Part shown: positions 1 through 64,000 of the stretch, one piece after another
Numbering within the stretch: the stretch's first letter is position 1
Layout: each line of letters starts with the position of its first letter
The notes under the pieces: model-generated
Database searches by the model: none
What the model was told of the DNA's origin: nothing
Seen by the model: the letters and a program-made list of their open reading frames with translations, nothing else
Assembly: GCA_050179685.1 (NCBI GenBank)
Contig: JBFXEW010000005.1
Coordinates: 13,911 to 77,910 of the forward strand
Length of the DNA stretch: 64,000 nucleotides
Direction: 5' to 3'
From: Salinivirgaceae bacterium
Lineage (GTDB): Bacteria > Bacteroidota > Bacteroidia > Bacteroidales > SZUA-534
Made by a program: the position numbers and the translations under genes

Positions 1-699
1 ATAAAATCGACGTTTGCCAATCTCGAAAAATCATCGTCGAATCTCGATTCCATTGTTTCCGATGGTAAAACCCGAATCGATAATATATTAATATATACCG
101 AATCTATTACAAAAAATCTGGAAGCTCACAATCAGGATTTGGCAAATGCCATGCACAACATTTCAAACATAAGCGATTCGTTGGCACAGGCAAACCTGAA
201 ACAAACTTTATTGGCAACCCATAGTGTAATAAACCAATTGGACGAAATTACCCGAAAAATAAACGGCCGCGAAGGTACCCTGGGCTTATTATTGAACAAC
301 GACACCCTGTACCAGAACCTTGAAGATGTGTCGTACAATTTGAATCGCCTGGTTGAAGATTTGCGCTTGAACCCCAAACGCTACGTGCAATTTTCGGCCT
401 TTAACCTGGGAAAAACCGTTTATGTTGATCAAGACCAAAGCGATACCCGCGGTAAAAAAGAAAAAATTGTATACAAAATTCAGATTCACGCTTCGAACGA
501 ACCCATTGCATTAAAACCTGAAAATTTTAAAGGATACAAAAATGTAGATGAAGTTTTAGTCGATGGCGTTTATATTTACTTATTAGGAAATAAAAAGAAT
601 CTGGAAAGTGCCCGGCATTTTTTAAAAGAGGTAAATCAAGATTATCCTGAAGCATTTATTGTTGAAATTAAAGAACGAAGCTATACTCCGGTTAATTAA
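1..699 (+). CDS. MlaD/Mce-family protein, C-terminal portion (5' end outside window)
   Basis: Frame 1 is open from base 1 into the 139..699 ORF. The EGTLGLLLNNDTLYQNLEDV...LNPKRYVQFS block is typical of Bacteroidota MlaD-family proteins. Confidence 0.6.
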   Translation: MKSTFANLEKSSSNLDSIVSDGKTRIDNILIYTESITKNLEAHNQDLANAMHNISNISDSLAQANLKQTLLATHSVINQLDEITRKINGREGTLGLLLNNDTLYQNLEDVSYNLNRLVEDLRLNPKRYVQFSAFNLGKTVYVDQDQSDTRGKKEKIVYKIQIHASNEPIALKPENFKGYKNVDEVLVDGVYIYLLGNKKNLESARHFLKEVNQDYPEAFIVEIKERSYTPVN

Positions 700-961
700 C
701 TTTTTTATTAACAATAAAACCTATAAGTTTTGTGAGCTCATAGTTTGTTAACATTCAGGCGCTTGAAATCACATATAATTTAACTACCTGATTACCTGTA
801 GTTTAAAAATATTAAAAATATTTTTTTTCTTAAGAAATTGAAAAAGAAACCCATATAAAACTTTTTAAAAAGTCAATAGCAAAATGATTTTTTTTTTACT
901 TTTTTTTTCACAAAATTGCTTTCCGATTTAGGGGAATCACAAAAAAAATAACATTTAACCA

Positions 962-2389
962 ATGAATAAAGATTACCACCAGGTTTGGAGCAATTGTTTA
1001 CGCGTAATTAAAGACAATGTTCCAGCTATAAGTTTTCGAACATGGTTTGAGCCCATTGTTCCTATTCGTGTCGATAAAAATGTACTAACCATTCAGGTAC
1101 CAAGTCCGTTCTTTTACGAATACCTTGAAGAACAATACATTGACATTTTAAGACGTACCTTGCGTAACGAACTGGGTGAGAATGCCAAATTGGAGTACAG
1201 TGTTATTATGGAAAACAATGTGTACTCAAACAATACCCCTTATACCGTTAAATTACCAACAAACGATCGTCGGGAATTAAGCAACAAACCCCTATCCTTG
1301 CCTCTTGACGAACAAAAAACAATAAAAAATCCGTTTATTATTCCGGGGATTCAAAAGTTACATATCGATCCCCAATTAAATCCATCGAACAACTTTAATA
1401 ATTTTGTTGAAGGAGAATGCAACCGTCTTGCACGTTCTGCTGGTTATGCCGTAGCAAACAATCCGGGTAAAACAGCTTTTAATCCATTGTTTCTGTATGG
1501 TTCATCGGGATTGGGAAAGTCGCATCTGGCCCAAGCCATTGGAATTGAAGTAAAAGAAAAATATCCGGAAAAAGTTGTGCTCTATGTAAATGGAAATAAA
1601 TTCCACACCCAATTTGTAGAGGCAATACTTAACAATAATAGAAACGATTTTGTGCACTTCTATCAGATGATTGATGTGTTAATTATTGATGATGTGCATG
1701 AGTTTGCCGGAAAAGAGAAAACCCAGGATATTTTCTTCCATATTTTTAACCACCTGCATCAGAACAGCAAACAGTTGATTCTTACATCCGATAAATCGCC
1801 TGTCGATTTGCAGGGAATGGAACAACGCTTGCTTTCGCGCTTTAAATGGGGGCTTTCGGCCGATTTGCAGGTACCCGATTATGAAACCCGGATTGCTATT
1901 TTAAAACAAAAAGTTTACAACGACGGCATAGAACTCACCGACGAAGTTGTGGAATATATATCGTCGCAAATTACTACAAACATTCGTGAGCTTGAAGGAG
2001 CGCTGATTTCGTTACTGGCTCAGAGTACCCTGAATAAAAAAGAAATTACCATCGATTTAGCCCGAAAGATGATTGATCGCCTGGTAAAAAATACCAAACG
2101 CGAAATCTCTATCGATTATATTCAAAAAGTAGTTTGCGATTATTTTAATATGCCGCCTGAGGTTATTAACTCAAAAACCCGCAAACGCGAAATTGTTCAG
2201 GCCCGGCAAATCGCCATGTTTTTTGCCAAAAGTCTTACCAAGTCTTCGTTGGCAACCATTGGCAGCCAGATTGGCGGAAAAGATCACGCTACCGTACTTC
2301 ATGCCTGTAAAACGGTTAATAACCTGATAGATACCGACAAGCGTTTTCGAGGGTTTATTGATGAAATAGAAAAGAAATTAAAAATATAA
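962..2389 (+). CDS. dnaA: chromosomal replication initiator protein DnaA
   Basis: 475 aa with Walker A GSSGLGKSHL, box IIDDVHEF and the C-terminal DNA-binding region ...IGGKDHATVLHACKTV... Confidence 0.97.
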   Translation: MNKDYHQVWSNCLRVIKDNVPAISFRTWFEPIVPIRVDKNVLTIQVPSPFFYEYLEEQYIDILRRTLRNELGENAKLEYSVIMENNVYSNNTPYTVKLPTNDRRELSNKPLSLPLDEQKTIKNPFIIPGIQKLHIDPQLNPSNNFNNFVEGECNRLARSAGYAVANNPGKTAFNPLFLYGSSGLGKSHLAQAIGIEVKEKYPEKVVLYVNGNKFHTQFVEAILNNNRNDFVHFYQMIDVLIIDDVHEFAGKEKTQDIFFHIFNHLHQNSKQLILTSDKSPVDLQGMEQRLLSRFKWGLSADLQVPDYETRIAILKQKVYNDGIELTDEVVEYISSQITTNIRELEGALISLLAQSTLNKKEITIDLARKMIDRLVKNTKREISIDYIQKVVCDYFNMPPEVINSKTRKREIVQARQIAMFFAKSLTKSSLATIGSQIGGKDHATVLHACKTVNNLIDTDKRFRGFIDEIEKKLKI

Positions 2390-2401
2390 ATTGCATTTGA
2401 C

Positions 2402-2436
2402 AAAAAAGCTGCCTTTTTAAAAAGCAGCTTTTTTTG
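2402..2436 (+). terminator. rho-independent terminator after dnaA
   Basis: AAAAAGCTGC (2403-2412) pairs with GCAGCTTTTT (2424-2433), followed by a T-run, 13 nt after the dnaA stop. Confidence 0.6.
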
Positions 2437-2620
2437 ATTTTGTTTTCCCCCTTTTTTCTGAGCGTTGAATTTACTACTTTTGCTTCCTGTATTTAGCTTT
2501 TGGCTCATAAACCAAAACTTTTATCCTTTTTTGATTATTTTAACAGCCATATACGTTTGTACTAACTGCATAAATAAATCGTTATTGTTTAGTAGAAATT
2601 AATTGTAGAAAAACAGATAC

Positions 2621-4768
2621 ATGAAAGCATTACTGGCCTTATTGATATTCCTATTTAGTTTTGGAGCGCTTCAGCAAACTTTTTCTCAGGATGTTCAGGT
2701 TAATCGCTCAAACAATAAAGTAAGTCTCGGCGGAAAGCCCTATTATATTCACATTGTGCGCAAAGGTGAAACCTTGTTTGCCATAAGTCAGGCCTACCAG
2801 GTTCCGATTGATACTTTAAAAAAGGACAACTTGCATCTTACCACCGATATTAAAGTAAACCAATACATTAAAATAAGGATCCAGGAAGTAAAACAAGCAG
2901 CGGAACAAACTTTTAACTATCACAAAGTAGTAAAAGGTGATACGCCTTTTAATATAAGCAGAAAGTACCAACTATCCATCGATGAACTCTACCGGCACAA
3001 TCCGGATGCAAAACTCGGAATTCGAATCGGTGAATTGCTTAAAATACCTGCAAATCAGCCGGTAACTACTGTAAACGATACCGTGGATAATGAGCTTACT
3101 GCAAATACTCAAGCCACTTCAAGCGATACTTCGTTTATAACCCATGTGGTGAAACGAAAACAAACCAAATTTGGCATATCAGCCAGTTATAAAATTAGCA
3201 TTGAAGAACTTGAAGCAGCAAACCCGGGTTTAAAAGACCGGATGATTCAGCCCGGAGAACTGTTAAAGATTCCTCAAACTAAAAGTGATTTGCTTGAAAA
3301 TGAAGATTATGTTTATCACAAAGTTGCAAAACAGGAAACGCTGTTTGGACTGGCTAAAAAGTACGAGCTAAAAGAACGACATTTAATAAAAGCAAATCCT
3401 TTTCTTAAAGAGCGTGGCTTGCAGGAAGGCGATTTGCTTAAAATTGAACGTAATCCGATGACCGATTCCTTAAGCTTGGCCTCATTTACACCAGATACTG
3501 TAGTTCAGGAAAAAACACCAAAACCACAAGAACCAGTTATTCAAAAAGATAGTCTTATCCGACAAATTTGCCCGGTTCCGGAGCCCGATACGGTGACTAG
3601 CTATAAAGTAGCCTTGTTTTTACCACTTTACCTGAATATAAACGATACACTTGGAAAATTTGTCGATATTATTACAAAAGATGTCGATGGAAATGAAATA
3701 CTTGAGTCGGTTTTACGAAACGGAAAAATTGAAGATAAAATCTATCCCCGCTCAAAAATATTTTTGGAATTTTATCAGGGTGCTTTGTTGGCTTTAAAAG
3801 ACCTTAAAGAACTTGGCATTTCGCTCGAGGTACATGTTATCGATACCCGGAATGATAGTCTTTATATGGCCGAATTGCTTAAAACACGCGATTTTAGCGA
3901 CTTTAATCTGTTTATTGGGCCCGTATTTGGTGAATTATTAAGTCTGGTAGGCGATTATGCCTGGGAGCATCAGATAAATATTGTTTCTCCGCTTTCCATA
4001 AAAAGTGGCTTTATCGATCACAACCCATACGCATTCCAGGTTTCCCCCCCATTTAACGTGCAAATGCAACATGCATCAGAGTTTTTAAATAATTTTGATG
4101 TTAAGAACTATATTGTAATACACGATGGAAATAACCTGGATCAGGAGTATATTTCCTATTTCAAAGAACAGTTATTTTCACAAATGAACGAATCAAATTT
4201 CGATCAGATTAAGTACAATGAGGTTTTTTATTACGATGCTCAGGATAGTGTGCTTAAATCGGTATTTACTCCCGGAATGGAAAATATTGTAATTGTACCT
4301 TCGAGCAGTCAGGCTTTTGTAACCGATGTGATGGGAAAACTGAATGGCTACTCTTACGAATTTAATATTACCACCTTTGGACAACCGCGATGGGTCAGGT
4401 TTGAGAATATTGAACTCGATAACTTTCATAATACCCACACCCACATCTTTTCCAATTCGTACATCGATTATGGAACCAAAAATGTAATAGATTTTGTAAC
4501 GGAATACCGGAATCAATATAGCGCCGAACCCGATAAATATGCTTTTCAGGGTTATGATATTACCAAATATTTTTGTCAGGCTTTAAACCTTTACGGACAC
4601 GATTTCAGAAAATGCATTCACCAATACCGGCCTGAGCTTTTACAGACCCGTTTGTATTTTGTACCCTATTCTGAACAAGGTGGGTATCAAAACACGGCCA
4701 TTTACATCTTAGCATACACAAAAGATTACCGATTGATAAAGGCAGCATCCTATCCATCAGGCTTTTAG
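2621..4768 (+). CDS. secreted LysM-repeat protein with C-terminal periplasmic-binding-protein-like domain
   Basis: 715 aa with a signal peptide and four LysM-like repeats (GETLFAISQAYQV, GDTPFNISRKYQL, KQTKFGISASYKI, QETLFGLAKKYEL), followed by ~400 aa resembling a type-1 substrate-binding fold. Confidence 0.75.
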   Translation: MKALLALLIFLFSFGALQQTFSQDVQVNRSNNKVSLGGKPYYIHIVRKGETLFAISQAYQVPIDTLKKDNLHLTTDIKVNQYIKIRIQEVKQAAEQTFNYHKVVKGDTPFNISRKYQLSIDELYRHNPDAKLGIRIGELLKIPANQPVTTVNDTVDNELTANTQATSSDTSFITHVVKRKQTKFGISASYKISIEELEAANPGLKDRMIQPGELLKIPQTKSDLLENEDYVYHKVAKQETLFGLAKKYELKERHLIKANPFLKERGLQEGDLLKIERNPMTDSLSLASFTPDTVVQEKTPKPQEPVIQKDSLIRQICPVPEPDTVTSYKVALFLPLYLNINDTLGKFVDIITKDVDGNEILESVLRNGKIEDKIYPRSKIFLEFYQGALLALKDLKELGISLEVHVIDTRNDSLYMAELLKTRDFSDFNLFIGPVFGELLSLVGDYAWEHQINIVSPLSIKSGFIDHNPYAFQVSPPFNVQMQHASEFLNNFDVKNYIVIHDGNNLDQEYISYFKEQLFSQMNESNFDQIKYNEVFYYDAQDSVLKSVFTPGMENIVIVPSSSQAFVTDVMGKLNGYSYEFNITTFGQPRWVRFENIELDNFHNTHTHIFSNSYIDYGTKNVIDFVTEYRNQYSAEPDKYAFQGYDITKYFCQALNLYGHDFRKCIHQYRPELLQTRLYFVPYSEQGGYQNTAIYILAYTKDYRLIKAASYPSGF

Positions 4769-5095
4769 CAGAAAATAAACTCCGTTTAAGTGATTCTCTT
4801 TGTTGAATGTCAGTATCACGCTGATTCAATAATTCTGTAGTTTGAAGTATTCTCTACATTAAAATTCCATTCAAAATAGCTAATATATAAGTATTTAGTC
4901 CAATATTACAGCTGGGAGAAGCGGCTAATTGTAAAAAGATGGGCTCCGGCCTGCAATTATTGCAGTAAAATTAGTTTTTACAAAGTAAATTTCTAAATAA
5001 GGTACAAGGCTAATAATTGTATATAGAAAAAGGATAAAATAGGATAGGATTGAACAAAAAAGCCATAATTACACATGTAAACACATTGGATTTTG

Positions 5096-5112
5096 ACAAA
5101 TGTCACATTTGT
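5096..5112. promoter_or_regulatory. perfect palindrome ACAAATGT-C-ACATTTGT between convergent genes
   Basis: Read directly from the sequence. The same 8-mer recurs upstream of the HTH gene at 6712-6799. Confidence 0.25.
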
Positions 5113-5126
5113 AACGATAAATTCAG

Positions 5127-6164
5127 TTACTTTTGTAACGCATTTAAAAGTTTCTTATTAATCCTTTTGGCTATACCGGGCCCTTCGTAAATAAAGCCTG
5201 TATAAACCTGTACCAGACTGGCGCCTGCTTTTAATTTATCAAGCGCATCTTCAGGAGTAAAAACACCTCCTACACCAATAATGGGAAGTTTACCCTGGGT
5301 TTTATCGTTTATATATGCTATAAGCTCGGTAGAGCGCTCAGTAAGAGGCTTACCGCTGAGTCCACCATTGGCAATCCGAATAATATCTTCTTCCGGAGTA
5401 GTTAAACCTTGTCGCGTTACGCTTGTATTGCTTACCACAACACCATCAACACCAAGTCGTTCAACAACATCCAGGGTTTCATCCAACTGATGCGGGTTTA
5501 AATCGGGTGATATTTTTAAAAACACCGGTTTTTTTACCGACTGATTAGTCCGCCAATGCATTAATTCGTTTAATAATAACTCCAATTCTTCCTGATCCTG
5601 TAATTTATGCAAATCGCTAATATTGGGACAGCTTACATTAACCACAAGATAATCGACATAGGGATAAAGACCTGTAAAACAAGCCCTGTAGTCGTTTATA
5701 GCATCCTGATTTGGTGTCAGGGTATTTTTTCCGATGTTACCTCCAATTATCAGGCTGCTATTCCGCTTTTTAAGTCGTTCAATAGCGCTTTCCAAGCCAT
5801 TATTATTAAATCCCATCCGGTTTATTAAAGCATTGTCGGCAGGCAGACGGAACAATCGTGGTTTTGGATTTCCCTTTTGCGCAAGCGGGGTAACCGTACC
5901 TATTTCGACATGACCAAAACCAAAGCTTTCCAAAACATCATATACTTCGGCATTTTTATCGAAACCAGCTGCAACCCCTATTTTATTTGGAAATTTTATT
6001 CCGCACACCTCAGTTTCCATTTGTAAACATTCGCGATTGTATATTTTTGAAACCAACTTTTTAAAATAAAAAAAGCGAATAATCCGAAAGAAAAAGAAAA
6101 CAATGGCATGGGCTGTTTCAGGATTACATCTGAAAAATAAAGGGCGAATAAGGCGTTTATACAT
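5127..6164 (-). CDS. pyrD: dihydroorotate dehydrogenase (quinone), class 2
   Basis: 345 aa with an N-terminal membrane-association extension plus a TIM-barrel DHODH pattern (GFDKNAEV, NRMGFNN, GGVFTPEDA). Confidence 0.9.
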   Translation of the reverse strand: MYKRLIRPLFFRCNPETAHAIVFFFFRIIRFFYFKKLVSKIYNRECLQMETEVCGIKFPNKIGVAAGFDKNAEVYDVLESFGFGHVEIGTVTPLAQKGNPKPRLFRLPADNALINRMGFNNNGLESAIERLKKRNSSLIIGGNIGKNTLTPNQDAINDYRACFTGLYPYVDYLVVNVSCPNISDLHKLQDQEELELLLNELMHWRTNQSVKKPVFLKISPDLNPHQLDETLDVVERLGVDGVVVSNTSVTRQGLTTPEEDIIRIANGGLSGKPLTERSTELIAYINDKTQGKLPIIGVGGVFTPEDALDKLKAGASLVQVYTGFIYEGPGIAKRINKKLLNALQK

Positions 6165-6243
6165 GATTTATGTTGTTATTTTGCTGCAAATATAGCACAT
6201 TTAGCTATAATCCATAGAACAATTCCTGGACATATCACCAGTG

Positions 6244-6708
6244 TTATTTATTCGGCTGGTAAGCGCTAAAAGTCCCGTCGGTATAGAAAATAAGTACCTT
6301 CTCAATCGTCTTATCCGGTGTTTTATTCTCACTTTGTATTCCATAAGTACCTGGAGTTTCATCACTTGAAATATTGCCTTCCAAAGTATCACTTTTTTCT
6401 TCCGGAAGTTGCACCAGCGGTTCCGTCTTCTCCCTGTTTGCAATTTCTTGTGTTAAAGGCACCTGATCGTCAAATAACGAAGATTGTTTAGGCGCTTTAT
6501 AGACCTGACCTGTTCCCATGACCAACCATTCGGCATTGTATTTAGGATAGGTCCCCAATATCTTCTCCAGAAAGTCTAAACTGGGCTTATTCCGGCCCGA
6601 AAGTATATGCGATATACTTGAGCGTTGCACGCCTATTCTATCGGCAAATAATGATGCATTCAAACCCTCTGAAGTCATAATACGTACCAAACGTTCTTTT
6701 ATACTCAT
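6244..6708 (-). CDS. XRE/CI-like helix-turn-helix transcriptional regulator
   Basis: The N-terminal segment LNASLFADRIGVQRSSISHILSGRNKPSLDFLEKIL is a classic HTH_XRE segment. The C-terminal half is low-complexity. Confidence 0.75.
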   Translation of the reverse strand: MSIKERLVRIMTSEGLNASLFADRIGVQRSSISHILSGRNKPSLDFLEKILGTYPKYNAEWLVMGTGQVYKAPKQSSLFDDQVPLTQEIANREKTEPLVQLPEEKSDTLEGNISSDETPGTYGIQSENKTPDKTIEKVLIFYTDGTFSAYQPNK

Positions 6709-6710
6709 AT

Positions 6711-6799
6711 TACATTTGTTTACAAATACATTGTTACAAATGTAGGCATTTGTTTCAAATATAATTTCACAATTGGAAACCTATTTTTGTTACATTTGT
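6711..6799. promoter_or_regulatory. cluster of ACATTTGT/ACAAATGT motifs immediately upstream of the HTH gene (candidate operator)
   Basis: ACATTTGT at 6712-6719, ACAAATGT at 6736-6743 and ACATTTGT at 6792-6799, starting 4 nt upstream of the start codon at 6708. Confidence 0.3.
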
Positions 6800-7402
6800 C
6801 ATCAATGTATCAATCATCCCACCTTATATACTTCAATTGTGAATTAAAGTAACTGTTTTAATACGCTGAATTTTAGACATATATTAATTATAAATAGATT
6901 ATTTTCTACACGAAATCAAATTTCATCAAAATTTAATTAATTTATTGATATCAATAAACTTTGTATATTGTTGATAATACGACCAATACACTTATAATAT
7001 TTGAGTGTTTAATAATGTGAAACTGGATATATTTAAAGACTAGTAAGACCTTTTTTTTGTTCCGGAAAGAATATTTTTAGAAATTAAACTTTATAGCGGC
7101 ATTCGAATAATATCATTCATTTTGAAGAGCTCTCCTACTTTTGAGATTTTATATAATTTTTTTGCGGTTTCCCTTCGGAGCATCGCCTATTTACCATAGC
7201 TGGTAAGGAAAACAATAAAATATTCAAATCTCAGCGGGTTAAGATGCTGAAAAATCAAGCATAAATAGCTGGATATTAATGCAAAAACTTTGTATTATGA
7301 ATGAATGATTTTTAAGGGAACTATAGAAAACTTATAAAAAAGCAGTAAAAAGGAAGGGTTTAAGCCTGTTTTTATGCGGAATTTATTGACGGGAACGAAA
7401 AA

Positions 7403-8554
7403 TTACAAGTTAGCTATTGTGCTCCGAATAATTTCTGCCAACATTCGTGCTGCATCTTCCAACCAAAGAGGAGCTTTTAGCAAAGCCTCGTTTTCACTAA
7501 CAGGTCGTTTGCAAATGGGAATATATGCCGTAAAAAGTGCTCGTTGCGCTTCTGAAATTTTATCGGGAAAATTACCAGCCATTAAAAACACCTGCTTTTT
7601 ATTTTTCAATGCCAATGCCGCAACTCCCACCGGAGTTTTTCCATAAGCCGATTGGGAATCGAACGATCCTTCTGCAGTAATTACTATATCATGTTCAATG
7701 ATGTGTTGTTCCAAATCGACCCATTTTGAAATTACATCAAATCCTGATTTAATTGTTGCTCCCAAAAAACAAACCAAACCTGCTCCTAGTCCTCCGGCAG
7801 CGCCACCTCCCACCACGTTTGCCGCATCTATGTTCAAATCCTTTTTAATTTGCATCGATAGAATTTCCAGCTGCTTATCCAATTTTTCAATCATAGACCC
7901 ATCAGCTCCTTTTTGACGCGCGTAAACAAACGAAGCTCCTTGCGGACCAATCAGGGTATTCGTCACATCAGAGGCAACCGTAATTTTAGTAGTGGCAATG
8001 CGTTTATCAAGAGTCGATGTATCAATCCGATGCAACTTATCAAAAACTCCGGGACCGTCGCCAATATCTTTTCCCTGATTGTCTAAAAACCTTACCCCAA
8101 GAGCTTTAGCCATTCCTACACCTCCATCGTTGGTTGCACTTCCGCCAATTCCAATAATCAGCTCGCTGCAACCCAAATCAAGGGCTTTTTTAATTAACAG
8201 TCCGGTTCCGTAAGTTGAAGCAATCCAGGGATTCAATTCTTCGGGTTGATGAATTTCCAAACCATTGGCAGCAGCCATTTCAATAATTGCCGTGGTTTTA
8301 TCGGGCAAAATCCCCAGAAAAGCTTTATGCGGACGTAAAAATGAATCTAATACTTCTACAGCAACACGCTCACCTCCCTGAGCTGATAATATAGCTTCTT
8401 CGGTTCCTTCGCCTCCATCGGCCATGGGGATTACAGTTACCACAGCATCGGGAAAAACCTTTACGATACCTTGTTGAATAGCTGTTGCGGCTTGTTTAGC
8501 CGTAAGACAGTTTTTAAAAGAATCGGGAGCTATTAAAAAACGTGGGGTTTTCAT
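7403..8554 (-). CDS. glycerate kinase
   Basis: 383 aa. The N-terminus FLIAPDSFKNCLTAKQAA...IPMADGGEGT and the internal GIGGSATNDGGVGM are glycerate kinase family hallmarks. Confidence 0.9.
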   Translation of the reverse strand: MKTPRFLIAPDSFKNCLTAKQAATAIQQGIVKVFPDAVVTVIPMADGGEGTEEAILSAQGGERVAVEVLDSFLRPHKAFLGILPDKTTAIIEMAAANGLEIHQPEELNPWIASTYGTGLLIKKALDLGCSELIIGIGGSATNDGGVGMAKALGVRFLDNQGKDIGDGPGVFDKLHRIDTSTLDKRIATTKITVASDVTNTLIGPQGASFVYARQKGADGSMIEKLDKQLEILSMQIKKDLNIDAANVVGGGAAGGLGAGLVCFLGATIKSGFDVISKWVDLEQHIIEHDIVITAEGSFDSQSAYGKTPVGVAALALKNKKQVFLMAGNFPDKISEAQRALFTAYIPICKRPVSENEALLKAPLWLEDAARMLAEIIRSTIANL

Positions 8555-8661
8555 GAAAGCTTTGTATGCAATAGTTTATAGGCAAAGTTATATGCACTTG
8601 AATCGTTACATGGTTTGGGATTGCGATTCAAAGCAAATTTTACAAATCTGGTTTAACAAGC

Positions 8662-9876
8662 TTACTTTTCGTTTTCTTTTTTAACCAGCGAAACAAACTC
8701 CTCACCAATATCGGGAAGGGTGCTAAAAACCCGTTTCCAACTGGGAAGTCCCGGTACCATGTTTGGATTACTCAAAAAATTGACTCCCGCCTGATAAACA
8801 TTTCGCGACAACAAATCAACCAGGCGTTCTTCTTTAAACCTATCGAAAGCATACCCGTTCATTACGGCATCGTTATGGTACTGGTCCAGAATTTCAAAAG
8901 CAATGGATTGATAAGTAGCCTTTATGCTGCGAAAAAGCCCTTCGTTAAAAACACATCCTTCCGAAGCCAGTTTCGAAAATATAATCCGGGCAATATCGAT
9001 ACTCATTTTTGACAAACCTTTTTCAGGATTATCAAACGATTCGGTATGGTGCTTGTGATCGTAACGATCGGCAATTTCAACCTGGCAAATCCGATTTAAA
9101 GTATAATTTTTATAAACTTCGGCCAACATGCCCAGTTCAAGCCCCCAATCGTTTGGAATACGTATGGAATTCAATACATCGGCTTGCATAGCACACTCGC
9201 CTGAAAGCGCATAACGAAAACCATCGAGGTATTCGAGATACTCCAAGGGTCCTAAAAGTTTTTTTAAGGCCCGAAGCAGCGGCGTTACCAGCAACCTAAC
9301 CATGCGTCCGTTGATTTTTGTATCATCGGCTCTGAAATAATATCCCTTACAAAAGCGATAATTAAAACCCGAAGCAGCAACCGGATAAACTAAACGAGCC
9401 AAAAATTCCCTGTTGTAAGTAAGAATATCGGCACCATGCATGGCTACAACATCAGCTTTTTGTGAAGCCAGCGCATATCCAAAACAAAACCATAGGTTTT
9501 TGCCCAAATTAGAGTTGCCCAACTGAATATTGGCTTCGTTTATCCTGAACTGAAGGTTTTTCATTCCGGGTCCCTCATTCCAGATTATTTGATGGTGTTG
9601 CGGAAGTGCTGAAAAAATTTCACGGGCCTGATTAAAATCAGCAGCATTGGCTGCCTCAAGTCCAATCACTACCTGATTCAAATAAGGAATATCCTTAATT
9701 ACCTGTACCATATTTTTTAATGCCGGACGACTAAGATCGCTACCAGGCATGGGTATAATTAAACTTATTGGATGCAAATTTTTACACTGCACCAGCTCTT
9801 GCTCCATATCGGCTATTGGCCGATGCTTAAAATTATGAAAAGTCGTAACACAGGAATTCTGATAAAAATCGCCCAT
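8662..9876 (-). CDS. GT-A glycosyltransferase resembling mannosyl-/glucosyl-glycerate (or -3-phosphoglycerate) synthases
   Basis: 404 aa. The layout HGADIL...YFRADDTKINGRMVRLLV...LSGECAM...NDWGLELGML parallels the GT78/GT81-type glycosylglycerate synthase architecture as I remember it. It lies next to glycerate kinase. Confidence 0.45.
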   Translation of the reverse strand: MGDFYQNSCVTTFHNFKHRPIADMEQELVQCKNLHPISLIIPMPGSDLSRPALKNMVQVIKDIPYLNQVVIGLEAANAADFNQAREIFSALPQHHQIIWNEGPGMKNLQFRINEANIQLGNSNLGKNLWFCFGYALASQKADVVAMHGADILTYNREFLARLVYPVAASGFNYRFCKGYYFRADDTKINGRMVRLLVTPLLRALKKLLGPLEYLEYLDGFRYALSGECAMQADVLNSIRIPNDWGLELGMLAEVYKNYTLNRICQVEIADRYDHKHHTESFDNPEKGLSKMSIDIARIIFSKLASEGCVFNEGLFRSIKATYQSIAFEILDQYHNDAVMNGYAFDRFKEERLVDLLSRNVYQAGVNFLSNPNMVPGLPSWKRVFSTLPDIGEEFVSLVKKENEK

Positions 9877-10008
9877 AATACAAAATATTTAAGTTTCACT
9901 TAAAATATATGCCTAAAGTTAAGTAAATTCATCTGAATTTTAATCGCATTATAGGTGTGGTTTTTTTCAATTACGAAAAACATTTGTTCATATATAAAAA
10001 ACAGAACC

Positions 10009-10773
10009 ATGAATAAAATTTTGATATTGCTAATTGTAGGAAGTTTAATGTGTTCATTTATAAGCTGTTCAAATTCAAAGAAAACAAAAATTGAGCATCA
10101 AAAAACTGAAAATACTTACCTGGCTTTTAAAGCTCAAACTCCTCCTGAAATCGATGGTTTATTAAATGACGACTGCTGGAAATCAGCTATATGGGATACA
10201 CTCGATCAAGTCTGGTTGGGAGCAGCTTTTAGTCCCGACGATTTTCAAGGGCGTTACTGCATAGCCTGGGACGATAGTTTGTTGTATCTTTTTTTAGAAA
10301 TAATTGACGACTCACTGACTAATTTTTACAGCAATCCTTTAGTTCAGTATTGGGACGATGATTGTGTCGAAGTATTTATTGATGAAGACCATTCCGGAGG
10401 CAATCACCAATTCAATCATCAGGCTTTTGCTTACCATATAAGTTCCACAATGGACGCTATCGACATTGGGCCTGATAAACAAGCCCATTATTACAATCAC
10501 CATATTAAAGGAGCCATCAATCAAAATAAAACAAAATATTCATGGGAACTGGCCATCCGGATTTTTGGGAAAGCATATTCCGATTCTACAGACGATAATC
10601 GGCCTTTAACCTTAACAAACAATAAAACCATGGGATTCAGTCTGGCCTACTGCGATAACGACAGCTCGGAATTTCGTGAAAATTTTATTGGTTCAGTGAA
10701 TAGCCCGGGGCATTTTAATAACGATGGCTGGATAGATGCCAGTTGCTTTGGCAAATTAATTTTGGTGGAATAG
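10009..10773 (+). CDS. lipoprotein with CBM9-like carbohydrate-binding domain
   Basis: The ATG at 10009 gives MNKILILLIVGSLMCSFISCS (lipobox). The PPEIDGLLNDDCWKSA...DDDCVEVFIDEDHSGG pattern is typical of family-9-like binding modules. The upstream GTG at 9955 is less likely. Confidence 0.55.
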   Translation: MNKILILLIVGSLMCSFISCSNSKKTKIEHQKTENTYLAFKAQTPPEIDGLLNDDCWKSAIWDTLDQVWLGAAFSPDDFQGRYCIAWDDSLLYLFLEIIDDSLTNFYSNPLVQYWDDDCVEVFIDEDHSGGNHQFNHQAFAYHISSTMDAIDIGPDKQAHYYNHHIKGAINQNKTKYSWELAIRIFGKAYSDSTDDNRPLTLTNNKTMGFSLAYCDNDSSEFRENFIGSVNSPGHFNNDGWIDASCFGKLILVE

Positions 10774-10779
10774 CTTTAT

Positions 10780-11214
10780 TTATCCAACCAACGACAAAGT
10801 AAAGTAAGCCCAAACGGCATAACGAGCGGCCTTTCCTATCAACATTCCGATGCCTACCCGCAATGGCGATACGTGCAATAAGCCCAGTGCAACCGCAATT
10901 ACGTCGCCTACCAAAGGCAACCAGCAAAAAAATGCAATCCAGGCTTCTTTACCCGCAATAAAAGTTTTAAAACGCTCAAGTTTTGTATTATCAATTCTCA
11001 GGTATTTTTCAATCCATACTTCCTTACCCAAATATCCAAGATAAAAAGAAGTTAGTCCTCCCAACCAATTTCCTAAAGTAGCAAGAATAAGACTTGGAAT
11101 GGCGGCATATCCCGCAGCCAACATTCCCGACAAAATTACTTCAGAACTAAATGGCACTACCGTTGCTGCCAAAAAACTGGCTAAAAAAAGTCCCCAATAT
11201 CCTAACTCAAACAT
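10780..11214 (-). CDS. YqaA/DedA-family membrane protein
   Basis: 144 aa with 4 predicted TM segments. The N-terminus GYWGLFLASFLAATVVPFSSEV is characteristic of the family. Confidence 0.7.
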   Translation of the reverse strand: MFELGYWGLFLASFLAATVVPFSSEVILSGMLAAGYAAIPSLILATLGNWLGGLTSFYLGYLGKEVWIEKYLRIDNTKLERFKTFIAGKEAWIAFFCWLPLVGDVIAVALGLLHVSPLRVGIGMLIGKAARYAVWAYFTLSLVG

Positions 11215-11475
11215 CTTTTATAGTTATCTGTGGCATTTAATCTGAAAAATATACTGTAGCAATTTATTTTGTTGAATGCGGGCTCAAAAATAAGAAAAGA
11301 AAGCAAAGTACAGTAACAATAAGCAAATTGCTACAACACTTCGCATTGATGGCTTTGCTTTAACTTTTAAAACGCAAGCAATACGAATTAAATCATAGGC
11401 AAACATGTTTTCAAGCGCTTGCAGTTTTCTTTTATAAAACCTCAATTTTCGTTTCATTTGTGAAAAAATTTGAAT

Positions 11476-12039
11476 ATGGCTTTTCTTACCCTGCTCTTAA
11501 TTGCAGTTGGACTGGCAATGGATAGTGTTACGGTTTCCATTTCGTGTGGATTGATTCTATATAAATTCAATTTCCGAAACAGCCTTCGCATTGCCCTGTT
11601 TATGGGTTTTTTTCAAGGTTTGATGCCTGTACTTGGTTGGATGCTAGGAAGTACTTTTAACGAATATGTACTATCGGTAGATCACTGGATTGCTTTTGCT
11701 ATTCTTCTGTTCCTGGGATTACGCATGATTTATGAGCATTTTACTACCCGCGACGATTTTAAATGCTTCGATCCTACCAGCTATAAAGTATTAACCGGCT
11801 TGGCTCTTGCTACCAGCATTGATGCTTTAGCCGTTGGAATTACATTCAGTTTAATCGAGATTTCAATCCTTTATTCAGGGCTCCTGATTGGTTTTACATC
11901 ATTCGTACTTTCTTTTTTCGCAGTTTATCTGGGGAGTAAATTCAAGCAAAAAATGAAAATCCCCTTTGAACTAATCGGAGGTTTAATTTTAATATTAATT
12001 GGTATAAAAATTCTGATTGAACATTTATCGACTCATTAA
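11476..12039 (+). CDS. mntP: manganese efflux pump MntP
   Basis: AFLTLLLIAVGLAMDSVTVSIS... and the second half-repeat TSIDALAVGITFS match the MntP duplicated-domain pattern. The ORF track starts at TTG 11470; ATG 11476 is preferred. Confidence 0.85.
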   Translation: MAFLTLLLIAVGLAMDSVTVSISCGLILYKFNFRNSLRIALFMGFFQGLMPVLGWMLGSTFNEYVLSVDHWIAFAILLFLGLRMIYEHFTTRDDFKCFDPTSYKVLTGLALATSIDALAVGITFSLIEISILYSGLLIGFTSFVLSFFAVYLGSKFKQKMKIPFELIGGLILILIGIKILIEHLSTH

Positions 12040-12098
12040 AATTATACATTTACACCCAAACTTTAAACGAAAACTTTTGTTTAACTAAACTTTATTCA

Positions 12099-14141
12099 AT
12101 GAAAAAACTATTGGTTATGATAACATTTGCAGGAATGCTGGCAACAGCTTGTCAGAATACTTCGAAGGAACCTGATAACGAAAACAGTTTCAGCTATTTG
12201 GTGGAACAGTTTGCTGATTTAAAAATAATGCGCTATCAGGTGCCCGGATTTGATTCCCTTACACTAAAACAAAAAGAATTGGTTTACTACCTGAGTCAGG
12301 CTGCTTTGTGCGGACGTGATATACTGTATGATCAGTTTTATGAGCACAACCTGACGGTGCGAAAAACCAACGAAGCTATTATTGAAAGCTTTACAGGCAA
12401 CAGAGAAACGGAGGAGTTTATTAATTTTACCACTTATGTTAAACGGGTTTGGTTCAGTAATGGTATTCACCATCATTACAGTACCGATAAGTTTTTCCCG
12501 GAAATTGAACCCTCTTATTTTGCTGAATTGATTAAGCAGAGCAATCAGGAATTGTTTCCCTTAAAAAACGGGGAATCGATGGATGAATTCATACAACGTA
12601 TTACTCCGATTATTTTTGATAAAGAATTGGATGCCAAACGAATTGTTCTCGACAGTTCAAAAGACATTGTTAAGGCATCGGCATCAAATTTTTATAAAAA
12701 CGTATCGCAGGTCGAAGTAGAAACTTTCAACGCATCGTTTATACAACCTAATCCTGATAAACCACTTTCAGTTGGGCTAAACAGTCAATTGGTAAAAGAA
12801 AACGGCGTGGTTAACGAACGGGTTTACAAAGCCGATGGATTGTATGGAGCTGCCATAAAGCAAATCATATTTTGGCTCGAAAAAGCCAAATCGGTTGCAG
12901 AAAATCACATACAGGAAAAAACACTGGAACTGCTTATATCTTATTATCAAACCGGCGATTTAAAAACCTGGGACGATTTGAATGTGGTTTGGGTCGAAGA
13001 TTCTTTATCGAGCATCGATTTTGTTAATGGATTTATCGAAAACTATGGCGATCCGATGGGAATGAAAGCTACCTGGGAAAGTGTAGTGAATTTTAAAGAT
13101 AAGGAAGCTACCAAACGTACCGAAATTATAAGTTCAAATGCCCAGTGGTTCGAAGACAATGCGCCTATCGATCCCCGCTTTAAAAAGCCTGAAGTAAAAG
13201 GCGTTTCGGCTAAAGTAATAACCGTAGCTCAATTGGGCGGCGACTGTTATCCTTCAACACCCATTGGCATTAACCTGCCCAATGCCGACTGGATTCGTCG
13301 CGATCACGGTTCCAAATCGGTAACCATGGAAAATATAACTTATGCCTACGACAAAGCTGCCGAAGGAAACGGTTTTCTGGAAGAATTTGCCGCATCGGCC
13401 GAAGAAATTTCGCTGGCAAAAACTTTTGGCCCAAAAGCCGGAAACCTGCATACCGATTTGCATGAATGCCTGGGGCATGGTTCAGGTCAATTGTTACCCG
13501 GAACCAGTTCCGAAGCATTAAAAAACTACAGCTCAGCACTGGAAGAATCTCGTGCCGATTTATTTGCACTGTATTACCTGGGCGATGAAAAAATGATTGA
13601 ACTGGGGTTAATTGAATCGTTTAATGTGGCTAAAGCAGAATACAACAGTTATTTACGAAACGGAATAATGACTCAGCTTACCCGTATTCAACCCGGAAAA
13701 AACATTGAACAGGCACACATGCGCAACCGCCAGCTTATTTCCAGATGGTGTCTCGAAAAAGGAGCCGACGAAAAAGTGGTTGAACTAATAAAGAAAGAAG
13801 GAAAAAGCTATGTGGTAATTAACGACTACCATAAACTTCGTAGTTTATTTGGAGAATTGCTTGCCGAAATGCAGCGCATCAAATCAGAAGGCGATTACGA
13901 AGCCGGTAAACATTTGGTTGAAACGTATGGAGTACAAGTCGATCCTGAACTTCATGCCGAAGTATTGGAACGTTATAAAAAACTAAACATTGCTCCCTAC
14001 GGAGGTTTTGTGAATCCGGTTTTTACTCCGGTTTACGATAACAATCAATTGGTTGATATAAAGGTTGATTACAGCGAAGGATATACCGAACAAATGCTTC
14101 GTTACAGTAAAGATTTTTCGTTTTTACCTGCTGAAAATTAA
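12099..14141 (+). CDS. dipeptidyl-peptidase III family (M49) metallopeptidase, lipoprotein
   Basis: 680 aa with a lipoprotein signal (LATAC), zinc motif HECLGH and second motif EESRADL, diagnostic for M49. Confidence 0.8.
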   Translation: MKKLLVMITFAGMLATACQNTSKEPDNENSFSYLVEQFADLKIMRYQVPGFDSLTLKQKELVYYLSQAALCGRDILYDQFYEHNLTVRKTNEAIIESFTGNRETEEFINFTTYVKRVWFSNGIHHHYSTDKFFPEIEPSYFAELIKQSNQELFPLKNGESMDEFIQRITPIIFDKELDAKRIVLDSSKDIVKASASNFYKNVSQVEVETFNASFIQPNPDKPLSVGLNSQLVKENGVVNERVYKADGLYGAAIKQIIFWLEKAKSVAENHIQEKTLELLISYYQTGDLKTWDDLNVVWVEDSLSSIDFVNGFIENYGDPMGMKATWESVVNFKDKEATKRTEIISSNAQWFEDNAPIDPRFKKPEVKGVSAKVITVAQLGGDCYPSTPIGINLPNADWIRRDHGSKSVTMENITYAYDKAAEGNGFLEEFAASAEEISLAKTFGPKAGNLHTDLHECLGHGSGQLLPGTSSEALKNYSSALEESRADLFALYYLGDEKMIELGLIESFNVAKAEYNSYLRNGIMTQLTRIQPGKNIEQAHMRNRQLISRWCLEKGADEKVVELIKKEGKSYVVINDYHKLRSLFGELLAEMQRIKSEGDYEAGKHLVETYGVQVDPELHAEVLERYKKLNIAPYGGFVNPVFTPVYDNNQLVDIKVDYSEGYTEQMLRYSKDFSFLPAEN

Positions 14142-14166
14142 GCTGAGTAAAATAAATTTGTCAGAG

Positions 14167-14238
14167 AACGGTAAAATGCTGTTAAACAAAAGGAGTTAAC
14201 TTTTTTTGGGGAACAAAGCATTTTACCGTTGTTTTTTT
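14167..14238 (+). terminator. long-stem terminator-like hairpin after the M49 peptidase gene
   Basis: AACGGTAAAATGCT (14167-14180) pairs with AGCATTTTACCGTT (14217-14230), followed by GTTTTTTT. Confidence 0.5.
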
Positions 14239-14286
14239 AAAAAAAATAGTTTCTTTTGAGTTTTTAAACCCACAAAATTAAAAACA

Positions 14287-15630
14287 ATGATTGCGATTGG
14301 AATTATTCTGGCATTTATCGGACTGGTAATGCTATTATTGCGTCCGCACCTGTCGGAACAAAACGTTTTTGAAGGAGATAAAAAAGTACGTTCAAAAGCT
14401 CCTTCCTATTTGTTAATGTTTACTAAAAGTTCTTCATTAACGCTATTGTTATCCGGACTTTTTGTTGCACTTATTCCTTATCTTTTTTTCTTTGCCGAGC
14501 GAGGCTATACCTATCTTTTGGTTTATCCGTCGGGAAAGCTAAATGCTGTAATGGAACAAGGAATTAAATGGCGCGGTTTAGCAAAGATTGACGAATGGCA
14601 AAAGTATATCGACGTAAAAGTGGTTGGTGAAGATATTGAATCAGATCGCCGAGAACTTGAAGGAGTAATGAAACCTGTTCCCATTCGTTTTATCGATCAG
14701 GTTACAGCTAATGGATACGTTAGCCTTCGTTTTGAATTACCTCACGATAAGGAGTCGTTTATCCATCTGGCCATAAAATTCAGGACCATGAGCAATCTGG
14801 TAAATAATACCATTATACCTACCGTTCGCGAACAATTAATCAACACCGGCTATATGTTTGCTGCCCAAAACTATATTTCGGGCGAAGCCCAGAGTTTCAG
14901 ACAAACATTCGAGGAACAATTAAAAACCGGAACTTATGCCGTTAAAAAAATTGAGCATAAAGACACCATTTATACTGAAATACAAGACGAAAGACAGCGT
15001 CGCATCAAGGAAATTCAAACCCGGTACGAAGTAATTAAAATTACAGAAAATGGTGTTCCCAAACGCTTGCCGCATGAGCTTTCAGAAAACAATGTTTTGG
15101 TATCACAAGTTATAATTGACAAAATTGATTTAGAACCCACTTTTAAGCAACGACTCGAAGCTCAACGTGACGAATCGGCTAAACGACAATTGGAGCAACA
15201 AAAAATTGAAACGGCCAAAGCCGCCCAACAACGTATTGTTGCCGAAGGAGAACGCGACAAAGCTGCCGAGCGTGTTGCTCAGGAAAAAGAACAGGTAAAA
15301 CAATTAATTGCCATTGAAACCAAACTAAAACAAGAGCGCACCAACAAAGAACTGGCCGCCATAGCTCTTGAGACTGAAAGACTAAATGCACAAAAAAAGA
15401 AAGTTGCAGCCGATGCCCAGTTTTATGAAAATGCCAAACTGGTTCAGGCTGGTTTAACTCCCCAGGAACGCGCCGAATGGGATTATAAAACATCAGTAGG
15501 CGTTGCAGCGGAGTTGTCAAAATTAAAATTCCCCGAAACAATGATTACAGCATCTGAAAAAGGTGGAACACCGCTTGAATCGCTGATTGGAGCCGCTATG
15601 GCTAAACAACTGACTGGAACTAAAAAGTAA
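14287..15630 (+). CDS. SPFH/band-7-like membrane protein with long C-terminal coiled coil
   Basis: 447 aa with two N-terminal TM helices, a central SPFH-like region, then an E/K/Q/A-rich heptad-like stretch (RLEAQRDESAKRQLEQQKIETAKAAQQRIVAEGERDKAAER...). Confidence 0.55.
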   Translation: MIAIGIILAFIGLVMLLLRPHLSEQNVFEGDKKVRSKAPSYLLMFTKSSSLTLLLSGLFVALIPYLFFFAERGYTYLLVYPSGKLNAVMEQGIKWRGLAKIDEWQKYIDVKVVGEDIESDRRELEGVMKPVPIRFIDQVTANGYVSLRFELPHDKESFIHLAIKFRTMSNLVNNTIIPTVREQLINTGYMFAAQNYISGEAQSFRQTFEEQLKTGTYAVKKIEHKDTIYTEIQDERQRRIKEIQTRYEVIKITENGVPKRLPHELSENNVLVSQVIIDKIDLEPTFKQRLEAQRDESAKRQLEQQKIETAKAAQQRIVAEGERDKAAERVAQEKEQVKQLIAIETKLKQERTNKELAAIALETERLNAQKKKVAADAQFYENAKLVQAGLTPQERAEWDYKTSVGVAAELSKLKFPETMITASEKGGTPLESLIGAAMAKQLTGTKK

Positions 15631-15651
15631 AATTTTAAACAAATACCCATA

Positions 15652-15680
15652 AAAAAGTCCGGATTATCCCGGACTTTTTT
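15652..15680 (+). terminator. rho-independent terminator
   Basis: AAAAAGTCCGG-ATTATC-CCGGACTTTTT perfect hairpin plus T-run, 22 nt after the stop at 15630. Confidence 0.75.
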
Positions 15681-15815
15681 GTTTCGTCCCATTTTTGTAA
15701 TCCCATTTTTACACCATCTCATCTGCAAACAAAAGCACTCAATTTACCAATAAGACCTTTTTATCTTATTTTAATTCAAAAGAATTGCTAATTTTGCGCC
15801 AAATTTTAGCAAGCA

Positions 15816-16478
15816 ATGAGCGAAACATATTATCACAACATGCACAAAGTGTTGCAGGTTCAACATTTAACCGAACACACTTTTGTGGTACAGTTCGAAC
15901 GTAAAGAAATGCCGTTTATACCCGGACAACATTTGGTTGTAGGCAAAAAAGGCGACAAAGAATTCAGGCAATACTCTATTTACAGCGGATTAAACGATCC
16001 TTACCTGGAAATTTTGGTACGCGAAGTAGAAACCGGCTTGGTTACGCCAAAGTTAAAAAAACTAAAACCTGGCGATGAGTTGGAAATTAATGGGCCCATG
16101 GGTTATTTTACGGTAAGTGAACAACGCCGGCTTACTCATCCGATTGTAATGATAGCCACCGGTACCGGAATTGCTCCTTTTAACAGCTGGGTAAAATCGT
16201 ATCCCGACATGAACTATAAAATGATTCATGGTGTACGCAAAACCGACGAAGCTTATGGAAATGAAATTTATAAGAAAGATCGCTTTGTACTTTGTACTTC
16301 GCAGGAAAAATCGGGAAATTTTAACGGAAGGGTAACCGATTATCTCCAAAAAGCTTATTTTCCGACCGATACTTTATTTTATCTTTGCGGAAACAGCGAA
16401 ATGATTTTTGATGCCATGGAATTGCTTAAAGATAAAGGCATGAACACCAATCAGATGTTTGCCGAAGTTTATTTTTAA
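15816..16478 (+). CDS. compact ferredoxin/flavodoxin-NAD(P)+ reductase-like FAD oxidoreductase (paralog 1)
   Basis: 220 aa with FAD motif RQYSIYS and NAD(P) motif ATGTGIAPF, ending FAEVYF. It aligns end to end with 31782..32429. Confidence 0.7.
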   Translation: MSETYYHNMHKVLQVQHLTEHTFVVQFERKEMPFIPGQHLVVGKKGDKEFRQYSIYSGLNDPYLEILVREVETGLVTPKLKKLKPGDELEINGPMGYFTVSEQRRLTHPIVMIATGTGIAPFNSWVKSYPDMNYKMIHGVRKTDEAYGNEIYKKDRFVLCTSQEKSGNFNGRVTDYLQKAYFPTDTLFYLCGNSEMIFDAMELLKDKGMNTNQMFAEVYF

Positions 16479-16593
16479 TACAAGTAAATAGCATTTAATC
16501 AAAAAAAGACGAATAAAGAGTTCTAAAAATCTAATTTTGTGCGTAAGGAATGGTAGATTTTTCCGTTCTAAACGATTGAAATAGTTACTAATT

Positions 16594-18057
16594 ATGAAAT
16601 ATCACCTGGTAGTTTTGGGCTGTCAAATGAATATCTCTGACAGCGAACGGGTTAAAGCAGTTATTGAATCGATGGGATTTACCCATACCGATAATGAAGA
16701 TGAAGCCACCTTGTTGGGTGTTTTGTCGTGTTCAGTGCGGCAAAAACCTATCGATAAGGTTTACAACAGGATTCATGTGTGGAACAGGCAAAAAAACAAG
16801 CGAAATATCATAACCTTTGTTTCAGGATGCGTGCTGCCCGACGACAGGGAAAAATTCATGAAACTTTTCGATTTTGTATTTCCCATGAGCGAATTGGGCG
16901 ATTTTCCGCAAATGCTTCGTGAATACGGGGTTGCTTCTCCCCTTTCGTTAAGTCAGGATAAAGAAAGTACCCTTAATGTTGAAGAAGCATTAAGTACAGT
17001 TGGCACCAAAAGTGAAAACCAAAACCTACTGAATCCTTTAACAAAATATTCGGCTTCAAAACCTGTTTTACCAAATAATAAAGATATTTTCCAGCTTTGG
17101 AACGTTAAACCACAATATCAATCGGAGTTTGAAGCCTATGTTCCGATTCAAAACGGATGCGATAAGTTTTGTTCCTACTGCGCGGTTCCCTTTACCCGGG
17201 GACGTGAAGTTTCACGCCCATCGGCTGAAATAATTGATGAAGTAACGCAACTAATGAAAAATGGCTACAAATCAATCACACTTTTGGGACAAAATGTAAA
17301 TTCCTATGGCTTGGATCGAGAAGAAGAAATATCGTTTGCCGAATTGCTGACTGAGATTGGAAAAGTTGGTGAATCGCTGCAGAATCCGGCCTGGATATAT
17401 TTTACTTCGCCCCATCCGCGCGATATGAGCCGCGATGTAATTGAAGCCATAGCCAAGTATCCGGTGCTGGCCAAACAAATTCACCTGCCCTTGCAAAGTG
17501 GCGACGATAAAGTGCTTGTTAAAATGAATCGCAAGCACAATTTGGATCGCTACCGCGAAAGTGTTGCCGATATTCGTGAATTAATTCCTCAGGCCACCTT
17601 ATTTACTGACATCATTGTTGGTTTTACCGGTGAAACCGAAGAACAATTCATGAACACCATGCATAGTTTCGATGAATTCCAATACAATATGGCCTACATT
17701 GCTATGTATTCGCCCCGTCCCGGTGCCCAAAGTTACCGCTGGGAAGATGATATTCCCCAGGAAACAAAAAAAGATCGTTTAAAACGCCTGAGCGAAAAAC
17801 TGGAAGAAATTTCAGGTGCTTACAATCAACAATTACTTGGAAAAGAAGTGCAGGTATTGGTTCGTTCAACCGAACGTAAAACCGGTTTCCTTTCGGGACA
17901 TACTGAAGGAAAGCTGGTTACCCGGATAAAAAGTAAGGACCAATCACTAATCGGTAAGTTTGTAAAAGTCCGGATTACTGAAAGCGCCGATTTATCGATT
18001 GCCGGTGAATTGGTTACTGTTTTAGAAGACAAAATTATTCCTGTTTCAATAAGTTAA
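16594..18057 (+). CDS. miaB: MiaB-family radical SAM tRNA methylthiotransferase
   Basis: 487 aa with N-terminal GCQMN, radical SAM CDKFCSYCAVP and a C-terminal TRAM-like domain. Confidence 0.75.
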   Translation: MKYHLVVLGCQMNISDSERVKAVIESMGFTHTDNEDEATLLGVLSCSVRQKPIDKVYNRIHVWNRQKNKRNIITFVSGCVLPDDREKFMKLFDFVFPMSELGDFPQMLREYGVASPLSLSQDKESTLNVEEALSTVGTKSENQNLLNPLTKYSASKPVLPNNKDIFQLWNVKPQYQSEFEAYVPIQNGCDKFCSYCAVPFTRGREVSRPSAEIIDEVTQLMKNGYKSITLLGQNVNSYGLDREEEISFAELLTEIGKVGESLQNPAWIYFTSPHPRDMSRDVIEAIAKYPVLAKQIHLPLQSGDDKVLVKMNRKHNLDRYRESVADIRELIPQATLFTDIIVGFTGETEEQFMNTMHSFDEFQYNMAYIAMYSPRPGAQSYRWEDDIPQETKKDRLKRLSEKLEEISGAYNQQLLGKEVQVLVRSTERKTGFLSGHTEGKLVTRIKSKDQSLIGKFVKVRITESADLSIAGELVTVLEDKIIPVSIS

Positions 18058-18175
18058 GTAAGCTTTATAGTTTTTTAGCTCGCTTTTATAGTTTATATTA
18101 AGATATTCGCATCTTATATAATTTAATATATACAGGAACGGAAGTATAATACACCATTGCAAAAGAAAGAATAAA

Positions 18176-19519
18176 ATGAATGTATCGTTTAAAACCCTGG
18201 GTTGCCGCTTAAATCAGCACGAAACCGATGCTTTGGTTTCGGCTTTCGATCGTGCCGGTTATCAAATAGTCGACTTTAAAGAGCAAGCCGATATCACAAT
18301 TATAAACACCTGTACGGTTACCAGCCAAAGTGACCATAAATCGCGAAACATCATTCAGCAGGCTATACAAACCAATCCCAAAGGCAAAGTTATTGTTACC
18401 GGATGTATGGCTGAGCAATATAAAACCGATTTGGAGCAAATACCAGGTGTGGCTATGGTAATTAATAATAAAGACAAAAGTGGAATACTTAATCTGGTAC
18501 AACAAAAAATTGGTGTCGCTGCTTCAGAACAAACGCATACTGGCGTATTTAATTACGAACCGGTACAAAAAAGCCTGCATACCCGTGCCGCTATAAAAAT
18601 TCAGGATGGATGCGACAATTATTGCACTTTTTGTATCATTCCCCAGGTACGTGGGCGAGCTATCAGTCGTCCGGTTAACGAAGTAATTCAGGCTGTTAAA
18701 GATACGGTTGCCAATGGTTTTAAAGAAATTGTGCTTACCGGAGTAAATATTGGTCGTTATTATCATGAGGGAACCCGCTTTACCGGATTGCTGAAACAAA
18801 TACTGGAAATTCCCGGCGATTTTCGTATCCGTATTTCATCGCTCGAACCCGATGGTTTTGGTACCGATTTTATTGAATTGTTCCGGCATCCCAAACTAAT
18901 GCCGCATTTGCATCTTTGCCTGCAATCGGGATCCGACCAAATTCTCTTGAAAATGAGGCGAATGTATACCATAAGCAATTACATGGACTTGATAAATAAA
19001 ATAAAAGCAAGCTACACCCATTTTAATCTTACTACCGACATAATTGTGGGTTTCCCTGGTGAAACCGATAAACAGTTTAAAGAAACATTAAATATTGTTA
19101 AACAAATCGGCTTTAGTCATGTTCATACCTTTAAATATTCGGTACGCCAGGGAACTTATGCCGAACGGATGCCAAATCATGTGGATGAAAAAATAAAAAA
19201 TAAACGAAGCGAAATGCTCCGAATGCTATCAGATAAAAATAAAAGAAGTTATTATCAGCAGTTTATTGGTAAAACAGAACGTGTGTTGGTAGAAAAAGAT
19301 TTAGGCAATAATTGGTATTTGGGATATGGCGAACATTATATTCCGGTTATGTTTCAACATCCGCAGTATTTAAAGAACCAATGGATGGATGTAAAAATAA
19401 CACAACTCACTGGTGGTGAACGCTTGATGGTTCAGGGCAATGCCATTACTAACCGGATAGTAGCAACTAATAAACAAAAGAAAGCTTATGAGCTCCCAAG
19501 CTATCAAATCGCAGATTGA
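18176..19519 (+). CDS. mtaB: MtaB-type tRNA (t6A37) methylthiotransferase
   Basis: 447 aa with FKTLGCRLNQHETDAL and radical SAM CDNYCTFCIIP. It belongs to the same superfamily as the upstream gene but has the MtaB-type N-terminus. Confidence 0.8.
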   Translation: MNVSFKTLGCRLNQHETDALVSAFDRAGYQIVDFKEQADITIINTCTVTSQSDHKSRNIIQQAIQTNPKGKVIVTGCMAEQYKTDLEQIPGVAMVINNKDKSGILNLVQQKIGVAASEQTHTGVFNYEPVQKSLHTRAAIKIQDGCDNYCTFCIIPQVRGRAISRPVNEVIQAVKDTVANGFKEIVLTGVNIGRYYHEGTRFTGLLKQILEIPGDFRIRISSLEPDGFGTDFIELFRHPKLMPHLHLCLQSGSDQILLKMRRMYTISNYMDLINKIKASYTHFNLTTDIIVGFPGETDKQFKETLNIVKQIGFSHVHTFKYSVRQGTYAERMPNHVDEKIKNKRSEMLRMLSDKNKRSYYQQFIGKTERVLVEKDLGNNWYLGYGEHYIPVMFQHPQYLKNQWMDVKITQLTGGERLMVQGNAITNRIVATNKQKKAYELPSYQIAD

Positions 19520-21056
19520 TATCGATTCAGCGGTGTTTAAAGAAAACTTTGAACACAACCTAAAACTGGCCAACGAGCTAAAAGAAAAGCTGTTAAATGT
19601 AATCGATCACGCCAACAAACAAGCCATCGAAAAGCATAAAGAGCGGGGCAAGTTACTGGCACGGCAACGCATAGACATACTCATTGACGAAGGTACCCCA
19701 TTTCTGGAACTATCGGCTTTAGCTGCCTGCAATCAATGGGAAGACCAATTTCCTTCTGCCGGAGTTGTTGCAGGAATTGGTTTGGTTGAAGGGGTGCAAT
19801 GCATGATAGTAGCCAACGATGCCACGGTTAAAGGAGGAACTTATATAAAGGAAACCATAAAAAAACACGTACGCGCCCAGGAAATTGCGTTACAAAATAA
19901 TTTACCCTGTATTTATCTGGTCGATTCGGGTGGCGTTTTTCTGCCCGAGCAGGCTAATGTTTTTCCCGATCGGTTCGATTTTGGGAGGGTTTTTTACAAC
20001 CAATCCAAATTATCGGCAAAGGGAATTCCGCAGATTTCGGTAGTAATGGGTTCTTGCACAGCCGGCGGAGCTTATGTTCCGGCTATGAGCGATCAAACCA
20101 TTATTGTGAAAAACCAGGGAACTATTTTTATTGGTGGACCACCATTGGTTAAAGCAGCAACGGGCGAAGAAGTTACAGCCGAGGAACTTGGCGGAGCTTA
20201 TGTTCACACCGCCATATCGGGGGTTGCCGATTATCTTGCCGAGGACGATTTAGATGCCTTGAGAATCTGTCGAAACCTGATTCAGCAAGCCAATCAGAAA
20301 AAAGCACCTGAAATTCATGAAGCTGAAGAACCCATTTATCCTGCATCGGAATTGTATGGATTGATTCCGGCTGCCAACAAAAAAACGGTTCATCCCTACG
20401 AAATAATTGCTCGCCTTACCGATGGCAGTTTATTTCATGAATTCAAACAAAACTACGCGGGTAATCTGATTACCGGATTTGCATCCATTGGAGGATTTCA
20501 AACCGGAATTATTGCCAACAATGGTTTTTTAAATGCCGAAGCAGCACGCAAAGGCGCCCATTTTATTGAATTGTGCGATCAAAGAGGGATTCCTTTGTTG
20601 TTTTTACAGAATATTACCGGTTTTATTGTTGGAAAAACCCATGAACATCAAGGTATTGCGCGCGATGGAGCAAAAATGATACACGCCGTAGCCAATGCCG
20701 GAGTTCCTAAAATTACCCTGGTAATTGGTGGTTCGTACGGTGCTGGAAATTATGCAATGGCTGGTCGCGCTTACGATCCTGAATTTTTGTTTTTATGGCC
20801 AAATGCAAAAACAGCGGTAATGGGTGGCGAGCAGGCAGCATCGGTTCTGCAAACTATTAAAAACGATACCAATCAAAAGGAGCATCCTTTGATTCAGCAG
20901 TTTTTTAATGAGAGTTCGGCTTATTTTTCAACTTCGCGACTATGGGACGATGGTATTATTGATCCGCTTGATACCCGGCAAATATTGGCTTTAGCGCTTT
21001 CGGTAGTTACAAACAAAAAAATTAAAAAAGGAACCTACGGAGTTTATCGTATGTAA
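19488..21056 (+). CDS. acyl-CoA carboxylase carboxyltransferase (beta) subunit, methylcrotonyl-CoA carboxylase-like
   Basis: 522 aa with the two-domain carboxyltransferase pattern (VANDATVKGGT..., MGSCTAGGAYVPAMSD, GGSYGAGNYAM). It overlaps the mtaB 3' end by 32 nt. Confidence 0.8.
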   Translation: MSSQAIKSQIDIDSAVFKENFEHNLKLANELKEKLLNVIDHANKQAIEKHKERGKLLARQRIDILIDEGTPFLELSALAACNQWEDQFPSAGVVAGIGLVEGVQCMIVANDATVKGGTYIKETIKKHVRAQEIALQNNLPCIYLVDSGGVFLPEQANVFPDRFDFGRVFYNQSKLSAKGIPQISVVMGSCTAGGAYVPAMSDQTIIVKNQGTIFIGGPPLVKAATGEEVTAEELGGAYVHTAISGVADYLAEDDLDALRICRNLIQQANQKKAPEIHEAEEPIYPASELYGLIPAANKKTVHPYEIIARLTDGSLFHEFKQNYAGNLITGFASIGGFQTGIIANNGFLNAEAARKGAHFIELCDQRGIPLLFLQNITGFIVGKTHEHQGIARDGAKMIHAVANAGVPKITLVIGGSYGAGNYAMAGRAYDPEFLFLWPNAKTAVMGGEQAASVLQTIKNDTNQKEHPLIQQFFNESSAYFSTSRLWDDGIIDPLDTRQILALALSVVTNKKIKKGTYGVYRM

Positions 21057-21169
21057 TAGAAACTATGACAAAAACCGGCTTTCATAGAAAATTAATGAGC
21101 AACTTTTTAACTGAATTAACTGTTAAATGGATAACTTAGCTACATAATTACTATCAAAATATTACCATT

Positions 21170-21955
21170 ATGACAGATTTGATTCAAATTGAAAAAAATA
21201 ATAATGTGATGACGGTGCGGCTTAACCGACCTGAAAAACGCAATGCTTTGAATGCAAAAATGATTGGCGATTTGATGAAGCTGACTCAGGAATTGCAGCA
21301 CGACACCAGCATCGACATTGTTGTACTAAAAGGGAAAGGCGATAATTTTTGTGCCGGAGCCGATTTGTGCTGGTTCAAAAAAGCAATGGAAATGCCTGAA
21401 GAAGAACGAATTACTACATTAAAAGCTTTACCCGTTTTTCTGCGTACCTGGAATCGCCTGCCACAAACCACCATTACAGTAGGTCATGGTTTTTTGTACG
21501 GTGGAGCTTTGGGATTGCTGGCTGTAAGCGATTTCGTAATTCTTGAACAAAACAGTCACTTACGCCTGAGCGAAGTGTTACTGGGAGTTATTCCGGCTTC
21601 CATTGCACCCTATTTAATTCGCCGCATGGGATTTAAGCGCAGCAAAGCGCTGATGCTTTCGGCTGAAGCTATTAACGCCCAACTGGCTCTGGCCTATGGT
21701 TTAGCCGATAAAATTGGCCCCTTCGAAAAATTGCTTGAAATTGAACAACGACTGATTGAAAACATACAACGTTCGGCTCCTGAAACGCGCCGAATGCTTA
21801 AAAAATACCTGTTTGATATTGTAAACAGAGAAATTAACGAAGAGATGTCGGACATTGCAGCCCGAGGTCTTTCCGATGCTTTAAACACGGAGATTGCTAA
21901 GGAGTTTATTCAGTCTTTTTCCGATCAAAACGGAGAAAGCTCATGTAATGACTAA
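21170..21955 (+). CDS. enoyl-CoA hydratase/isomerase family (methylglutaconyl-CoA hydratase by context)
   Basis: 261 aa with crotonase-fold motifs RPEKRNALN, FCAGADL and GGALGL. It lies between the two carboxylase subunits. Confidence 0.7.
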   Translation: MTDLIQIEKNNNVMTVRLNRPEKRNALNAKMIGDLMKLTQELQHDTSIDIVVLKGKGDNFCAGADLCWFKKAMEMPEEERITTLKALPVFLRTWNRLPQTTITVGHGFLYGGALGLLAVSDFVILEQNSHLRLSEVLLGVIPASIAPYLIRRMGFKRSKALMLSAEAINAQLALAYGLADKIGPFEKLLEIEQRLIENIQRSAPETRRMLKKYLFDIVNREINEEMSDIAARGLSDALNTEIAKEFIQSFSDQNGESSCND

Positions 21956-21976
21956 TTAAAAAGAATTAAACAATTA

Positions 21977-23938
21977 ATGATAACAAAAATACTAATTGCA
22001 AACCGGGGCGAAATAGCCCGCCGAATAATTAAAACAGCCAAAAAACTAGGCATTTTAACGGTGGGTATTTACACCAACGACGAGCCCAATAATGCCTGGG
22101 CCAGCGAAGCGGACGAAAAAGTCTTCCTTCCGGGGAACGCTTTATCTGAAACCTGGCTGAATATGGATGAAATTATTGATTTGGCGCTTGAAACCTCATG
22201 CAATGCCATTCATCCCGGATACGGTTTTCTCTCTGAAAATGCAGCATTTGCCCGTAAGTGCAGCGAAAAGCAATTGGTATTTATTGGCCCATCAGCCGAA
22301 GCCATGGAATTGATGAGCGATAAAATTGTTTCCCGAAGCTTCGCTAAAAAAGCCGGTGTGCCGATTGCTTTTGCTTTGGAAGGAAATCAGGAAGCAATTC
22401 TAAACCAAGCCCATACTTTGCCTTACCCGGTAATCATTAAAGCCAGTGCGGGTGGTGGCGGTAAAGGTATGCACATTGTGTATAACACAGCTGAATTGGA
22501 AAAAAAGCTCGAAAAAGCCCAACGCGAAGCAAACAATTGGTTTGGCAACGGAACCGTTTATGTAGAACAATATTTTGAAGAAGCCCGCCATATCGAAGTT
22601 CAAATAATGGGCGACAGTCATGGGAATGTGATTCACCTTTATGAACGGGAATGCACCCTGCAACGGAACTACCAAAAAATAATTGAGGAAGCACCCTCTC
22701 CCACACTAAATAACCAACAACGTGAAGCTATTTGTGCTTCGGCTGTAACGCTGGCTAAAGCAGCAAAATACAACAACGCTGGAACCATCGAGTTTTTATG
22801 GGCCAACAATGAATTTTACTTTCTTGAAATGAATACCCGAATCCAGGTGGAACACCCGGTAACTGAAATGATTACCGGACTTGACCTGGTAGAGTTGCAA
22901 TTATCCGTCAGCAATAATTTACCCCTGCAATTCGGACAAAAAGATGTTAAAATTAACGGAGTAGCTGTTGAAGCGCGTATTTATGCCGAAAAACCCGAAG
23001 AAAACTTTAAGCCAACAGCAGGTATGCTGCATCATATAAAAACGGTAAAACATCCCCAATTGCGATTCGATAATACCTACGAATCGGGAAATGAAGTGGT
23101 AACCACTTACGATGGAATGATTGGAAAACTTATTGTTCACCAAAACCAGCGTAACCAAGCTTTGCAATGGCTGGCACAATGCATTTCTGAAACTCAAATA
23201 CATGGAGTTGAAACCAACTTATCGTTTTTATACCGTTTACTTACCCACCAAAAGGTAATTAGCAACAATATATATACCCGGTTTATAAACAATGAATTGG
23301 AAGGTATAAACCAGATTGAAAAGCCTGTTAATTTTGATGAAATTATTCTTGCTGCTTATGCTGCTGCTTTGGTAGAAAAGAAAACAGTGCAAAAAAACGC
23401 ATGGTCGCAACACACCAGCATTTTAGCCACTGCAAAACAAACGGTTTTAATTAATGGAAACCCGGGCAATTTTAAGCTAATTACACAGCCAACGGGCTTT
23501 CAATTAGTATTAAACGAAAAAATGTTTAATGTTTTTTATCATTCTTTAAACAACAATACAATAAATCTTGTTATAGACGGAGTTAAACATAAAGTAATTG
23601 TGACGAAGGGAAGGGATGCGTTCTGGGTTCAATACAGGAACCTGCTTTCGCTTGTGCGAAGCCAGCATTTATTGAGTCAGGCAAGTTTGCCAAAAAAAGC
23701 AGGATTCAATGGAACTGTGGGTGATTTTGAAATCAAATCGCCACTACATGGTAAAATTGCCTCGATAATGGTGAAACAGGGACAAACAGTTGAACAAGGG
23801 ACTAATATCCTTACCATAGAATCGATGAAAACAGAAAATCATATAGCATCGCCAGCAAGTGGTGTTGTTGATCTGATTTTGATTGAGAAAGATGCATTGG
23901 TTAAAGAAGATCAACTATTAATAACGTTTAAAAATTAA
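21977..23938 (+). CDS. biotin carboxylase + biotin carrier (alpha) subunit of acyl-CoA carboxylase, methylcrotonyl-CoA carboxylase-like
   Basis: 653 aa with N-terminus ILIANRGEIARRII, an ATP-grasp domain and the C-terminal biotinylation motif ESMKTE. Confidence 0.85.
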   Translation: MITKILIANRGEIARRIIKTAKKLGILTVGIYTNDEPNNAWASEADEKVFLPGNALSETWLNMDEIIDLALETSCNAIHPGYGFLSENAAFARKCSEKQLVFIGPSAEAMELMSDKIVSRSFAKKAGVPIAFALEGNQEAILNQAHTLPYPVIIKASAGGGGKGMHIVYNTAELEKKLEKAQREANNWFGNGTVYVEQYFEEARHIEVQIMGDSHGNVIHLYERECTLQRNYQKIIEEAPSPTLNNQQREAICASAVTLAKAAKYNNAGTIEFLWANNEFYFLEMNTRIQVEHPVTEMITGLDLVELQLSVSNNLPLQFGQKDVKINGVAVEARIYAEKPEENFKPTAGMLHHIKTVKHPQLRFDNTYESGNEVVTTYDGMIGKLIVHQNQRNQALQWLAQCISETQIHGVETNLSFLYRLLTHQKVISNNIYTRFINNELEGINQIEKPVNFDEIILAAYAAALVEKKTVQKNAWSQHTSILATAKQTVLINGNPGNFKLITQPTGFQLVLNEKMFNVFYHSLNNNTINLVIDGVKHKVIVTKGRDAFWVQYRNLLSLVRSQHLLSQASLPKKAGFNGTVGDFEIKSPLHGKIASIMVKQGQTVEQGTNILTIESMKTENHIASPASGVVDLILIEKDALVKEDQLLITFKN

Positions 23939-23988
23939 CAAAATATTTGTTTTACTTATAACACAAAACTCTAACATAATTTTAAAAG

Positions 23989-25146
23989 ATGAACGCATTA
24001 CTCAAAGATCATCATAATCACTGGAGGCAGAAAATCAGAAAGTTTGCCGAAGAAAAAGTTAAACCGGTTATCGGAGCCTACGATCGCAAAGCACTTTTTC
24101 CCCATGAACTTATTGAAACCCTGGGCAAAGAAACCGGTGTTTTTGGTATGTATATTCCCGAGCAATATGGTGGCAAGGGAACCGACACCTTGTCGTATAT
24201 TATTGCTGTTGAAGAATTGGCCCGAATCGACAGTTCAGTAGCTGCTACCGTGGCTGCACACAATAGCCTCGGTATTGGTCCCATTTTAAATTTTGGAACC
24301 GAAGAGCAAAAAATGCAATGGCTACCCCAACTATGCACCGGAAAAGCCTTATGGGCTATGGGACTTACCGAAATAAACGCAGGCAGCGATGCAAAAGCAG
24401 TAGAAACAACTGCCGATTTTAAAGACGGTAAATGGATTATTAATGGAACTAAACTTTATATCACCAATGCCGCTTCCGTATTGTCAAAAGGTATCACCGT
24501 GGCTGCAAGAACCGGTGAAAACAATGGCAAAGCAGAATTCTCAGCCATTCTCCTTCCCTATCCAACACCCGGATTTGAACGCAAACTGATGGAGGATAAA
24601 CTGGTTTGGCGTGCCGCTGACAACGGAGAATTGTTCTTCAATAATTGTGAGGTTCCTGAGAATTACCTGTTAGGAAAACGCGGCGATGGATTAAAGATTA
24701 TTCTGAAAACCATCGATGCCGGACGACTTTCCATTGCAGCCATGGGCGTTGGATTAGCGCAAGGTGCGTTTGAAATGGCGCGTGAGTACGCCATGACTCG
24801 TTTTCAATTTGGTAAACCCATCGCACACCTGCAATCCATCGCGTTTAAACTGGCCGATATGGCCGTGAAAATTGAAAACGCACGCAATACCCTGTATAAT
24901 GCCTGTTGGATGAAAGATCAGGGCTTGCCTTTTGGTACGCAATCGGCCATGGCAAAATTATACGCCAGCGAAATTGCCCGCGAAGTAGCCGACGAAGCCG
25001 TTCAGATTTTTGGTGGTGCAGGCTTATTGGAATCGAACCCCATTGCCCGTTTTTACCGCGACCAGCGCTTATTGCAAATTGGTGAGGGAACATCTGAGAT
25101 TCTGCGCCTGGTAATATCGCGCCATGTACTCGACGAAAATAAATAA
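23989..25146 (+). CDS. acyl-CoA dehydrogenase (isovaleryl-CoA dehydrogenase-like by context)
   Basis: 385 aa of the ACAD family (GLTEINAGSDA, ...QIFGGAGL..., YRDQRLLQIGEGTSEI). Confidence 0.85.
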   Translation: MNALLKDHHNHWRQKIRKFAEEKVKPVIGAYDRKALFPHELIETLGKETGVFGMYIPEQYGGKGTDTLSYIIAVEELARIDSSVAATVAAHNSLGIGPILNFGTEEQKMQWLPQLCTGKALWAMGLTEINAGSDAKAVETTADFKDGKWIINGTKLYITNAASVLSKGITVAARTGENNGKAEFSAILLPYPTPGFERKLMEDKLVWRAADNGELFFNNCEVPENYLLGKRGDGLKIILKTIDAGRLSIAAMGVGLAQGAFEMAREYAMTRFQFGKPIAHLQSIAFKLADMAVKIENARNTLYNACWMKDQGLPFGTQSAMAKLYASEIAREVADEAVQIFGGAGLLESNPIARFYRDQRLLQIGEGTSEILRLVISRHVLDENK

Positions 25147-25154
25147 GTCACTGA

Positions 25155-26456
25155 ATGGACAAAAAAGAAACTATTGAGGGATTTTACAAGCTCAGCCGGA
25201 CTGAAAAAATTGCTTTGCTTAAACTGAGCATCGAATCGAAAGAGCTTTTAAATCGTGCACTAATTAGTGATCCCGAGATAGCCGGCATTATTGATGAACT
25301 GAGTGAAAATACCATTTCACATTATCCATTCCCCTTGGGAGTAGCTCCCAACGTATGGATAAATAACAAAGTTTATACACTTCCTCTGGTTACCGAAGAA
25401 AGTTCAGTAGTGGCAGCCATTGCTAAAGCAGCTAAGTTCTGGTCGCAATACGGCGGATTTCAGTCCACGGTATCCGGAACCGAAAAGAAAGGCCAGGTTC
25501 ACTTTTTCTGGAAAGGTGATAAAAAACTGCTTTCCGATAAATTTGATGCACTAAAAGACTTTATTCTTTTCCGCATCAGGCCTTATACCCGACGCATGCA
25601 AAAACGTGGCGGAGGCATTTCGAATATTGTCTTAGCCGATAAAACCACCTTGCTCGATAATTATTTCCAGCTCGATGTTTCGTTCGAAACCCTCGATGCC
25701 ATGGGAGCAAATTTCATAAATTCCTGTTTGGAAGACATGGCCAAATCGCTCCGACAATTTGTAAGCTGTGATTTGGAGATGGACGAAAACCTGCTCGAAA
25801 TTAACATGGCCATTCTTTCGAACTACACACCCAATTGCCGGGTTAAAGCTTCTGCATCTATTCCGGTTGCAGATTTAAACCACTATGGTGAACAGCTTAA
25901 CGTCAGTAATCTGGCAAAAAAGCTGGAACAAGCCCTTGCCATCGCGTCGGTCGATGTTAACAGGGCGGTAACGCACAACAAAGGAATTTTTAATGGAATT
26001 GATGCGATAGCTTTAGCCACTGGTAACGACTGGCGTGCTTTAGAAGCAGGCGCTCATGCCTATGCTTCGCATAAAGGCACGTATGCTTCTTTATCGAAAG
26101 CTACAATTAGTGAAGATATTTTCACAATGGAACTTGAAATTCCATTAGCTGTAGGTACAGTTGGAGGAATTACCAATTTACATCCCCTGGCTAGAATCGC
26201 TATGGAAATACTTGGGAAACCCAATGCCGAAGAGTTGATGCAAATAATGGCGGTAAGCGGACTGGCTGCCAACTTTTCAGCCCTTTTAGCCTTGACTACT
26301 TCGGGAATTCAAAAAGGTCACATGAGTATGCACCTGACAAACATCTTGCGACAATTAGAAGCAACAGAATCGCAAAAAGAAGCTGCCAAAGTGTTTTTTA
26401 AAGACAAAACCATCAGCTACACTGAAGTGGCCGATTACCTGAATACAAACCTGTAA
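25155..26456 (+). CDS. mvaA: class II hydroxymethylglutaryl-CoA reductase
   Basis: 433 aa with motifs EESSVVAA, DAMGANF, NKGIFNGIDA and TVGG, typical of bacterial class II HMGR. Confidence 0.85.
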   Translation: MDKKETIEGFYKLSRTEKIALLKLSIESKELLNRALISDPEIAGIIDELSENTISHYPFPLGVAPNVWINNKVYTLPLVTEESSVVAAIAKAAKFWSQYGGFQSTVSGTEKKGQVHFFWKGDKKLLSDKFDALKDFILFRIRPYTRRMQKRGGGISNIVLADKTTLLDNYFQLDVSFETLDAMGANFINSCLEDMAKSLRQFVSCDLEMDENLLEINMAILSNYTPNCRVKASASIPVADLNHYGEQLNVSNLAKKLEQALAIASVDVNRAVTHNKGIFNGIDAIALATGNDWRALEAGAHAYASHKGTYASLSKATISEDIFTMELEIPLAVGTVGGITNLHPLARIAMEILGKPNAEELMQIMAVSGLAANFSALLALTTSGIQKGHMSMHLTNILRQLEATESQKEAAKVFFKDKTISYTEVADYLNTNL

Positions 26457-26467
26457 ATCGCTAAGCA

Positions 26468-27388
26468 TTGCAAATTCAAGAGTTCAGAAGTAACGGAAAA
26501 CTCTTACTCACCGGTGAATACCTGGTTCTAAAAGGTGCCAAAGCTTTGGCTCTGCCACTAAAGCCAGGCCAAACTTTACAGGTTGAACCCAATAAAACGG
26601 ATAAACTGAATTGGATAAGCACCGAAAAAGGAACACCATTTTTTTCGGCTAGCTACCGTACCAATAATCTTGAAATAATTGAAAGCAGCGATGAAATCCG
26701 TGGAGCTTACATCCAACAGCTGCTCAGGGAAGCAAAACTATTAAATCCCAACTTTTTAAATGCTGGGCAGGCCTATAAAATAAAAGCCAATATTGAATTC
26801 AATAAGTTGTGGGGCCTGGGCTCAAGCAGTACGCTCATTAACAACCTGGCGCAATGGGCCGGAGTTGATGCTTTTACGCTAAACCAGCAAATTTCGAAGG
26901 GCTCGGGTTACGATATTGCCTGTGCGCAACAAGCAAAACCTTTGGTTTATCAATTACAAAATAATAAACCTCATATTGAAACAGTGCATTTTAATCCTCC
27001 CTTTTTAAAGCAGCTTAACCTGGTTTACCTAAACCAAAAAATGCCCACCGAAACCAACATTGGTCGCTTTCTAAAAAACAATACGGTGCCGGAATCGCTA
27101 ATAAAAAGCATCAACTTACTAACTGAAGCAGTTCTGGTTTGTACTGAAATGAGTAAATTTCAGCGCTTAATGCAGGAACACGAAGATATTTTAGCAAACC
27201 TGTTGCAGGTACCCACAGTAAAAGAACAACATTTCAGCGATTTTAAAGGTACACTTAAATCACTTGGGGCCTGGGGTGGCGATTTTATTCTAAGCATCTC
27301 CGATGAATCCTTTGAAGAACAACAAAACTATTTTAGCCGTCGCGGATTCAAAACAATTTTGCCCCTTGCGCCGTTATTATGCGTATAA
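26468..27388 (+). CDS. GYDIA-family GHMP kinase (candidate phosphomevalonate kinase)
   Basis: 306 aa with TTG start. It contains the eponymous GSGYDIA motif and the GHMP loop GLGSSST. It sits between HMGR and the decarboxylase. Confidence 0.7.
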   Translation: MQIQEFRSNGKLLLTGEYLVLKGAKALALPLKPGQTLQVEPNKTDKLNWISTEKGTPFFSASYRTNNLEIIESSDEIRGAYIQQLLREAKLLNPNFLNAGQAYKIKANIEFNKLWGLGSSSTLINNLAQWAGVDAFTLNQQISKGSGYDIACAQQAKPLVYQLQNNKPHIETVHFNPPFLKQLNLVYLNQKMPTETNIGRFLKNNTVPESLIKSINLLTEAVLVCTEMSKFQRLMQEHEDILANLLQVPTVKEQHFSDFKGTLKSLGAWGGDFILSISDESFEEQQNYFSRRGFKTILPLAPLLCV

Positions 27389-27430
27389 ACCTTTCCAACC
27401 TAAACATATTTTGCACTTAAATGGCTAAAC

Positions 27431-28471
27431 ATGAAAAAAATAAGCTGGCAAAGTCCGTCGAATATAGCATTGATAAAATATTGGGGTAAAACCGGCGACC
27501 AAATGCCGACCAATCCTTCCATTAGTTTTACCCTTGAAAAATCGTATACCGAAACATCGCTTGGTTACAAAAAGGACGAATCAATTAATGGTATTAAAGT
27601 AGATTTTTTGTTCGAAGGTAAAGCCAATCCCGAGTTTGAGAAACGATTGCTTAAGTACCTGAATCGAATTTCGGAATACATTCCGGTTATGCAGCAACTG
27701 CACCTCAGCATCGAAAGCAAAAACAGTTTTCCACATTCGTCAGGAATTGCCAGTTCGGCCAGCAGTTATAGTGCTTTAGCCTTGTGTCTGGTAAGTATGG
27801 AGGAAGAACTTACGGGTGTTCCCTTTACCCGCGATGCTTTTTATCAGAAAGCCTCGCTTTTGGCCCGACTGGGTTCCGGAAGTGCTGCCCGCAGTGTATA
27901 CGGAGGCTGTAATTTATGGGGCAAAACCCCGGGTATTACCGAATCGAGCAATTTGTATTCGGTACCTTTAAACCACCAGGTGCATCCCGATTTTTTAAAC
28001 TATAAAGATGCCATATTGTTGGTCTCAAAAAGCACAAAAAAAGTTTCCAGTTCGGTGGGACATCAGCTGATGAACAAGCACCCTTTTGCGGAGGCTAAGT
28101 TTAAAGAATCGTACAAAAACACCGAAAAAATGTTAGGCATTCTGAAAACCGGCGATGCCATGGAGTTTGCCAATCTGGTAGAAGCTGAAGCGCTTTCGTT
28201 GCATGCCATGATGATGACCAGTAATCCGGCTTACCTGCTTATGGAACCGCATACCCTGGCCATTATCCGGAAAATTGGCGCATTCCGTCACGAAACAGGC
28301 ATTCCTGCCTGCTTTACTTTAGATGCCGGAGCCAATGTCCACATGCTTTATCCTTCGAATGCCACAGAACAAATACAATCGTTCATAAAAAAAACACTGA
28401 TGCCCTATTGCTTCAACTATCAGTGGATTGACGATACCCTTGGAGCCGGTCCGCTTCAGCTTAATACTTAA
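27431..28471 (+). CDS. mvaD: diphosphomevalonate decarboxylase
   Basis: 346 aa with SNIALIKYWGK, GIASSASS and LDAGANV. Confidence 0.85.
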   Translation: MKKISWQSPSNIALIKYWGKTGDQMPTNPSISFTLEKSYTETSLGYKKDESINGIKVDFLFEGKANPEFEKRLLKYLNRISEYIPVMQQLHLSIESKNSFPHSSGIASSASSYSALALCLVSMEEELTGVPFTRDAFYQKASLLARLGSGSAARSVYGGCNLWGKTPGITESSNLYSVPLNHQVHPDFLNYKDAILLVSKSTKKVSSSVGHQLMNKHPFAEAKFKESYKNTEKMLGILKTGDAMEFANLVEAEALSLHAMMMTSNPAYLLMEPHTLAIIRKIGAFRHETGIPACFTLDAGANVHMLYPSNATEQIQSFIKKTLMPYCFNYQWIDDTLGAGPLQLNT

Positions 28472-28491
28472 TAGAAATCCTGATCAAGCAG

Positions 28492-29373
28492 ATGAAAGCA
28501 TTTTCAGCTAAGATTATTTTATTTGGCGAATACAGCATACTCAGTGGCTCCAAAGCTTTGGCTATTCCCTTTCCTGCATTTTCCGGCAAGCTGCAGGCGC
28601 AGCATGCACTTTGCGATAATTCCCTGGCATCGGCACAAATTATCAAAGAACTTTTTGAATACCTGAAGAATCAACACTTTGAAGCCAATCCCAATTTTGA
28701 AAAACTACAGCATCAAATAGCACAGGGATTGTATTTTGAAAGCACCATACCGAATGGTTATGGCCTGGGAAGTTCGGGAGCCCTGGTGGCTGCAGTTTAT
28801 CATCATTTTTTCAAGGGACTTGAAGATCTATCCATTTATCAACATAAAGCCGATTTAGCAAAATTAGAATCCTATTTTCATGGAACCAGTTCCGGCATCG
28901 ACCCGCTGGTATCTTTTCTGAATGCTCCTGTATTGGTTCAGGAAACTACGGTAGAGACACTTCAACTTAAAACAAGCTCTACCTACCAGCTTATATTAAT
29001 TGATACCGGACAAAAAGCAACTACGCAAGGCCTGGTCCAATATTATAAAGATTTATTAAGCTCTGCAAAACAAAAGGAAGCTGCAATGCAACTCAATGAA
29101 AGCACCAACCGCTGTATAGCTGGTTTTTTGCAAAACAAGCTGCAATTTGACGATTTAAAAACACTTTCCGAGCTTCAACAGCACTTGCTAAAACCCATGT
29201 TTGTTTTAAACAAAGTCCTGCTCGAAGCTGTGAATCGTTTTAAGGATGATGCATCATTAAAACTTTGCGGTTCAGGAGGTGGCGGTTTTGTTTCAGCCTG
29301 GGTGCGTAAAAGCAAAAGCCCGGAATTCATCGATTATCTTGACCATCATAAGCTTACTTACCATCGGGTATAA
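28492..29373 (+). CDS. mvk: mevalonate kinase (GHMP family)
   Basis: 293 aa with KIILFGEYSIL, the GHMP loop PNGYGLGSSGALVAA and C-terminal GSGGGGF. Confidence 0.7.
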   Translation: MKAFSAKIILFGEYSILSGSKALAIPFPAFSGKLQAQHALCDNSLASAQIIKELFEYLKNQHFEANPNFEKLQHQIAQGLYFESTIPNGYGLGSSGALVAAVYHHFFKGLEDLSIYQHKADLAKLESYFHGTSSGIDPLVSFLNAPVLVQETTVETLQLKTSSTYQLILIDTGQKATTQGLVQYYKDLLSSAKQKEAAMQLNESTNRCIAGFLQNKLQFDDLKTLSELQQHLLKPMFVLNKVLLEAVNRFKDDASLKLCGSGGGGFVSAWVRKSKSPEFIDYLDHHKLTYHRV

Positions 29374-29381
29374 AACCGGCT

Positions 29382-30653
29382 CTATTCCTGCTTTCGAAAA
29401 GGTTTTATCATTACCCGCAACGATTGATCGCGCAGTAGATAGCTTTGTGCCCAGTTGATAAAAATGAATACCCGGTTTTTCACCCCAACAATCGACATCA
29501 GGTGTACAAACAACCAAAGCAACCAGGCTACAAATCCCGATAAACGCACTGCGGGCAAATCGGCAACGGCCATATTCCTCCCTATTGTAGCCAAACTTCC
29601 TTTATCGCGGTAGCTAAAAGCTTTCCATTTTCCTGTTTTTAAGTTTTTAGCCAGGTTCTTTGCCTGCTGAATAGCAACCTGAGCCACCTGCGGATGACCG
29701 TCAGTATAGTTTTGCTCTGTTTGAAAAGCCATATCGCCAATGGCAAAAACCCGCGGTGCGTCTTCAACCTGATTAAAAGCATCAACCTTTATTCGGTTGC
29801 CACGGGCGTAAATACTTTCGGGTAAGCCCGGTAGTGTGAATCCCCTGACTCCGGCAGTCCACAATAAATTTCGGCAGCTTACCACAGTTCCGGAACCCAG
29901 ACTTACCGTTTCGCCATCGAAGTTTTCAATCTTTTCATTAAGGAACACTTGTACACCCAGGCGATGAAGGTATTTTAAAGCATCCGCTCCGGCCTTTTCA
30001 CTCATTCCATTAAGCAAGCGGGGCCCGGCTTCATAAAGCTGAATCTGCATCAACGAAAAGTCCAGTTCGGGATAGTCTTTAAATAGTACATTGTTCTTCA
30101 TCTCGGCTATGGCTCCCGACAGTTCAACTCCCGTGGGCCCTCCTCCTACAATTACAACCGACATCAGACTTGCCTGTTCGGCATTATCCTGTGTAAGAAT
30201 TGCCTTTTCAAAACTTTCCAAGATTCGGTTTCTTACATAAATTGCTTCTGCGGTCGACTTCATGGGTAAGCCATGTTTTTCGAGCGATGCCGAACCAAAG
30301 TAATTATTTCCTACCCCGGTTGCCAGCACCAGGTAGTCGTAAGGCAACGGTCCATCTGTAGTATCAATTTGTTTTGTTGATACATTTATCTGCTTTAACG
30401 CGGTATTGCGAAAATGCAGGTTGGCATGCTTCTGAAATATTTTACGCACGGGAAACGAAATGGAAGCGGGCTCAATACCCGAAGTGGCTACCTGATAAAA
30501 TAGCGGCTGAAACTGATGAAAATTGTTTTTATCGATAAGAACCACCTGATATTTCGAGCCAGCCAGACTGCGGGCCAGTTTCAGTCCGGCAAAGCCTGCG
30601 CCGACAATTACTATACGTTCTTTTCCATTTTCTGGAAGGTTAAATACTTGCAT
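29382..30653 (-). CDS. ndh: type II NADH:quinone oxidoreductase (NDH-2)
   Basis: 423 aa with two Rossmann motifs (VIVGAGFAGL, VIVGGGPTGVE) and a C-terminal amphipathic/membrane segment. Confidence 0.85.
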   Translation of the reverse strand: MQVFNLPENGKERIVIVGAGFAGLKLARSLAGSKYQVVLIDKNNFHQFQPLFYQVATSGIEPASISFPVRKIFQKHANLHFRNTALKQINVSTKQIDTTDGPLPYDYLVLATGVGNNYFGSASLEKHGLPMKSTAEAIYVRNRILESFEKAILTQDNAEQASLMSVVIVGGGPTGVELSGAIAEMKNNVLFKDYPELDFSLMQIQLYEAGPRLLNGMSEKAGADALKYLHRLGVQVFLNEKIENFDGETVSLGSGTVVSCRNLLWTAGVRGFTLPGLPESIYARGNRIKVDAFNQVEDAPRVFAIGDMAFQTEQNYTDGHPQVAQVAIQQAKNLAKNLKTGKWKAFSYRDKGSLATIGRNMAVADLPAVRLSGFVAWLLWLFVHLMSIVGVKNRVFIFINWAQSYLLRDQSLRVMIKPFRKQE

Positions 30654-30789
30654 AAAGAACTTTTTAAAGGTGAATTTGAGCTATTAATTAAAGCTTACCC
30701 TAATTAAGACTCACGAATCTTTTAATCTTAAAACAATTTGCCAACAAGGTTGTTTTTCCGCTGTAAGCATCTTTTTAGTATTAAAAAAC

Positions 30790-31698
30790 ATGGAATTTCA
30801 ACTCGATAAAACACAACTTAAGGATACTCCCAATTTCCCGCAAAAGGCAAAAGGCCGGCTTCCCCACTGGATGAAAGCGCAAATGCCCAAGGGAAAAACA
30901 TACAGTCAGGTGTACAACCTGATTAACGAGCACAAGCTGCACACCATTTGTACCAGTGGAAATTGTCCGAATAAAGGCGAATGCTGGAATGCCGGAACCG
31001 CCAGCTTTATGATACTGGGCGAGAAATGCACACGAAACTGTCGTTTCTGTTCGGTTATTAACCAGATTCCCGATCCGGTCGACTGGCACGAAGCTGAACG
31101 GCTGGCGCGTACCATTCAGACATTGAAATTAAAGCATGCGGTAATTACCTCGGTTACCCGTGACGATTTGGACGATGGCGGCGCAAAATTCTGGGCTTAT
31201 ACCATCTCAAAAGTTAAGGAAATAAATCCGGGCATTACCCAGGAAGCTTTGATCCCCGATTTTAACGGCAACACTTCACTGGTTCAACTGGTGATTGATG
31301 CCGCACCTGAAGTTATTTCGCACAACCTGGAGACCGTAAAGCGCCTCACCTCGAAAGTACGCAGTACCGCCCGCTATTCACGCAGCTTAGAGGTGCTCAG
31401 ATACATTGCCGACTCTGGAATAACTGCTAAATCGGGTATAATGGTTGGCCTGGGTGAAAAACCCGACGAAGTGCTGCAAACCCTCGATGACCTTCGCACA
31501 GCTGGGGTTAAAGTGGTTACCATTGGGCAGTACCTGCAGCCCAATTCGCACCTTTTACCTGTAGAAGAATACATAACCCCGGAACAATTTAAGTTTTATG
31601 AAAGCGAAGGACTGAAACGGGGTTTTGCCTTTGTGGAAAGCAGTCCGATGGTTCGTTCGAGCTATCACGCCGAGCGACATGCCAGAATCGCCAAATAA
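30790..31698 (+). CDS. lipA: lipoyl synthase
   Basis: 302 aa with the auxiliary cluster CPNKGEC and radical SAM CTRNCRFC. Confidence 0.95.
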   Translation: MEFQLDKTQLKDTPNFPQKAKGRLPHWMKAQMPKGKTYSQVYNLINEHKLHTICTSGNCPNKGECWNAGTASFMILGEKCTRNCRFCSVINQIPDPVDWHEAERLARTIQTLKLKHAVITSVTRDDLDDGGAKFWAYTISKVKEINPGITQEALIPDFNGNTSLVQLVIDAAPEVISHNLETVKRLTSKVRSTARYSRSLEVLRYIADSGITAKSGIMVGLGEKPDEVLQTLDDLRTAGVKVVTIGQYLQPNSHLLPVEEYITPEQFKFYESEGLKRGFAFVESSPMVRSSYHAERHARIAK

Positions 31699-31781
31699 GG
31701 ACATTATATTATTACTCTTATCAGTTAACCTTTTTATTTTGAATTTGTTAATTATTCAAATCAACTTGTCATTTATACCTA

Positions 31782-32429
31782 ATGAAATACCGATCAAAAG
31801 TACTATCAAAACGCATCATCAATAAAGACACGCTGGTGTTGGAGCTCGAAAAAGGCGACATCCGCTTTAAAGCCGGACAATACCTGGTGGTATCGTTTCC
31901 AAACGAAAAAGAAGCCCGCGAATATTCCGTATACAATGGCGAAAACGCTTCCACCATCGAAATACTGTTAAAAACCTTACCCGAAGGCAGCTTCTCGATG
32001 CGTCTGGGTGATTTAAACGTGGGCGATCCCCTGCTGATTGACGGACCCTTTGGTTTTTTTGTGATGAAAGAGCATGAAGTGGAAAGTAAACCCCATTTTT
32101 TTATTGCATCAGGAACAGGTATTTCGCCTTTTCGAAGTTACATTCAAACCTATCCCGGTTTGAATTATAAGCTACTGCATGGTATCCGTAAACTCGACGA
32201 CCGTATTGAGCAGGAAAACTATCCCGATGATAAGCTTACTTATTGCATTAGCCGCGAGGCATCGTCGTATTTTAACGGACGGGTTACCGACTATCTAAAA
32301 ATAGAGCCCATCGACAAGCAGGCCATTTATCACCTGTGTGGCAATTCAGCCATGATTAACGATGTAAGCGATTTGCTCGAAGCCAACGGCATTTTACCTG
32401 AAAACATTCGCACCGAAGTGTTTTTTTAG
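31782..32429 (+). CDS. compact ferredoxin/flavodoxin-NAD(P)+ reductase-like FAD oxidoreductase (paralog 2)
   Basis: 215 aa with REYSVYN, ASGTGISPF, FNGRVTDYL, LCGNSAMI, ending TEVFF. It is colinear with 15816..16478. Confidence 0.7.
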   Translation: MKYRSKVLSKRIINKDTLVLELEKGDIRFKAGQYLVVSFPNEKEAREYSVYNGENASTIEILLKTLPEGSFSMRLGDLNVGDPLLIDGPFGFFVMKEHEVESKPHFFIASGTGISPFRSYIQTYPGLNYKLLHGIRKLDDRIEQENYPDDKLTYCISREASSYFNGRVTDYLKIEPIDKQAIYHLCGNSAMINDVSDLLEANGILPENIRTEVFF

Positions 32430-32481
32430 AAAGAGTCTTTCAAAAAGTCATCGGGAAGTATACTTATACAATGTTAGCATT

Positions 32482-33417
32482 TTACCTTGGCCCCATAAAC
32501 CTATCTCCGTTAAAATGAATCATGTGTTCAGGAAACTCCATTATCCAAACTTCGGTATCCCATGCAATCTCAGTAGTATGCTTTTTAAATTCTGAAAAAT
32601 TGGGAAATGCAGAAACATAAATCTTTCCTGCTATACAATCTTTTAGAAATTCTTCCAATTCAATAATTCTTTTCGGAGTCATTGGGCCATGTGAAGTTAC
32701 AGCCTCAATTAGATATAGCCAGTTCTTTGATTCGTCATAAATTACAATGTCTGGCAATTTGCTATGTTCTGTAATCGGAATTCCAATCCTTTCAAGAGTT
32801 TCTTTGTCTAAGTGTAAATCCTTTTTCTCTGTGTCTCCTACATAAAGCAAAGTAGAACCTTGTGCAAATCGTGAAGCAAACTCTTCCACAACCGCAGCCT
32901 GAACCTCATTGTGCTTTCCTGGTGATAGCATTAAAACGCTACCATCTGTAAGTTTTAAAGGAACTCTGGACATCTTACGGTCTTTACTGTACTTCTCCTT
33001 CAATCCTCCAATTTTAGAAGCAAAATTTTCTGATGCTTTTTTCCAATTTCTAGTTCTGTAAGTTTTTATCGTCTCAAGTGCTATCTCAGAAATTGCATAA
33101 TGTGCACGTGGACTATTTACCGGTAAATCAGGAATATCAGGATTATAATCAGCTATACCCGCTTGTACAAATTGGTGCAGAACTTGTCTCCTAAAGGTTT
33201 CTCTGGTATTTGGAGCATATTCTTTTTGATAGTTCTCAGAAATAAAATTCATTATTCCTTTGGAAACACCGTGACTTTGCCTGAAAGCTTTCGACCACTT
33301 ATCATTTTCTTTGATGTTACATAAAGCAAGTAAAGTATAACCAGAAATTTCATTTTGTTGAGCATCAGGCAACCCCAACTCTCGCAAAATCACCTGTGCT
33401 TCTTGAATTTTTGACAT
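32482..33417 (-). CDS. type II restriction endonuclease, BsuBI/PstI family
   Basis: 311 aa. The N-terminus AQVILRELGLPDAQQNEISGYTLLAL and YAPNTRETFRRQVLHQFVQAG match my memory of the BsuBI/PstI REase family. It is adjacent to an N6-A methyltransferase. Confidence 0.7.
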   Translation of the reverse strand: MSKIQEAQVILRELGLPDAQQNEISGYTLLALCNIKENDKWSKAFRQSHGVSKGIMNFISENYQKEYAPNTRETFRRQVLHQFVQAGIADYNPDIPDLPVNSPRAHYAISEIALETIKTYRTRNWKKASENFASKIGGLKEKYSKDRKMSRVPLKLTDGSVLMLSPGKHNEVQAAVVEEFASRFAQGSTLLYVGDTEKKDLHLDKETLERIGIPITEHSKLPDIVIYDESKNWLYLIEAVTSHGPMTPKRIIELEEFLKDCIAGKIYVSAFPNFSEFKKHTTEIAWDTEVWIMEFPEHMIHFNGDRFMGPR

Positions 33418-35032
33418 AAGATTTTTCTAAAAGGACTTCATTAACAATTGTATCAATAAGTTGCTTATCGGGATTTTTATGTTCTTTGATTTTATTTCCA
33501 ATTAAAACTATATCATCTAACTGCGGTATTTTAATTTGTTTTAATTCAGTTGCACCAACTTGTGTATTGCCATTAAATGTTCTGAAATAATTATCAAACA
33601 AATTGCTGCTATAAAGTGCAGAAATTCCCCAGATTTCATTTTCCGTTAAATCTCCGTTTGGACGATGTATATAATTTAAATGATTTTCAAAACCAACCAT
33701 TTCAATATCAAAATTTGATGAGAAAAATGGACAACAAACCAATCTGCTTTTATCATCTTTTGAACTAAATCGGCGAAGTAAAACATAGTTTTTATTCTTA
33801 AGCAGGACTTTTCTTGATTCTAATGAATTAACTATAAAACCTGGCTTATTACCTTTTTGTAGTGGATAAATAAATTCCATTTCTTTAATGTTATGCAACC
33901 AGATTAATGGAGATAGTGAGCCATTTATAGTGCCTTCTGTTTTTAGAAATTCAGTACACCGAAACGCAACAACTGGGCCTGTTGATATTTGAATATTGAA
34001 ATCATTCAGCGTGTTGTGCCAATTCTTGAAAATTTCAATTGTGCTAGCCTCCTTATCATTTGAAGGAATAAACAAAATCTTATCTTTTGATTTTAAATCT
34101 ATTAACGAATTGGTCTTAAAAACTTTTTCGGTTAAATTACTCAGGCCATTATTGCTTTCAGAAACTGTAATTTTTATTTCCGAATTTACCTTTTTTGTTG
34201 CACGAAGAATAATGTTTTCTTGAAGAACATTATCATTCTTGAACATTTTATTTCGGGATTCAAAGATGTGTATGTTTGAGATACTTACATCGTTGAAGAA
34301 AGATTGTCTAAAAGCTTTGAAATAATTTCCTGCCGCAAAACTTCTAGGTGTTATAAAAATTAATTCTCCGTCTTGTTTCAATAATTTCGCTGCCACGCCC
34401 ATAAACAAAGAATAGATATTAGGTTGCCCATATACTAAATCTTTTGCTGCAATTGCTCGTTTGTCGTTTTTAGAGATTTTAAAATATGGGGGATTAGAAA
34501 TTATATAATCGTACTGGTTTACTTTTTCAAATCCAAATAACGTTGACACATTGAATGCATTTGAGTTTTCAAGGACAAAATCAGTTCGATTGATTTGGTA
34601 TTTTAAATCGATATTTTTCTCTGCTAGCCAGGAAGCTAAAAAATCAATTACTTTTTGAGTAAGCGTTAAAACATTTTCATCTGTCTCAAATAGCGATAAT
34701 TCTATTTCCGTTATGTTTGATTTTTGTATCAGCTTTTCGATTAAAGAACATGTTAAAATTCCAGTGCCACAACCGGGGTCAAGAACTGAAATCTTACCTG
34801 ATTTTGGATCTGCTAAATTCCCCATAAAATCAGCTATCTGTTTTGGAGTAAAGAATTGTCCGTTATCTTTTTTATGTTTGTCAGATGTAGAGCATGCGTA
34901 TTCAAGTCCGATAAACTCAGCAAATTCAGAAGGTGTTTTATATTTTTCTTTTAACTCTATCATTATACAAAAGTAATCAATCTTAGGTGCGTTGGCAAAA
35001 ATTGCATTTTTTCTTTCAATTTTCATTTGCAC
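33365..35032 (-). CDS. N6-adenine DNA methyltransferase (Eco57I/PstI-methylase-like)
   Basis: 555 aa with GQFFTP, the SAM site VLDPGCGTGIL and catalytic NPPY (IISNPPYFK). It overlaps the REase start by 53 nt. The true start may be an internal Met. Confidence 0.8.
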   Translation of the reverse strand: MQMKIERKNAIFANAPKIDYFCIMIELKEKYKTPSEFAEFIGLEYACSTSDKHKKDNGQFFTPKQIADFMGNLADPKSGKISVLDPGCGTGILTCSLIEKLIQKSNITEIELSLFETDENVLTLTQKVIDFLASWLAEKNIDLKYQINRTDFVLENSNAFNVSTLFGFEKVNQYDYIISNPPYFKISKNDKRAIAAKDLVYGQPNIYSLFMGVAAKLLKQDGELIFITPRSFAAGNYFKAFRQSFFNDVSISNIHIFESRNKMFKNDNVLQENIILRATKKVNSEIKITVSESNNGLSNLTEKVFKTNSLIDLKSKDKILFIPSNDKEASTIEIFKNWHNTLNDFNIQISTGPVVAFRCTEFLKTEGTINGSLSPLIWLHNIKEMEFIYPLQKGNKPGFIVNSLESRKVLLKNKNYVLLRRFSSKDDKSRLVCCPFFSSNFDIEMVGFENHLNYIHRPNGDLTENEIWGISALYSSNLFDNYFRTFNGNTQVGATELKQIKIPQLDDIVLIGNKIKEHKNPDKQLIDTIVNEVLLEKSYVKNSRSTGDFARVGVA

Positions 35033-35187
35033 CTTAAAACAATCAAATCTTTAGTTCTTATCTTACAATAATTCCCTTTCACCCCCGTTATATTGCTGAC
35101 AAATCCCTTAATTTTTTAGCGCATGAAGCAATAATATACCTAAGATTATAACCTAACACAGAGTATTAACAACAAATTGTATGGTGT

Positions 35188-36702
35188 ATGAAAAAAAATG
35201 TTGCGCTGCTTCTTATCCTGATCCATTCGGTAGCTTTTGTATGGCTTTTTCACAAGCAAGAGCCGGGACTCAATCTATTTATCTTTGAGCTTTTAAGCTT
35301 AGCTTCTTTGTGGTTTATCCTCAAAGAGCGACCACAATCCACTGCATCGAAAATTGTGCTGGCCGGAACTTTGATTTCGGGACTGGCTATGGTGATTTAC
35401 TTTTCTGATATCGCCCTTTTTATCAATATTTGTGCTTTTTATCTGTATTCCGGCACGCTGGTTTTTCCCCAATCACGTTCATTGCTGAGCTCCGCCTTGT
35501 TTGCTGTAAGCAATACCTTTCGTGCACCGGGACGCTTTTTTGCGCTCCTGTTTAGCTTTAAAGGCAGTAACCAATCCGTAACAAAAACCTTTAGGGGACT
35601 GAAAATTGCGCTGCTTCCGCTGGTGGTTATTGCTATTTTTATTGCGCTGTACAAGGCTTCGAATCCTTTGTTTGATAAAGGGGTAACAGAATTAACCGCT
35701 TTTATCGACCGGTATTGGGATGCCCTAATGCATGACATTGATTTGGCCTGGTTGTTTACCTTTTTATTGGGCTTGTTTTTCAGTTTATTGCTCTTTATTC
35801 ATGTGCAACACAAACGGGTGCTGGCTTACGAAAGCGGTCAGGATGATGTTTTGAAACGCATCCGTAAGAAACACCTATTCGGTTATAAGCTTACGGCACT
35901 CAACGACGAGCTTAAATCGGCACTTTTTCTGTTGATTTCGTTAAACCTGCTATTGCTGACCATCAACAGCATCGATATTTACTGGGTTTGGTTTAATTTT
36001 GAGTGGGAAGGCGAATACCTGAAACAGTTTGTGCACGAAGGGACTTACCTGCTGATTATTTCCATTCTGATTTCGATAGCGCTGGTGCTTTTCTTTTTCC
36101 GGCGAAACCTGAACTTTTATGCCCGCAACAAAACACTTAAATTGCTCTCCTATGCCTGGCTGGCGCAGAATGCTGTGTTGGCCCTTTCGGTAGCCATGCG
36201 GAATTTCTGGTACATCAAGTACTTTGCCCTGGCCTACAAGCGCATTGGCGTATTGGTTTTTCTGGTATTAACGCTTTACGGCATTTATACGGTGTACCAA
36301 AAAGTCAGGCATCAAAAATCGGCATATTACCTGTGGCGCACTAACAGTCTGGCCACTTTCGTGATGCTTGTTTTGCTAACCATGGTTAATTGGGATGCAG
36401 TAATAGCGCGTTACAATTTTTCGCATTACCGAACGGCTTTTGTCCACCTCAATTTTCTGTCGAATCTTTCAGATAAGACCTTGCCGCTGCTCGACAAGTC
36501 GCTTGAAGAGCTCAAAGCCATGGAGGCTGTGCAAAAGGAACTTTTTCCTTTCGAAGAACAGTATATGGATGCTGAGGCCTATCATAAAAAAATACAACTA
36601 CGAAAGGAATATTTCATGAGCCATTGGAACGAAAAAAACTTACGATCGTGGAACTTTGCCGAAGCACGGGCGTACAAAGCATTGAGTGTTGTTAATAAGT
36701 AG
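35188..36702 (+). CDS. polytopic membrane protein of unknown function (DUF4153/DUF4173-like)
   Basis: 504 aa with ~10 hydrophobic segments and no catalytic motif recognised. Confidence 0.5.
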   Translation: MKKNVALLLILIHSVAFVWLFHKQEPGLNLFIFELLSLASLWFILKERPQSTASKIVLAGTLISGLAMVIYFSDIALFINICAFYLYSGTLVFPQSRSLLSSALFAVSNTFRAPGRFFALLFSFKGSNQSVTKTFRGLKIALLPLVVIAIFIALYKASNPLFDKGVTELTAFIDRYWDALMHDIDLAWLFTFLLGLFFSLLLFIHVQHKRVLAYESGQDDVLKRIRKKHLFGYKLTALNDELKSALFLLISLNLLLLTINSIDIYWVWFNFEWEGEYLKQFVHEGTYLLIISILISIALVLFFFRRNLNFYARNKTLKLLSYAWLAQNAVLALSVAMRNFWYIKYFALAYKRIGVLVFLVLTLYGIYTVYQKVRHQKSAYYLWRTNSLATFVMLVLLTMVNWDAVIARYNFSHYRTAFVHLNFLSNLSDKTLPLLDKSLEELKAMEAVQKELFPFEEQYMDAEAYHKKIQLRKEYFMSHWNEKNLRSWNFAEARAYKALSVVNK

Positions 36703-36733
36703 TTTTTTTCATAAGAATTAGGTTAGTAAGTTT

Positions 36734-36769
36734 AAAGCCTCCGGGATACGAGCCCCCGGGGGCTTTTTT
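36734..36769. terminator. hairpin terminator between convergent genes
   Basis: AAAGCCTCCGGG (36734-36745) pairs with CCCGGGGGCTTT (36755-36766) with one G-U pair, followed by a T-run. It overlaps the stop of the minus-strand methyltransferase gene. Confidence 0.6.
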
Positions 36770-37502
36770 ACGTATTAGCCCGCTCCGCTTCCAGCACCAA
36801 TGGTTGTGTGTCTTCGCTCCACTCCTGCTGCTTAAACCCGCCGTAAGCTTTTAGCTTTACAAAACCTGCTGCTGAAATTTGCGTCATCAATTCATCCTTT
36901 TTTAATGGCAACAATAGCTGACTGTTTTCAATAACCCGTCCGCTGGCTTTTAGGGTAAGGCGGGTACGGAAATCGATACGATGTTGCTCCTTTAGGTATT
37001 CGTACCCGCGCACAAATTCAATGTCGGCATTATCAATAGTGGGCAAACCGTTTATCTGCCGGTTTAAAATACGGTCGTAATTAATTAGTTGAAGGAGTAG
37101 TCGCCCTCCCGGTTTCAAAACCTGAAAAGCCTGACGGGCAAACACGCCTACGGCATCCTCATCGGGCAAATGCACCAGGGTATTGCCAAAGCACAGCACC
37201 GCATCGAAGCTTTGTGATTGAAAACGGGCGTCGAGCTCCAGCATGTTTTGCACGTAGTAGTTTACCGAGTCAGAGGTATTTCCGGCTACCGCACGGGCTA
37301 CCATCTCCGGGTTTAAATCGATGCCTGTAACCCGATGCCCCTGCTGAGCCAATGCCTGGGCCAACTGTCCCGTTCCACAGCCCACATCGAGCACATCAAG
37401 GTTCCCCGATGCCTGCGTAGCTGTTGCTATAAAATTCACCTGCTCCCGATTAAGCGGAAATATGGCCTCGTAAGCCTCGGCAATGGAAGTATAAAAGTTC
37501 AT
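36768..37502 (-). CDS. class I SAM-dependent methyltransferase
   Basis: 244 aa with motif I VLDVGCGTGQLAQALAQQGHRVTGIDL. Visibly GC-richer than its neighbours. Confidence 0.8.
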   Translation of the reverse strand: MNFYTSIAEAYEAIFPLNREQVNFIATATQASGNLDVLDVGCGTGQLAQALAQQGHRVTGIDLNPEMVARAVAGNTSDSVNYYVQNMLELDARFQSQSFDAVLCFGNTLVHLPDEDAVGVFARQAFQVLKPGGRLLLQLINYDRILNRQINGLPTIDNADIEFVRGYEYLKEQHRIDFRTRLTLKASGRVIENSQLLLPLKKDELMTQISAAGFVKLKAYGGFKQQEWSEDTQPLVLEAERANT

Positions 37503-37660
37503 GTTTGTTTAGAGTTTAGATGTTAGAGATTAGATATTTGACTTGAGACTTAAGACTAGAGACTAGAAACCAGAAACCTGTCTCTGCTTACTCACTATTC
37601 ACTGTTCACTATTCACTATTCACTATTAACTATTCACTATTCATTGTTAATTGTTAATTC
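37503..37660 (-). repeat. heptad-array block (modules A-B-C read on the minus strand) abutting the methyltransferase start codon
   Basis: On the + strand: TAGAGAC/TAAGACT-type 7-mers (~37509-37578), TATTCAC-type 7-mers (~37591-37645) and TGTTAAT 7-mers (~37644-37660). Confidence 0.85.
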
Positions 37661-37800
37661 AATGTCGTTTAGTTAAGCAGACTTCACCCTCCGCCCTTCG
37701 GGCACCTCTCCGCCGCGGCGGAAGGACTAGCTCTGTTCCATCGTTGCAGGTATCCCCTTGAGGGGATTATAGGGGTGAATTTCTTTAACTAAACGACATT
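37661..37800. mobile_element. 140-bp element bounded by perfect 16-bp inverted repeats, nested inside a TGTTAAT array (MITE-like or long-stem RNA)
   Basis: AATGTCGTTTAGTTAA (37661-37676) is the inverted repeat of TTAACTAAACGACATT (37785-37800). The interior has GCCC-TTCG-GGC (37693-37703), the 14-bp palindrome TCCGCCGCGGCGGA (37709-37722) and ATCCCCT-TGA-GGGGAT. Confidence 0.4.
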
Positions 37801-37856
37801 AATTGTTAATTGTTAATTGCTAATTGTTCATTGTTAATTGCTAATTGTTAATTGTT
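37801..37856 (-). repeat. TGTTAAT/TGCTAAT heptad array (module A) containing the symporter stop codon
   Basis: Eight consecutive 7-mers. The symporter stop TAA is the complement of 37848-37850. Confidence 0.85.
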
Positions 37857-39305
37857 CCTGGCCGGCTTTATCAGCAAGGTACTAATCACGGCAGCTGCCA
37901 AAGCTACAAAAAAGGTAAGCAAACGCGAGGTAATTTCTTTATCCATACCACTGCTTATCCAGATAATGGTAAAAGCCAGTCCGCTGATTATGGTGATAAT
38001 AACGGCAATGCCATGGTAACGCTTCCAGAACAGGGTTAACAAAATAACCACCGAAAAGGTGCCCCCGATACCTGCCCATACATAACTCACCAACGAATAT
38101 ATCAGGGTGGTTTTTCCGAAATAGGCTATGCTTAAGGCGATGATAGCAATTAACCCGGTAATGAGGCGCGAAAACAGCAGCGCCCGCTTTTGAAAAAAGG
38201 CCTTCCCGAAAAGGGGTTGCAGCAGGTTATCGGTCAGCTCGGTGGCTGAAAGAATTAGCAGGGAATCGGCTGTCGATATCATGGCAGCAATGGCTCCGGT
38301 AATCAGAATAGCTGCTATGACCGGAGGAAAAATGGTTAACAGCACCGAAGGCATCACCAGTTCACGATCGGTCAATCCCTCCGGACCGAACAGGGCCAGC
38401 CCTATCCATCCAATACTTAGTGCACCCAGGTAAGCCACCAGTGTCCAGACAATGCCTACATTTCGTGCCTTTTTGGCTTGCCGGGCATCCTTAATGGCCA
38501 TAAAACGCATGCTTAGCTGAGGTTGACCACCCAGGTAACCAAAAAACCAGGAGAATCCGCCCACCAGGGCAACACCTGCGGTAAAGCCCTGCAATCCGCC
38601 GCTTAAGGAGGTGTATTCGCTTCCGGCCTGATGCAAGGCCTGCGAAATATTTGTAGCATACAGGTCGGGATGATTGGCCAGGTAAATAAAGCCAACAATG
38701 GGACCGGCTACCAGGGTAATAATCATCATCAGGGCTTGAATCACATCGGTATAAACCACACTCATAAAGCCCCCATAAATGGTGTAAGGCACAATAATGG
38801 CAGCGGTAATCAGCATGCCCGTTTTGGCATCGATGGCAAACATGGTGTTCAGGGTTTTTCCCCCTCCTAAAAACTGGGCACCCACATAAAAGAAAAAGAA
38901 AAACACAATGGTTGCGCTGCCTATCATACGGATGTATTGCTCCACCTCGCCATGTTTGCGGGCAATAAAAGCGGTAAAGGTGCTTACCTGGTATTTTTCG
39001 GCTGCATCGCGCAAGCGCCAGGCAATAAGCGCCCAGGCCGTAATAATACCTGTCACACAGCCCAGGGCCGTCCATATTTCGAGCAGTCCGGTGGCATAAG
39101 CTGCTCCGGGCAGTCCCAGCAAGGCCCACGACGATTCGCCCGTGGCACGCTCCGATAAGGCTGCCACCCAGCCGGGCAGTTGACGGCCTGCAATGGCGTA
39201 ATCGGCACTGTTTTTAACTTTTCGTCCCTGGTAAATGCCCCAGGCTATAAGCAGCGAGAGGTAGGTAACCATTACCAGCAGCAGTTGGGTGTTTTGTAGT
39301 TCCAT
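37848..39305 (-). CDS. sodium:solute symporter family transporter (PutP-like)
   Basis: The start at Met-18 of the ORF (39305) gives MELQNTQLLLV... The ...DYAIAGRQLPGWVAALSERATGESSWALLGLPGAAY pattern parallels PutP/SSF N-termini. About 13 TM segments. Confidence 0.85.
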   Translation of the reverse strand: MELQNTQLLLVMVTYLSLLIAWGIYQGRKVKNSADYAIAGRQLPGWVAALSERATGESSWALLGLPGAAYATGLLEIWTALGCVTGIITAWALIAWRLRDAAEKYQVSTFTAFIARKHGEVEQYIRMIGSATIVFFFFFYVGAQFLGGGKTLNTMFAIDAKTGMLITAAIIVPYTIYGGFMSVVYTDVIQALMMIITLVAGPIVGFIYLANHPDLYATNISQALHQAGSEYTSLSGGLQGFTAGVALVGGFSWFFGYLGGQPQLSMRFMAIKDARQAKKARNVGIVWTLVAYLGALSIGWIGLALFGPEGLTDRELVMPSVLLTIFPPVIAAILITGAIAAMISTADSLLILSATELTDNLLQPLFGKAFFQKRALLFSRLITGLIAIIALSIAYFGKTTLIYSLVSYVWAGIGGTFSVVILLTLFWKRYHGIAVIITIISGLAFTIIWISSGMDKEITSRLLTFFVALAAAVISTLLIKPARNN

Positions 39306-39596
39306 ACGTTGCTTTGTTTTAGGCAAACTAAGATAAGAAATTTCTGTTTGGTACAAAAAGACTTGCTGGTTGTTGGTTTTTAGAGATTAGACTTTAGACA
39401 TTAGACTAAAGACTTAAGACCAGAGACTTGAGATTAGAGATTAGAGACTAGAGACTAGAGACCAGAGACTAGAGACTAGAAACCAGAATCTTGTTAACTG
39501 CTTACTCACTTTTCACTTTTCATTATTCACTTTTCACTTTTCACTATTCACTATTCACTTTTCACTATTCACTTTTCACTGTTAATTGTTCATTGC

Positions 39597-39979
39597 TTTT
39601 AGGCTGAGGATTTCGAACTGCTGCCTGTGGACTGTGGACATGAAAGACCAACCCTCCGGGTTGAACAATAATAGCCGTAGGTAAAACCTACGGATTGATA
39701 ACCCACCAAGCCCGAACCCTGCAAGGGTTCAATAAATGCAAGATGTTTTGGAATCTTCGTAGCGTTTTCTGTGGACTGCCGACTATTGGCTACCGGCTGC
39801 TGGCGGTGCATGACAGACAGGTATTCCATGGCAAATTATTGCTTGCACCGCTTTTTGATTTGCATTCGCTAATTCTACCGACCTTCAACCCCTCCGGGGT
39901 TTTTGTATGTCTTACTACCTATTAATAATTATTAATTAGTTTTGCCGAATACTACCAACCAGGAACTGCTTGAAATCAG
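39597..39979. ncRNA. repeat core copy 1, candidate structured RNA (strand unresolved)
   Basis: Perfect hairpins at 39650-39662, 39675-39693, 39714-39730, 39803-39851 and 39887-39901 (+TTTT). No credible CDS. Confidence 0.3.
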
Positions 39980-40095
39980 TATATAGACATTAGACTAGAG
40001 ACTTGAGACTAGAGACTAGAAATCAGAATCTTGTTAACTGCTCACTCACTTTTCACTTTTCATTATTCACTATTCACTGTTAATTGTTCATTGCT

Positions 40096-40480
40096 ATTTG
40101 GCTGAGGACTTTGAACTATTGCCTTTGGGCTGTGGACATGAAAGACAAACCCGGAGGGTTGAACAATAATAGCCGTAGGTAAAACCTACGGATTGATAAC
40201 CCACCAAGCCCGAACCCTGCAAGGGTTCAATAAATGCAAGGTGTTTTGGAATCTTCGTAGTGTTTTCTGTGGACTGCCGACTATTGGCTACCGGCTGCTG
40301 GCGGTGCATGACAGACAGGTATTCCATGGCAAATTATTGCTTGCACCGCTTTTTGATTTGCATTCGCTAATTCTACCGACCTTCAACCCCTCCGGGGTTT
40401 TTGTATGTCTTACTACCTATTAATAATTATTAATTAGTTTTGCCGAATACTACCAACCAGGAACTGCTTGAAATTAGTAT
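40096..40480. ncRNA. repeat core copy 2, candidate structured RNA (strand unresolved)
   Basis: Same hairpin set as copy 1. Substitutions cluster in the first ~60 nt. Confidence 0.3.
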
Positions 40481-40596
40481 ATAGACATTAGACTAAAGAC
40501 TAGAGACTAGAGACTAGAAACCAGAAACCAACTGCGTACTCATTATTCACTTTTCACTATTCACTATTCACTATTCACTGTTAATTGTTCATTGCT

Positions 40597-40854
40597 TTTA
40601 GGCTGAGGATTTCGAACTGCTGCCTGTGGACTGTGGACATGAAATACAAACCCGGAGGGTTGAACAATAATAGCCGTAGGTAAAACCTACGGATTGATAA
40701 CCCACCAAGCCCGAACCCTGCAAGGGTTCAATAAATGCAAGATGTTTTGGAATCTTCGTAGCATTTTCTGTGGACTGCCGACTATTGGCTACCGGCTGCT
40801 GGCGGTGCATGACAGACAGGTATTCCATGGCAAATTATTGCTTGCACCGCTTTT
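40597..40854. ncRNA. repeat core copy 3 (truncated/diverged after 40854)
   Basis: Matches copies 1 and 2 up to CTTGCACCGCTTTT, then is replaced by other hairpins (CCCCGGG-TTCACA-CCCGGGG 40873-40892; AAACCC..GGGTTT 40904-40920). Confidence 0.3.
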
Positions 40855-40993
40855 AACCGGATAAAATACATTCCCCGGGTTCACACCCGGGGCTATTATA
40901 ATGAAACCCCTTCAGGGTTTTCGCCTTATTGTCGTAAGATGATTTGATTGAAGATTAATGATTTTCAATTATAATCCGTGAGAACTTCGTCGT

Positions 40994-41048
40994 TTTTGAT
41001 ATTCGATATTTGGTATTTGATTTTTGTTCATTGATAATTGCTAATTGC
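40994..41048 (-). repeat. heptad arrays (modules A and D read on the minus strand) just downstream of the OmpA-operon terminator
   Basis: + strand GATATTC GATATTT GGTATTT GATTTTT, then GTTCATT GATAATT GCTAATT. This is the reverse complement of the A-D arrangement at 63631-63715. Confidence 0.8.
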
Positions 41049-41078
41049 CTGATGCTGGCAGAAGACTCGAATCCTTAC

Positions 41079-41107
41079 AAAAAAAGGGAGCACCTTGCGG
41101 CGCTCCC
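41079..41107 (-). terminator. rho-independent terminator of the 41902->41134 operon
   Basis: On the minus strand GGGAGCGCC-GCAA-GGTGCTCCC is followed by TTTTTTT, 27 nt after the stop at 41134. Confidence 0.75.
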
Positions 41108-41133
41108 CCAAAATGGAATTCCCTACTGCTTTG

Positions 41134-41376
41134 TCATTCCAATTTTTCCTTCAATTCTTTTTCCAGTTTATTAACTTGTTGCTGCAACGAACTAAGCTGG
41201 TTTTTCAGTTTATCGTTTTCGTCCTGAATTTCGTTTAACTTTTGAGTGTAGATGGCCTTGTAATAAAAATAAGCAGTCAGGTAACCAATAAGTGCAGCTA
41301 CCAACAGTAGTATCACCATCTCGATAATAGACCCGGTGCGGGTTTGTGCCAAAATTATAGTCAATGTATTCATCAT
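41134..41376 (-). CDS. small single-pass membrane protein with C-terminal coiled coil
   Basis: 80 aa with TM segment IIEMVILLLVAALIGYLTAYFYY, then the heptad-like NEIQDENDKLKNQLSSLQQQVNKLEKELKEKLE. It starts 5 nt after the OmpA-like gene ends. Confidence 0.5.
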   Translation of the reverse strand: MMNTLTIILAQTRTGSIIEMVILLLVAALIGYLTAYFYYKAIYTQKLNEIQDENDKLKNQLSSLQQQVNKLEKELKEKLE

Positions 41377-41380
41377 GTCT

Positions 41381-41902
41381 TTATTTTAAGGTTATTTCTG
41401 CTCTTCTATTGTCAGCCCGCCCTTTTTGGGTGGCATTATCAGCTATGGGTTCAGTCTCTCCTTTCGACGAAATCTTGATACGTTCGGGAGCCAGTCCCTG
41501 GCCTTCGAACCAGTCTTGTACCGCCTGTGCCCTTTCCAGTCCCAGCTTTTGATTGTAAGCCTGGGTTCCAACGGCATCGGTGTGACCTACAATATCGAGG
41601 TAGCGTGTCGCTTCCTCATCCAGGTAGGGCTTTACTTTGTTCAGGTAAAGTTCCAACGCTGCTTTCGATTTGAGTACCGCTTTATCAAAATCGAAATGTG
41701 TTAGCTCTGTCCGGGTAATCTCATCGGTTAATGGTAGCTTTTCAGGTACTTGTACCACCAGGGTGTCTTTTACAAGCGGTTCGGCTTGAATGGCAGTGGC
41801 TTCAGGAATATCAATTCCTGTCTTTATTTTATTTACATACCACCAGGTGGCCAGCCATGCCCAAAGACAAAACACCAGAAATCCGGTAATTAAAATTCTC
41901 AT
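41381..41902 (-). CDS. OmpA/MotB-family peptidoglycan-binding protein with N-terminal TM anchor
   Basis: 173 aa. The segment VGHTDAVGTQAYNQKLGLERAQAV...NRRAEITLK is the OmpA_C-like signature. Confidence 0.8.
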   Translation of the reverse strand: MRILITGFLVFCLWAWLATWWYVNKIKTGIDIPEATAIQAEPLVKDTLVVQVPEKLPLTDEITRTELTHFDFDKAVLKSKAALELYLNKVKPYLDEEATRYLDIVGHTDAVGTQAYNQKLGLERAQAVQDWFEGQGLAPERIKISSKGETEPIADNATQKGRADNRRAEITLK

Positions 41903-42116
41903 AAGGCAGATAAATTAAATGAATAGTAAAAATCGCCCTAGCAATTTAACAAATTATTGGCAGAATACCAGCTAAATTTTTAATTTTTAATGCCTTGCCA
42001 AAGCAAAATCATTACTATTACCGACTGGCAAGTAATAAGTATGGGCCCGGGAATGAACAAGCAAGGCAGAAAATTGTACCTTTAGCACAGCATACCACAA
42101 ATAAAAATAGTTACTT

Positions 42117-42698
42117 ATGGAACCAACAAAACGCTGTGCCTGGGCCGAAAAACAGCTGGATGCCTACAAAGTTTATCACGATACCGAATGGGGCGTACCG
42201 GTGTACGACGATAAAAAACTTTTCGAATTCCTGATTCTGGAAGGTGCACAGGCTGGCTTATCCTGGCTTACCATCTTAAAACGGCGCGATGGCTACCGCA
42301 AGGCCTTTGCCGGTTTCGATGTGGAAAAGGTAGCCCGTTTCGATGCCAAGAAAGTGGAAGAGCTGATGCTGGATGCAGGCATCATACGCAATCGCCTGAA
42401 GATTGAGGCCGCTATATCGAATGCCAAAATCTTTTTAGCCATTCAAAAAGAATTCGGATCCTTTAGTAAGTACATGTGGAACTTTGTAAATGGCAAGCCC
42501 ATTCAAAATAAGTTCCAACACATTAGTGAATTACCGGCCACCACCCCGCTGTCGGATGCCATTTCGAAGGATTTAAAAAAGCGGGGTATGAAATTCGTGG
42601 GCTCCACCATAATTTACGCTCACATGCAGGCCACAGGCATGGTAAACGATCACACCACCGATTGCTTCAGGCACAAACAATTGGCAATTAACAATTAA
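42117..42698 (+). CDS. tag: DNA-3-methyladenine glycosylase I
   Basis: 193 aa with YHDTEWGVPVYDDKKLFEFLILEGAQAGLSW and C-terminal zinc-ligand residues (H..DC). Confidence 0.9.
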   Translation: MEPTKRCAWAEKQLDAYKVYHDTEWGVPVYDDKKLFEFLILEGAQAGLSWLTILKRRDGYRKAFAGFDVEKVARFDAKKVEELMLDAGIIRNRLKIEAAISNAKIFLAIQKEFGSFSKYMWNFVNGKPIQNKFQHISELPATTPLSDAISKDLKKRGMKFVGSTIIYAHMQATGMVNDHTTDCFRHKQLAINN

Positions 42699-43292
42699 CA
42701 ATGAGCAATGAGCAATGAGCAATTAACAATAAACAATGAGGTACCAGGTGACAGTCTTCAGCTTGCAGTTTACAGCCAAGGAACAATTAATAATGAGCAA
42801 TGGGCAATTAGCAATAGAACACTGAATAGTGAATAGTGAATAGTGAATAGTGAATAATGAATAAAAAAACAATGGATTAGTCGGCAGACTTCAGTTCGCA
42901 ACCTCAGATTAGCAGTAAACCCCGGAGGGGTCAGAGGTCGGTAGAATAATAGCTTTCTTCGATAATAGCGGTGCAAGCAGAAAGATTGCCATTCAAATCA
43001 AAAATACCATGCACCGCAACCAGTAAACAGCAAACAGTGGCCGTTTACAGCCAAAGAACAATTATCAATTAACAATTAACAATTATCAATTAACAATAAA
43101 CAATGAGGTACCAGGCGACAGTCTTCAGTTTGCAGTTTACAGCCAAGGAACAATTAATAATGAGCAATGGGCAATTAGCAATAGAACACTGAATAGTGAA
43201 TAGTGAAAAATAAGTAATAAATTAAGTCATGTGTCTTAAGTCTTGTGTCTTAAGTCTTAAGTCTAATGTCTAAAATCTAGCATCTAGAATCC
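42678..43292 (+). repeat. composite repeat region: heptad modules A, B, C, a 121-bp direct duplication (period 367) and a partial repeat core
   Basis: 42720-42840 matches 43087-43207 with 2 mismatches. The core fragment ~42867-43020 shares AACCCCGGAGGGGT, GGTCGGTAGAAT and the GCGGTGCA...TGCACCGC stem with the reverse complement of the 39.6-40.9 kb cores. The C-module TAAGTCT array ends 24 nt before blc. Confidence 0.9.
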
Positions 43293-43316
43293 AACAACAA
43301 TAAAACAACAGCAACT

Positions 43317-43841
43317 ATGCAACGTACATACCTAATTATCCCTCTATTCCTACTAACATTATTCAGTTGTAAAACCAATAGTCCGATGATAAATAATCAA
43401 ACCATTAAAGAACTTGATGTGGAACGGTACATGGGTACCTGGTACGAGCTGGCACGCTTTAATCACCGCTTCGAAAAAGGCCTTGTAGGTGTAACCGCAA
43501 CCTATTCGCTGCGCGATAACGGAAAAATTAACGTGGTGAATGCCGGTTATAAAAACATCCTTAACGGTAAATACAGTAAAGCCAAAGCAAAAGCCAGGAT
43601 TCCCAATCCAGCTGAACCGGGAAAACTGAAAGTCTATTTTGTTCCTTTCTTTGGAGCCGATTATTACATACTCGACATCGACCCCGATTACCAATGGGTA
43701 TTGGTGGGCAGCTCGTCGCCCAACTACCTGTGGATAATGAGCCGAACCCCAAAGCTACCCGACGAAACCCTTCAAATGATAGTCAAAAGGGCTAAAGCAA
43801 GGGGTTACGATACCGATGCCCTAATTTGGGTAACCCATTAA
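43317..43841 (+). CDS. blc: bacterial lipocalin (Blc-like outer-membrane lipoprotein)
   Basis: 174 aa with lipobox LTLFSC and the lipocalin signature YMGTWYELARF. Confidence 0.85.
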   Translation: MQRTYLIIPLFLLTLFSCKTNSPMINNQTIKELDVERYMGTWYELARFNHRFEKGLVGVTATYSLRDNGKINVVNAGYKNILNGKYSKAKAKARIPNPAEPGKLKVYFVPFFGADYYILDIDPDYQWVLVGSSSPNYLWIMSRTPKLPDETLQMIVKRAKARGYDTDALIWVTH

Positions 43842-43983
43842 AATACTTATCGGAATTTACCAGCGTTTACCGGCAAATTGTAAGGGTTTACCTATTTTTT
43901 ATGGTAAAGTTGTAAGGATAAAGCAACTTTTGTAGCAGAAACTCGTCTTTCTGCTGTTGTTAATCCTTAAAACCCTTTTTACC

Positions 43984-45147
43984 ATGTTTGACAGCCCTTA
44001 TAACCTGGAAACAAAAACCGGAAATCCGGTTCAGTTTTACGACGACCTGAGTTCCTTTACCGATTTGGTGCTACAAAAAGGCAGGCAGCCCATGCAAAAC
44101 TTTCTGAACGACTTTTCATTGTTCACAAAAGAGAGAAAGCTACGTAGCTACCAGCCCGAGGAACATCTGATGGAAATACTGATGAGCGGCATCTTTTGGA
44201 AGAACTATCAAAGTTTCCTGTCAATCGACGCCTTGTTTTACGAACCCCTGTTCAATCGCTTGTATCATTGGCGCAAGAAATATCCCCGGTTCAAAGTCCG
44301 TATCGATAGTTTTCGTGGTAAACTGGCTTATCGTTACCTGAGTCAGAAGCGCAACAGCCAAATTCCGCTTTACCGGCGCTTTGAATACCTGAACAGTTGG
44401 TTAAACTGCTCCAAAGAGTTTATTCAGGAAACCGAGAGGCTCAATCAGTGGGAACGCTTTCTTGAAGCACAACCTTTAAGTTATCAAAAGGACTTTTGGC
44501 AGACAACTGAAGCATTTGCCGACTGGTTTATCCTGCAGGCTGCCATTCACCTGTCGGAATACACCAAAGGCTGGGACGATTTTATGATGGACCATTACGC
44601 TGAATACCAAAAACGCGAGGATTTTATTTTCTGTACGCGCAAGCCCTCGGAATATCACCTGAATATGGTGGCAGCCGAAGTAATGAACCGTGCTTTACGA
44701 AAAGGTTTTGAAAACTCATCCGACAAAATACTCTTGCTGCCTACCTGCATGGCCAAGTCAAACAACTGCAAAGCCAAAATGGAAGAGGGCAATCTGGTTT
44801 GTCAACAGTGTATGGCTGAATGTACTGTAGCAAAACTAAGCCACGAAATGAACAAACAAGGGGTTCGTACTGTTCTTATACCGCATTCAACAGGTTTCTC
44901 AAAATACTTAAAACCCTGGGAGAATTCGAGCAACACGGGACTGATTGGTGTGGCTTGTGTTTTGAATCTGCTAACAGGAGGTTATGAGATGCAAAAATTG
45001 AATATTCCCTCACAATGTGTATTTTTGGACTCGTGTGGATGCAAAAAACACTGGTTAAGCGGCCAACCAACCCGGCTTAACCTCCAACAATTAAATAAGA
45101 TAATTATACATGAAGAATCAAAACAACCAGTTAATAGCACTTGTTGA
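43984..45147 (+). CDS. Cys-rich protein with C-terminal DUF116-like domain, function unknown
   Basis: ATG at 43984. The C-terminal ~150 aa (LLLPTCMAKSNNC...CQQCMAEC...LIGVACVLNL...LDSCGC) resembles DUF116 as I remember it. The N-terminal ~230 aa is unrecognised. Confidence 0.45.
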   Translation: MFDSPYNLETKTGNPVQFYDDLSSFTDLVLQKGRQPMQNFLNDFSLFTKERKLRSYQPEEHLMEILMSGIFWKNYQSFLSIDALFYEPLFNRLYHWRKKYPRFKVRIDSFRGKLAYRYLSQKRNSQIPLYRRFEYLNSWLNCSKEFIQETERLNQWERFLEAQPLSYQKDFWQTTEAFADWFILQAAIHLSEYTKGWDDFMMDHYAEYQKREDFIFCTRKPSEYHLNMVAAEVMNRALRKGFENSSDKILLLPTCMAKSNNCKAKMEEGNLVCQQCMAECTVAKLSHEMNKQGVRTVLIPHSTGFSKYLKPWENSSNTGLIGVACVLNLLTGGYEMQKLNIPSQCVFLDSCGCKKHWLSGQPTRLNLQQLNKIIIHEESKQPVNSTC

Positions 45148-45637
45148 TGCAGACGATAAAGTAATTGGGTACGACGAAAAAATGAAAGTGCACGAAGAAG
45201 GAACCCTTCATCGTGCATTTTCTGTTTTTGTTTTCAATAAAAAAGGGGAATTGCTGCTACAACAACGGGCACACGAAAAATACCACTCGCCGGGACTCTG
45301 GACCAACACCTGTTGCAGCCATTTGCTGCCCGACATGAGCATGGAAGAATGCGTACACGACCGTTTGCAATTCGAAATGGGTTTCGATTGCCCGGTGAAT
45401 TTCCGTTTTTCGTTTACCTATCACATTCCCTTCGACAATGGTTTAATTGAACACGAAACCGATCATGTGTACTTTGCCACCTGGGAAGGTCAACCCCGGG
45501 TAAATCCCGATGAAGTTGCCGGCCACAAATGGATTTCGATTCCGCAACTTAAAAGCGATATGGCAGCGCATCCCGAAAACTATACTTACTGGTTTAAGTA
45601 CATCATGAAACACCATGAAAAGGAGCTTTTTTCTTAG
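45110..45637 (+). CDS. idi: isopentenyl-diphosphate delta-isomerase, type 1 (Nudix)
   Basis: 175 aa with HRAFSVFVFN...LLLQQRA..K..SPGLWTNTCCSH and ...EHE... catalytic blocks. Confidence 0.85.
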   Translation: MKNQNNQLIALVDADDKVIGYDEKMKVHEEGTLHRAFSVFVFNKKGELLLQQRAHEKYHSPGLWTNTCCSHLLPDMSMEECVHDRLQFEMGFDCPVNFRFSFTYHIPFDNGLIEHETDHVYFATWEGQPRVNPDEVAGHKWISIPQLKSDMAAHPENYTYWFKYIMKHHEKELFS

Positions 45638-45767
45638 TTGTGTTAATAAACATGAGCCTTTCAAAAACGTTCCTTAAAGCGAATCGTTAATTTTCAGCAG
45701 GCAATAATTGTCGATATTGTCCCAAAATTGGTTCAATTTCGTTTAATTTGCACCAAAATTCATAAAA

Positions 45768-46187
45768 GTGGATAAAGCAGTACTATTACAAAATATAAAC
45801 AATCATGTGAAAAACACCATGATTGATTTTCTGGGTATTGAATTTACCGATGCCGGCGACGATTTTTTGGTTGCCACCATGCCCATTGCACAACATACCT
45901 ACAATCCGGCCCGCATATTACACGGTGGCGCATTGATGGCCCTGGCCGAAACGGTAGGCAGTGCCCTTTCGTACCTGCATATCGATCGCGATTTGCAGGA
46001 TGTACGCGGACTCGAGATAAACGGGAATCATGTTAAGAGTGCATCCGAAGGTAAAGCCGTAGCCTGCGCAAAACTTATTCACAAAGGACGCAATACCCAT
46101 GTGAGTGAAATAAAAATATCAGATCAGGAGGGCAAACTGCTTAACATTAGCCGTATGACCAACATGATAGTAACAAAAAACGCATAA
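45768..46187 (+). CDS. hotdog-fold (PaaI-type) thioesterase, 1,4-dihydroxy-2-naphthoyl-CoA hydrolase by context
   Basis: 139 aa with LHGGALMALAETVGS. First gene of the men cluster. Confidence 0.65.
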   Translation: MDKAVLLQNINNHVKNTMIDFLGIEFTDAGDDFLVATMPIAQHTYNPARILHGGALMALAETVGSALSYLHIDRDLQDVRGLEINGNHVKSASEGKAVACAKLIHKGRNTHVSEIKISDQEGKLLNISRMTNMIVTKNA

Positions 46188-46193
46188 ACAGGC

Positions 46194-47285
46194 ATGGGTG
46201 AGATTTTTGATCAGGTAAAAAAAGCGCTGGAATACGGAATTCCCTTTGCCGTATGGGTAAAACCCGGTGAGCAAAAGGTAAACCATCTGTTTTGTCGCCC
46301 CGATGCGGTGATTAAAACCTATACCTTAAGTCAGCTCGATAAACATAAGGGTTTTGTGTTCGCCCCTTTCCAGGTTTGCAAGCACCTGCCCATTTATATT
46401 TTACCTTTCGATGCACAAATCGGTATGGCCGATTTTAAAGGAAGCAAACCCCGTAAACGTTTTGATGCCCCCGGCGATACCGAAACTTTTGTAGTTGAAA
46501 AATCACGAAAAGAACACATCCGGCAGGTTGAAGTTTTTTTAAAAACTTTTAAAGAAACCGGCATGCAAAAAGCCGTGTTGTCGCGAAATAAATGGTTGCC
46601 TGATTATTCTATTGAGCACCTTCCTGAATTGTATAGCGAATTACACCAGAACTATCCGAATGCTTTTGTGTATCAGATTTACCTGCCCCAGGTGGGTTAT
46701 TGGATTGGTGCTACCCCCGAATTACTCTTTTCGACACAAAATGGAAGTGCCACTACCGTTTCTCTGGCCGGAACCCAGCCTTTAAGAAATACGAATGAAG
46801 TTGTCTGGGATCAAAAAGAAGCCCGGGAACAGGAACTGGTAACCGAGCATATTCGTAGCGTATTAAGTTCGTTCCAGATAAACGATTTTAGCGAACAGGG
46901 ACCCGAAACCGCTGTAGCCGGTAACATGGTCCATCTGAAAACTGTACTTGAATTCAGTAAAGAAAATATTAAAAACCGTATCGGAACATTTATCGAAAAA
47001 TTACATCCAACACCGGCTGTTTGCGGACTCCCGGTGAAAGAATCGATGGAATTGATTCTGGAAACCGAAGGTTACGACCGCGAATACTATACCGGGTTTC
47101 TGGGTCCCTTCGACCCCACCCAAACCATCGATTTGTTTGTGAACCTAAGATGCCTGCAAGCATTCGACAATGGAGTGGTTTTGTATGCAGGGGGCGGCAT
47201 TACTCCCGAATCGGATCCGGAAAAAGAATGGGAAGAAACCCGTATCAAAATACAAACCTTAGAACGCATATTGGAAAAAATATAA
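46194..47285 (+). CDS. menF: isochorismate synthase
   Basis: 363 aa with chorismate-binding blocks LHPTPAVCGLP, EYYTGFLGP and AGGGITPESDPEKEWEET. Confidence 0.8.
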   Translation: MGEIFDQVKKALEYGIPFAVWVKPGEQKVNHLFCRPDAVIKTYTLSQLDKHKGFVFAPFQVCKHLPIYILPFDAQIGMADFKGSKPRKRFDAPGDTETFVVEKSRKEHIRQVEVFLKTFKETGMQKAVLSRNKWLPDYSIEHLPELYSELHQNYPNAFVYQIYLPQVGYWIGATPELLFSTQNGSATTVSLAGTQPLRNTNEVVWDQKEAREQELVTEHIRSVLSSFQINDFSEQGPETAVAGNMVHLKTVLEFSKENIKNRIGTFIEKLHPTPAVCGLPVKESMELILETEGYDREYYTGFLGPFDPTQTIDLFVNLRCLQAFDNGVVLYAGGGITPESDPEKEWEETRIKIQTLERILEKI

Positions 47286-47287
47286 GC

Positions 47288-48970
47288 ATGCAATATACGG
47301 GCAGCAATAAACCCATAGTTAAGCTTTTGTTGGAGCAGTGTTTTATTCATGGAATAAAGCATGTGGTAATTGCTCCCGGTTCGCGCAATGCCCCTTTAAT
47401 TATTTCATTTGCCAATCATCGCGGATTTACGTGTTATTCCATCCCCGACGAACGCAGCGCCGGCTTTTATGCCATGGGAATGGCACGCCAGCTAAATGAG
47501 CCGGTGGCCGTGGTCTGTACTTCGGGAACAGCGGTTTTAAATCTGGCTCCGGCCTTAACCGAAGCGTATTATCAGGAAATTCCCGTAATTGCAATAACAG
47601 CCGATCGTCCGCCCGAATGGATTGATCAGGAAGATGGCCAAACCATCCGCCAGGAATTTATCTTTCAGAATCACATTCGCTCTTCCGTTTCCCTGCCATC
47701 GGGACTTCAGGATTGTGATATCATGAATGCCCGGGCCATGCTCGACCAGGCTTTACTAAAAGCGCACGGACATCCTAAAGGTCCTGTTCATATCAACGTA
47801 CCTTTTCACGAACCACTCTACGATACGCAAACACTGCCTTTCGATGTTCAGTTGGGAGTTTTTGAGCCGCAAATAAAATCGAATTATGCAGAAGTTAAAA
47901 ACGAAGTACTGCACCAAGTAAGTTTATTCCAAAAAATACTGATAATAATTGGGGTTAAGCTTCCTAATCAGGAGATGGAGCAACTACTGAACCAACTGGC
48001 CGACGATAATAATTTTGTTGTGCTCGCTCCTGCTTCGGCCAACATACGGGGAACAAACATACTAAATCAAGCCGAGGCCCTGGCTTTATCGTTGAACTCA
48101 GAACAGAATCTGAATTTTAAACCCGATGTACTTATCAGTTTTGGAGGGCCTGTTGTGTCGAAAGCCGCCAAACAATGGCTGCGCAGCGTAAAACCTTTTA
48201 TTCATTTCGATGTCGATGAAAATCCAGAGCAGGTAAATACCTACGAAAGTTTAAGTCTTAAAATTACCGAAAATCCCATACAGGTATTGCGCGATTTATT
48301 GGCAACACCGGCAAAAAATGAAGATTACCAGCAGCTTTGGCAAGAGCTAAACCATAAAGTTATTGACAAACAAACAGAATTCAATACTACTTGTCCCTGG
48401 AGCGATTATTCTATTTACCAAACATTTTTTGATTGGCTAACATTTCCTGTCGATTTGCATCTGGCCAACAGTACTCCGGTGCGCTACGCCGAATTGTTTG
48501 ACAAACACCCCATGATAAACTATTTCGGAAATCGTGGTACCAGTGGCATTGACGGGTCGACCAGCACCGCAGCCGGAGCAGCACTGGCATCGGGCAAAAC
48601 TACCTGGTTACTTACCGGCGATATTGCCTTTGTGTACGACAGCAATGCCTTTTGGAACCGTCACCTGCCCAACAACTTAAAAGTAATTGTAATTAATAAT
48701 CAGGGAGGAAATATTTTCCGCTTAATACCGGGGCCTGATAGTACAGAACAATTGGAATCATTTTTTGAAACCCGCCAAACCACCCAAATTGAAAAGCTTT
48801 GTCAGGCTTTTCAGGTGAACTACCTTTCGGCAAACAACAACGATGAATTAATTCAAGGGCTTGAGCAGCTTAAAAACAACACGGCATGTACCGTGCTCGA
48901 AGTTTTTACCGATGCAGCTACAAGTGCTGAGCAATTCAGAAAGTTGTATCGGGCTTACCGAAATTTATAA
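47288..48970 (+). CDS. menD: 2-succinyl-5-enolpyruvyl-6-hydroxy-3-cyclohexene-1-carboxylate synthase
   Basis: ATG at 47288 (Met-90 of the ORF-track entry) gives ...GIKHVVIAPGSRNAPL..., with TPP-binding GTSGIDGSTSTA...GDIAF...NNQGGNIF. Confidence 0.9.
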   Translation: MQYTGSNKPIVKLLLEQCFIHGIKHVVIAPGSRNAPLIISFANHRGFTCYSIPDERSAGFYAMGMARQLNEPVAVVCTSGTAVLNLAPALTEAYYQEIPVIAITADRPPEWIDQEDGQTIRQEFIFQNHIRSSVSLPSGLQDCDIMNARAMLDQALLKAHGHPKGPVHINVPFHEPLYDTQTLPFDVQLGVFEPQIKSNYAEVKNEVLHQVSLFQKILIIIGVKLPNQEMEQLLNQLADDNNFVVLAPASANIRGTNILNQAEALALSLNSEQNLNFKPDVLISFGGPVVSKAAKQWLRSVKPFIHFDVDENPEQVNTYESLSLKITENPIQVLRDLLATPAKNEDYQQLWQELNHKVIDKQTEFNTTCPWSDYSIYQTFFDWLTFPVDLHLANSTPVRYAELFDKHPMINYFGNRGTSGIDGSTSTAAGAALASGKTTWLLTGDIAFVYDSNAFWNRHLPNNLKVIVINNQGGNIFRLIPGPDSTEQLESFFETRQTTQIEKLCQAFQVNYLSANNNDELIQGLEQLKNNTACTVLEVFTDAATSAEQFRKLYRAYRNL

Positions 48971-49127
48971 CCCGCCCAAAGCAAAGCCCGTCAAGGTAAT
49001 TTATATTTAATGCTTTTGCTCTTATTAATGAACAAAGTACAATTTTGCCGGTTTTAGAGGCAAAAATGAATGGATTGTTTATTTTTACGCCGCAATATAA
49101 ATTATTAAAGAATAAAAAACTCAAGAT

Positions 49128-49946
49128 ATGAAACGCGAATGGACCAGCATAAAGCAATACGAAGATATTAAATTTGAATATTTTGAAGGCATCGCCAAAA
49201 TTACCATAAACCGGCCTGAAGTTCGGAATGCATTCCGTCCGGAAACAACCAAGGAGTTAAGCGATGCGTTTTTAATTTGTCGCGAAGATTCCAATATTGG
49301 TGTAGTTGTTCTTACCGGTGAAGGCGACAAAGCTTTTTGCAGTGGCGGCGACCAGCGCGTAAAAGGACGTGCAGGATACGTGGGTAAAGACGGCGTTCCC
49401 CGCTTAAACATTCTCGATGTTCAAAAACAAATTCGCTCCCTGCCAAAACCAGTGGTTGCTATGGTAAATGGCTATGCCATTGGCGGAGGTCATGTGTTGC
49501 ACGTTATGTGCGATATTTCCATTGCATCTGAGAATGCCATATTCGGACAAACCGGTCCCAGGGTGGGCAGTTTCGACGGAGGTTTTGGTTCGTCGTATTT
49601 AGCCCGTATAGTTGGCCAGAAAAAAGCCCGCGAAATTTGGTTCCTTTGTCGCCAGTATTCTGCTGCCGAAGCTTTGGATATGGGATTGGTAAATAAAGTG
49701 GTTCCATTGGAAAAGCTCGAAGACGAAGTGGTTGAATGGTGCCAAACCATGCTACAACACTCACCCATAGCTTTACGGATGATTAAAGCCGGCTTAAATG
49801 CCGAACTGGACGGACAAGCCGGAATTCAGGAATTATCGGGCAATGCAACCATGTTGTATTACTATACCGACGAAGCCCAGGAAGGAAAACAAGCTTTTCT
49901 GGAAAAGCGCAAACCCGATTTCAGCAAATACACCCGTTTGCCTTAA
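49128..49946 (+). CDS. menB: 1,4-dihydroxy-2-naphthoyl-CoA synthase
   Basis: 272 aa. [21 protein letters not shown] and [15 protein letters not shown] are highly characteristic. Confidence 0.95.
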
Positions 49947-50044
49947 GAAAAAAGTTTAATGAATTCCCGGTATAGAAATAAAACCGCGAAATAATATTGA
50001 ACACTTTCTGTATCATTTAAAAAAGCTTTGCACCTAATTATATA

Positions 50045-50953
50045 ATGAATAAAACAAAACTTAAAGCATGGATTCATGCCGCCCGTCTGAGAACACTTCC
50101 GCTTTCGGTTGCTGGAATCATCATGGGAAGTTCCATTGCCCTGGCAGAACAGCAGTTTAACGGAACGGTGTTTACCTTGGCTATGCTTACCACGCTTTTA
50201 CTTCAGATTTTATCGAATTTAGCTAACGATTACGGCGACTACACCCATGGCACCGACAATGCAAACCGGGTTGGTCCCCAACGGGCTGTACAAAGCGGAG
50301 TTATTAAACCCCGTGAAATGAAAGTTGCTGTGATTCTTGTTAGCTTATTAACATTGCTGACCGGAACACTTTTAATTGGTGTTGCTTTTAATGAGATGCT
50401 CAGCCTAAGGTTTTTTGTATTTCTTATTCTGGGCGTGGCTTCCATTGCGGCTGCCATAAAATACACCGTAGGTAAAAAGAATTTTGGTTACCTCGGTTTT
50501 GGCGATCTGATGGTATTTATCTTTTTTGGACTAGTTTCTGTACTGGGCTCCTATTTTTTACACACGTTAACTTTTAATGTTTGGGTTTTGTTGCCTGCCA
50601 CTACCATTGGTCTGCTAAGCTCCGGCGTGCTGAACATCAACAATATGCGCGATATAGATAACGATCGCCATTTCAATAAAAAAACAATTCCTGTTAGGTT
50701 AGGATCTGAAAAAAGCAAAATCTATCATTTGGTTTTATTATTTATAAGTGCGCTGTTAATCGAAGTTTTTTTACTTTTCCGGGGAAACAGTCTTGCAGCC
50801 CTCGCTTCAATGGTGCCCTTTGTACTTTTGTTTTTACACGGATTAGCCGTAGCCCGAAACAAAGAACCCCGTTTACTCGATCCCGAATTAAAGAAACTCT
50901 CGCTAAGCACTTTGTTTTTGGCCCTTTGGTGCGGAATCTTCTTAACTTTATAA
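50045..50953 (+). CDS. menA: 1,4-dihydroxy-2-naphthoate polyprenyltransferase
   Basis: 302 aa with a UbiA fold, NDYGDYTHGTD and NNMRDIDND aspartate-rich motifs, and ~8 TM segments. Confidence 0.9.
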   Translation: MNKTKLKAWIHAARLRTLPLSVAGIIMGSSIALAEQQFNGTVFTLAMLTTLLLQILSNLANDYGDYTHGTDNANRVGPQRAVQSGVIKPREMKVAVILVSLLTLLTGTLLIGVAFNEMLSLRFFVFLILGVASIAAAIKYTVGKKNFGYLGFGDLMVFIFFGLVSVLGSYFLHTLTFNVWVLLPATTIGLLSSGVLNINNMRDIDNDRHFNKKTIPVRLGSEKSKIYHLVLLFISALLIEVFLLFRGNSLAALASMVPFVLLFLHGLAVARNKEPRLLDPELKKLSLSTLFLALWCGIFLTL

Positions 50954-50954
50954 G

Positions 50955-53126
50955 ATGCTAAAAGCCAGCATACATCCCTATACTTTCGTATTTAATTTTC
51001 CGGGAGGAACATCAAGGGGTGTGCTGACAGAAAAACCTTCGTGGTTTATAAAACTATGGAACGATACTGAGCCGGAAGTTTATGGTTTAGGCGAAGTGTC
51101 AATAATTCCAGACTTATCGCCTGAGAATCCTTTGGCATTGGCAAAAAAACTTGATGAAGTTGCCTTGCAGCCTGAAATTTATATTCAGAAACATAACTTA
51201 TTAGAAGGATTTCCGGCGCTGCGCTTTGGTTTGGAAACTGCCTGGCTCGATTTACAAAACGGAGGCAATAGAATTCTTTTCCCATCAGATTTTACCCTTG
51301 GAAAACAGGGCATCCGGATAAACGGACTGATTTGGATGGCCGACAAAACACAGATGATGCAACGCATTCAGGAAAAGATGGAACAAGGTTTTACCTGCAT
51401 CAAAATAAAAGTGGGCGCTATTGAATTTAAGCAGGAACTGGAATTACTAAAGTTTATTCGTCAACAATTTGATGCACGCTCACTCGAAATTCGGGTTGAT
51501 GCCAACGGCGCTTTTACTCCTGAAAACGCTATGGATAAGCTGGAACAACTTTCAAAATTTCAATTGCATTCCATCGAACAACCCATAAAACAAGGCCAAT
51601 GGGAAAACATGCATCGGCTCTGTCGGAATTCTCCCATCCCCATTGCTTTGGATGAAGAATTAATTGGTATTGAAGACAAACAACAACGCATTCATTTATT
51701 GGAAAGCATCTTGCCCCAATACATTATCTTAAAACCCTCGTTAATTGGCGGACTTTACGATGCAAAAGAATGGAGCCAATTGGCTAAAGAAAGAAATATT
51801 GCCTGGTGGCTTACTTCGGCATTGGAAGGAAACATTGGACTCAACGCTTTGGCTCAATGGACATTTATTAACGGCTCAGCTATGCCTCAAGGCCTGGGAA
51901 CCGGACAGGTTTATGCAAACAACATAAACGCACCCCTTGAAATACAAGGCGAAAGATTGTGGTACAATCCTGAAAAAAGCTGGCAGAATTTTGAAACCTT
52001 TATAGAAAATTCTAATACGGAACCCAAAGATTCGCTCCCTGCCTGGAAACAAGCAATAAATTGGAGACAACAAAAAATTACGCTCAATTATCAAAACTAT
52101 TTGCTCCATCAAACCGATTGGCAAAAAGTAAAAAACAGCAATCCGAGCGCATGGTGGCAACGCATTGTTGAGTTTTTAGAAAACTGGGCCGATGATTCTC
52201 CAACATTAAAAATCAAAACCTCCGGTTCTACCGGCAAACCAAAAACCATTGACGTTAAAAAAGCGCACCTATGGGTGTCGGCAAAAAAAACCTGTGAGTT
52301 TTTCAAATTGCATGCTAACTCAACAGGGCTTTTATGTCTTTCGGCCGATTATATTGCCGGACAAATGATGCTGGTACGCGCCCTTTTTTCGGGAATGAAC
52401 CTGCTTTGTTTGGAGCCCGCAGGAAATCCGGTTAAAAACCTGGAAACAACCATTGATTTTTGTGCCATGGTACCTCTGCAAGTAAAGCAAAGTCTTGAAA
52501 CCCCGGAAAAATTCAAACTAATAAAACAACTTATTATTGGCGGTGGCCCGGTAAATTCGTTATTAGTTAACCAATTAAAAACATTTCCTGTTAAGGTTTT
52601 CGAGACCTTTGGTATGACAGAAACTTTGTCGCACATTGCCTTAAGGCAGGTTACTCCGCCTACTGAAAAAGCCTTTACATGTCTTTCGGGTATTAGGTTA
52701 TCTGTTTCTGAAAAAAATTGCCTGCAAGTTTCTTATCCTGAAATGGAAATCAACACCATGGAAACCAACGATGTAGTAGAAATTCATTCTGAGAATTCCT
52801 TTACCTGGCTGGGTCGACTCGATTTTGTCATCAATTCGGGAGGGATAAAAATCCATCCAGAAAGTGTCGAAAAATTACTGGAATCCATAGTGCATCATCC
52901 CTTTTGCATCGTTGGCAAACCCGATGAAAAACTAGGTGAAAAAACCGTATTGGTAATAGAAAGTGAGAGATTTGACACCGCTAACTTAATGAAGCAAATG
53001 AAACAAATGCTTCCATTGTACCAATGTCCAAAAGAAATATTTTTTATTGCAAGTTTTCCAAGAAGCGAATCGGGAAAAATTAAACGGGCAGCGTTAAAAA
53101 GCTTACTTAAACAAATTTGTCAATAA
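50955..53126 (+). CDS. menC-menE: fused o-succinylbenzoate synthase (N-terminal ~340 aa) / o-succinylbenzoate-CoA ligase (C-terminal ~360 aa)
   Basis: Single uninterrupted 723-aa ORF. The N-terminal half has enolase-superfamily motifs (KIKVG, IRVDANGAF, IEQP, LDEEL). The C-terminal half has the AMP-binding motif TSGSTGKPK and ETFGMTET. Confidence 0.75.
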   Translation: MLKASIHPYTFVFNFPGGTSRGVLTEKPSWFIKLWNDTEPEVYGLGEVSIIPDLSPENPLALAKKLDEVALQPEIYIQKHNLLEGFPALRFGLETAWLDLQNGGNRILFPSDFTLGKQGIRINGLIWMADKTQMMQRIQEKMEQGFTCIKIKVGAIEFKQELELLKFIRQQFDARSLEIRVDANGAFTPENAMDKLEQLSKFQLHSIEQPIKQGQWENMHRLCRNSPIPIALDEELIGIEDKQQRIHLLESILPQYIILKPSLIGGLYDAKEWSQLAKERNIAWWLTSALEGNIGLNALAQWTFINGSAMPQGLGTGQVYANNINAPLEIQGERLWYNPEKSWQNFETFIENSNTEPKDSLPAWKQAINWRQQKITLNYQNYLLHQTDWQKVKNSNPSAWWQRIVEFLENWADDSPTLKIKTSGSTGKPKTIDVKKAHLWVSAKKTCEFFKLHANSTGLLCLSADYIAGQMMLVRALFSGMNLLCLEPAGNPVKNLETTIDFCAMVPLQVKQSLETPEKFKLIKQLIIGGGPVNSLLVNQLKTFPVKVFETFGMTETLSHIALRQVTPPTEKAFTCLSGIRLSVSEKNCLQVSYPEMEINTMETNDVVEIHSENSFTWLGRLDFVINSGGIKIHPESVEKLLESIVHHPFCIVGKPDEKLGEKTVLVIESERFDTANLMKQMKQMLPLYQCPKEIFFIASFPRSESGKIKRAALKSLLKQICQ

Positions 53127-53188
53127 ACTGCATTCGGCACAATAAACTTGCGTTTTTCCTTTTACCTTTGTCCCCAATTTAAAAAAGC

Positions 53189-54130
53189 ATGAGCATAAAA
53201 AAAACACCCAAACGCCGAATTAAAAAATCGGAACGACCTCCCTTGGTTTTTAAGGTTATTGAACCGGTACTTTTAATGGATTTTCTGCTGCAAAACCTTC
53301 CCGGCAAAAATCGGAACAATATCAAAACCCTGCTAAACGACGGACAAATATTTGTAAACAGCATCCGCGTATCAGTTTACAATCACCCGCTTGCAGCCGG
53401 ACAAACCGTTGAAATGCGCTGGCAAAAGAAAACTCAGACTTCAGGTTTTCAGGGGATTAGAATTATTCACGAAGACAAGCATCTGATAGTTATTGAAAAA
53501 GATGCCGGAGTACTATCCATTGCCACCGACACAAAAAAACAGGCCACGGCCTACAACATGCTCAGCGATTACGTGAAAAAGCAAGGCGGTAACAATAAGA
53601 TTTTTGTCGTTCACCGCCTCGACCGCGATACTTCGGGAATTATGATGTACGCCCGTTCGCAAAAAATGCAGGAAGAACTGCAACGCAACTGGCATCGCGT
53701 GGTTTTGGAACGAACTTATCTGGCGGTTGTTTCCGGGATTCCGGAAAAACCCGAAGGCACCATAAGCTCGTACCTGAAAGAAAACAAAGCCCTGATAATG
53801 TATTCAACCCAGAATGCCGCCGACGGACATTTGGCCATTACCCATTACAAAACGTTAAAGCACAGTCAGTTTTATTCCTTATTAAAAGTTAATCCGGAAA
53901 CCGGACGAAAAAACCAGATTCGCGTACATTGCACCGACATGGGACATCCCATTGTGGGTGATAAAAAATATGGCTCAAAAGCAAATCCCATCAATAGACT
54001 GGGATTGCACGCCTGGGTTTTATCATTTATTCATCCGGTAAGCAAAGAACACCTGCGTTTTGAAAGTCTGGTTCCCAACAAGTTCAGTAAGTTGTTTCCC
54101 GAAAAAGAAAAGTCAGAGACAAAGAAATAA
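53189..54130 (+). CDS. RluA-family pseudouridine synthase with S4-like N-terminal domain
   Basis: 313 aa with catalytic HRLDRDTSG and KNQIRVH. Confidence 0.85.
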   Translation: MSIKKTPKRRIKKSERPPLVFKVIEPVLLMDFLLQNLPGKNRNNIKTLLNDGQIFVNSIRVSVYNHPLAAGQTVEMRWQKKTQTSGFQGIRIIHEDKHLIVIEKDAGVLSIATDTKKQATAYNMLSDYVKKQGGNNKIFVVHRLDRDTSGIMMYARSQKMQEELQRNWHRVVLERTYLAVVSGIPEKPEGTISSYLKENKALIMYSTQNAADGHLAITHYKTLKHSQFYSLLKVNPETGRKNQIRVHCTDMGHPIVGDKKYGSKANPINRLGLHAWVLSFIHPVSKEHLRFESLVPNKFSKLFPEKEKSETKK

Positions 54131-54265
54131 GCCGGAAGCACAGAAATCAGTTTCCTTTTGAAGATTAAATTTATCTTCGAGGCTAATCTTCAAAATGTAA
54201 AAATACGAACGCAAGGTTTCAATTCGAAATTAAAACTGCTATATTCGGGCGTTAAATTGAATTCT

Positions 54266-55477
54266 ATGAAGAAACCGGCGCTCTATTGGCAAATTTTAAT
54301 TGCATTTATTCTCGCTATTTTTTTTGGTTTGCTTTTTAAAAACGCTGTTCCCTATGTGGAATGGATGGGTACCATTTTTATAAAAGCACTAAAGATGATA
54401 ATCATTCCCCTGATACTTAGCTCAATCATCTCGGGAATAACACAGATTGGTGATGCCAAAAACTTAGGACGGCTGGGTTTAAAAACCATGGCTTATTACC
54501 TTACCACCAGTATTTTCGCCCTTTTAACCGGATTAATCTTGGTTAACCTTTTCAAACCTGGCGTGGGTGCCGATTTGGGACTTCAAAAAACTGTTGATGA
54601 AGTGGCTTTGGCTCAACAATCGTTCGGAAGCACCTTAATGAATATAATTCCTGAAAATATTATTGAAGCCATGGTGCAGAACCAAATGCTTTCCATCATA
54701 TTTTTTGCCCTCCTCTTTGGATTCTTTATTACGCGTACTTCGGAAAAAACCAACACCATACTTTCTGACTTTTTCAGTGCCTTTTTCGAAGTAATGATGA
54801 AAATAACCATGTTTATCATTCAGTTTACTCCCCTGGGAATTTTTGGAATTGTTGCCAAAGTAGTTGCTGAACAAGACAACCTGCTGGAATTGTTTTCGAC
54901 CATGGGACAATACATGTTGGTAGTTATTTTAGCTTTGGCTGTACACTCCATGATAATTTTGCCCTTACTTATTAAACTAATCGGGAAATCGAATCCCTGG
55001 CTGCATTTTAAGGCTATGCGCGAAGCTTTAATTACGGCATTCTCCACTTCCTCGTCGAGTGCCACCCTTCCTTTAACCCTCGATGCCGTAGAAAACCGTA
55101 GCGGTGTTTCCAATAAAGTGACCAGTTTTACTCTTCCGCTGGGTGCAACCATTAATATGGATGGAACGGCACTTTATGAATTGGTTGCAGCAATCTTTAT
55201 AGCTCAGGCCTATGGTATTGAACTTTCCCTGGGTCAGCAAATAATTGTAGTATTAACCGGCTTACTGGCTTCAATTGGTGCTGCCGGAATTCCCATGGCC
55301 GGTCTGGTTATGATTTCGGTTGTATTAACCGCAGTTGGATTGCCATTGGAAGGAATCGGATTGATTCTTTCAGTCGACCGGATTCTGGATATGTTCCGAA
55401 CCACAGTTAACGTTTGGAGCGATAGTTGTGGAGCTGTAATTATTGCAAAATCTGAAGGCGAAACCTTAACTATTTAA
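54266..55477 (+). CDS. dicarboxylate/amino acid:cation symporter (DAACS family)
   Basis: ATG at 54266 gives MKKPALYWQILIAF... Family blocks TSSSSATLP, INMDGTALYE and DRILDMFRT. Confidence 0.85.
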   Translation: MKKPALYWQILIAFILAIFFGLLFKNAVPYVEWMGTIFIKALKMIIIPLILSSIISGITQIGDAKNLGRLGLKTMAYYLTTSIFALLTGLILVNLFKPGVGADLGLQKTVDEVALAQQSFGSTLMNIIPENIIEAMVQNQMLSIIFFALLFGFFITRTSEKTNTILSDFFSAFFEVMMKITMFIIQFTPLGIFGIVAKVVAEQDNLLELFSTMGQYMLVVILALAVHSMIILPLLIKLIGKSNPWLHFKAMREALITAFSTSSSSATLPLTLDAVENRSGVSNKVTSFTLPLGATINMDGTALYELVAAIFIAQAYGIELSLGQQIIVVLTGLLASIGAAGIPMAGLVMISVVLTAVGLPLEGIGLILSVDRILDMFRTTVNVWSDSCGAVIIAKSEGETLTI

Positions 55478-55971
55478 GCTAATCCGGCTTATTTTTACTT
55501 TTCGGCTAATTCCCTTCTGTTAGTGTCCAGAGTGGCATTTTGTTATTTGTTCAGGCAAAATAGATGTTTTATAATAGCCTCCATTTTTGAATAAATATAC
55601 ATGCAAAACAACATCAGTCATTCCATTGTATGATATTTGTCATGTTTTTGATGTCAAATATTAAATTTGCGCTGTATTTTGCTTTCTGTTTTTTGAACAA
55701 CCATTTTCTTTACTGTTCAATATAATCCATATTTCTATCTATAAATCTATTTATCAGTGGATTATTTAACTTGCATAATTGTAAGCAATTTAGGTATTGC
55801 AAAAGCCTATCTTTTTAACCATATTTAAATTTGAATGAATATCGTATTGGTTGTGTGAGGGTTAATTTTAATGGCAAAAATACAACTTTTATGCCCCAAT
55901 ACTGTTGACAGGATAAACCTGTATGAGTGCTTTTAAATTATAACGAAAACTACAGTAAAATAAAGAGTTTT

Positions 55972-56736
55972 ATGGATACACTAAAATTGACCTTCGAAGA
56001 AAATATTGCGCTAATAAGCTTCTCTCGGCCTCAGGCGCTAAATGCATTAAATTCGCAGGTTTTTACTGAATTAAACAAAGTGCTCGATGAGCTGGAATCG
56101 AACAAACAGTTGCGGGCAATAATACTTACCGGCGAAGGGAAAGCCTTTGTTGCCGGAGCCGACATTGCCGAAATGAAAGATAAAACACCTGGCGAGGCTC
56201 GTATTTTTTCGCAAATTGGGCACGATACGTTTAACCGGATTGAAAACTTCAGCGTTCCGGTTATAGCAGCTGTTAACGGATTTGCCTTAGGTGGCGGGTT
56301 GGAGCTGGCCATGGCCTGCGATTTTATTATTGCATCTGATAAGGCAAAATTCAGCGCTCCCGAAGTTAATCTGGGATTAATCCCCGGATTTAATGGAACC
56401 CAGCGCCTTCCTCGTGCCGTTGGTATTGGCTTTGCCCGATACATGCTTTATACAGCTCAAATGATTGAAGCCACTGAAGCCTTGCAACGAAACCTGGTAC
56501 AACTAATAACTACCCCCGAAGAATTATTAAACAAAACCCTGGAAGTAGCCACCACCATTGCCAGCAAAGGCCCACATGCCATTGAATCGGCAAAAAGAAC
56601 TGTAAATTACGGTCAGTTTAATGGATACAAAGAAGGAAGCCATTATGAGATGAGGGCTTTTTCTGAAAATTTTAACGAACAGGGAAAAGAAGGCATGAGT
56701 GCTTTCCTTGAAAAAAGAAAACCAAACTGGGACTAA
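55972..56736 (+). CDS. enoyl-CoA hydratase (crotonase)
   Basis: ATG at 55972 with RPQALNALN, FVAGADI and GFALGGGLELAMACD. Confidence 0.8.
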   Translation: MDTLKLTFEENIALISFSRPQALNALNSQVFTELNKVLDELESNKQLRAIILTGEGKAFVAGADIAEMKDKTPGEARIFSQIGHDTFNRIENFSVPVIAAVNGFALGGGLELAMACDFIIASDKAKFSAPEVNLGLIPGFNGTQRLPRAVGIGFARYMLYTAQMIEATEALQRNLVQLITTPEELLNKTLEVATTIASKGPHAIESAKRTVNYGQFNGYKEGSHYEMRAFSENFNEQGKEGMSAFLEKRKPNWD

Positions 56737-56758
56737 ACCAAATAAAGCTAAAACAATT

Positions 56759-58087
56759 ATGACAAACCTTGACAAAATTCAGCATGTAGCAGTATTGGGA
56801 GCTGCCGGAAAAATGGGCAGTGGTATTTTGTACCTAAACACCCTTTATCTGTCGCAATTGGCACTGAAACCTGAAAATTGCAACCGAACCTTTACCATTC
56901 ATGCTATCGACCAATCGCATGAGCGCTTGCAGGCTTTAATGCTTTATATAAAAGGCCTGCTGCAAAAATGGGCCGAAAAAAATATTGTTGCCCTGCGTGC
57001 TATGTTTGCTGAACGAAACGATTTAATTGAAAACAGTGAAATAATACAGGCCTACATTGACACCGCTCTTGCACTGATTGTGCCTTCAACCCGTCTGGAA
57101 TCAGCCTACGATGCCACACTGATTTTTGAAGCAGTTATTGAAAACGTTGAAGTTAAAACCGAACTTTTCAGTAAAATTAAGGCAAACAATCCGCTAAATC
57201 CCTGGTTTTTAACCAACACCAGTTCTATTCCTATCGACGAATTAAACACTAAAGCCAAGCTCGATGGCAATATCATTGGTTGCCATTTTTATAATCCTCC
57301 GGCAGTGCAAAAACTCATCGAAGTTATTGAACTAAATGACGGAAATAAACAATTGTCGGAATATGTATATCAGTTTGGTAAAGAATTGGGCAAGGTAATG
57401 GTACCCGCCAACGACATTGCCGGTTTTATCGGGAATGGTTTCTTTATGCGCGATTTGCTTTTCGGTATCGAAAAACTTAAGCAGTTCAAGGGCAAGTTTA
57501 GTTTTTCCGAATCGGTTCTGTTGGTCGATACCCTGACCCGCGATTTCATGCTTCGGCCCATGGGTATTTTCCAGTTAATGGATTATGTGGGAATCGATGT
57601 GTGTTCCTTTATATTAAAGGTAATGAACAATTATTTGTCGGAAAACCTGCATAGCGAACTTTTGATTAGCTTAATGGAGAAGCATGTAATGGGAGGCCAA
57701 AATGCCGATGGCTCGCAAAAGCCGGGCTTTTTTACTTATCAAAGAGGACGCATTGAAACGGTTTATAATTTCGATAAATCGATGTATGAACCGGTTGAAG
57801 AATTATTACCCAAAGTGCAGGATTTCCTGGGTGAATTGCCCGAAAACCAATCGTGGAGAAGTATTTCGCGCAGTAAAGACAAAGCCGAAGTGCTTTCTGC
57901 TTTCTTCAGCAAAATGGCTCAATGTAAATCAACCGGATGCCAACTGGGCATGGAATACATGCAACAAATGAAACGAATTGGCAAAAACCTGGTTGCACAA
58001 GGGGTAACCAATTCCGACGAACATGTAAATACCGTAATGATTACCGGATTTCATCATTTATACGGACCCATTAATGAATATTGCTAA
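56759..58087 (+). CDS. 3-hydroxyacyl-CoA dehydrogenase family protein (long form)
   Basis: ATG at 56759 with Rossmann VAVLGAAGKMGSGI and the NTSSIPI and HFYNPP blocks. At ~443 aa it is longer than classical Hbd. Confidence 0.7.
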   Translation: MTNLDKIQHVAVLGAAGKMGSGILYLNTLYLSQLALKPENCNRTFTIHAIDQSHERLQALMLYIKGLLQKWAEKNIVALRAMFAERNDLIENSEIIQAYIDTALALIVPSTRLESAYDATLIFEAVIENVEVKTELFSKIKANNPLNPWFLTNTSSIPIDELNTKAKLDGNIIGCHFYNPPAVQKLIEVIELNDGNKQLSEYVYQFGKELGKVMVPANDIAGFIGNGFFMRDLLFGIEKLKQFKGKFSFSESVLLVDTLTRDFMLRPMGIFQLMDYVGIDVCSFILKVMNNYLSENLHSELLISLMEKHVMGGQNADGSQKPGFFTYQRGRIETVYNFDKSMYEPVEELLPKVQDFLGELPENQSWRSISRSKDKAEVLSAFFSKMAQCKSTGCQLGMEYMQQMKRIGKNLVAQGVTNSDEHVNTVMITGFHHLYGPINEYC

Positions 58088-58098
58088 AACGAATAACT

Positions 58099-59334
58099 AT
58101 GAATAAAAAAGTATATATGGTAGCCGGATACAACACCGTTTCAATGGGAACCGGCCGCAGTGAATTCAATCCAAAAAAAGCCCGTCCGGGATTGGAACAT
58201 TACATTCAGGAAGCTGGTAAAGCCACCCTGAAGATGATTGGCGGAGCCAAAAATGTTGACGAAAGTGTTATCGGCAACTTTATGGCCGCCCGTTTCAACA
58301 ATCAGGGACATTTGGCTGCCATGATTCCTTCCATCGATTCCGGATTGCAATACAAACCCTCCATTCGGGTCGAAGGAGCCTGCGCTTCAGGCGGATTGGC
58401 GCTAATTTCAGGTATCAAATCGGTCCTGGCCGGAACCGCTGATGTGGTTTTAGCCGTAGGCGTTGAAGTACAAAATACAGTAAAAGCCATGTACGGTGCC
58501 GATCATCTGGCTTTAGCCGGATGGCAACAGAACCGTAAAAAAGGACACGCTTATTTCTTTCCCGGAGAATTTAGTGACCGCGCAAAAGCCTATTATCAAA
58601 AATATGGCGAAGAATACACCCGCAAAGGATTGGCTACCTGGTACAAAAATGCCATCGAAAATGCCCGCCTCTGTCCTACAGCTCAGGAATTTGAAAACAA
58701 AAACACTGATTTATTATCCACCGGAATGACCAAACCTAATGGCAGCATGTTTGTCGATTCACTAAATGTTTTCGACTGTTCCAAGGTTTCTGATGGTGCT
58801 TCGGCTATTGCCATAGTTTCTGAAGAAGGACTAAAACGCATTGGCATCAAAAAGAACGAAGCTATTGAAGTAGTTGGTTTTGGTCAGGTGGAAGAAAATC
58901 TGTTGGAAGATCCTATCAGTCAAACCGAATTGACCACTACCAAAGTAGCTGTTGAAAAAGCACTGAACATGGCCGGAATCTCCCGCGACAAACTGGCTAC
59001 CGTTGAAACCCACGATTGTTTTACCATTGCTGGAATTCTTGCCACCGAAGCTCTTGGATTTGCCAAACCGGGTAAAGGTGCAGCTTTTGTTGCCGAGGGA
59101 AACACCGCACGTTCCGGAGCCATCCCCTTTAATACCACCGGCGGACTCATTGGCTGGGGTCACCCCACCGGAGCTACCGGCGTGCATCAGGCGGTAACCT
59201 TATGGGAACAATTGACCGGAAAAGCAGGAATGGCACAAATTGACATTCCCAAAGAAAAACCTTATGGCTTATCGGTTAATATGGGTGGAAACGACAAAAC
59301 TTTAGTAGCTGTTGTTTACAAAAAAGCGGAATAA
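58099..59334 (+). CDS. thiolase-superfamily protein (SCP-x/nonspecific 3-ketoacyl-CoA thiolase-like)
   Basis: ATG at 58099 with active-site Cys context VEGACASGG and C-terminal HDCF...GGLIGWGHPTGATG. Confidence 0.7.
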   Translation: MNKKVYMVAGYNTVSMGTGRSEFNPKKARPGLEHYIQEAGKATLKMIGGAKNVDESVIGNFMAARFNNQGHLAAMIPSIDSGLQYKPSIRVEGACASGGLALISGIKSVLAGTADVVLAVGVEVQNTVKAMYGADHLALAGWQQNRKKGHAYFFPGEFSDRAKAYYQKYGEEYTRKGLATWYKNAIENARLCPTAQEFENKNTDLLSTGMTKPNGSMFVDSLNVFDCSKVSDGASAIAIVSEEGLKRIGIKKNEAIEVVGFGQVEENLLEDPISQTELTTTKVAVEKALNMAGISRDKLATVETHDCFTIAGILATEALGFAKPGKGAAFVAEGNTARSGAIPFNTTGGLIGWGHPTGATGVHQAVTLWEQLTGKAGMAQIDIPKEKPYGLSVNMGGNDKTLVAVVYKKAE

Positions 59335-59405
59335 ACCTATAAGCAAAAATTGAAAACTAAACCAATTGAATATTTTAACTACCAATTAACTAAATACTAA
59401 ACCAC

Positions 59406-60554
59406 ATGAACTTTGATTTTACCGAAGAACAACAAATGATTCGCCAGGCTGCCCGCGATTACGCCCAGCGCGAACTTATAAAAGATGTTATTGAACGTGA
59501 CGAAAAAGCCATCTTTCCGACCGAACACATTAAAAACCTGTCTGAATTGGGTTTTATGGGTATGCTGGTCGATCCGAAATACGATGGAGGTGGCATGGAC
59601 ACCGTATCGTATGTTCTAGCCATGGAAGAAATTTCAAAAATTGATTCAGCAGTTGGGGTAATCATTTCCGTAAACAATTCTTTGGTATGTTACGGTATTG
59701 AAAAATATGGAACCGAAGAACAAAAAGAAAAATGGTTGAAACCATTGGCACGGGGCGAAAAAATTGGAGCTTTCCTGCTTTCGGAACCCGGAGCCGGTAG
59801 CGATGCCACTTCGCAAAAAACCACGGCTATTGATATGGGCGACCATTACCTGGTGAATGGAGTAAAGAACTGGATAACCAGTGGTAATTCTGCTTCTACT
59901 TATATTGTAATTGCACAAACCGATAAAGAAAAAGGCCATAAAGGAATAAACGCTCTATTGGTTGATAAAAACAGTCCCGGAATTTCTGTCGGAGTACACG
60001 AAAACAAAATGGGCATGCGCAGCAGCGACACCCATTCGGTTCAGTTTACCGATGTAAAAGTTCCCAAAGAAAATCGTTTGGGTGAAGATGGTTTCGGGTT
60101 TAAGTTTGCCATGAAAACCCTTGAAGGCGGTCGTATTGGCATTGCATCACAAGCCTTGGGAATTGCCTCGGGCGCTTACGAACTGGCCGTAAAATACGCC
60201 AAAGAACGCAAAGCGTTTGGAACAGAAATTATTAACCATCAGGCCATTGCTTTTAAATTAGCCGATATGGCTACTGAAATTGAAGCTGCGCGTTTTCTCT
60301 GTTTAAAAGCTGCCTGGCTGAAAGATCAGGGCTTACCCTATGGAAATGCCAGTGCTATGGCCAAACTGTATGCTGCCGAAACTGCCATGAAAGTTACCAC
60401 CGAAGCAGTACAAATTCATGGAGGCTACGGCTATGTAAAGGAATATCATGTGGAACGCATGATGCGCGATGCCAAGCTTACCCAGATTTATGAAGGCACT
60501 TCCGAAATTCAAAAAATAGTAATTTCAAGAGCAATTGCCACCGATAGTTTGTAA
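59406..60554 (+). CDS. short/medium-chain acyl-CoA dehydrogenase (butyryl-CoA dehydrogenase-like)
   Basis: 382 aa with [18 protein letters not shown] and catalytic YEGTSEI. Confidence 0.9.
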
Positions 60555-60580
60555 TTCTTTTTTTAATAAATTCTATTAAC

Positions 60581-61330
60581 ATGAAAATATTAGTTTGTAT
60601 AAGTAATGTTCCCGATACAACCACTAAAGTAAAATTTATCGATAACCAAACCCGCTTCGACAGCTCCGGAGTACAATGGATTATTAATCCCTGGGATGAA
60701 CTGGCACTTACCCGGGCCGTTGATTTAAAGGAAGATGGCTCGAACCCGGTGAATGAAGTGGTAGTACTCAGTGTGGGCTTGGCCGATACCGAACCCACCT
60801 TGCGAAAGTGCTTGGCAATAGGCGCCGACAAGGCTATTCGCATCGATACAGAACCCAAAGATGCCTTTTTTGTATCGCAACAAATTGCTGCTTATGTAAA
60901 AGCCAATGCTTTTGATTTTGTGGTATTCGGAATTGAATCGGGCGATTATAATGGGTCTTCGGTGGGTGCTATGGTAGCCGAATGGCTCGATGTTCCATCG
61001 GTTTCTTCCGTTTCGGGCATACGCTTCGACGGTTCCCAGGCTCTGATTGAACGCGACACCCCAACAGGAAAAGAACAAATTGAAGTCAGCGAAACAGCCG
61101 TACTTATTGTGCAGAAAGGTTTTGCCAAAGAACCCAAAATACCCAACATGCGAGGTATTATGATGGCCCGCCAAAAACCACTGGAACTTTTTCCAGCTGT
61201 TGAAGCAGAGGCCCTTACCAACTTTGTGGGTTTTGAACTTCCTCAGGCAAAAGCCAAAGTAAAAATGGTTGACGCCGATAATATGGCCGAACTGGTAAAA
61301 CTTCTGAGTACCGAAGCCAAAGTATTGTAA
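60581..61330 (+). CDS. etfB: electron transfer flavoprotein beta subunit
   Basis: 249 aa with MKILVCISNVPDTTTKVKF and the overall EtfB pattern. Confidence 0.9.
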   Translation: MKILVCISNVPDTTTKVKFIDNQTRFDSSGVQWIINPWDELALTRAVDLKEDGSNPVNEVVVLSVGLADTEPTLRKCLAIGADKAIRIDTEPKDAFFVSQQIAAYVKANAFDFVVFGIESGDYNGSSVGAMVAEWLDVPSVSSVSGIRFDGSQALIERDTPTGKEQIEVSETAVLIVQKGFAKEPKIPNMRGIMMARQKPLELFPAVEAEALTNFVGFELPQAKAKVKMVDADNMAELVKLLSTEAKVL

Positions 61331-61359
61331 TTTAATTAGTAAACAAAAAAACAGCGAAC

Positions 61360-62331
61360 ATGTCAGTATTGGTATATATCGAGAATTTTAACGGTAAAAT
61401 AAAGAAACAAAGCTTTGAACTGGCTTCGTATGCCGGTAAAGTAGCCGCAGGTATGGGCACCTTTCCGCTTGCTTTGGTTACAGGTAAAATTGACGAAAGT
61501 GAAATTCAAAAACTGGGAACCTACGGAATTAAAAAAACACTAAAAGTTGAAAACGACGCCTTTTCAAGTCAAAACGATAAGCTTATTGCTCAATTGATTA
61601 AGCAGGTGGCAGAAAAAGAACAGGCCGAACTGCTGCTTTTTTCCGACAATGCCACAGGAAAAGCGCTGGCTCCCCGTTTATCGGTAAAGCTTAAAGCCGG
61701 TCTGGTTTCTGGAGTTGTTGCCGAACCCATCAGCACCAGTCCCTTTGTAATTGCCAAGCGGGTGTTTTCAGGCAAAGCAAGTGCAAAGGTTCAAATAAAC
61801 TCATCGGTTAAAATAGTAACACTGGCCGTAAACGCTTTTGGTTTGCATGAGCAGGCAGTCTCCAACGAGATTGCTACAATTGAACCTGAGTTTGACCTGA
61901 GCGATGCATCGATAAAAATAGTTGATAAAAAAGAGAAGCGTGAAGGCATCTCCTTGTTTGATGCTGACATTGTTGTAAGTGGCGGTCGCGGAATGAAGGG
62001 TGCCGAAAACTGGAAACCCCTCGAGGAACTGGCCAGCGCGTTGGGAGCTGCTACGGCTTGCAGTCGGCCGGTGAGTGACGACGGCTGGCGCAGTCATGAG
62101 GAGCACGTAGGGCAAACCGGAAAAGTTATCGCTCCAAATCTTTATTTAGCGGTAGGAATTTCAGGAGCTACCCAGCATGTGGCCGGAATAAACCGCTCAA
62201 AGTGCATTGTGGCCATTAACAACGATTCCGATGCCCCCATTTTTGAAGTAGCCGATTACGGTGTTTTGGGCGATGCCATGCAGGTACTGCCCAAACTTAC
62301 CGAAGCGGTTAAAGCATTTAAAGGCGAATAA
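61360..62331 (+). CDS. etfA: electron transfer flavoprotein alpha subunit
   Basis: 323 aa with the FAD-binding C-terminal block VSGGRG...VGQTGK.V.P.LY.A.GISGA.QH..G. Confidence 0.9.
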
Positions 62332-62345
62332 CAAACCCTATACTT

Positions 62346-63632
62346 ATGATAAAACAAGTATTGTTTATCGTTCTGTTGTCGGTTACCTTAGTGGTTTTTG
62401 CCTTTACGGTAAACCGGCTTTGGAAGCTATTCCGGCTGACAAAAAAAACCCCTCCGATAAAAGACTGGGGCAAACGGTTTAACCTGACGCTGGCTGTTGC
62501 CTTTGGGCAAAGCAAAATTCTTCGCAAACCACTGATTGGCTTCCTCCACGCGCTGGTATTCTGGGGCTTTCTGGTTATCACGGTGGGCAGTATCGAAATG
62601 GTTATCGATGGTGTCTTTGGTCTGGAACGAGCCTTTGCCGGCAGTGGCTGGTTTTATAAGGTAATTACCGCTTCGGGCGATGTGTTTGCCTACATCATCG
62701 CCTTAGGAATCATTGCTTTTCTGGTTCGCAGGCAGTTTATGCAGATAAAACGCTTCAGCGGCATTGAACTGAAACCCAAGAATAAGCGCGATGCGAACCT
62801 GGCGCTGGCTATGATTCTCTTTCTGATGATTTCACTTATCGGAATTAATCTGGCTTACCTGAATCAAAAGCCTGAACCGGTGCTGGGTCTTTATCCGATT
62901 TCCGGTTTATTGGCCAACTATTGGCAAATAAATCTGACCCAGGCTCATGTAGTTTTTGAAGTAAGCTGGTGGAGTCACATTCTGTTGATATTTATTTTTG
63001 CGAACTACCTGCCCTACTCCAAGCACTTCCATGTGTTTATGTCGATTCCCAATGTCTTTTTCAGTAATCTGGAACCCCTGGGAAAACTTCCTAACATGGA
63101 AGCTGTAACCAAAGAAGTTCAGTTGATGCTGGGCGGCAATGCGTTTCAGGATACCGGCGACCAGGCTCCTGCCCGCTTTGGGGTAAAGGATGTGGAAGAT
63201 GTGAGTTGGAAAAATTATATGGATGCCTTAACCTGCACCCAGTGCGGACGTTGTACCGAGGTTTGTCCGGCCAACCTGACCGGCAAAAAGCTATCGCCGC
63301 GAAAAATATTTGTGGATCTGCGGAACCGGATGAACGAGAAAGGCCTGCAACTAATTAAGAACCCGGAATACACCGACCAGAAAGCACTGGTCAGCGACGA
63401 ATACATCAGCTACGAAGAGCTTTGGGCCTGTACCACCTGCAATGCCTGTGCCCAGGAATGTCCCCTGAATATCAGTCATCCGAACCTGATAATGGATATG
63501 CGGCGGTACCTGGTAATGGAAGAAGGACGCGCTCCGTCGGGTATTAATGCCATGTTTGCCAATATCGAAAACAACGGTGCTCCCTGGCAATTCTCACCCG
63601 AAGACCGTCTGGAATGGACGAAGGGGGATTGA
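62346..63632 (+). CDS. membrane-anchored 2x[4Fe-4S] ferredoxin-domain oxidoreductase subunit (HdrD/GlpC-like; candidate ETF:menaquinone oxidoreductase part 1)
   Basis: 428 aa with ~5 N-terminal TM helices, then CTQCGRCTEVCP and CTTCNACAQECP. It directly follows etfBA. Confidence 0.7.
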   Translation: MIKQVLFIVLLSVTLVVFAFTVNRLWKLFRLTKKTPPIKDWGKRFNLTLAVAFGQSKILRKPLIGFLHALVFWGFLVITVGSIEMVIDGVFGLERAFAGSGWFYKVITASGDVFAYIIALGIIAFLVRRQFMQIKRFSGIELKPKNKRDANLALAMILFLMISLIGINLAYLNQKPEPVLGLYPISGLLANYWQINLTQAHVVFEVSWWSHILLIFIFANYLPYSKHFHVFMSIPNVFFSNLEPLGKLPNMEAVTKEVQLMLGGNAFQDTGDQAPARFGVKDVEDVSWKNYMDALTCTQCGRCTEVCPANLTGKKLSPRKIFVDLRNRMNEKGLQLIKNPEYTDQKALVSDEYISYEELWACTTCNACAQECPLNISHPNLIMDMRRYLVMEEGRAPSGINAMFANIENNGAPWQFSPEDRLEWTKGD

Positions 63633-63804
63633 CAATGAGCAATTAACAATGAGCAATTAACAATGAATAATTATCAATGAACAATTATCAAATACCAAAA
63701 AATCAAATATCAAAAATTCTCAAGTATTAAGTCTAGAATCTAATTTCTAAAGTCTAAATTCTAGTTTCTAGAAGTCTAGCAACCAGAGACAAGAGACCAG
63801 AAAC
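63630..63804 (+). repeat. heptad arrays (modules A-D-C) filling the gap between the two Fe-S oxidoreductase genes
   Basis: CAATGAG/CAATTAA 7-mers start at the TGA stop (63630), followed by CAAATAC/CAAATAT-type, TAAGTCT/AAAGTCT/AGTTTCT-type and CAGAGAC AAGAGAC CAGAAAC. The ATG lies 42 nt later. Confidence 0.85.
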
Positions 63805-63846
63805 TTAAACAATACAGTACTAAAAGAATAACCTACTAATACAACT

Positions 63847-64000
63847 ATGAATCAAATACACGTACCGGTAATGGCCGAGCTGGCCGCAGCAGGAAAAAGC
63901 CCCGATATTCTTTACTGGGTGGGCTGTGCCGGCGCCTTCGACGAGCGTTATAAAAAAGTTTCGCGCTCGTTTGCCAAGCTGCTAAACCATGCAGGGGTTA
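63847..64000 (+). CDS. (Fe-S)-binding CCG-domain protein, N-terminal part (3' end outside window)
   Basis: MNQIHVPVMAEL...ILYWVGCAGAFDERYKK is the cysteine-rich CCG-domain start typical of HdrD/GlpC-like partners. The frame is open to the window end. Confidence 0.65.
   Translation, partial: MNQIHVPVMAELAAAGKSPDILYWVGCAGAFDERYKKVSRSFAKLLNHAGV

Follow-up and report, generated by a model that had tools for sequence, protein, structure and literature searches.

The window analysed here is a 64-kb stretch of DNA from a Bacteroidota of marine-sediment type. Between positions 19488 and 29373 it carries eight co-directional open reading frames (ORFs) on the + strand, in which genes resembling those of the leucine-catabolic (liu) pathway are followed directly by genes of the mevalonate pathway. 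(S)-HMG-CoA is an intermediate common to both pathways, and in the bacterial cytoplasm no compartment barrier stands between them. The locus raises the question of whether leucine-derived HMG-CoA is channelled into isoprenoid synthesis, as an earlier note on this DNA had proposed, or whether two independent modules have come to lie side by side. We consider it probable that the block is an operon-like unit converting isovaleryl-CoA to isopentenyl diphosphate (IPP), and its tight, conserved string suggests a hard-wired leucine-to-isoprenoid route.

Layout of the string and search for HMG-CoA synthase and lyase

The order and direction of the eight genes given in the earlier note were borne out, down to the exact coordinates, by the ORFs and by family scans (Table 1). 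The intergenic gaps along the string measure, in order, 113, 21, 50, 8, 11, 42 and 20 nt, so that only 8 nt separate the stop codon of the acyl-CoA dehydrogenase (ACAD) gene from the reductase start. The mevalonate kinase gene closes the string, and 8 nt beyond it lies the end of a convergent NDH-2 gene. The last intergenic Bacteroidota-type -7 motif (TAnnTTTG) upstream of the block lies at 16532, and no further intergenic motif of this type was found on the + strand from there to the end of the string. We infer that the eight genes are co-transcribed as an operon-like unit; transcription of this unit may begin with the MiaB gene. Within the sub-clade of the window, MiaB is retained as an upstream neighbour, being co-conserved in loci L002, L004, L006, L008 and L009, while the 3' end of the MtaB gene overlaps the start of the carboxyltransferase (CT) gene by 32 nt, as it also does in L002 and L004. 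The idi gene lies outside the string, directly upstream of menaquinone genes; together with menA and MiaB, it was located in the window as had been claimed.

Table 1. Features of the string and related genes elsewhere in the window.
Product	Position	Strand	Evidence
MiaB (tRNA i6A37 methylthiotransferase)	16594..18057	+	TIGR01574, 378.6 bits (cut-off 355.3)
MtaB (tRNA t6A37 methylthiotransferase)	18176..19519	+	TIGR01579, 462 bits (cut-off 357)
3-Methylcrotonyl-CoA carboxylase (MCC) beta, carboxyltransferase (CT)	19488..21056	+	Pfam Carboxyl_trans, 480 bits; PDB matches
Enoyl-CoA hydratase (ECH), AtuE/LiuC type (ECH_A), putative 3-methylglutaconyl-CoA hydratase	21170..21955	+	Pfam ECH_1
MCC alpha, biotin carboxylase + BCCP (BC)	21977..23938	+	Domains, PDB match, biotinylation motif
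ACAD, putative non-canonical isovaleryl-CoA dehydrogenase, IGEGT motif	23989..25146	+	All ACAD domains
Class II HMG-CoA reductase	25155..26456	+	Pfam HMG-CoA_red, TIGR00532
GYDIA-family GHMP kinase, probable phosphomevalonate kinase of Bacteroidota	26468..27388	+	NF040656
Diphosphomevalonate decarboxylase	27431..28471	+	Pfam MVD-like_N + MDD_C
Mevalonate kinase (divergent)	28492..29373	+	GHMP_kinases_N; TIGR00549 below cut-off
Type-1 IPP isomerase (idi)	45110..45637	+	NF002995, 164.9 bits (cut-off 127)
UbiA/menA	50045-50953		

The block contains neither an HMG-CoA synthase nor an HMG-CoA lyase gene. Neither enzyme was found by family scans of window ORFs of at least 150 aa, and tblastn searches of the window with S. 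aureus MvaS (a probe validated against PDB 1xpk) and with the lyase N-terminus gave no match, in agreement with the previous claim that both are missing from this stretch. Moreover, none of the 89 loci examined has an HMG-CoA synthase gene within 10 kb of its reductase gene.

Conservation of the liu-mevalonate junction

A synteny survey in Bacteroidota, which the earlier note had suggested, revealed that the ACAD gene adjoins the reductase gene in ~13 lineages, belonging to Salinivirgaceae, Prolixibacteraceae, Marinifilaceae and other Bacteroidales, in several genomic contexts and with reductase identities of 49-89%. Recurring in so many diverged lineages, the arrangement is more than chance. 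The string of the window is found also in L002/3, L004/5/10, L006 (isolate JC049) and L008; L007 has the order CT-ECH-BC-ACAD-reductase-GYDIA, and L019 has BC-ACAD-reductase with the remaining mevalonate genes. In six loci a type-2 IPP isomerase gene (IDI2) is placed between the ACAD and reductase genes, either within the order CT-ECH-BC-ACAD-IDI2-reductase-GYDIA-decarboxylase-kinase (L020, L026, L043 and L174) or as ACAD-IDI2-reductase with the remaining mevalonate genes (L022 and L046, Ancylomarina), and many relatives with this isomerase thereby possess a nine-gene isovaleryl-CoA-to-IPP/DMAPP string. The CT and ECH of L043 read as a single ORF. The gap from ACAD to reductase or isomerase spans 6-131 nt in all loci except L007 (224 nt), while the flanks vary: some loci have MiaB, MtaB or LipA there, L174 has genes for an alginate-export and an outer-membrane efflux protein, and Ancylomarina has a MutS-like gene. 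The divergence of the two halves is concordant (Spearman rho 0.88 for ACAD versus reductase and 0.92 for CT versus reductase); the liu and mevalonate genes are inherited as a unit. In ~60 Flavobacteriia loci there was no fusion, only the reductase-GYDIA pair.

That the junction is kept through rearrangements across Bacteroidales families favours a functional unit leading from isovaleryl-CoA through HMG-CoA to IPP. In locus L009, the gene immediately 5' of the reductase gene encodes an ECH_A orthologue. An alternative, which we regard as unlikely, is that the halves are independent modules and neighbours by descent, the liu set being completed by a lyase encoded elsewhere and the mevalonate operon fed by a synthase encoded elsewhere, with leucine carbon entering isoprenoids incidentally. 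In Flavobacteriaceae the mevalonate genes are indeed scattered, with synthase and lyase encoded apart from them (PMC4026382, Table S6 and gene table). Locus L009 has a separate CT-ECH-BC-ACAD-lyase operon beside its mevalonate operon, and since a lyase ends these liu genes, enzymes of this set can also work in ordinary catabolism. Furthermore, the examples are confined to a single class, Bacteroidia, hence part of the conservation could reflect inheritance and not selection. However, the junction outlives several rearrangements and flanking contexts, the ACAD-reductase gap is held at 6-11 nt in five lineages, and the isomerase gene is inserted between the two halves rather than at a junction wide enough to hold a promoter. 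Lyase genes are absent from every fused cluster, and the HMG-CoA made by the liu enzymes would be chemically identical to the reductase substrate and present in the same compartment.

Assignment of the enzymes

The carboxyltransferase aligned best with MCC beta subunits in the PDB (644 bits to human MCCB and 636 to the P. aeruginosa enzyme), versus 468 bits to geranyl-CoA carboxylase (GCC) beta and ~250-270 to propionyl-CoA carboxylase (PCC) beta. Its partner, of 653 aa, comprises the Pfam domains Biotin_carb_N, CPSase_L_D2, Biotin_carb_C and Biotin_lipoyl, carries the biotinyl-lysine motif ESMKT (SMKT) and has P. aeruginosa MCC alpha as its best PDB match (410 bits). Judged by sequence, the carboxylase is clearly of the MCC type and not a PCC or ACC; the note's own caveat, that it might prove to be a propionyl- or acetyl-CoA carboxylase, falls away, as both subunits match MCC best. 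The hydratase belongs to the crotonases, and its best NCBIfam models, PRK07468 and PRK05674, are of the gamma-carboxy-enoyl-CoA hydratase type. When aligned to AtuE (4zu2), it shows Gly at the position of the first catalytic Glu and retains the second (E135). ECH_A forms a very small, discrete family, the members of which are annotated by JGI as methylglutaconyl-CoA hydratase, and its substrate is presumably 3-methylglutaconyl-CoA.

These comparisons make a different acyl-CoA substrate for the carboxylase set improbable, whether propionyl-/acetyl-CoA or the geranyl-CoA of an Atu-like pathway for acyclic terpenes, with the mevalonate link then reflecting terpene recycling or coincidence. CT, ECH, BC and ACAD do correspond to AtuC, AtuE, AtuF and AtuD as well, and the best PDB matches of the hydratase include AtuE; yet the bit scores of the carboxyltransferase point to MCC, and in L009 the orthologous set closes with HMG-CoA lyase, the enzyme that typifies leucine catabolism.

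The dehydrogenase does not belong to the canonical isovaleryl-CoA dehydrogenases (IVDs), as judged from its PDB alignments (~320 bits to SCAD/Bcd-type enzymes versus 209-223 to IVDs) and its active site, in which the catalytic Glu occupies the MCAD position and the motif reads QIGEGT where SCAD/Bcd enzymes have IYEGT. IGEGT was found in 17/17 cluster-linked orthologues, and the second ACAD of the window, encoded beside EtfBA, has IYEGT. Given this, isovaleryl-CoA is suggested as the substrate by genomic context alone; the 17 orthologues include the copy in the canonical, lyase-ending operon of L009, which supports a role in leucine catabolism. The claim that the first four genes convert isovaleryl-CoA to HMG-CoA is supported for the MCC-type carboxylase and weakened at the dehydrogenase.

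In the mevalonate half, the reductase scored 283 bits against Pfam HMG-CoA_red and 276.8 against TIGR00532 (cut-off 260), with 7n7s as its best PDB match (390 bits). The GYDIA kinase (358.5 bits against NF040656, cut-off 225) is encoded directly 3' of the reductase in most of the ~89 loci examined; mevalonate and phosphomevalonate kinases of Bacteroidota are known from the work of Hayakawa et al. (2017), which PMC6107057 cites. Three proteins of the string, namely the hydratase (both models), the mevalonate kinase (102 bits against TIGR00549) and the decarboxylase, fall below curated NCBIfam cut-offs, the last just under that of TIGR01240 (158.6 bits, cut-off 171) and with only 87 bits against the phosphomevalonate decarboxylase model NF040704.

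Proposed route and its relation to known systems

Leucine or 2-ketoisocaproate gives rise to isovaleryl-CoA, which these bacteria also use to prime their iso-branched fatty acids. In the route that we propose, the IGEGT ACAD would oxidise isovaleryl-CoA to 3-methylcrotonyl-CoA, which the biotin enzyme MCC (alpha and beta) would carboxylate to 3-methylglutaconyl-CoA, and the AtuE/LiuC-type hydratase would turn this into (S)-HMG-CoA. Because the block has no lyase, HMG-CoA would pass to mevalonate through the co-encoded class II reductase, and mevalonate kinase, the GYDIA kinase (as phosphomevalonate kinase) and diphosphomevalonate decarboxylase would complete the path to IPP, its isomerisation being left to idi-1 elsewhere in the window or, in relatives, to the type-2 enzyme inside the cluster. 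If so, the mevalonate pathway would be entered without the need of HMG-CoA synthase, and the route would probably feed menaquinone, undecaprenyl phosphate and tRNA prenylation. The proposed channelling of leucine-derived HMG-CoA into isoprenoids is favoured by the MCC-type carboxylase, the conserved junction and the lack of synthase and lyase genes nearby, and is tempered by the non-canonical ACAD, the lyase of L009 and the loss of the cluster in close relatives. The carbon flux from leucine to isoprenoids through the block would probably be accessory and not the sole source: only cluster remnants are left at the ECH_A loci of three close relatives (L170-L172), where the route is therefore dispensable. 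Another source of IPP, probably the MEP pathway, is likely in this group, and a member of Lentimicrobiaceae has been reported with both MEP and mevalonate genes (PMC11129491).

A liu half running in reverse, as in myxobacteria, with HMG-CoA dehydrated, decarboxylated and reduced to isovaleryl-CoA for priming iso-fatty acids, was the alternative offered by the earlier note and is highly improbable: although isovaleryl-CoA is needed (a Prolixibacteraceae isolate has iso-C15:0 among its major fatty acids, according to the preprint bioRxiv 10.1101/2021.01.06.425552), the ACAD resembles Bcd enzymes, which are enoyl-CoA reducers in anaerobes, and an EtfBA pair is present in the window, the cluster lacks an HMG-CoA synthase as a source of HMG-CoA and also any AibA/B-type decarboxylase or AibC-type reductase, its carboxylase is the ATP- and biotin-dependent MCC type, and the co-encoded kinases and decarboxylase would draw mevalonate irreversibly to IPP, leaving such a route with no coherent input or output.

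The forward route from isovaleryl-CoA to IPP shares its upper chemistry, as far as HMG-CoA, with the Liu pathway (P. aeruginosa liuABCDE, B. subtilis yngJ-E), in which MCC alpha/beta, a gamma-carboxy-enoyl-CoA hydratase and an ACAD are likewise encoded in one string. Unlike that pathway, the fused clusters have HMG-CoA reductase as the next gene in place of a lyase, and their ACAD departs from the IVD type in its IGEGT motif and in having the catalytic Glu where MCAD has it. The lower half resembles the mevalonate pathway of Flavobacterium johnsoniae, as described by Hayakawa et al. (2017; cited in PMC6107057), in its class II reductase followed by GYDIA, its divergent mevalonate kinase and its classical diphosphomevalonate decarboxylase. 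In Flavobacteriia, however, only reductase and GYDIA are linked and the synthase is encoded elsewhere, whereas in the window all four mevalonate genes are joined to liu genes and no synthase is nearby. The aibR-aibA-aibB-aibC-mvaS operon of Myxococcus xanthus also links the HMG-CoA node with isovaleryl-CoA metabolism, but it works in the opposite direction, and its enzymes, namely HMG-CoA synthase, an MDR reductase and a CoA-transferase-like decarboxylase, are all missing from the block. Leucine carbon reaches mevalonate products via HMG-CoA, instead of being lost to cleavage, in myxobacteria (PMC7321100), in Halobacterium (Yamauchi 2010, as cited in PMC6155224) and in T. brucei (PMC5993337). 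In these organisms the genes are dispersed and the evidence comes from labelling and genetics, whereas here the route is deduced from a single operon-like string that is conserved among anaerobic or facultative Bacteroidales; as far as we could find, the literature holds no description of a leucine-to-isoprenoid route as a single operon. The biochemical route is thus already known from myxobacteria, haloarchaea and trypanosomatids, and it is the operon form that is new.

The block and its predicted enzymes

The block that the earlier note had described as leucine-catabolic genes joined to the mevalonate pathway was recovered as eight open reading frames on the + strand, in the order carboxyltransferase (CT), enoyl-CoA hydratase (ECH), biotin carboxylase/BCCP (BC), acyl-CoA dehydrogenase (ACAD), class II HMG-CoA reductase, GYDIA GHMP kinase, diphosphomevalonate decarboxylase and mevalonate kinase, separated by gaps of 113, 21, 50, 8, 11, 42 and 20 nt. 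Our family-level searches agree with all eight gene assignments, and the idi-1, UbiA/menA and MiaB genes reported from the same window were found as well (see the table).

The CT scored 644 bits against human MCC beta and 636 against P. aeruginosa MCC beta, compared with 468 against GCC beta and at most 270 against PCC beta, and is by these scores unambiguously of the MCC type, with 3-methylcrotonyl-CoA as its predicted substrate. Since the CT is so assigned, the gene does not encode a propionyl- or acetyl-CoA carboxylase, the outcome against which the earlier note had cautioned; a geranyl-CoA carboxylase of the Atu-like kind is rejected on the same scores. Its 653-aa partner carries the biotin carboxylase N, ATP-grasp and C domains together with a Biotin_lipoyl (BCCP) domain and an ESMKT biotinylation motif, and has MCC alpha as its best PDB match.

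Among the four genes previously taken to convert isovaleryl-CoA to HMG-CoA, the MCC type of the carboxylase was borne out, whereas the dehydrogenase is not a canonical isovaleryl-CoA dehydrogenase (IVD), as judged from its bit scores and the position of its Glu. The ACAD scored approximately 320 bits against SCAD/Bcd-type structures, as opposed to 209-223 bits against IVD structures. IVD takes its catalytic base from helix G (Glu254 in the human enzyme) and lacks a Glu at the MCAD Glu376 position (PMC10925408). The window ACAD has its Glu, within QIGEGT, at the MCAD/SCAD position in the J-K loop rather than on helix G, where IVD and LCAD carry theirs; the residue aligned with IVD Glu254 is a Gly (DAGR aligned with DLER). 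The IGEGT motif, in which Gly replaces an otherwise conserved Tyr (IYEGT), is present in all 17 cluster-linked ACAD orthologues, including that of the relative's locus L009 (60% identity), which lies in a CT-ECH-BC-ACAD-HMGL string ending in HMG-CoA lyase, i.e., in the context of leucine catabolism; the second ACAD of the window, adjoining EtfBA, has IYEGT. The Gly in IGEGT is presumably the counterpart of Gly374 in human IVD, with the pocket widened for a branched acyl group, and there the same Tyr-to-Gly change is reported (Tiffany et al. 1997) to help the enzyme accept its branched substrate. Given the motif in all 17 orthologues and the non-IVD scores, we therefore read the ACAD as a putative isovaleryl-CoA dehydrogenase, which would be IVD-like in function while falling outside the IVD family.

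The window hydratase matches Pfam ECH_1, and its best NCBIfam families, PRK07468 (179 bits, cut-off 350) and PRK05674 (139 bits, cut-off 426), were reached only well below their cut-offs. L009 possesses two paralogues: the hydratase upstream of its reductase is the orthologue of the window gene (69% identity; type ECH_A), while the one inside its liu (leucine/isovalerate utilisation) operon is the other paralogue (29% identity; ECH_B), which is the type of the Prolixibacteraceae clusters. PRK07468 and PRK05674, which are of the AtuE/LiuC type, score best among NCBIfam families for ECH_A and ECH_B alike. Alignment with AtuE (4zu2) pairs YGGALGLL with LGGGFGLA and LSEV with LPET; at the positions which we take to be catalytic, the window hydratase has Gly in place of the first Glu of classical crotonases and keeps the second. 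The ECH_A family is discrete and very small (approximately 33 clusters at at least 55% identity, followed by a fall to 39%), its members are annotated by JGI as methylglutaconyl-CoA hydratase, and its nearest outgroup member sampled in full (metagenome contig L174) again lies within a liu-mevalonate cluster. A metagenome scan with the ECH_A alignment relied on generic crotonase motifs, and among the matches listed the best showed 39% identity, with no orthologues.

In the mevalonate half, the reductase scored 276.8 bits against TIGR00532 (cut-off 259.95) and 390 bits against PDB 7n7s, and the GYDIA kinase scored 358 bits against NF040656, over the cut-off of that model. The mevalonate-kinase-like gene (102 bits against TIGR00549) and the decarboxylase (Pfam MVD-like_N and MDD_C) are recognisable and divergent. 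Because its pairing with the reductase is near-universal, which is good evidence, GYDIA is probably the phosphomevalonate kinase of Bacteroidota, in agreement with the role attributed to it by Hayakawa et al. (2017), as cited in PMC6107057. By these assignments, the classical (eukaryote-type) lower mevalonate pathway is complete in the block, with all three enzymes present.

Features of the window and of relatives' loci compared with it (L handles)
Location	Feature	Positions	Strand	Remark
Window	dnaA	962-2389		
Window	Second insertion relative to L002	14143-15747		
Window	SPFH/Band 7 gene	14287-15630		In second insertion, between M49 peptidase and FNR-like gene
Window	FNR-like flavoprotein, MiaB, MtaB	15816-19519		Upstream of block
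Window	MiaB	16594-18057		
Window	Eight-gene block	19488-29373	+	
Window	NDH-2 (type-II NADH dehydrogenase)	29382-30653	-	
Window	LipA, second FNR-like flavoprotein	30790-32429		Downstream of block
Window	Strain-specific insertion relative to L002	32429-35057		
Window	BsuBI/PstI-type restriction endonuclease	32482-33417	-	In strain-specific insertion
Window	Eco57I-like N6 methyltransferase	33365-35032	-	In strain-specific insertion
Window	idi-1	45110-45637		Directly upstream of menF, menD, menB, UbiA/menA (together 45110-53126)
Window	Menaquinone set with UbiA/menA	46194-53126		
Window	Crotonase, 3-hydroxyacyl-CoA dehydrogenase, thiolase, ACAD, EtfB, EtfA	55927-62331		Beta-oxidation/butyrate-type string
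Window	Second ACAD	59406-60554		
Window	428-aa ORF	62346-63632		After EtfA; no NCBIfam match
L002, L003	Full string CT-ECH-BC-ACAD-reductase-GYDIA-decarboxylase-kinase			Reductase 86%
L004, L005, L010 (Marinilabiliales UBA12394)	Full eight-gene string			Reductase 71%
L008	Full eight-gene string			Reductase 59%
L006 (isolate Prolixibacteraceae bacterium JC049)	Full eight-gene string			Reductase 57%
L007	CT-ECH-BC-ACAD-reductase-GYDIA, then Tat genes			
L019	BC-ACAD-reductase and remaining mevalonate genes			
L020, L026 (Prolixibacteraceae MAGs; L020 complete chromosome)	Nine-gene form			Extra ~330-aa gene between ACAD and reductase
L043 ('Bacteroides sp.' MAG), L174 (metagenome contig)	Nine-gene form			Extra ~330-aa gene between ACAD and reductase
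L022, L046 (Ancylomarina)	ACAD, extra gene, reductase and rest			MCC genes absent nearby
L009	MiaB-MtaB-ECH-reductase-GYDIA-decarboxylase-kinase-FNR-like-CT-ECH-BC-ACAD-HMGL			Reductase 57% identical
L170	Dus, ECH_A, LipA	10001-11655		Cluster remnant, close relative
L171	MiaB, frameshifted MtaB, ECH_A, mevalonate kinase	8671-12037		Cluster remnant, close relative
L172	MiaB, ECH_A, 55-aa BC fragment	101-2830		Cluster remnant, close relative
L020	Type-2 IPP isomerase	9004-10014		
L026	Type-2 IPP isomerase	8995-9987		
L046	Type-2 IPP isomerase	8948-9940		
L047	Type-2 IPP isomerase	8967-10001		
L085	Type-2 IPP isomerase	8870-9949		
L043	CT and hydratase as one 736-aa ORF	2949-5159		CT profile truncated at 408/493 positions

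Surroundings and transcription of the block

The scan for sigma-70 promoters, whose consensus is unsuited to Bacteroidota, gave matches no commoner than in shuffled sequence, while terminator-like matches were in modest excess over it. No enrichment was seen for the paired motif TTTG-N17-21-TAnnTTTG. The Bacteroidota -7 motif TAnnTTTG was found in intergenic DNA at 15789 (upstream of the FNR-like gene) and 16532 (upstream of MiaB) and in none of the intergenic gaps from MtaB to mevalonate kinase, a single -7 motif being weak evidence; moreover, the 3' end of MtaB overlaps the start of CT by 32 nt. The motif-free gaps and this overlap make one transcription unit from MiaB to mevalonate kinase plausible but unproven.

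The flanking FNR-like, MiaB, MtaB and LipA genes accompany the block within the sub-clade to which the window belongs (L002, L004, L006, L008 and L009) and not in L020, L026, L043 or L174. Each radical-SAM enzyme flanking the block has a possible reductase beside it. Any functional link to the block, for instance through a need of MiaB for prenylated tRNA or a service of LipA to the branched-chain ketoacid dehydrogenase, is speculative. The NDH-2 gene converges on the mevalonate kinase end with 8 nt between them, and is found there in the window, L002 and L003, and not in L004, L006, L008 or L009. Compared with contig L002 (83% identical), the window carries two insertions, and the restriction-modification one has a GC content of approximately 0.355, vs. 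approximately 0.44 in neighbouring DNA.

Elsewhere in the window, the menaquinone set includes a single 723-aa ORF combining enolase-superfamily (MenC-like) and AMP-binding (MenE-like) domains; in the ORF list, menF and menD share 265 nt, so that menD probably has its real start further downstream. The thiolase of the beta-oxidation/butyrate-type string is archaeal-type (PRK06064-like). The presence of dnaA shows that the window lies close to the origin of chromosome replication. Neither a tRNA gene nor a match to an Rfam family was found in it.

Conservation and loss of the string among relatives

We collected 89 loci by looking up genomic contexts and scanning species-representative genomes, and annotated them by tblastn with the window proteins. 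Among the matches listed, the closest reductases belong to MAGs named Salinivirgaceae (88%) and 'Bacteroidetes bacterium HGW' (86%), which assigns the organism to the class Bacteroidia and, according to the taxonomy followed, to Bacteroidales or Marinilabiliales. The only identical copy of the reductase is on a 5.8-kb contig assembled from a public sequencing run. The string recurs with flanking genes that vary among groups and with gaps from ACAD to the reductase or isomerase of mostly 6-131 nt, and its liu genes and mevalonate genes lose identity to those of the window in step from lineage to lineage (Spearman rho 0.88 and 0.92), which fits a block inherited as a unit. In approximately 60 Flavobacteriia loci, only the reductase-GYDIA pair is linked. 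The joined CT-hydratase ORF of L043 may be a real gene fusion or an assembly error of the MAG.

The extra gene of the nine-gene form was considered as a new HMG-CoA-forming enzyme and rejected, as it is a divergent type-2 IPP isomerase (110 bits against PDB 2zru, 194 bits against TIGR02151). Hence, the common form of the cluster would be a complete set from isovaleryl-CoA to IPP/DMAPP. Since the gene escapes Pfam at 1e-5 and falls below the TIGR02151 cut-off, this isomerase is likely under-annotated in genomes of Bacteroidota and Bacteriovoracaceae. MAGs named Bacteriovoracaceae (L031, L039 and L047) carry a Bacteroidota-type string of isomerase (partial at the contig edge in L031), reductase (approximately 50% identical to that of the window), GYDIA, decarboxylase and mevalonate kinase, which suggests transfer between phyla or mis-binning.

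In L009, a canonical leucine operon ending in HMG-CoA lyase directly follows a mevalonate operon headed by a hydratase. This locus shows that the liu enzymes of the cluster belong to leucine catabolism, and that a methylglutaconyl-CoA-type hydratase can occupy the usual place of HMG-CoA synthase, which in other bacteria stands at the head of the mevalonate operon. A protein-database search with the 76-aa N-terminus of the L009 lyase returned only short unnamed fragments. In close relatives, three loci retain only remnants of the cluster around ECH_A (63-73% identical); these imply that the cluster was lost repeatedly and that another source of IPP exists in this group. Both MEP and mevalonate genes have been reported from a Lentimicrobiaceae member of Bacteroidales (PMC11129491). 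The cluster thus appears to be an accessory route.

Leucine-derived HMG-CoA as a proposed source of isoprenoid units

The liu half would convert isovaleryl-CoA through 3-methylcrotonyl-CoA and 3-methylglutaconyl-CoA to (S)-HMG-CoA, and the mevalonate half would carry (S)-HMG-CoA through mevalonate to IPP; we consider it probable that the two form one co-expressed pathway. (S)-HMG-CoA is an intermediate common to the two pathways, which in bacteria are not kept apart in separate compartments. Hence, some leucine carbon must reach mevalonate, provided that the two halves are expressed together and the reductase is not outcompeted by a lyase.

As the earlier note had stated, the window contains neither HMG-CoA synthase nor lyase, as seen from family scans of ORFs of at least 150 aa and from tblastn with an MvaS probe (an S. 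aureus sequence, scoring 872 bits against 1xpk) and a lyase fragment; by tblastn with S. aureus MvaS, no synthase was detected within 10 kb of the reductase in the 89 loci. We only tentatively entertain the stronger, rather doubtful proposal that cluster-bearing Bacteroidales have no HMG-CoA synthase, the string of eight or nine genes being a self-contained route from isovaleryl-CoA to IPP/DMAPP and their sole entry into mevalonate; its first enzyme would be a type of isovaleryl-CoA dehydrogenase not recognised before, with its catalytic Glu placed as in MCAD and the Tyr-to-Gly change in its pocket. In that case, a single branched-chain precursor would serve the synthesis of isoprenoids as well as of iso-fatty acids.

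The main rival, which we judge unlikely, holds that two independent modules are kept together by descent while synthase and lyase are encoded elsewhere; in Flavobacteriaceae, both enzymes are encoded away from the mevalonate genes (PMC4026382). It is very improbable that the carboxylase set acts on geranyl-CoA or propionyl-CoA, as both the CT scores and the lyase of L009 contradict this. A reverse, AIB-like direction of the liu half is scarcely credible, as its HMG-CoA source and the AibA/B/C enzymes are missing and an ATP-dependent carboxylase would have to run backwards.

If the string works as a leucine-to-mevalonate pathway, common sediment and gut-like Bacteroidales would make isoprenoid units from leucine/isovaleryl-CoA without thiolase and HMG-CoA synthase, KEGG-style calls of an "incomplete mevalonate pathway" on these genomes would need correcting, and labelling, by carbon isotopes or amino acids, of menaquinones and further isoprenoids made by bacteria in anoxic sediments would be read differently. 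Additionally, the string draws attention to two variant enzymes, namely the acyl-CoA dehydrogenase with IGEGT and the small hydratase family ECH_A, and offers a compact natural operon for leucine-to-terpenoid engineering. Our literature search found no description of an operon fusing liu and mevalonate genes in Bacteroidota. The biochemistry of the route is not new: leucine carbon enters mevalonate products via HMG-CoA in myxobacteria (PMC7321100) and trypanosomatids (PMC5993337), and the same flux is attributed to Halobacterium by Yamauchi (2010), as cited in PMC6155224. What is new is that this known metabolic connection is laid down in one string of genes, which includes a dehydrogenase outside the canonical type and a hydratase from a family of its own.

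Follow-up and report, generated by a model that had tools for sequence, protein, structure and literature searches.

The window analysed here is a 64-kb stretch of a Salinivirgaceae (Bacteroidota) genome. Tandem Repeats Finder located period-7 arrays (and their 14- and 21-nt multiples) exclusively at 37507-37856, 39379-41048, 42676-43292 and 63628-63779 of this window, and an autocorrelation scan over periods 2-15 returned 138 scan windows for period 7, 65 for period 14 and zero for each other period. All four sites, termed R1 to R4, are gaps between co-directional genes: R1 (methyltransferase/symporter) and R2 (80-aa gene/symporter) have minus-strand neighbours, R3 (Tag/lipocalin) and R4 plus-strand ones. 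Since 42 of the 52 gaps in the window are co-directional, this placement is unremarkable.

Regex classification resolved the arrays into modules A, B, C and D. R1 and R2 have the three modules A, B and C on the minus strand, ordered C<B<A by coordinate, R3 and R4 carry their modules on the plus strand in the order A<B<C, and nothing comparable to these composites was found elsewhere in the 64 kb. Read on the coding strand, the order is thus the same in all four gaps: A, then B or D, then C. Module A begins in or at the stop codon of the upstream gene in R1, R3 and R4, and ~35 nt past an intrinsic terminator in R2; the distance from the end of module C to the next ATG is 6 nt in R1, 73 nt in R2, 24 nt in R3 and ~43-65 nt in R4. 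The fixed module order described in a first-pass annotation of this DNA is real and recurs at R1 to R3 in five related genomes. An assembly artefact can be set aside because independent assemblies agree, with identities to the window of 100% for L001 and L126, ~97% for L127 and ~90% for L122.

The R1 gap is organized as follows.
37503..37578, minus strand: module C, with TAGTCTC/TAAGTCT/TAATCTC-type and GGTTTCT units, ending just before the methyltransferase ATG (37502)
37579..37593, minus strand: B-C junction, GTGAGTAAGCAGAGACAGG on the coding strand, seen again in R2 and in L127
37594..37644, minus strand: module B, with TGAATAG, TGAACAG and TTAATAG units
37661..37801, no strand assigned: MITE-like insert of ~141 nt that splits module A, bounded by perfect 16-nt terminal inverted repeats AATGTCGTTTAGTTAA and containing three GC hairpins
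37802..37856, minus strand: module A, with CAATTAA, CAATTAG and CAATGAA units

From this module A the symporter gene takes its final two codons and its TAA stop (37848-37850). Module C differs between the window and L127 by a single clean indel of 42 nt (6 units), the rest being 95.5% identical. The MITE-like insert (fold z = -5.1 on both strands) is 100% identical and in the same place in L127, and is missing from L122.

The longest of the gaps, R2, contains the following features.
39306..39378, minus strand: leader or promoter-like stretch of the symporter gene that holds no array; ~90% conserved in every relative, even in L129, whose gap has no arrays
39379..39598, minus strand: proximal composite, on the coding strand A (2 units), B (~11), junction and C (~15)
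39548..40854, minus strand: tandem 498-bp unit in 2.6 copies, 94-97% identical to one another
40873..40919, plus strand: two hairpins with GCUAUUAUAAUG between them, matching the Acido-Lenti-1 RNA motif below threshold (RF01687; 33.6 bits against a gathering score of 37)
40995..41048, minus strand: 5' end of R2, module A then D, with D units CAAATAC, CAAATAT and CGAATAT
41084..41109, minus strand: intrinsic terminator with an 11-pair stem and a T-run, belonging to the upstream 80-aa gene; the R2 arrays lie downstream of it

Each 498-bp copy combines a hairpin-rich element, X (~370 nt), with short A, B and C arrays, and every copy carries terminator-like hairpins on the coding strand. A 76-aa open reading frame inside the repeat has a single database match, in the 94% relative. 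In L128 the gap holds a single array, the module A-D one at the 5' end, which is 92.6% conserved. Lying between the terminator and the conserved promoter-like leader, the R2 arrays may be outside any mature transcript. The idea that arrays fill whole gaps does not hold for R2, where ~1.3 kb consists of the 498-bp unit (x2.6; 94% identity), and the inserts, previously called unique, belong to repeat families: the MITE-like element, the 498-bp tandem unit and a hairpin element.

That the arrays themselves act as transcription terminators or insulators, as had been suggested, or bind a nucleoid or regulatory protein at the DNA level, strikes us as highly improbable. They do sit at gene ends, the hairpin inserts of R2 are terminator-like on the coding strand, and three 7-bp units equal two helical turns, which by inference would allow phased sites. 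However, the arrays proper lack stem-loops (fold z -1.4 to +2.8), no terminator-like hairpin was found on the sense strand of R1 or R3, the R2 arrays already have a strong terminator upstream, and a DNA-level role leaves the strand preference unexplained.

The plus-strand gaps R3 and R4 comprise the following.
42676..42737, plus strand: first module A of R3, encoding the Tag tail QLAINN and the stop codon (42696-42698)
42740..42781, plus strand: non-array 'pre' motif GGTACCAGGTGACAGTCTTCAGCTTGCAGTTTACAGCCAAGG, with a second copy at 43107-43148; present in L127, L122 and L133
42782..42868, plus strand: second A-type array, then module B (TGAATAG, 5 units)
42869..43050, plus strand: hairpin element X', a relative of X in R2, 73% identical to an element in the R1 gap of L133
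43057..43207, plus strand: the A, pre, A and B series once more, at 90% identity to 42685-42855
43222..43292, plus strand: module C, ending just before the lipocalin ATG (43317)
63633..63804, plus strand: R4, with A at 63633-63689, D at 63689-63718, C at 63727-63779 and a short inverted C-like stretch at 63780-63804

Element X' forms two conserved hairpins, each with one compensatory change. The short-read contigs L001 and L126 end within the R3 duplication (43057..43207). Clade-wide, module A provides the last codons and stop codon of the Tag glycosylase gene: every relative at 86-100% protein identity has an array-encoded tail (QLAINN, QLTMNNE or PLTISNEQFAMNNEQ), and such a tail is absent from relatives at 74-76%. 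R4 follows an ETF-alpha gene and a 4Fe-4S protein gene (stop 63630-63632) and may split a single operon; the start of its downstream gene was corrected to 63847.

Arrays have persisted for long at particular gaps. They occupy R1, R2 and R3 of L127, L128, L122, L129 and L133 (83-97% nucleotide identity), with the exception of R2 in L129, which is array-free, and R3 of L133 lacks module B. Array interiors change fast: unit numbers shift, altering length by multiples of 7 nt, and whole composites are duplicated in tandem (R1 of L122, R2 of the window with its 498 bp x 2.6, and R3 of the window), and small hairpin elements are lodged inside them. Comparison of orthologous gaps, which the first-pass annotation had called for, thus uncovered both kinds of polymorphism: across the window and its relatives, lengths span 86-497 nt in R1, 181-1743 nt in R2 and 153-618 nt in R3 (4- to 10-fold), and R2 is empty in L129. 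The R1 gap of L133 resembles a non-orthologous gap, R3 of the window, in 'pre' and X' (73-84%).

The composite might be a non-autonomous modular mobile element akin to pneumococcal BOX or to BIME mosaics, inserting one way at gene ends with the heptamers as its variable body. We consider this unlikely, even though the same non-array pieces ('pre', X) accompany arrays at non-orthologous gaps, whole composites are duplicated in tandem, the module order is fixed and L266, a more distant member of the Salinivirgaceae, has a new site. The composite borders show neither terminal inverted repeats nor target duplications and give no positive sign of the oriented insertion mechanism proposed earlier; they coincide with stop codons and leaders. 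Filled and empty R2 are not related by a clean insertion, the mere three to five known sites have stayed stable over a range of 83-97% identity, no transposase was seen in the annotation around the arrays, and the composite was not found beyond the clade.

Rapid length change also raises the question of contingency loci, in which frequent slippage switches or grades the downstream gene, as upstream of hmw1A and hmw2A in Haemophilus influenzae, where the number of (TGAAAGA) units varies between strains and modulates expression (PMC2651432). Like those tracts, the window arrays are 7-nt tandem repeats between regulatory signals and a start codon, the hmw unit is close to the TGAAAAG of module B, and unit numbers differ between close relatives. 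Yet hmw tracts are perfect and lie at surface-adhesin genes, whereas the units here are degenerate and the genes downstream are housekeeping genes, not surface or restriction genes. Moreover, the arrays are identical among 100%-identical strains (four samples, and three of a second strain). There is very little chance that this explanation is right, in line with the earlier judgement that classical phase variation is not obviously favoured.

Co-orientation in four of four gaps is weak evidence taken alone (two-sided p = 0.125), and the claim that arrays are always co-oriented is broken by L266, in which an A-to-C composite lies on the minus strand between two plus-strand genes. Independent data nonetheless support a bias towards the sense strand. 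In de-replicated viral contigs, (CAATTAA)n was sense in 34 cases vs 12 antisense, and (TGAATAG)n was 14 vs 2 in viral contigs and 10 vs 2 in Bacteroidota genomes; across all phyla the latter dropped to a non-significant 31 vs 19. Two control heptamers of the same composition gave sense:antisense counts of 18:14 and 7:4. Against these, module A did not differ significantly (Fisher p = 0.12), and A and B pooled gave p = 0.05. Sense orientation therefore stands as a tendency, not as a rule.

Several properties of the sense strand may account for this tendency. It carries stop codons in all frames: each A, B and C unit has one and the period is 7 nt, so that an array can abut or replace the end of an upstream gene. 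TTG is confined to A and D units read in antisense. Native leaders of this genome are 42% A and 11% G, with a Shine-Dalgarno (SD)-like motif in 0 of 56 open reading frames, and modules A and C are likewise A-rich and G-poor on the sense strand; of the seven 3-mers in CAATTAA, six belong to those most enriched ahead of start codons. In 10 of 11 segments, all 8 array segments among them, the sense RNA is less folded than its antisense counterpart.

Alternatively, the arrays might be mRNA platforms for a hypothetical single-strand RNA-binding protein (ribosomal protein S1, a cold-shock or an RRM protein). They would then enhance translation without a Shine-Dalgarno motif or form a small post-transcriptional regulon, and output would be tuned by the number of units. 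The tobacco mosaic virus (TMV) omega leader, a viral 5' leader of fixed sequence, is a Shine-Dalgarno-independent enhancer that binds S1 and enhances translation in bacteria. Its ACAAUUAC repeats and (CAA)n resemble the module A unit ACAAUUAA, both being unstructured and A-rich. In the window, module A lies far from the start codon, at the opposite end of the gap. In viral contigs, (CAATTAA)n does bridge the gap between genes, with median distances of 3-12 nt to the preceding stop codon and 15-19 nt to the following ATG, and the weak folding of sense RNA, the genome's lack of SD motifs and a sense bias exceeding that of controls point the same way, as does MacGregor 2015 (PMC4679880), which put forward this very role for TAACTGA repeats. 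However, the control comparison is marginal, in R2 the arrays precede the likely promoter, the flanking genes are unrelated housekeeping genes, and R2 of L129 and R3 of L133 dispense with arrays or with module B. We therefore regard a platform role as a minority possibility, although the least improbable of the alternatives.

Among described repeats, the short tandemly repeated repetitive (STRR) sequences of heterocystous cyanobacteria, reportedly described by Mazel et al. in 1990, are an apt precedent, as first suggested. They too are intergenic tandem 7-nt units with several unit families per genome, vary strongly between close relatives, are associated with hairpins and have no explained function; Jackman and Mulligan are said to have called such gaps 'highly variable but structured intergenic regions' in 1995. 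Their unit sequences and phylum differ, and to our knowledge a fixed three-module order from stop to start codon has never been reported for them. BOX elements of Streptococcus pneumoniae, reportedly described by Martin et al. in 1992, share the intergenic location, fixed A-B-C modules and variable copy number of the middle module, but their modules are unique 45-59-nt sequences that form a stable hairpin and act like MITEs, whereas those of the window are non-folding heptamer arrays.

The statement that Bacteroidota have no described equivalent proved wrong. MacGregor 2015 (PMC4679880) reported direct repeats of TAACTGA and other heptamers in Beggiatoaceae, Cyanobacteria and five Bacteroidetes, including mixed heptamer assemblages in Gramella, Aequorivita and Elizabethkingia. 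As in our window, those arrays are intergenic, mostly 'forward' relative to the downstream start codon, contain stop codons in all forward frames, may overlap gene ends and are missing at the same gaps in close relatives. The window has no tandem TAACTGA; here three to four unit families follow a fixed order, sites persist from one species to another and hairpin elements are embedded in the arrays. According to Mrazek et al. 2007, heptanucleotide units are the commonest class of long simple sequence repeats (SSRs) in prokaryotes, with polymerase slippage proposed as their source; as a statistical category, long SSRs predict neither module order nor strand polarity.

With roughly even confidence, we interpret the arrays as strand-polar heptanucleotide microsatellite composites of the STRR/long SSR class, residing in co-directional spacers of one Salinivirgaceae lineage; they would owe their shape to slippage and recombination and be tolerated for the most part in the sense orientation. 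Slipped-strand mispairing and unequal recombination would drive array change, the 42-nt indel relative to L127 bearing the mark of slippage, arrays may attract hairpin elements, and sequence was presumably copied between array-bearing gaps, because non-orthologous gaps share non-array pieces. Since slippage cannot reorder modules, order and orientation would have been inherited from one common A-B-C composite. The sense direction would then mostly have been kept because it is compatible with both flanks, offering stops, leader-like A-rich and G-poor sequence, no TTG starts and weak folding.

Some observations count against this interpretation. The stop-codon argument fails to separate the strands for CAATTAA and the C units, module B is G-rich (24-28%), unlike native leaders, and (TAGTCTC)n in viral contigs was 0:3 sense:antisense. 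The R2 arrays share the polarity of the other gaps despite their position between terminator and leader, and the fixed order could instead reflect a hidden function of each module.

Judging from the sequence, the arrays of R1, R3 and R4 are probably transcribed as intercistronic spacers. They would amount to single-stranded RNA, rich in stops, that the cell tolerates and that at most modulates the gene downstream. We do not think that the arrays are a dedicated switch. They represent a lineage-specific form, fixed-order composites of several unit families, within an already known class of bacterial simple repeats.

Tandem Repeats Finder placed period-7 arrays at positions 37507-37856, 39379-41048, 42676-43292 and 63628-63779 and nowhere else in the window (G+C content, 40.8%), with copy numbers of up to 11. 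An autocorrelation scan of the window over periods 2-15 returned period 7 and its multiple 14 as the sole periods above threshold. Composed of head-to-tail units within the 1-11 nt range and longer than chance predicts, the arrays fall among the heptanucleotide long simple sequence repeats. Two Logan contigs (run SRR27751817) were 100% identical to the window, and independent assemblies exclude an assembly artefact. The encoded Tag protein matches an NCBI protein of a Salinivirgaceae MAG at 100% identity. All four array-bearing gaps, R1 to R4, lie between genes on the same strand, as do 42 of the 52 gaps in the window:

R1, 37503-37856, both genes on the same strand: upstream sodium:solute symporter, downstream methyltransferase
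R2, 39306-41048, both genes on the same strand: upstream 80-aa membrane protein, downstream symporter
R3, 42678-43292, both genes on the same strand: upstream Tag glycosylase, downstream lipocalin
R4, 63633-63804, both genes on the same strand: upstream 4Fe-4S protein, downstream gene with its ATG at 63847

The co-directional gaps at 6709-7402 (694 nt) and 55478-55926 (449 nt) carried no heptamer arrays, and Rfam at the gathering level returned no match in the whole window, these two gaps included.

Read on the coding strand, R1-R4 conform to the module order described in the first-pass annotation, whose account of the window was correct. Each gap starts with module A (units CAATTAA, CAATGAG and CAATTAG), continues with either module B (TGAATAG, TGAAAAG) or module D (CAAATAC, CAAATAT) and ends in module C (TAGTCTC, TAAGTCT, TAATCTC), which stops 6 to ~70 nt short of the next ATG. 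Where this composite is duplicated, the order recurs as A-B-C-A-B-C. One continuous 7-nt register across all modules was considered as well; it holds from A to B and in the contig of one relative (L122), but the B-C junctions of the window are shifted by 4-5 nt. At their upstream end, the arrays reach into the genes themselves: the last codons and the stop codon of both the symporter and Tag come from module A, and in R4 module A starts right behind the stop codon (TGA) at the end of the 4Fe-4S gene. In R2, ~35 nt separate a strong intrinsic terminator from the start of module A. In practice, short-read assemblies fragment at the arrays, and called gene ends are displaced, as seen in the C-terminal tails of Tag and in several spurious ORFs. 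Elsewhere in the window, the ORFs at 46194-47285 and 47021-48970 overlap by 265 nt as listed; the TTG start at 47021 was probably called too early. The corresponding gene in relatives begins directly after the chorismate-binding gene.

Array orientation agreed with that of the genes in four of four cases, although in-window statistics are weak at this number (two-sided p = 0.125). Replication does not account for the orientation: at 42 kb the arrays switch strand together with the genes, within a stretch (26-46 kb) over which the sign of the GC skew is constant.

Homologues of the symporter and Tag led us to syntenic contigs of relatives, of which ~10-20 kb each was compared. Nucleotide identity to the window was ~97% for L127, ~91-93% for L128, ~90% for L122 and ~83-92% for L129 and L133; in a further contig, L266, Tag is 74% identical at the protein level. 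Wherever the contigs of the 83-97% relatives cover the gap, R1, R2 and R3 bear arrays, with the exception of R2 in L129, and all of these arrays retain the A-B/D-C order; within the sequence covered, no other gap of these relatives contained arrays. The comparison of orthologous gaps proposed at first pass thus uncovered both presence/absence variation, with R2 lacking arrays in L129 and reduced to the A/D part in L128, and length polymorphism, with R1 ranging from 86 to 497 nt, R2 from 181 to 1743 nt and R3 from 153 to 618 nt. Between the window and L127, R1 differs by one 42-nt (six-unit) indel and scattered unit substitutions, and R1 of L122 holds a duplicated composite. Array-encoded Tag tails (QLAINN, QLTMNNE, PLTISNEQFAMNNEQ) occur in every homologue at 86-100% identity and are absent from those at 74-76%. 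Among 100%-identical strains the arrays are themselves identical, in four samples of one strain and three of a second. Given the same gaps in relatives, their varied lengths and the identity of arrays in identical strains, the arrays are old at their sites and change faster than the adjacent genes, yet they show no instability over clonal time. This identity across four and three samples also speaks against phase-variable contingency repeats, an unlikely reading for which the units are, moreover, degenerate rather than a perfect tract. At L127:7201-7356, amid the repeats of R2 in this 97% relative, a 51-aa gene has been called; the call is probably spurious and due to those repeats.

The relatives also correct one part of the first-pass description. 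The arrays had been regarded as always co-oriented with their neighbours; L266, whose Tag-lipocalin gap has no array, carries an A-to-C composite in minus orientation, flanked by a lipA-like and an FAD-binding gene that are both plus-stranded. Co-orientation is therefore not universal.

Nor are the inserts between the arrays unique, as had been stated: the 498-bp unit of R2 is repeated, its hairpin-rich element X is related to an element in R3 (X'), and a block of R3 is duplicated. R2 consists mostly of 2.6 copies of this unit, each combining X with short arrays of A, B and C; R3 comprises X' and, in duplicate, a block composed of A, a non-array motif ('pre'), A and B. X and X' have two hairpins in common, each with one compensatory change among only four distinct sequences, and several X hairpins are terminator-like on the coding strand. 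Two hairpins at 40873-40919 (+) gave the only notable sub-threshold Rfam match in the window, to the Acido-Lenti-1 RNA (RF01687; 33.6 bits, under the 37-bit gathering threshold). A 76-aa ORF within X was rejected as a gene: its single database match, in the closest relative, does not make a gene family, and its three copies differ by amino-acid-changing substitutions. The 141-nt insert of R1 (37661-37801) folds very stably (z = -5.1) and is bounded by perfect 16-nt terminal inverted repeats. Its terminal inverted repeats, small size and lack of an ORF are those of a MITE, and its AT-rich array flanks show no clear target-site duplication. One copy resides in the window and one, at 100% identity, in R1 of L127; R1 of L122 lacks it. 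Hairpins adjoin heptamer arrays in other Bacteroidota, too: in a Chitinophagaceae contig (L070:2860-2940), GAACCCC-loop-GGGGTTCAATA hairpins immediately 3' of an array closely resemble the GAACCCTGCAAGGGTTCAATA hairpins of the R2 units (window 39714-39730, 40212-40228 and 40713-40729), and GCTGAGCGAAGTCGAAGC-type hairpin repeats adjoin arrays at L002:6980-7070 and L115:980-1060.

The motif 'pre' together with X' is common to R3 of the window and R1 of L133 (73-84% identity), suggesting that composites have been copied between array-bearing gaps. A BOX-like mobile element could be invoked here; it is, however, the less likely reading, as the composites have no defined ends and their sites are few and stable. 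Their fold z-scores range from -1.4 to +2.8, without a stable stem-loop of unique modules of tens of nucleotides, their borders show neither inverted repeats nor target-site duplication, and clean insertion does not explain the filled versus empty states of R2. What the unit-multiple indels, the tandem duplication of whole composites and the pieces common to several gaps suggest instead is an ancestral A-B-C composite that would have been reshaped by slipped-strand mispairing and recombination, processes that would leave order and strand unchanged.

We also inspected database sequences outside the clade. The triplet (TGAATAG)3 occurred at no fewer than 120 genome loci (≥120) from many phyla; the matches listed included no additional locus of the Salinivirgaceae lineage. 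Among the matches listed, its de-replicated sense:antisense count was 31:19 over all phyla, not a significant bias, and 10:2 in Bacteroidota, where the distance from the preceding gene's stop codon to the array start was usually no more than ~20 nt. In viral contigs, (CAATTAA)3 was found at 95 loci (34:12 in sense after de-replication, p = 0.0016), the arrays typically spanning from stop codon to next ATG, and (TGAATAG)3 at 31 loci (14:2, p = 0.004). C-type arrays were rare there, the few (TAGTCTC)3 cases being antisense. Two control heptamers of identical composition (86 and 49 viral loci) were unbiased at 18:14 and 7:4, and the contrast to these controls is marginal (Fisher p = 0.12 for A alone, 0.05 for A plus B). 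A sense bias arising from A-richness alone is thus unsupported, the same-composition controls being unbiased, yet for module A the contrast is not significant. The notion that the arrays typify Shine-Dalgarno (SD)-poor phages was discarded as well, for the SD measure is crude and of small range (Bacteroidota 0.10, Clostridia 0.29) and the controls sat in SD-poorer contigs. Among the matches listed, A, B and C arrays were not found together outside the Salinivirgaceae clade, and a metagenome scan for the 'pre' junction pattern matched only one contig already known.

Further arrangements came up in these searches. In the viral contig L150 (IMGVR_UViG_3300033146_006796; 8819-12320), (CAATTAA)n stands at four sites within 3.5 kb, all on one strand. 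Along one array at L062:3770-3870, the unit changes step by step from CGGTAAA through CGGTGAA and CAGTGAA to TAGTGAA, comparable to the passage from A to B in the window (CAATTAA, CAATGAA, TAATGAA, TAGTGAA). In Acidobacteriota, Planctomycetota, Clostridia, Campylobacterota and Bacteroidota, (TGAATAG)n is followed 30-220 nt on by its reverse complement (CTATTCA)n, an inverted pair that could base-pair. The contigs with such pairs are:

L012, L066, L067, L072, L080, L089, L091, L092, L102, L106 and L107

To our knowledge, bacterial heptanucleotide arrays, including STRR, long simple sequence repeats and TAACTGA repeats, have been known for decades, none with an accepted function. The STRR consensus units of heterocystous cyanobacteria are CCCCAGT, TTGGTCA and CAACAGT. 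Like the window arrays, STRR are tandem, intergenic heptanucleotide units of several families; units (CAATTAA, TGAATAG, TAGTCTC, CAAATAC) and host (a Salinivirgaceae MAG) are different here. The first-pass view that Bacteroidota have no described equivalent does not stand, since forward-oriented heptamer repeats were reported from Beggiatoaceae, Cyanobacteria and five Bacteroidetes, among them mixed assemblages absent from close relatives (MacGregor 2015, PMC4679880). MacGregor's repeats share with ours the intergenic position, the forward orientation to the downstream start (four of four in the window, with L266 as one exception) and, for A, B and C units but not D units, stops in all three forward frames; the unit TAACTGA itself has no tandem copy in the window. 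The arrays can be counted among heptanucleotide long simple sequence repeats, and they behave like STRR and MacGregor's repeats. New here are the fixed order of three to four modules, the retention of the same gaps across species, the gene ends encoded by arrays and the embedded hairpin elements.

Several features may bear on the sense preference. Every A, B and C unit contains a stop codon, which by virtue of the 7-nt period recurs in all three frames (not so for D units), and TTG start codons arise on the antisense strand of A and D units. None of the 56 long ORFs has an SD-like motif (GGAG, GAGG or AGGA at -20 to -4; random sequence, ~7%). The native leaders, with 42% A and 11% G, are enriched in the 3-mers TAA, AAA, AAC, CTA and ACA and depleted of GAG, GGT and GTG; of the seven 3-mers in CAATTAA, six rank among the most enriched ahead of start codons. 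The absent SD-like motifs and this composition fit Shine-Dalgarno-independent initiation. Folding predictions for 11 segments gave a less folded RNA in sense than in antisense for 10 of them, with all eight array segments among these. A terminator or insulator role is unlikely; several hairpins of X are terminator-like, but no such site was seen on the sense strand of R1 or R3. R4, behind the genes for ETF-alpha and the 4Fe-4S protein, may lie within one operon.

Based on the stops in all frames, the leader-like composition, the weak sense folding and the terminator-free R1 and R3, we favour the arrays as putative tolerated, transcribed, stop-rich, single-stranded spacers with a modulating role at most. 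The sense preference could stem from the stops, the antisense TTG codons, the leader-like composition and the weak sense folding. Weak points of the spacer reading are the placement of the arrays in R2, with a terminator on one side and a conserved promoter-like leader on the other, and the G-rich module B. Less probably, the arrays would have an active role, binding a protein and enhancing translation. The TMV omega leader contains ACAAUUAC repeats, which module A resembles. Such a role would also agree with MacGregor's proposal for TAACTGA repeats. A far-reaching version would have A-B-C function as an intercistronic cassette with a set direction, in SD-less Bacteroidota as well as in their phages: A/B would halt ribosomes in every frame, A and C would jointly recruit an RNA-binding protein (such as S1 or an RRM protein) so that translation restarts, unit number would set the strength of coupling, and the cassette would spread between gaps via recombination while also offering a docking site for small hairpin elements. 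That all of this holds jointly we consider improbable.

With relatives at graded distances that allow gap-by-gap comparison, a fixed module order of clear polarity and arrays extending into coding ends, the locus offers material to ask whether heptamer repeats influence translation where bacteria initiate it without Shine-Dalgarno sequences.

Follow-up and report, generated by a model that had tools for sequence, protein, structure and literature searches.

What, if anything, is encoded in the 1.5 kb of DNA that separate an OmpA-like operon from a symporter gene in this Salinivirgaceae bacterium? An earlier note on the sequence proposed a novel structured RNA or a repeat locus. We analyzed the locus within the window, the whole 64,000-nucleotide stretch of DNA, and together with homologous copies elsewhere. 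The non-coding stretch is made of three tandem copies of a lineage-specific mosaic repeat that combines heptamer microsatellites with short GC-rich hairpins; it encodes no protein and does not fold as a single large RNA. The repeat-locus half of the proposal is borne out; the novel structured RNA is not, as the fold is not significant and the modules are separable.

Architecture of the tandem block

The genes flanking the block lie on the minus strand, and the symporter gene starts with an ATG at 39305. The upstream boundary of the block is a canonical intrinsic terminator that closes the OmpA-like gene and its 80-aa partner. Tandem Repeats Finder (TRF) describes 39548-40854 as one array with a period of 498, 2.6 copies, 94% matches and a score of 2360, and a repeat search of the window recovered a 300-nt repeat in three copies at 498- and 501-nt spacing. 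The window has exactly three occurrences of the anchor GGCTGAGGA, which start at 39602, 40100 and 40601. Three tandem units of ~500 bp had been claimed and are present; the periods are 498 and 501 instead of 499 and 500 because the middle anchor had been placed one nucleotide off, at 40101. Alignment reproduced two further observations: cores 1 and 2 differ at 3 positions beyond the initial ~60 nt, and core 3 tracks them up to 40854 and diverges thereafter. The block comprises the following features:

39379-39487, minus strand: heptad array CTAGTCT/TAAGTCT (plus-strand reading AGACTAG), ~15 copies, TRF periods 7/14/21; the array nearest the symporter start codon
39502-39597, minus strand: heptad arrays AATAGTG/AAAAGTG (plus-strand reading CACTATT/CACTTTT), 11 copies, found by TRF
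39581-39597, minus strand: short AACAATT-class run at the end of the preceding arrays
39597-39985, minus strand: unit 1 core, gene-sense module order S1-S2-S3/h2-S4-S5, bounded by nhmmer matches and hairpins
39986-40096, minus strand: heptad block 2, with the three classes and order of the first arrays in fewer copies
40097-40483, minus strand: unit 2 core (S5-S4-S3-S2-S1 read on the plus strand), 96% identical to unit 1 by blastn, nhmmer and alignment
40484-40595, minus strand: heptad block 3, from repeat-finder and alignment evidence
40596-40854, minus strand: unit 3 partial core, with only S5, S4 and S3; it splits from units 1 and 2 right after h2
40855-40992, minus strand: module E, beyond the span described in the earlier note; the usual neighbor of h2 in a related metagenome-assembled genome (MAG)
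40993-41047, minus strand: degenerate heptads of the AACAATT/ATCAAAT class, a short way downstream of the terminator that closes the OmpA operon (TRF; repeat family D5)
41084-41109, minus strand: canonical intrinsic terminator, an 11-bp stem followed by a T run

Hairpin modules

Module boundaries within the cores were set by nhmmer matches across the window and nine further loci (L002-L010). For unit 1 they give five modules:

39905-39985, minus strand: S1
39853-39904, minus strand: S2, the hairpin ACCCC-GGA-GGGGT plus GGTCGGTAGAAT
39803-39852, minus strand: S3/h2, consisting of GCGGTGCA, 33 nt and TGCACCGC; h2 is the 8-bp stem
39731-39802, minus strand: S4
39597-39730, minus strand: S5, with three hairpins

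All four perfect hairpins that had been quoted for the core are present at the positions given, and the core is indeed rich in such structures: five distinct perfect hairpins (stem of at least 6 bp, loop of 3-6 nt), or seven when alternative loop registers are counted, against 0.4 expected, with seven or more in 0 of 2000 dinucleotide shuffles. Stems persist from copy to copy, whereas loops and linkers drift. In this comparison 98.2% of cells are paired, compensatory pairs number three in E plus h2 and one in S5, and the linkers between hairpins are hypervariable. Reverse-complementing one 14-nt hairpin of unit 1 gives exactly the sequence of its counterpart in units 2 and 3. Two segments, TTGCCATGGAATAC in the h2 loop and GGTCGGTAGAAT, are strongly conserved though unpaired, which a purely structural stem-loop role leaves unexplained.

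These local hairpins do not add up to a single large structured RNA. Compared with shuffled sequences, the whole core shows no extra folding stability on either strand (z = -1.36 and -1.30), the order of its modules varies, and the support is for local hairpins only. The hairpins are separable modules, which syntenic strains and a second genome arrange and combine differently.

Dispersed copies and strain variation

The core had been described as unique; both its modules and the heptads recur outside the block. A fourth, diverged copy of S2-S3 lies in the window itself:

42896-43070, plus strand: S2-S3 copy (h2 at 42967-43017), found by nhmmer (E 3.6e-9), alignment and pattern match, co-oriented with its flanking genes

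A 171-nt heptad block occurs in duplicate (42685-42855 and 43052-43222; repeat family D6) and brackets this copy. A pattern search for h2 among 185,579 species genomes matched a single Salinivirgaceae MAG, at seven sites on six contigs, and a metagenome scan with the same pattern matched one short contig only. Viral contigs held no match to the Acido-Lenti-1-type (described below) or h2 patterns. The h2 loci of the MAG have no genes in common with the window. Module E adjoins S3 in L004, L006, L007, L008 (four times), L009 and L010 by nhmmer. The L008 array reads E-S3-S5-E-S3 ... S3-S5-E-S3 with a period of ~390 nt, plus one inverted GC-rich copy, and module order differs again in L006. In total, at least 20 module copies, all extragenic, are found in ~120 kb from two lineages. 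In nine of the ten intergenic regions that carry repeats, the orientation matches that of a flanking gene; one MAG locus, L005, is inverted.

Two metagenome contigs that are syntenic with the locus carry different unit content: L002 has one unit and no E, and L003 is a recombinant with a second subfamily. In at least two genomes the modules are scattered, occur in changed orders and are repeated in tandem, and the unit content of the locus varies between close strains. A fixed 1.7-kb leader or insulator, which the earlier note offered as an alternative, is weakened because related strains hold 0.8-1.1 kb of differently composed repeats at the syntenic site.

Relation to the Acido-Lenti-1 motif

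No known RNA family had been recognized in the core. An Rfam search of the whole window at gathering thresholds returned no match (other sub-threshold matches, to sroB, miRNAs and a CRISPR direct repeat, are attributable to chance). The match to a known Rfam family that the earlier note had named as refuting its proposal was nevertheless obtained in part: the module that adjoins unit 3 resembles Acido-Lenti-1 (RF01687), and a diverged and inverted copy of this motif is present in each unit. We built a covariance model, R2, from E-type copies only; with it, the two-hairpin motifs of the block are the following:

40873-40919 (40871-40922 with R2), plus strand: Acido-Lenti-1 motif in module E, right of unit 3, CCCCGGGT-TCAC-ACCCGGGG, CTATTATAATGA, AACCCC-TTC-AGGGTT; R2 74.7 bits
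39647-39695, minus strand: Acido-Lenti-1-like motif of unit 1, CCGTAGGT-TTT-ACCTACGG, linker CTATTATTGTTC, AACCC-GGA-GGGTT; R2 full length 30.5 bits, E 3.4e-6
40144-40193, minus strand: Acido-Lenti-1-like motif of unit 2; R2 36.4 bits, E 8.6e-8
40645-40694, minus strand: Acido-Lenti-1-like motif of unit 3; R2 36.3 bits, E 9.2e-8

The module E motif scores 33.6 bits (E 4e-5) against RF01687, below the gathering score of 37; four homologous MAG copies of the module exceed that threshold (43.5, 43.5, 42.6 and 40.7 bits) and five more reach 32-36.9 bits. Module E shares the published layout (Weinberg et al. 2010, PMC2864571) of an 8-bp stem with a 4-nt loop, a linker of 12-13 nt that begins with CUA, and a 5-bp stem with a UUC-type triloop. 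The in-unit copies in S5 have a first loop of 3 nt, yet align with R2 over their full length at 30.5-36.4 bits; they are too diverged for the Rfam model, which finds no match within 39590-39990 even at E<=10. The linkers of the unit 1 motif and of the motif in module E (40891-40909) form an inverted repeat, and the 3' hairpin of the unit 1 motif is loop-inverted relative to those of units 2 and 3. Acido-Lenti-1 occurs in many copies, often in tandem, with seed coordinates in Lentisphaera spaced by 74, ~110 and ~192-200 nt; here, four copies of this type lie within 1.3 kb, in addition to the MAG arrays.

The window differs from the described family in several respects. Its best copy is sub-threshold and lies just past the span of the earlier note, its host belongs to Bacteroidota while the motif is known from Acidobacteria or Lentisphaerae, the motif forms part of a larger mosaic that also contains h2, more hairpins and heptad arrays, and the wobble evidence presented below supports the strand opposite to the Rfam orientation.

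Coding potential

Open reading frames of 76-77 aa run along both strands, with similar lengths recurring in all three units, and could be read as a tandemly duplicated small protein; the copy in the recombinant L003 happens to remain in frame. The ORFs were searched against Pfam without a single family match, and word-index and HMMER searches of 5.8e9 clustered and 1.84e9 representative proteins returned no credible homologue beyond this locus itself, which was all that the word-index search found. The single protein added by the exhaustive HMMER search (P0003, E 3e-4), a tandem-repeat protein from an 836-kb contig with reverse-transcriptase and Utp14 genes, appears to be a chance match, and a spurious ORF across E-h2 of L008, used as query, gave no candidates. 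Substitutions are distributed 6/3/7 over the codon positions, the position of the stop codon shifts, and MAG copies of the region carry 1-2-nt indels and early stops. The ORFs also traverse perfect palindromes and heptad arrays. A small protein is extremely improbable, and the earlier judgment that the ORFs are non-coding is upheld by their lack of conservation, frame-breaking indels and shifting stop. A tRNA/tmRNA search was negative; the tRNA-like strings GGTCGGTAGA and GTTCGA in S2 are unsubstantiated.

Strand and transcription signals

Each unit had been proposed to be a self-contained plus-strand transcription unit. In its explicit form, every unit would be a small-RNA gene with a promoter near TAGTTTTG (39937 and 40435), a ~450-nt RNA through heptads and hairpins, and an end at AACCCCTCCGGGGTTTTT; equivalently, the block would hold tandem sRNA genes of the Acido-Lenti-1 type. 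Rfam does list Acido-Lenti-1 as an sRNA gene, and the Rfam match is oriented on the plus strand. In most copies, T-rich runs follow h2 and the 3' hairpin of the Acido-Lenti-1 motif, and these are the only signals that favor the plus strand. The TAnnTTTG match TAGTTTTG is present as described and is kept in both L002 and L003. Against its being a promoter, the window contains 84 TAnnTTTG sites against 83.3 expected, S1, in which TAGTTTTG sits, is absent from all MAG copies, and no such box lies within 200 nt on either side of h2 in 16 of 17 family copies, the one match (L006) being due to chance.

The remaining strand indicators mostly point to the minus strand, that of the flanking genes, and comprise gene co-orientation, G.U wobbles and GNRA loops. 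In E plus h2, wobbles favor the gene-sense strand by 4 to 0, and every single-sided stem change reads as an A.C mismatch on the plus strand and as G.U on the minus strand. Taken with the variable module order and the non-significant fold of the whole unit, these signals run counter to the self-contained plus-strand unit, and we regard small-RNA genes as unlikely.

Heptad arrays

The degenerate 7-nt arrays reported for the locus exist, as TRF periods of 7, 14 and 21 attest. The three heptad classes recur in other intergenic DNA of the window with their order unchanged and co-oriented with the downstream gene: read in the gene sense, the order is invariably AACAATT, AATAGTG, CTAGTCT, pointing toward the downstream start codon. 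The heptad strand is the gene strand in five of five window regions, and the arrays end 10-75 nt upstream of the ATG. Arrays of the CTAGTCT class also adjoin start codons at 37502 (minus), 43317 (plus) and 63848 (plus), and the arrays at 39502-39597 share repeat families D1 and D5 with 37.5-37.9 kb. Inside a heptad array, at 37661-37795, lies another and truly MITE-like element, which ends in 16-bp terminal inverted repeats. Copy numbers vary between strains: the CTAGTCT class has 15 copies here and ~23 in L002, and the AATAGTG class 11 here and 5 in L002.

Similar arrays (TAACTGA and others) are known from Beggiatoaceae, Cyanobacteria and some Bacteroidetes, in the last of which multi-heptamer arrays upstream of genes have been reported (MacGregor 2015, PMC4679880). 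Both sets are intergenic tandem heptamers in a single orientation relative to the downstream start codon, with several heptamer types per intergenic region; both disrupt assemblies and are not the same in close relatives. The arrays described here differ in their heptamers (AACAATT, AATAGTG and CTAGTCT), in the fixed order of three classes and in their coupling to hairpin modules.

The block could also be a dedicated, phase-variable regulatory leader or promoter region of the symporter gene, whose expression would be tuned by heptad and unit number. Start codons lie right beside arrays whose copy number changes from strain to strain, and a role in regulator binding has been proposed for heptamers just 5' of start codons (PMC4679880). 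The interval 39306-41133 contains no canonical -7 box on the minus strand, so the symporter promoter is unconventional or distant. Against such a leader, modules in the MAG also lie between convergent genes or downstream of genes (L009 and L010), they adjoin functionally unrelated genes, and syntenic strains differ in unit content. We consider a dedicated leader quite improbable.

Comparison with REP elements and mobility

An organizational parallel is with the REP/BIME elements of E. coli, Pseudomonas and others, which are short (20-40 nt) extragenic palindromes in high copy number (Di Nocera et al. 2013, PMC3733652; Nunvar et al. 2010, PMC2817692), arranged in pairs of alternating orientation with 20-200-nt spacers and with stems retained through compensatory changes. 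In REP clusters, dimers are reiterated in tandem together with flanking DNA (PMC3733652). At our locus, the minus-strand Acido-Lenti-1-like motifs face the plus-strand motif and the units repeat with periods of 498 and 501 nt; the L008 array alternates in orientation with its ~390-nt period. The differences are that the unit here is a hairpin doublet rather than a single palindrome, that the modules are interleaved with heptamer microsatellites, and that the family is so far known from just two Bacteroidota lineages. The REP tag GTAG/CGTC, which is unpaired and sits at one end of the palindrome (PMC3733652), is also absent; both 8-bp stems are instead followed by CTAT(T), or ATAG in reverse complement. 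REP elements are associated with a single-copy RAYT (Y1 transposase) that the repeats flank, and neither RAYT nor another transposase was found among 30 ORFs, from 64 kb and additional fragments, scanned against Pfam.

These features bear on the possibility that the modules are non-autonomous mobile elements, REPIN- or MITE-like, copied by a single-copy tyrosine (HUH/Y1, RAYT-like) or other transposase encoded elsewhere, the tandem array being a by-product of insertion into earlier copies. The modules sit at unrelated loci and are 70-85% identical between window and MAG; the one comparable protein pair, the lipocalins, is only 38% identical and may be paralogous. Hairpin pairs in inverted orientation, the MITE-like element within a heptad array, and the occasional proximity of Acido-Lenti-1 to group II introns (Weinberg 2010 supplement) also fit mobility. 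Missing, besides the tag and, among the ORFs scanned, a transposase, are terminal inverted repeats or target duplications bounding the units; an inverted-repeat search of 39300-41150 shows just internal palindromes and the inverted linkers of the Acido-Lenti-1 motifs. The units end at heptad blocks and shared modules, which is where homologous recombination would place their boundaries. Transposition of the units is, on balance, rather unlikely.

Proposed origin and significance

We consider it moderately probable that the block arose by local amplification of part of a mosaic intergenic repeat specific to this lineage, and that it is comparable to a REP/BIME cluster. It has two kinds of building blocks: the three ordered classes of heptamer microsatellites, and a few GC-rich hairpin modules, namely the Acido-Lenti-1-type doublet in two diverged versions of opposite orientation, h2 and some single hairpins. 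Unequal recombination or replication slippage, acting between the repeated heptad blocks and between common modules such as h2, would add, remove and swap units, and template switching inside a palindrome may have flipped one hairpin. The repeat probably acts through RNA or DNA stem-loops. The stem-loops would be co-transcribed with their neighbors, in all likelihood on the minus (gene-sense) strand. The local RNA structures so formed may dampen read-through from the OmpA-like operon toward the symporter gene, or buffer against 3'-5' decay in this interval. The heptad arrays would render the spacing and length of upstream regions hypervariable.

BOX elements of Streptococcus pneumoniae offer a further parallel, being modular, intergenic and lineage-restricted, with variable tandem sub-repeats and flanking structured modules. 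Within the Bacteroidales, the minisatellite-MITE BrickBuilt of Porphyromonas gingivalis also combines variable tandem sub-repeats, structured flanks and lineage restriction, and carries promoter activity (Klein et al. 2015, PMC4596501). BrickBuilt differs in having small terminal inverted repeats and a 23-nt repeat, and neither it nor BOX resembles the window repeat in sequence. For REP/BIME, the proposed roles are transcription attenuation and mRNA stability (PMC3733652; PMC2817692).

A bolder and improbable extension is that heptads and hairpins form a lineage-specific, genome-wide system of cis elements. A dedicated protein that binds single-stranded nucleic acid would recognize the ordered heptamer tracts, the Acido-Lenti-1-type doublets would yield tandem small RNAs or programmable insulators, and unit number, switched by recombination, would tune neighboring genes, often surface or transport genes. 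If so, the 'Acido-Lenti-1 sRNA' of Rfam would be reassigned to a REP-like class spanning several phyla.

Returning to the REP-like mosaic repeat, the analysis turns an apparently unique hairpin-rich RNA candidate into a member of a dispersed mosaic family, and so avoids its mis-annotation as an sRNA or small protein. It ties an orphan Rfam motif to a REP/BIME-style organization of alternating orientation, tandem reiteration and strain turnover, and extends the range of Acido-Lenti-1 to Bacteroidota. It also documents an ordered triple-heptamer architecture 5' of start codons that resembles the unexplained arrays of Beggiatoaceae, Cyanobacteria and some Bacteroidetes. Loci of this kind interrupt assemblies made from short reads and lend themselves to strain typing. 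Should a complete genome turn out to contain many copies, the family would provide a tractable system for studying REP-like spread without a GTAG tag or known RAYT, as well as the role of heptamer arrays.

Three tandem units of heptads and hairpins

The block at 39379-40854 consists of three tandem units of about 500 bp, each joining heptad arrays to a hairpin-rich core. Tandem Repeats Finder reported a single long-period array (39548-40854; period 498, 2.6 copies, 94% matches) along with many arrays of period 7, 14 and 21, and a repeat search of the window returned three copies of 300 nt at intervals of 498 and 501 nt. The anchor GGCTGAGGA occurs in the window at 39602, 40100 and 40601 only; the earlier note had recognized all three copies and placed the second one base too far, at 40101. 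Its reading of the cores is borne out: cores 1 and 2 differ at three positions beyond the initial ~60 nt, core 3 matches as far as 40854 and diverges beyond, and every hairpin it quoted lies where it was placed. The core holds five distinct perfect hairpins, or seven counting alternative loop registers, against 0.4 expected, and seven were reached in none of 2000 dinucleotide shuffles of the core. Both the three-unit repeat and its dense perfect hairpins are confirmed as real, and the locus is an unusual one. In unit 1 a 14-nt hairpin (39649-39662, CAACCC-TCC-GGGTT) is exactly reverse-complemented relative to 40148-40161 and 40649-40662; its counterpart in units 2 and 3 is AACCC-GGA-GGGTTG, and unit 1 differs by inversion of the three-base loop, as template switching in a DNA palindrome typically produces.

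We divided the core into five segments, reading the minus strand, and defined an added module, E, beyond unit 3. S3 carries h2, a hairpin with an 8-bp stem.

Segments of core 1, module E and flanking features
37848-39305, minus strand, sodium:solute symporter gene
39597-39730, read on the minus strand, segment S5
39731-39802, read on the minus strand, segment S4
39803-39852, read on the minus strand, segment S3/h2
39853-39904, read on the minus strand, segment S2
39905-39985, read on the minus strand, segment S1
40855-40992, module E, following unit 3
41084-41109, canonical terminator ending the 80-aa/OmpA-family gene pair
41134-41902, minus strand, genes for an 80-aa membrane protein and an OmpA-family protein

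The remainder of the window consists of ordinary chromosomal housekeeping genes. An ORF for an Eco57I/N6-methylase-type restriction-modification methylase (33365-35032), unrelated to the repeat locus, runs at its 3' end into the following minus-strand ORF (32482-33417), overlapping its start.

Protein, single RNA, promoter and transposon readings

The ORFs of the units are non-coding, as the earlier note had judged. They have no Pfam match and no credible homologue outside the locus in 5.8e9 or 1.84e9 proteins; substitutions fall 6/3/7 by codon position, the stop codon shifts, and the copies in the Salinivirgaceae metagenome-assembled genome (MAG) JBFWMB01 carry 1-2-nt indels and early stops. 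The proposal of a novel self-contained structured RNA is unsupported. The block is not one large RNA: its fold has z = -1.3 on either strand, and the module order varies. A TAnnTTTG match had been offered as its promoter and is uninformative, with 84 such matches in the window against 83.3 expected by chance. It sits in S1, a segment absent from the wider family, and 16 of 17 h2 copies have no such -7 box within 200 nt, the one exception (locus L006 of the MAG) being a chance match. On the minus strand, 39306-41133 (the 1.8 kb preceding the symporter gene) contains no canonical Bacteroidota -7 box (TAnnTTTG); the closest approach, TTAGTTTG, lies about 25 nt ahead of the ATG. In the MAG, several genes adjoining repeat arrays do have a -7 box, located 24-122 nt before the start and after the heptads. 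An ARAGORN search found no tRNA or tmRNA. The units are not MITEs because no terminal inverted repeats bound them.

A separate MITE-like element of ~135 bp (37661-37795) is bounded by perfect inverted repeats of 16 bp (AATGTCGTTTAGTTAA / TTAACTAAACGACATT) and has GC-rich hairpins inside; it is inserted within the AATTGTT heptad array that separates the methyltransferase gene from the symporter gene. It is also present in the syntenic metagenome contig L003 (4311-4455), and a 74%-identical copy lies in the MAG (L007 2825-2950, E 1e-14).

Dispersed copies of the modules

The repeat-locus alternative raised in the earlier note is correct. The same modules and heptads are dispersed elsewhere. Within the window, nhmmer detected a diverged fourth core copy at 42896-43070 (E 3.6e-9), on the strand opposite to the units and co-oriented with its own flanking genes. 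It sits between two direct copies of a 171-nt heptad block (42685-42855 and 43052-43222; 90% identity, 367 nt apart), and the unit of heptad block plus core is therefore partly tandem at this second locus.

A family-level h2 pattern, AGCGGNGCRAGC N5-9 TTNCCAT N12-20 CATGCNCCGC, has a chance expectation of zero in the window. Among 185,579 species, each represented by one genome, it matched only the MAG JBFWMB01 (seven sites on six contigs); it also matched one metagenome contig and no viral contigs. The h2-bearing MAG loci have no gene in common with the window, yet they carry modules of the S3, S5, E and S2-like kinds that are 70-85% identical, plus the same heptad classes. Locus L008 is a non-coding array of >2 kb, E-S3-S5-E-S3 ... 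S3-S5-E-S3, with a period of ~390 nt and one GC-rich copy inverted within it, and L006 has the modules in another order. At three of the six repeat loci in the MAG, the gene immediately downstream is predicted to encode a very large surface protein (L005 3626-7999, L006 5023-7998, L008 2324-3829), the types being BNR/Reelin-like, Ig-domain and IgGFc-binding; this very small sample hints that the hypervariable arrays might occupy contingency-type loci.

Acido-Lenti-1-like doublets

The window has no Rfam match at gathering thresholds. With E-value reporting, 40873-40919 (+), just beyond the region described in the earlier note, matches the two-hairpin motif Acido-Lenti-1 (RF01687) with 33.6 bits, short of the threshold of 37. 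Among the homologous E modules in the MAG, four reach 43.5, 43.5, 42.6 and 40.7 bits, and five others 32-36.9. In the 2010 seed alignment, Acido-Lenti-1 is multicopy and often tandem in Lentisphaera araneosa (spacings 74, ~110 and ~192-200 nt), with further members in Koribacter, Rhodopirellula and Geobacter uraniireducens. Its authors remarked only on an occasional proximity to group II introns (Weinberg 2010, PMC2864571). A preprint from 2026 annotates the motif in Tannerella and describes its function as little known.

A local covariance model, R2, built from 11 E-type copies only, matches the h4-h5 part of S5 full length in every unit, on the strand opposite to the E motif.

R2 matches in the three units
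39647-39695, minus strand, unit 1, 30.5 bits
40144-40193, minus strand, unit 2, 36.4 bits
40645-40694, minus strand, unit 3, 36.3 bits

R2 also matches all S5 copies in L003, a second syntenic contig (L002), and MAG loci L006, L008 and L009. The linkers GGGTTGAACAATAATAGCC and GGCTATTATAATGAAACCC are mutual inverted repeats. Together with the full-length matches on the opposite strand, they identify in every unit a diverged Acido-Lenti-1-like doublet, missed by the Rfam model alone, that faces the canonical one.

Conserved structure and strand signals

An alignment of 11 E+h2 copies contains three local helices. In gene-sense orientation (minus at the locus) these are 98.2% paired with three compensatory pairs, and all four single-sided changes are G.U; in the Rfam orientation the same four become A.C mismatches and pairing is 96.5%. 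S5 contributes a further compensatory pair, together with one U.G and one A.C. The first-hairpin loop in gene-sense orientation is GTGA or GTAA (GNRA) in 8 of 11 copies, and in nine of ten intergenic regions with repeats the repeats run in the direction of a neighbouring gene; the L005 repeat region is inverted as a whole. Against these signals, T-rich runs after h2 and the 3' Acido-Lenti-1 hairpin occur only on the opposite strand. The signals conflict, with a lean to the gene-sense strand. Stems are almost invariant and the linkers between hairpins are hypervariable; conservation extends to two unpaired stretches, TTGCCATGGAATAC (within the h2 loop) and GGTCGGTAGAAT. The latter (window 39853-39880, in S2; L008 40-80) is followed by GTTCGAT in MAG copies, and the two resemble tRNA D-loop and T-loop sequences and may be of tRNA origin.

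Ordered heptad arrays

Three heptad classes follow a fixed order in the gene direction, AACAATT-type, AATAGTG-type, CTAGTCT/TAAGTCT-type and then ATG, upstream of genes starting at 37502(-), 39305(-), 43317(+) and 63848(+), and heptad strand equals gene strand in five of five window regions. Because the same series precedes other genes, each unit is one heptad block plus a core. The series at 63600-63847 (AACAATG/AGCAATT, ATCAAAT, AGTCTAR, ACCAGAR) runs up to start codon 63848, whose gene extends past the window end. Multi-heptamer forward arrays upstream of start codons, of unknown function, are known in Beggiatoaceae, Cyanobacteria and a few Bacteroidetes (MacGregor 2015, PMC4679880).

Strain variation

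The repeat locus itself is unstable, differing between strains in unit content and heptad numbers. L002 and L003 are syntenic with the window, with flanking genes 93-98% identical. L002 has one unit only, without E, and upstream of the symporter carries 5 GTGAAWA and about 23 TCT-class heptads, against 11 and 15 in the window. L003 is recombinant: a unit truncated in S4 passes into heptads, then a second-subfamily unit, then back into S5. The stems of this subfamily differ by compensatory changes (GCGGGGC/GCCCCGC vs GCGGTGC/GCACCGC), as does a hairpin (GCCCC-AGC-GGGGC vs ACCCC-GGA-GGGGT). This GC-richer S2-h2 subfamily, spliced into the orthologous locus at L003 1991-2214, is also found in the MAG, at L006 4422-4473 and, in inverted orientation, at about L008 700-832. 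L001, an independent assembly of the window strain, breaks within the heptads. Unit-number differences may be exaggerated by short-read collapse; the junctions are genuinely different.

A probable REP/BIME-like cluster

We compared the block with the anatomy of REP/BIME clusters (Di Nocera et al., PMC3733652). Both have short extragenic palindromes whose partners are oppositely oriented and 20-200 nt apart, clusters tandemly reiterated with flanking DNA, compensatory stem changes and strain-specific turnover. The REP tag GTAG/CGTC is missing here, where the tail is CTAT, and we therefore liken the block, which would work like a REP/BIME cluster, to that class without assigning it. Among 30 ORFs scanned against Pfam, none was a RAYT. 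Amplification to three units is most readily explained by unequal recombination or by slippage, which would have involved the heptad blocks and the modules they share the locus with; unit 3 breaks off exactly where h2 ends. We infer that the RNA stem-loops may attenuate read-through or stabilise transcripts, and that the heptads would render the upstream region hypervariable. The kind is already known, from REP/BIME-like repeats, the Acido-Lenti-1 motif and heptamer arrays; new here are their particular combination and the phylum.
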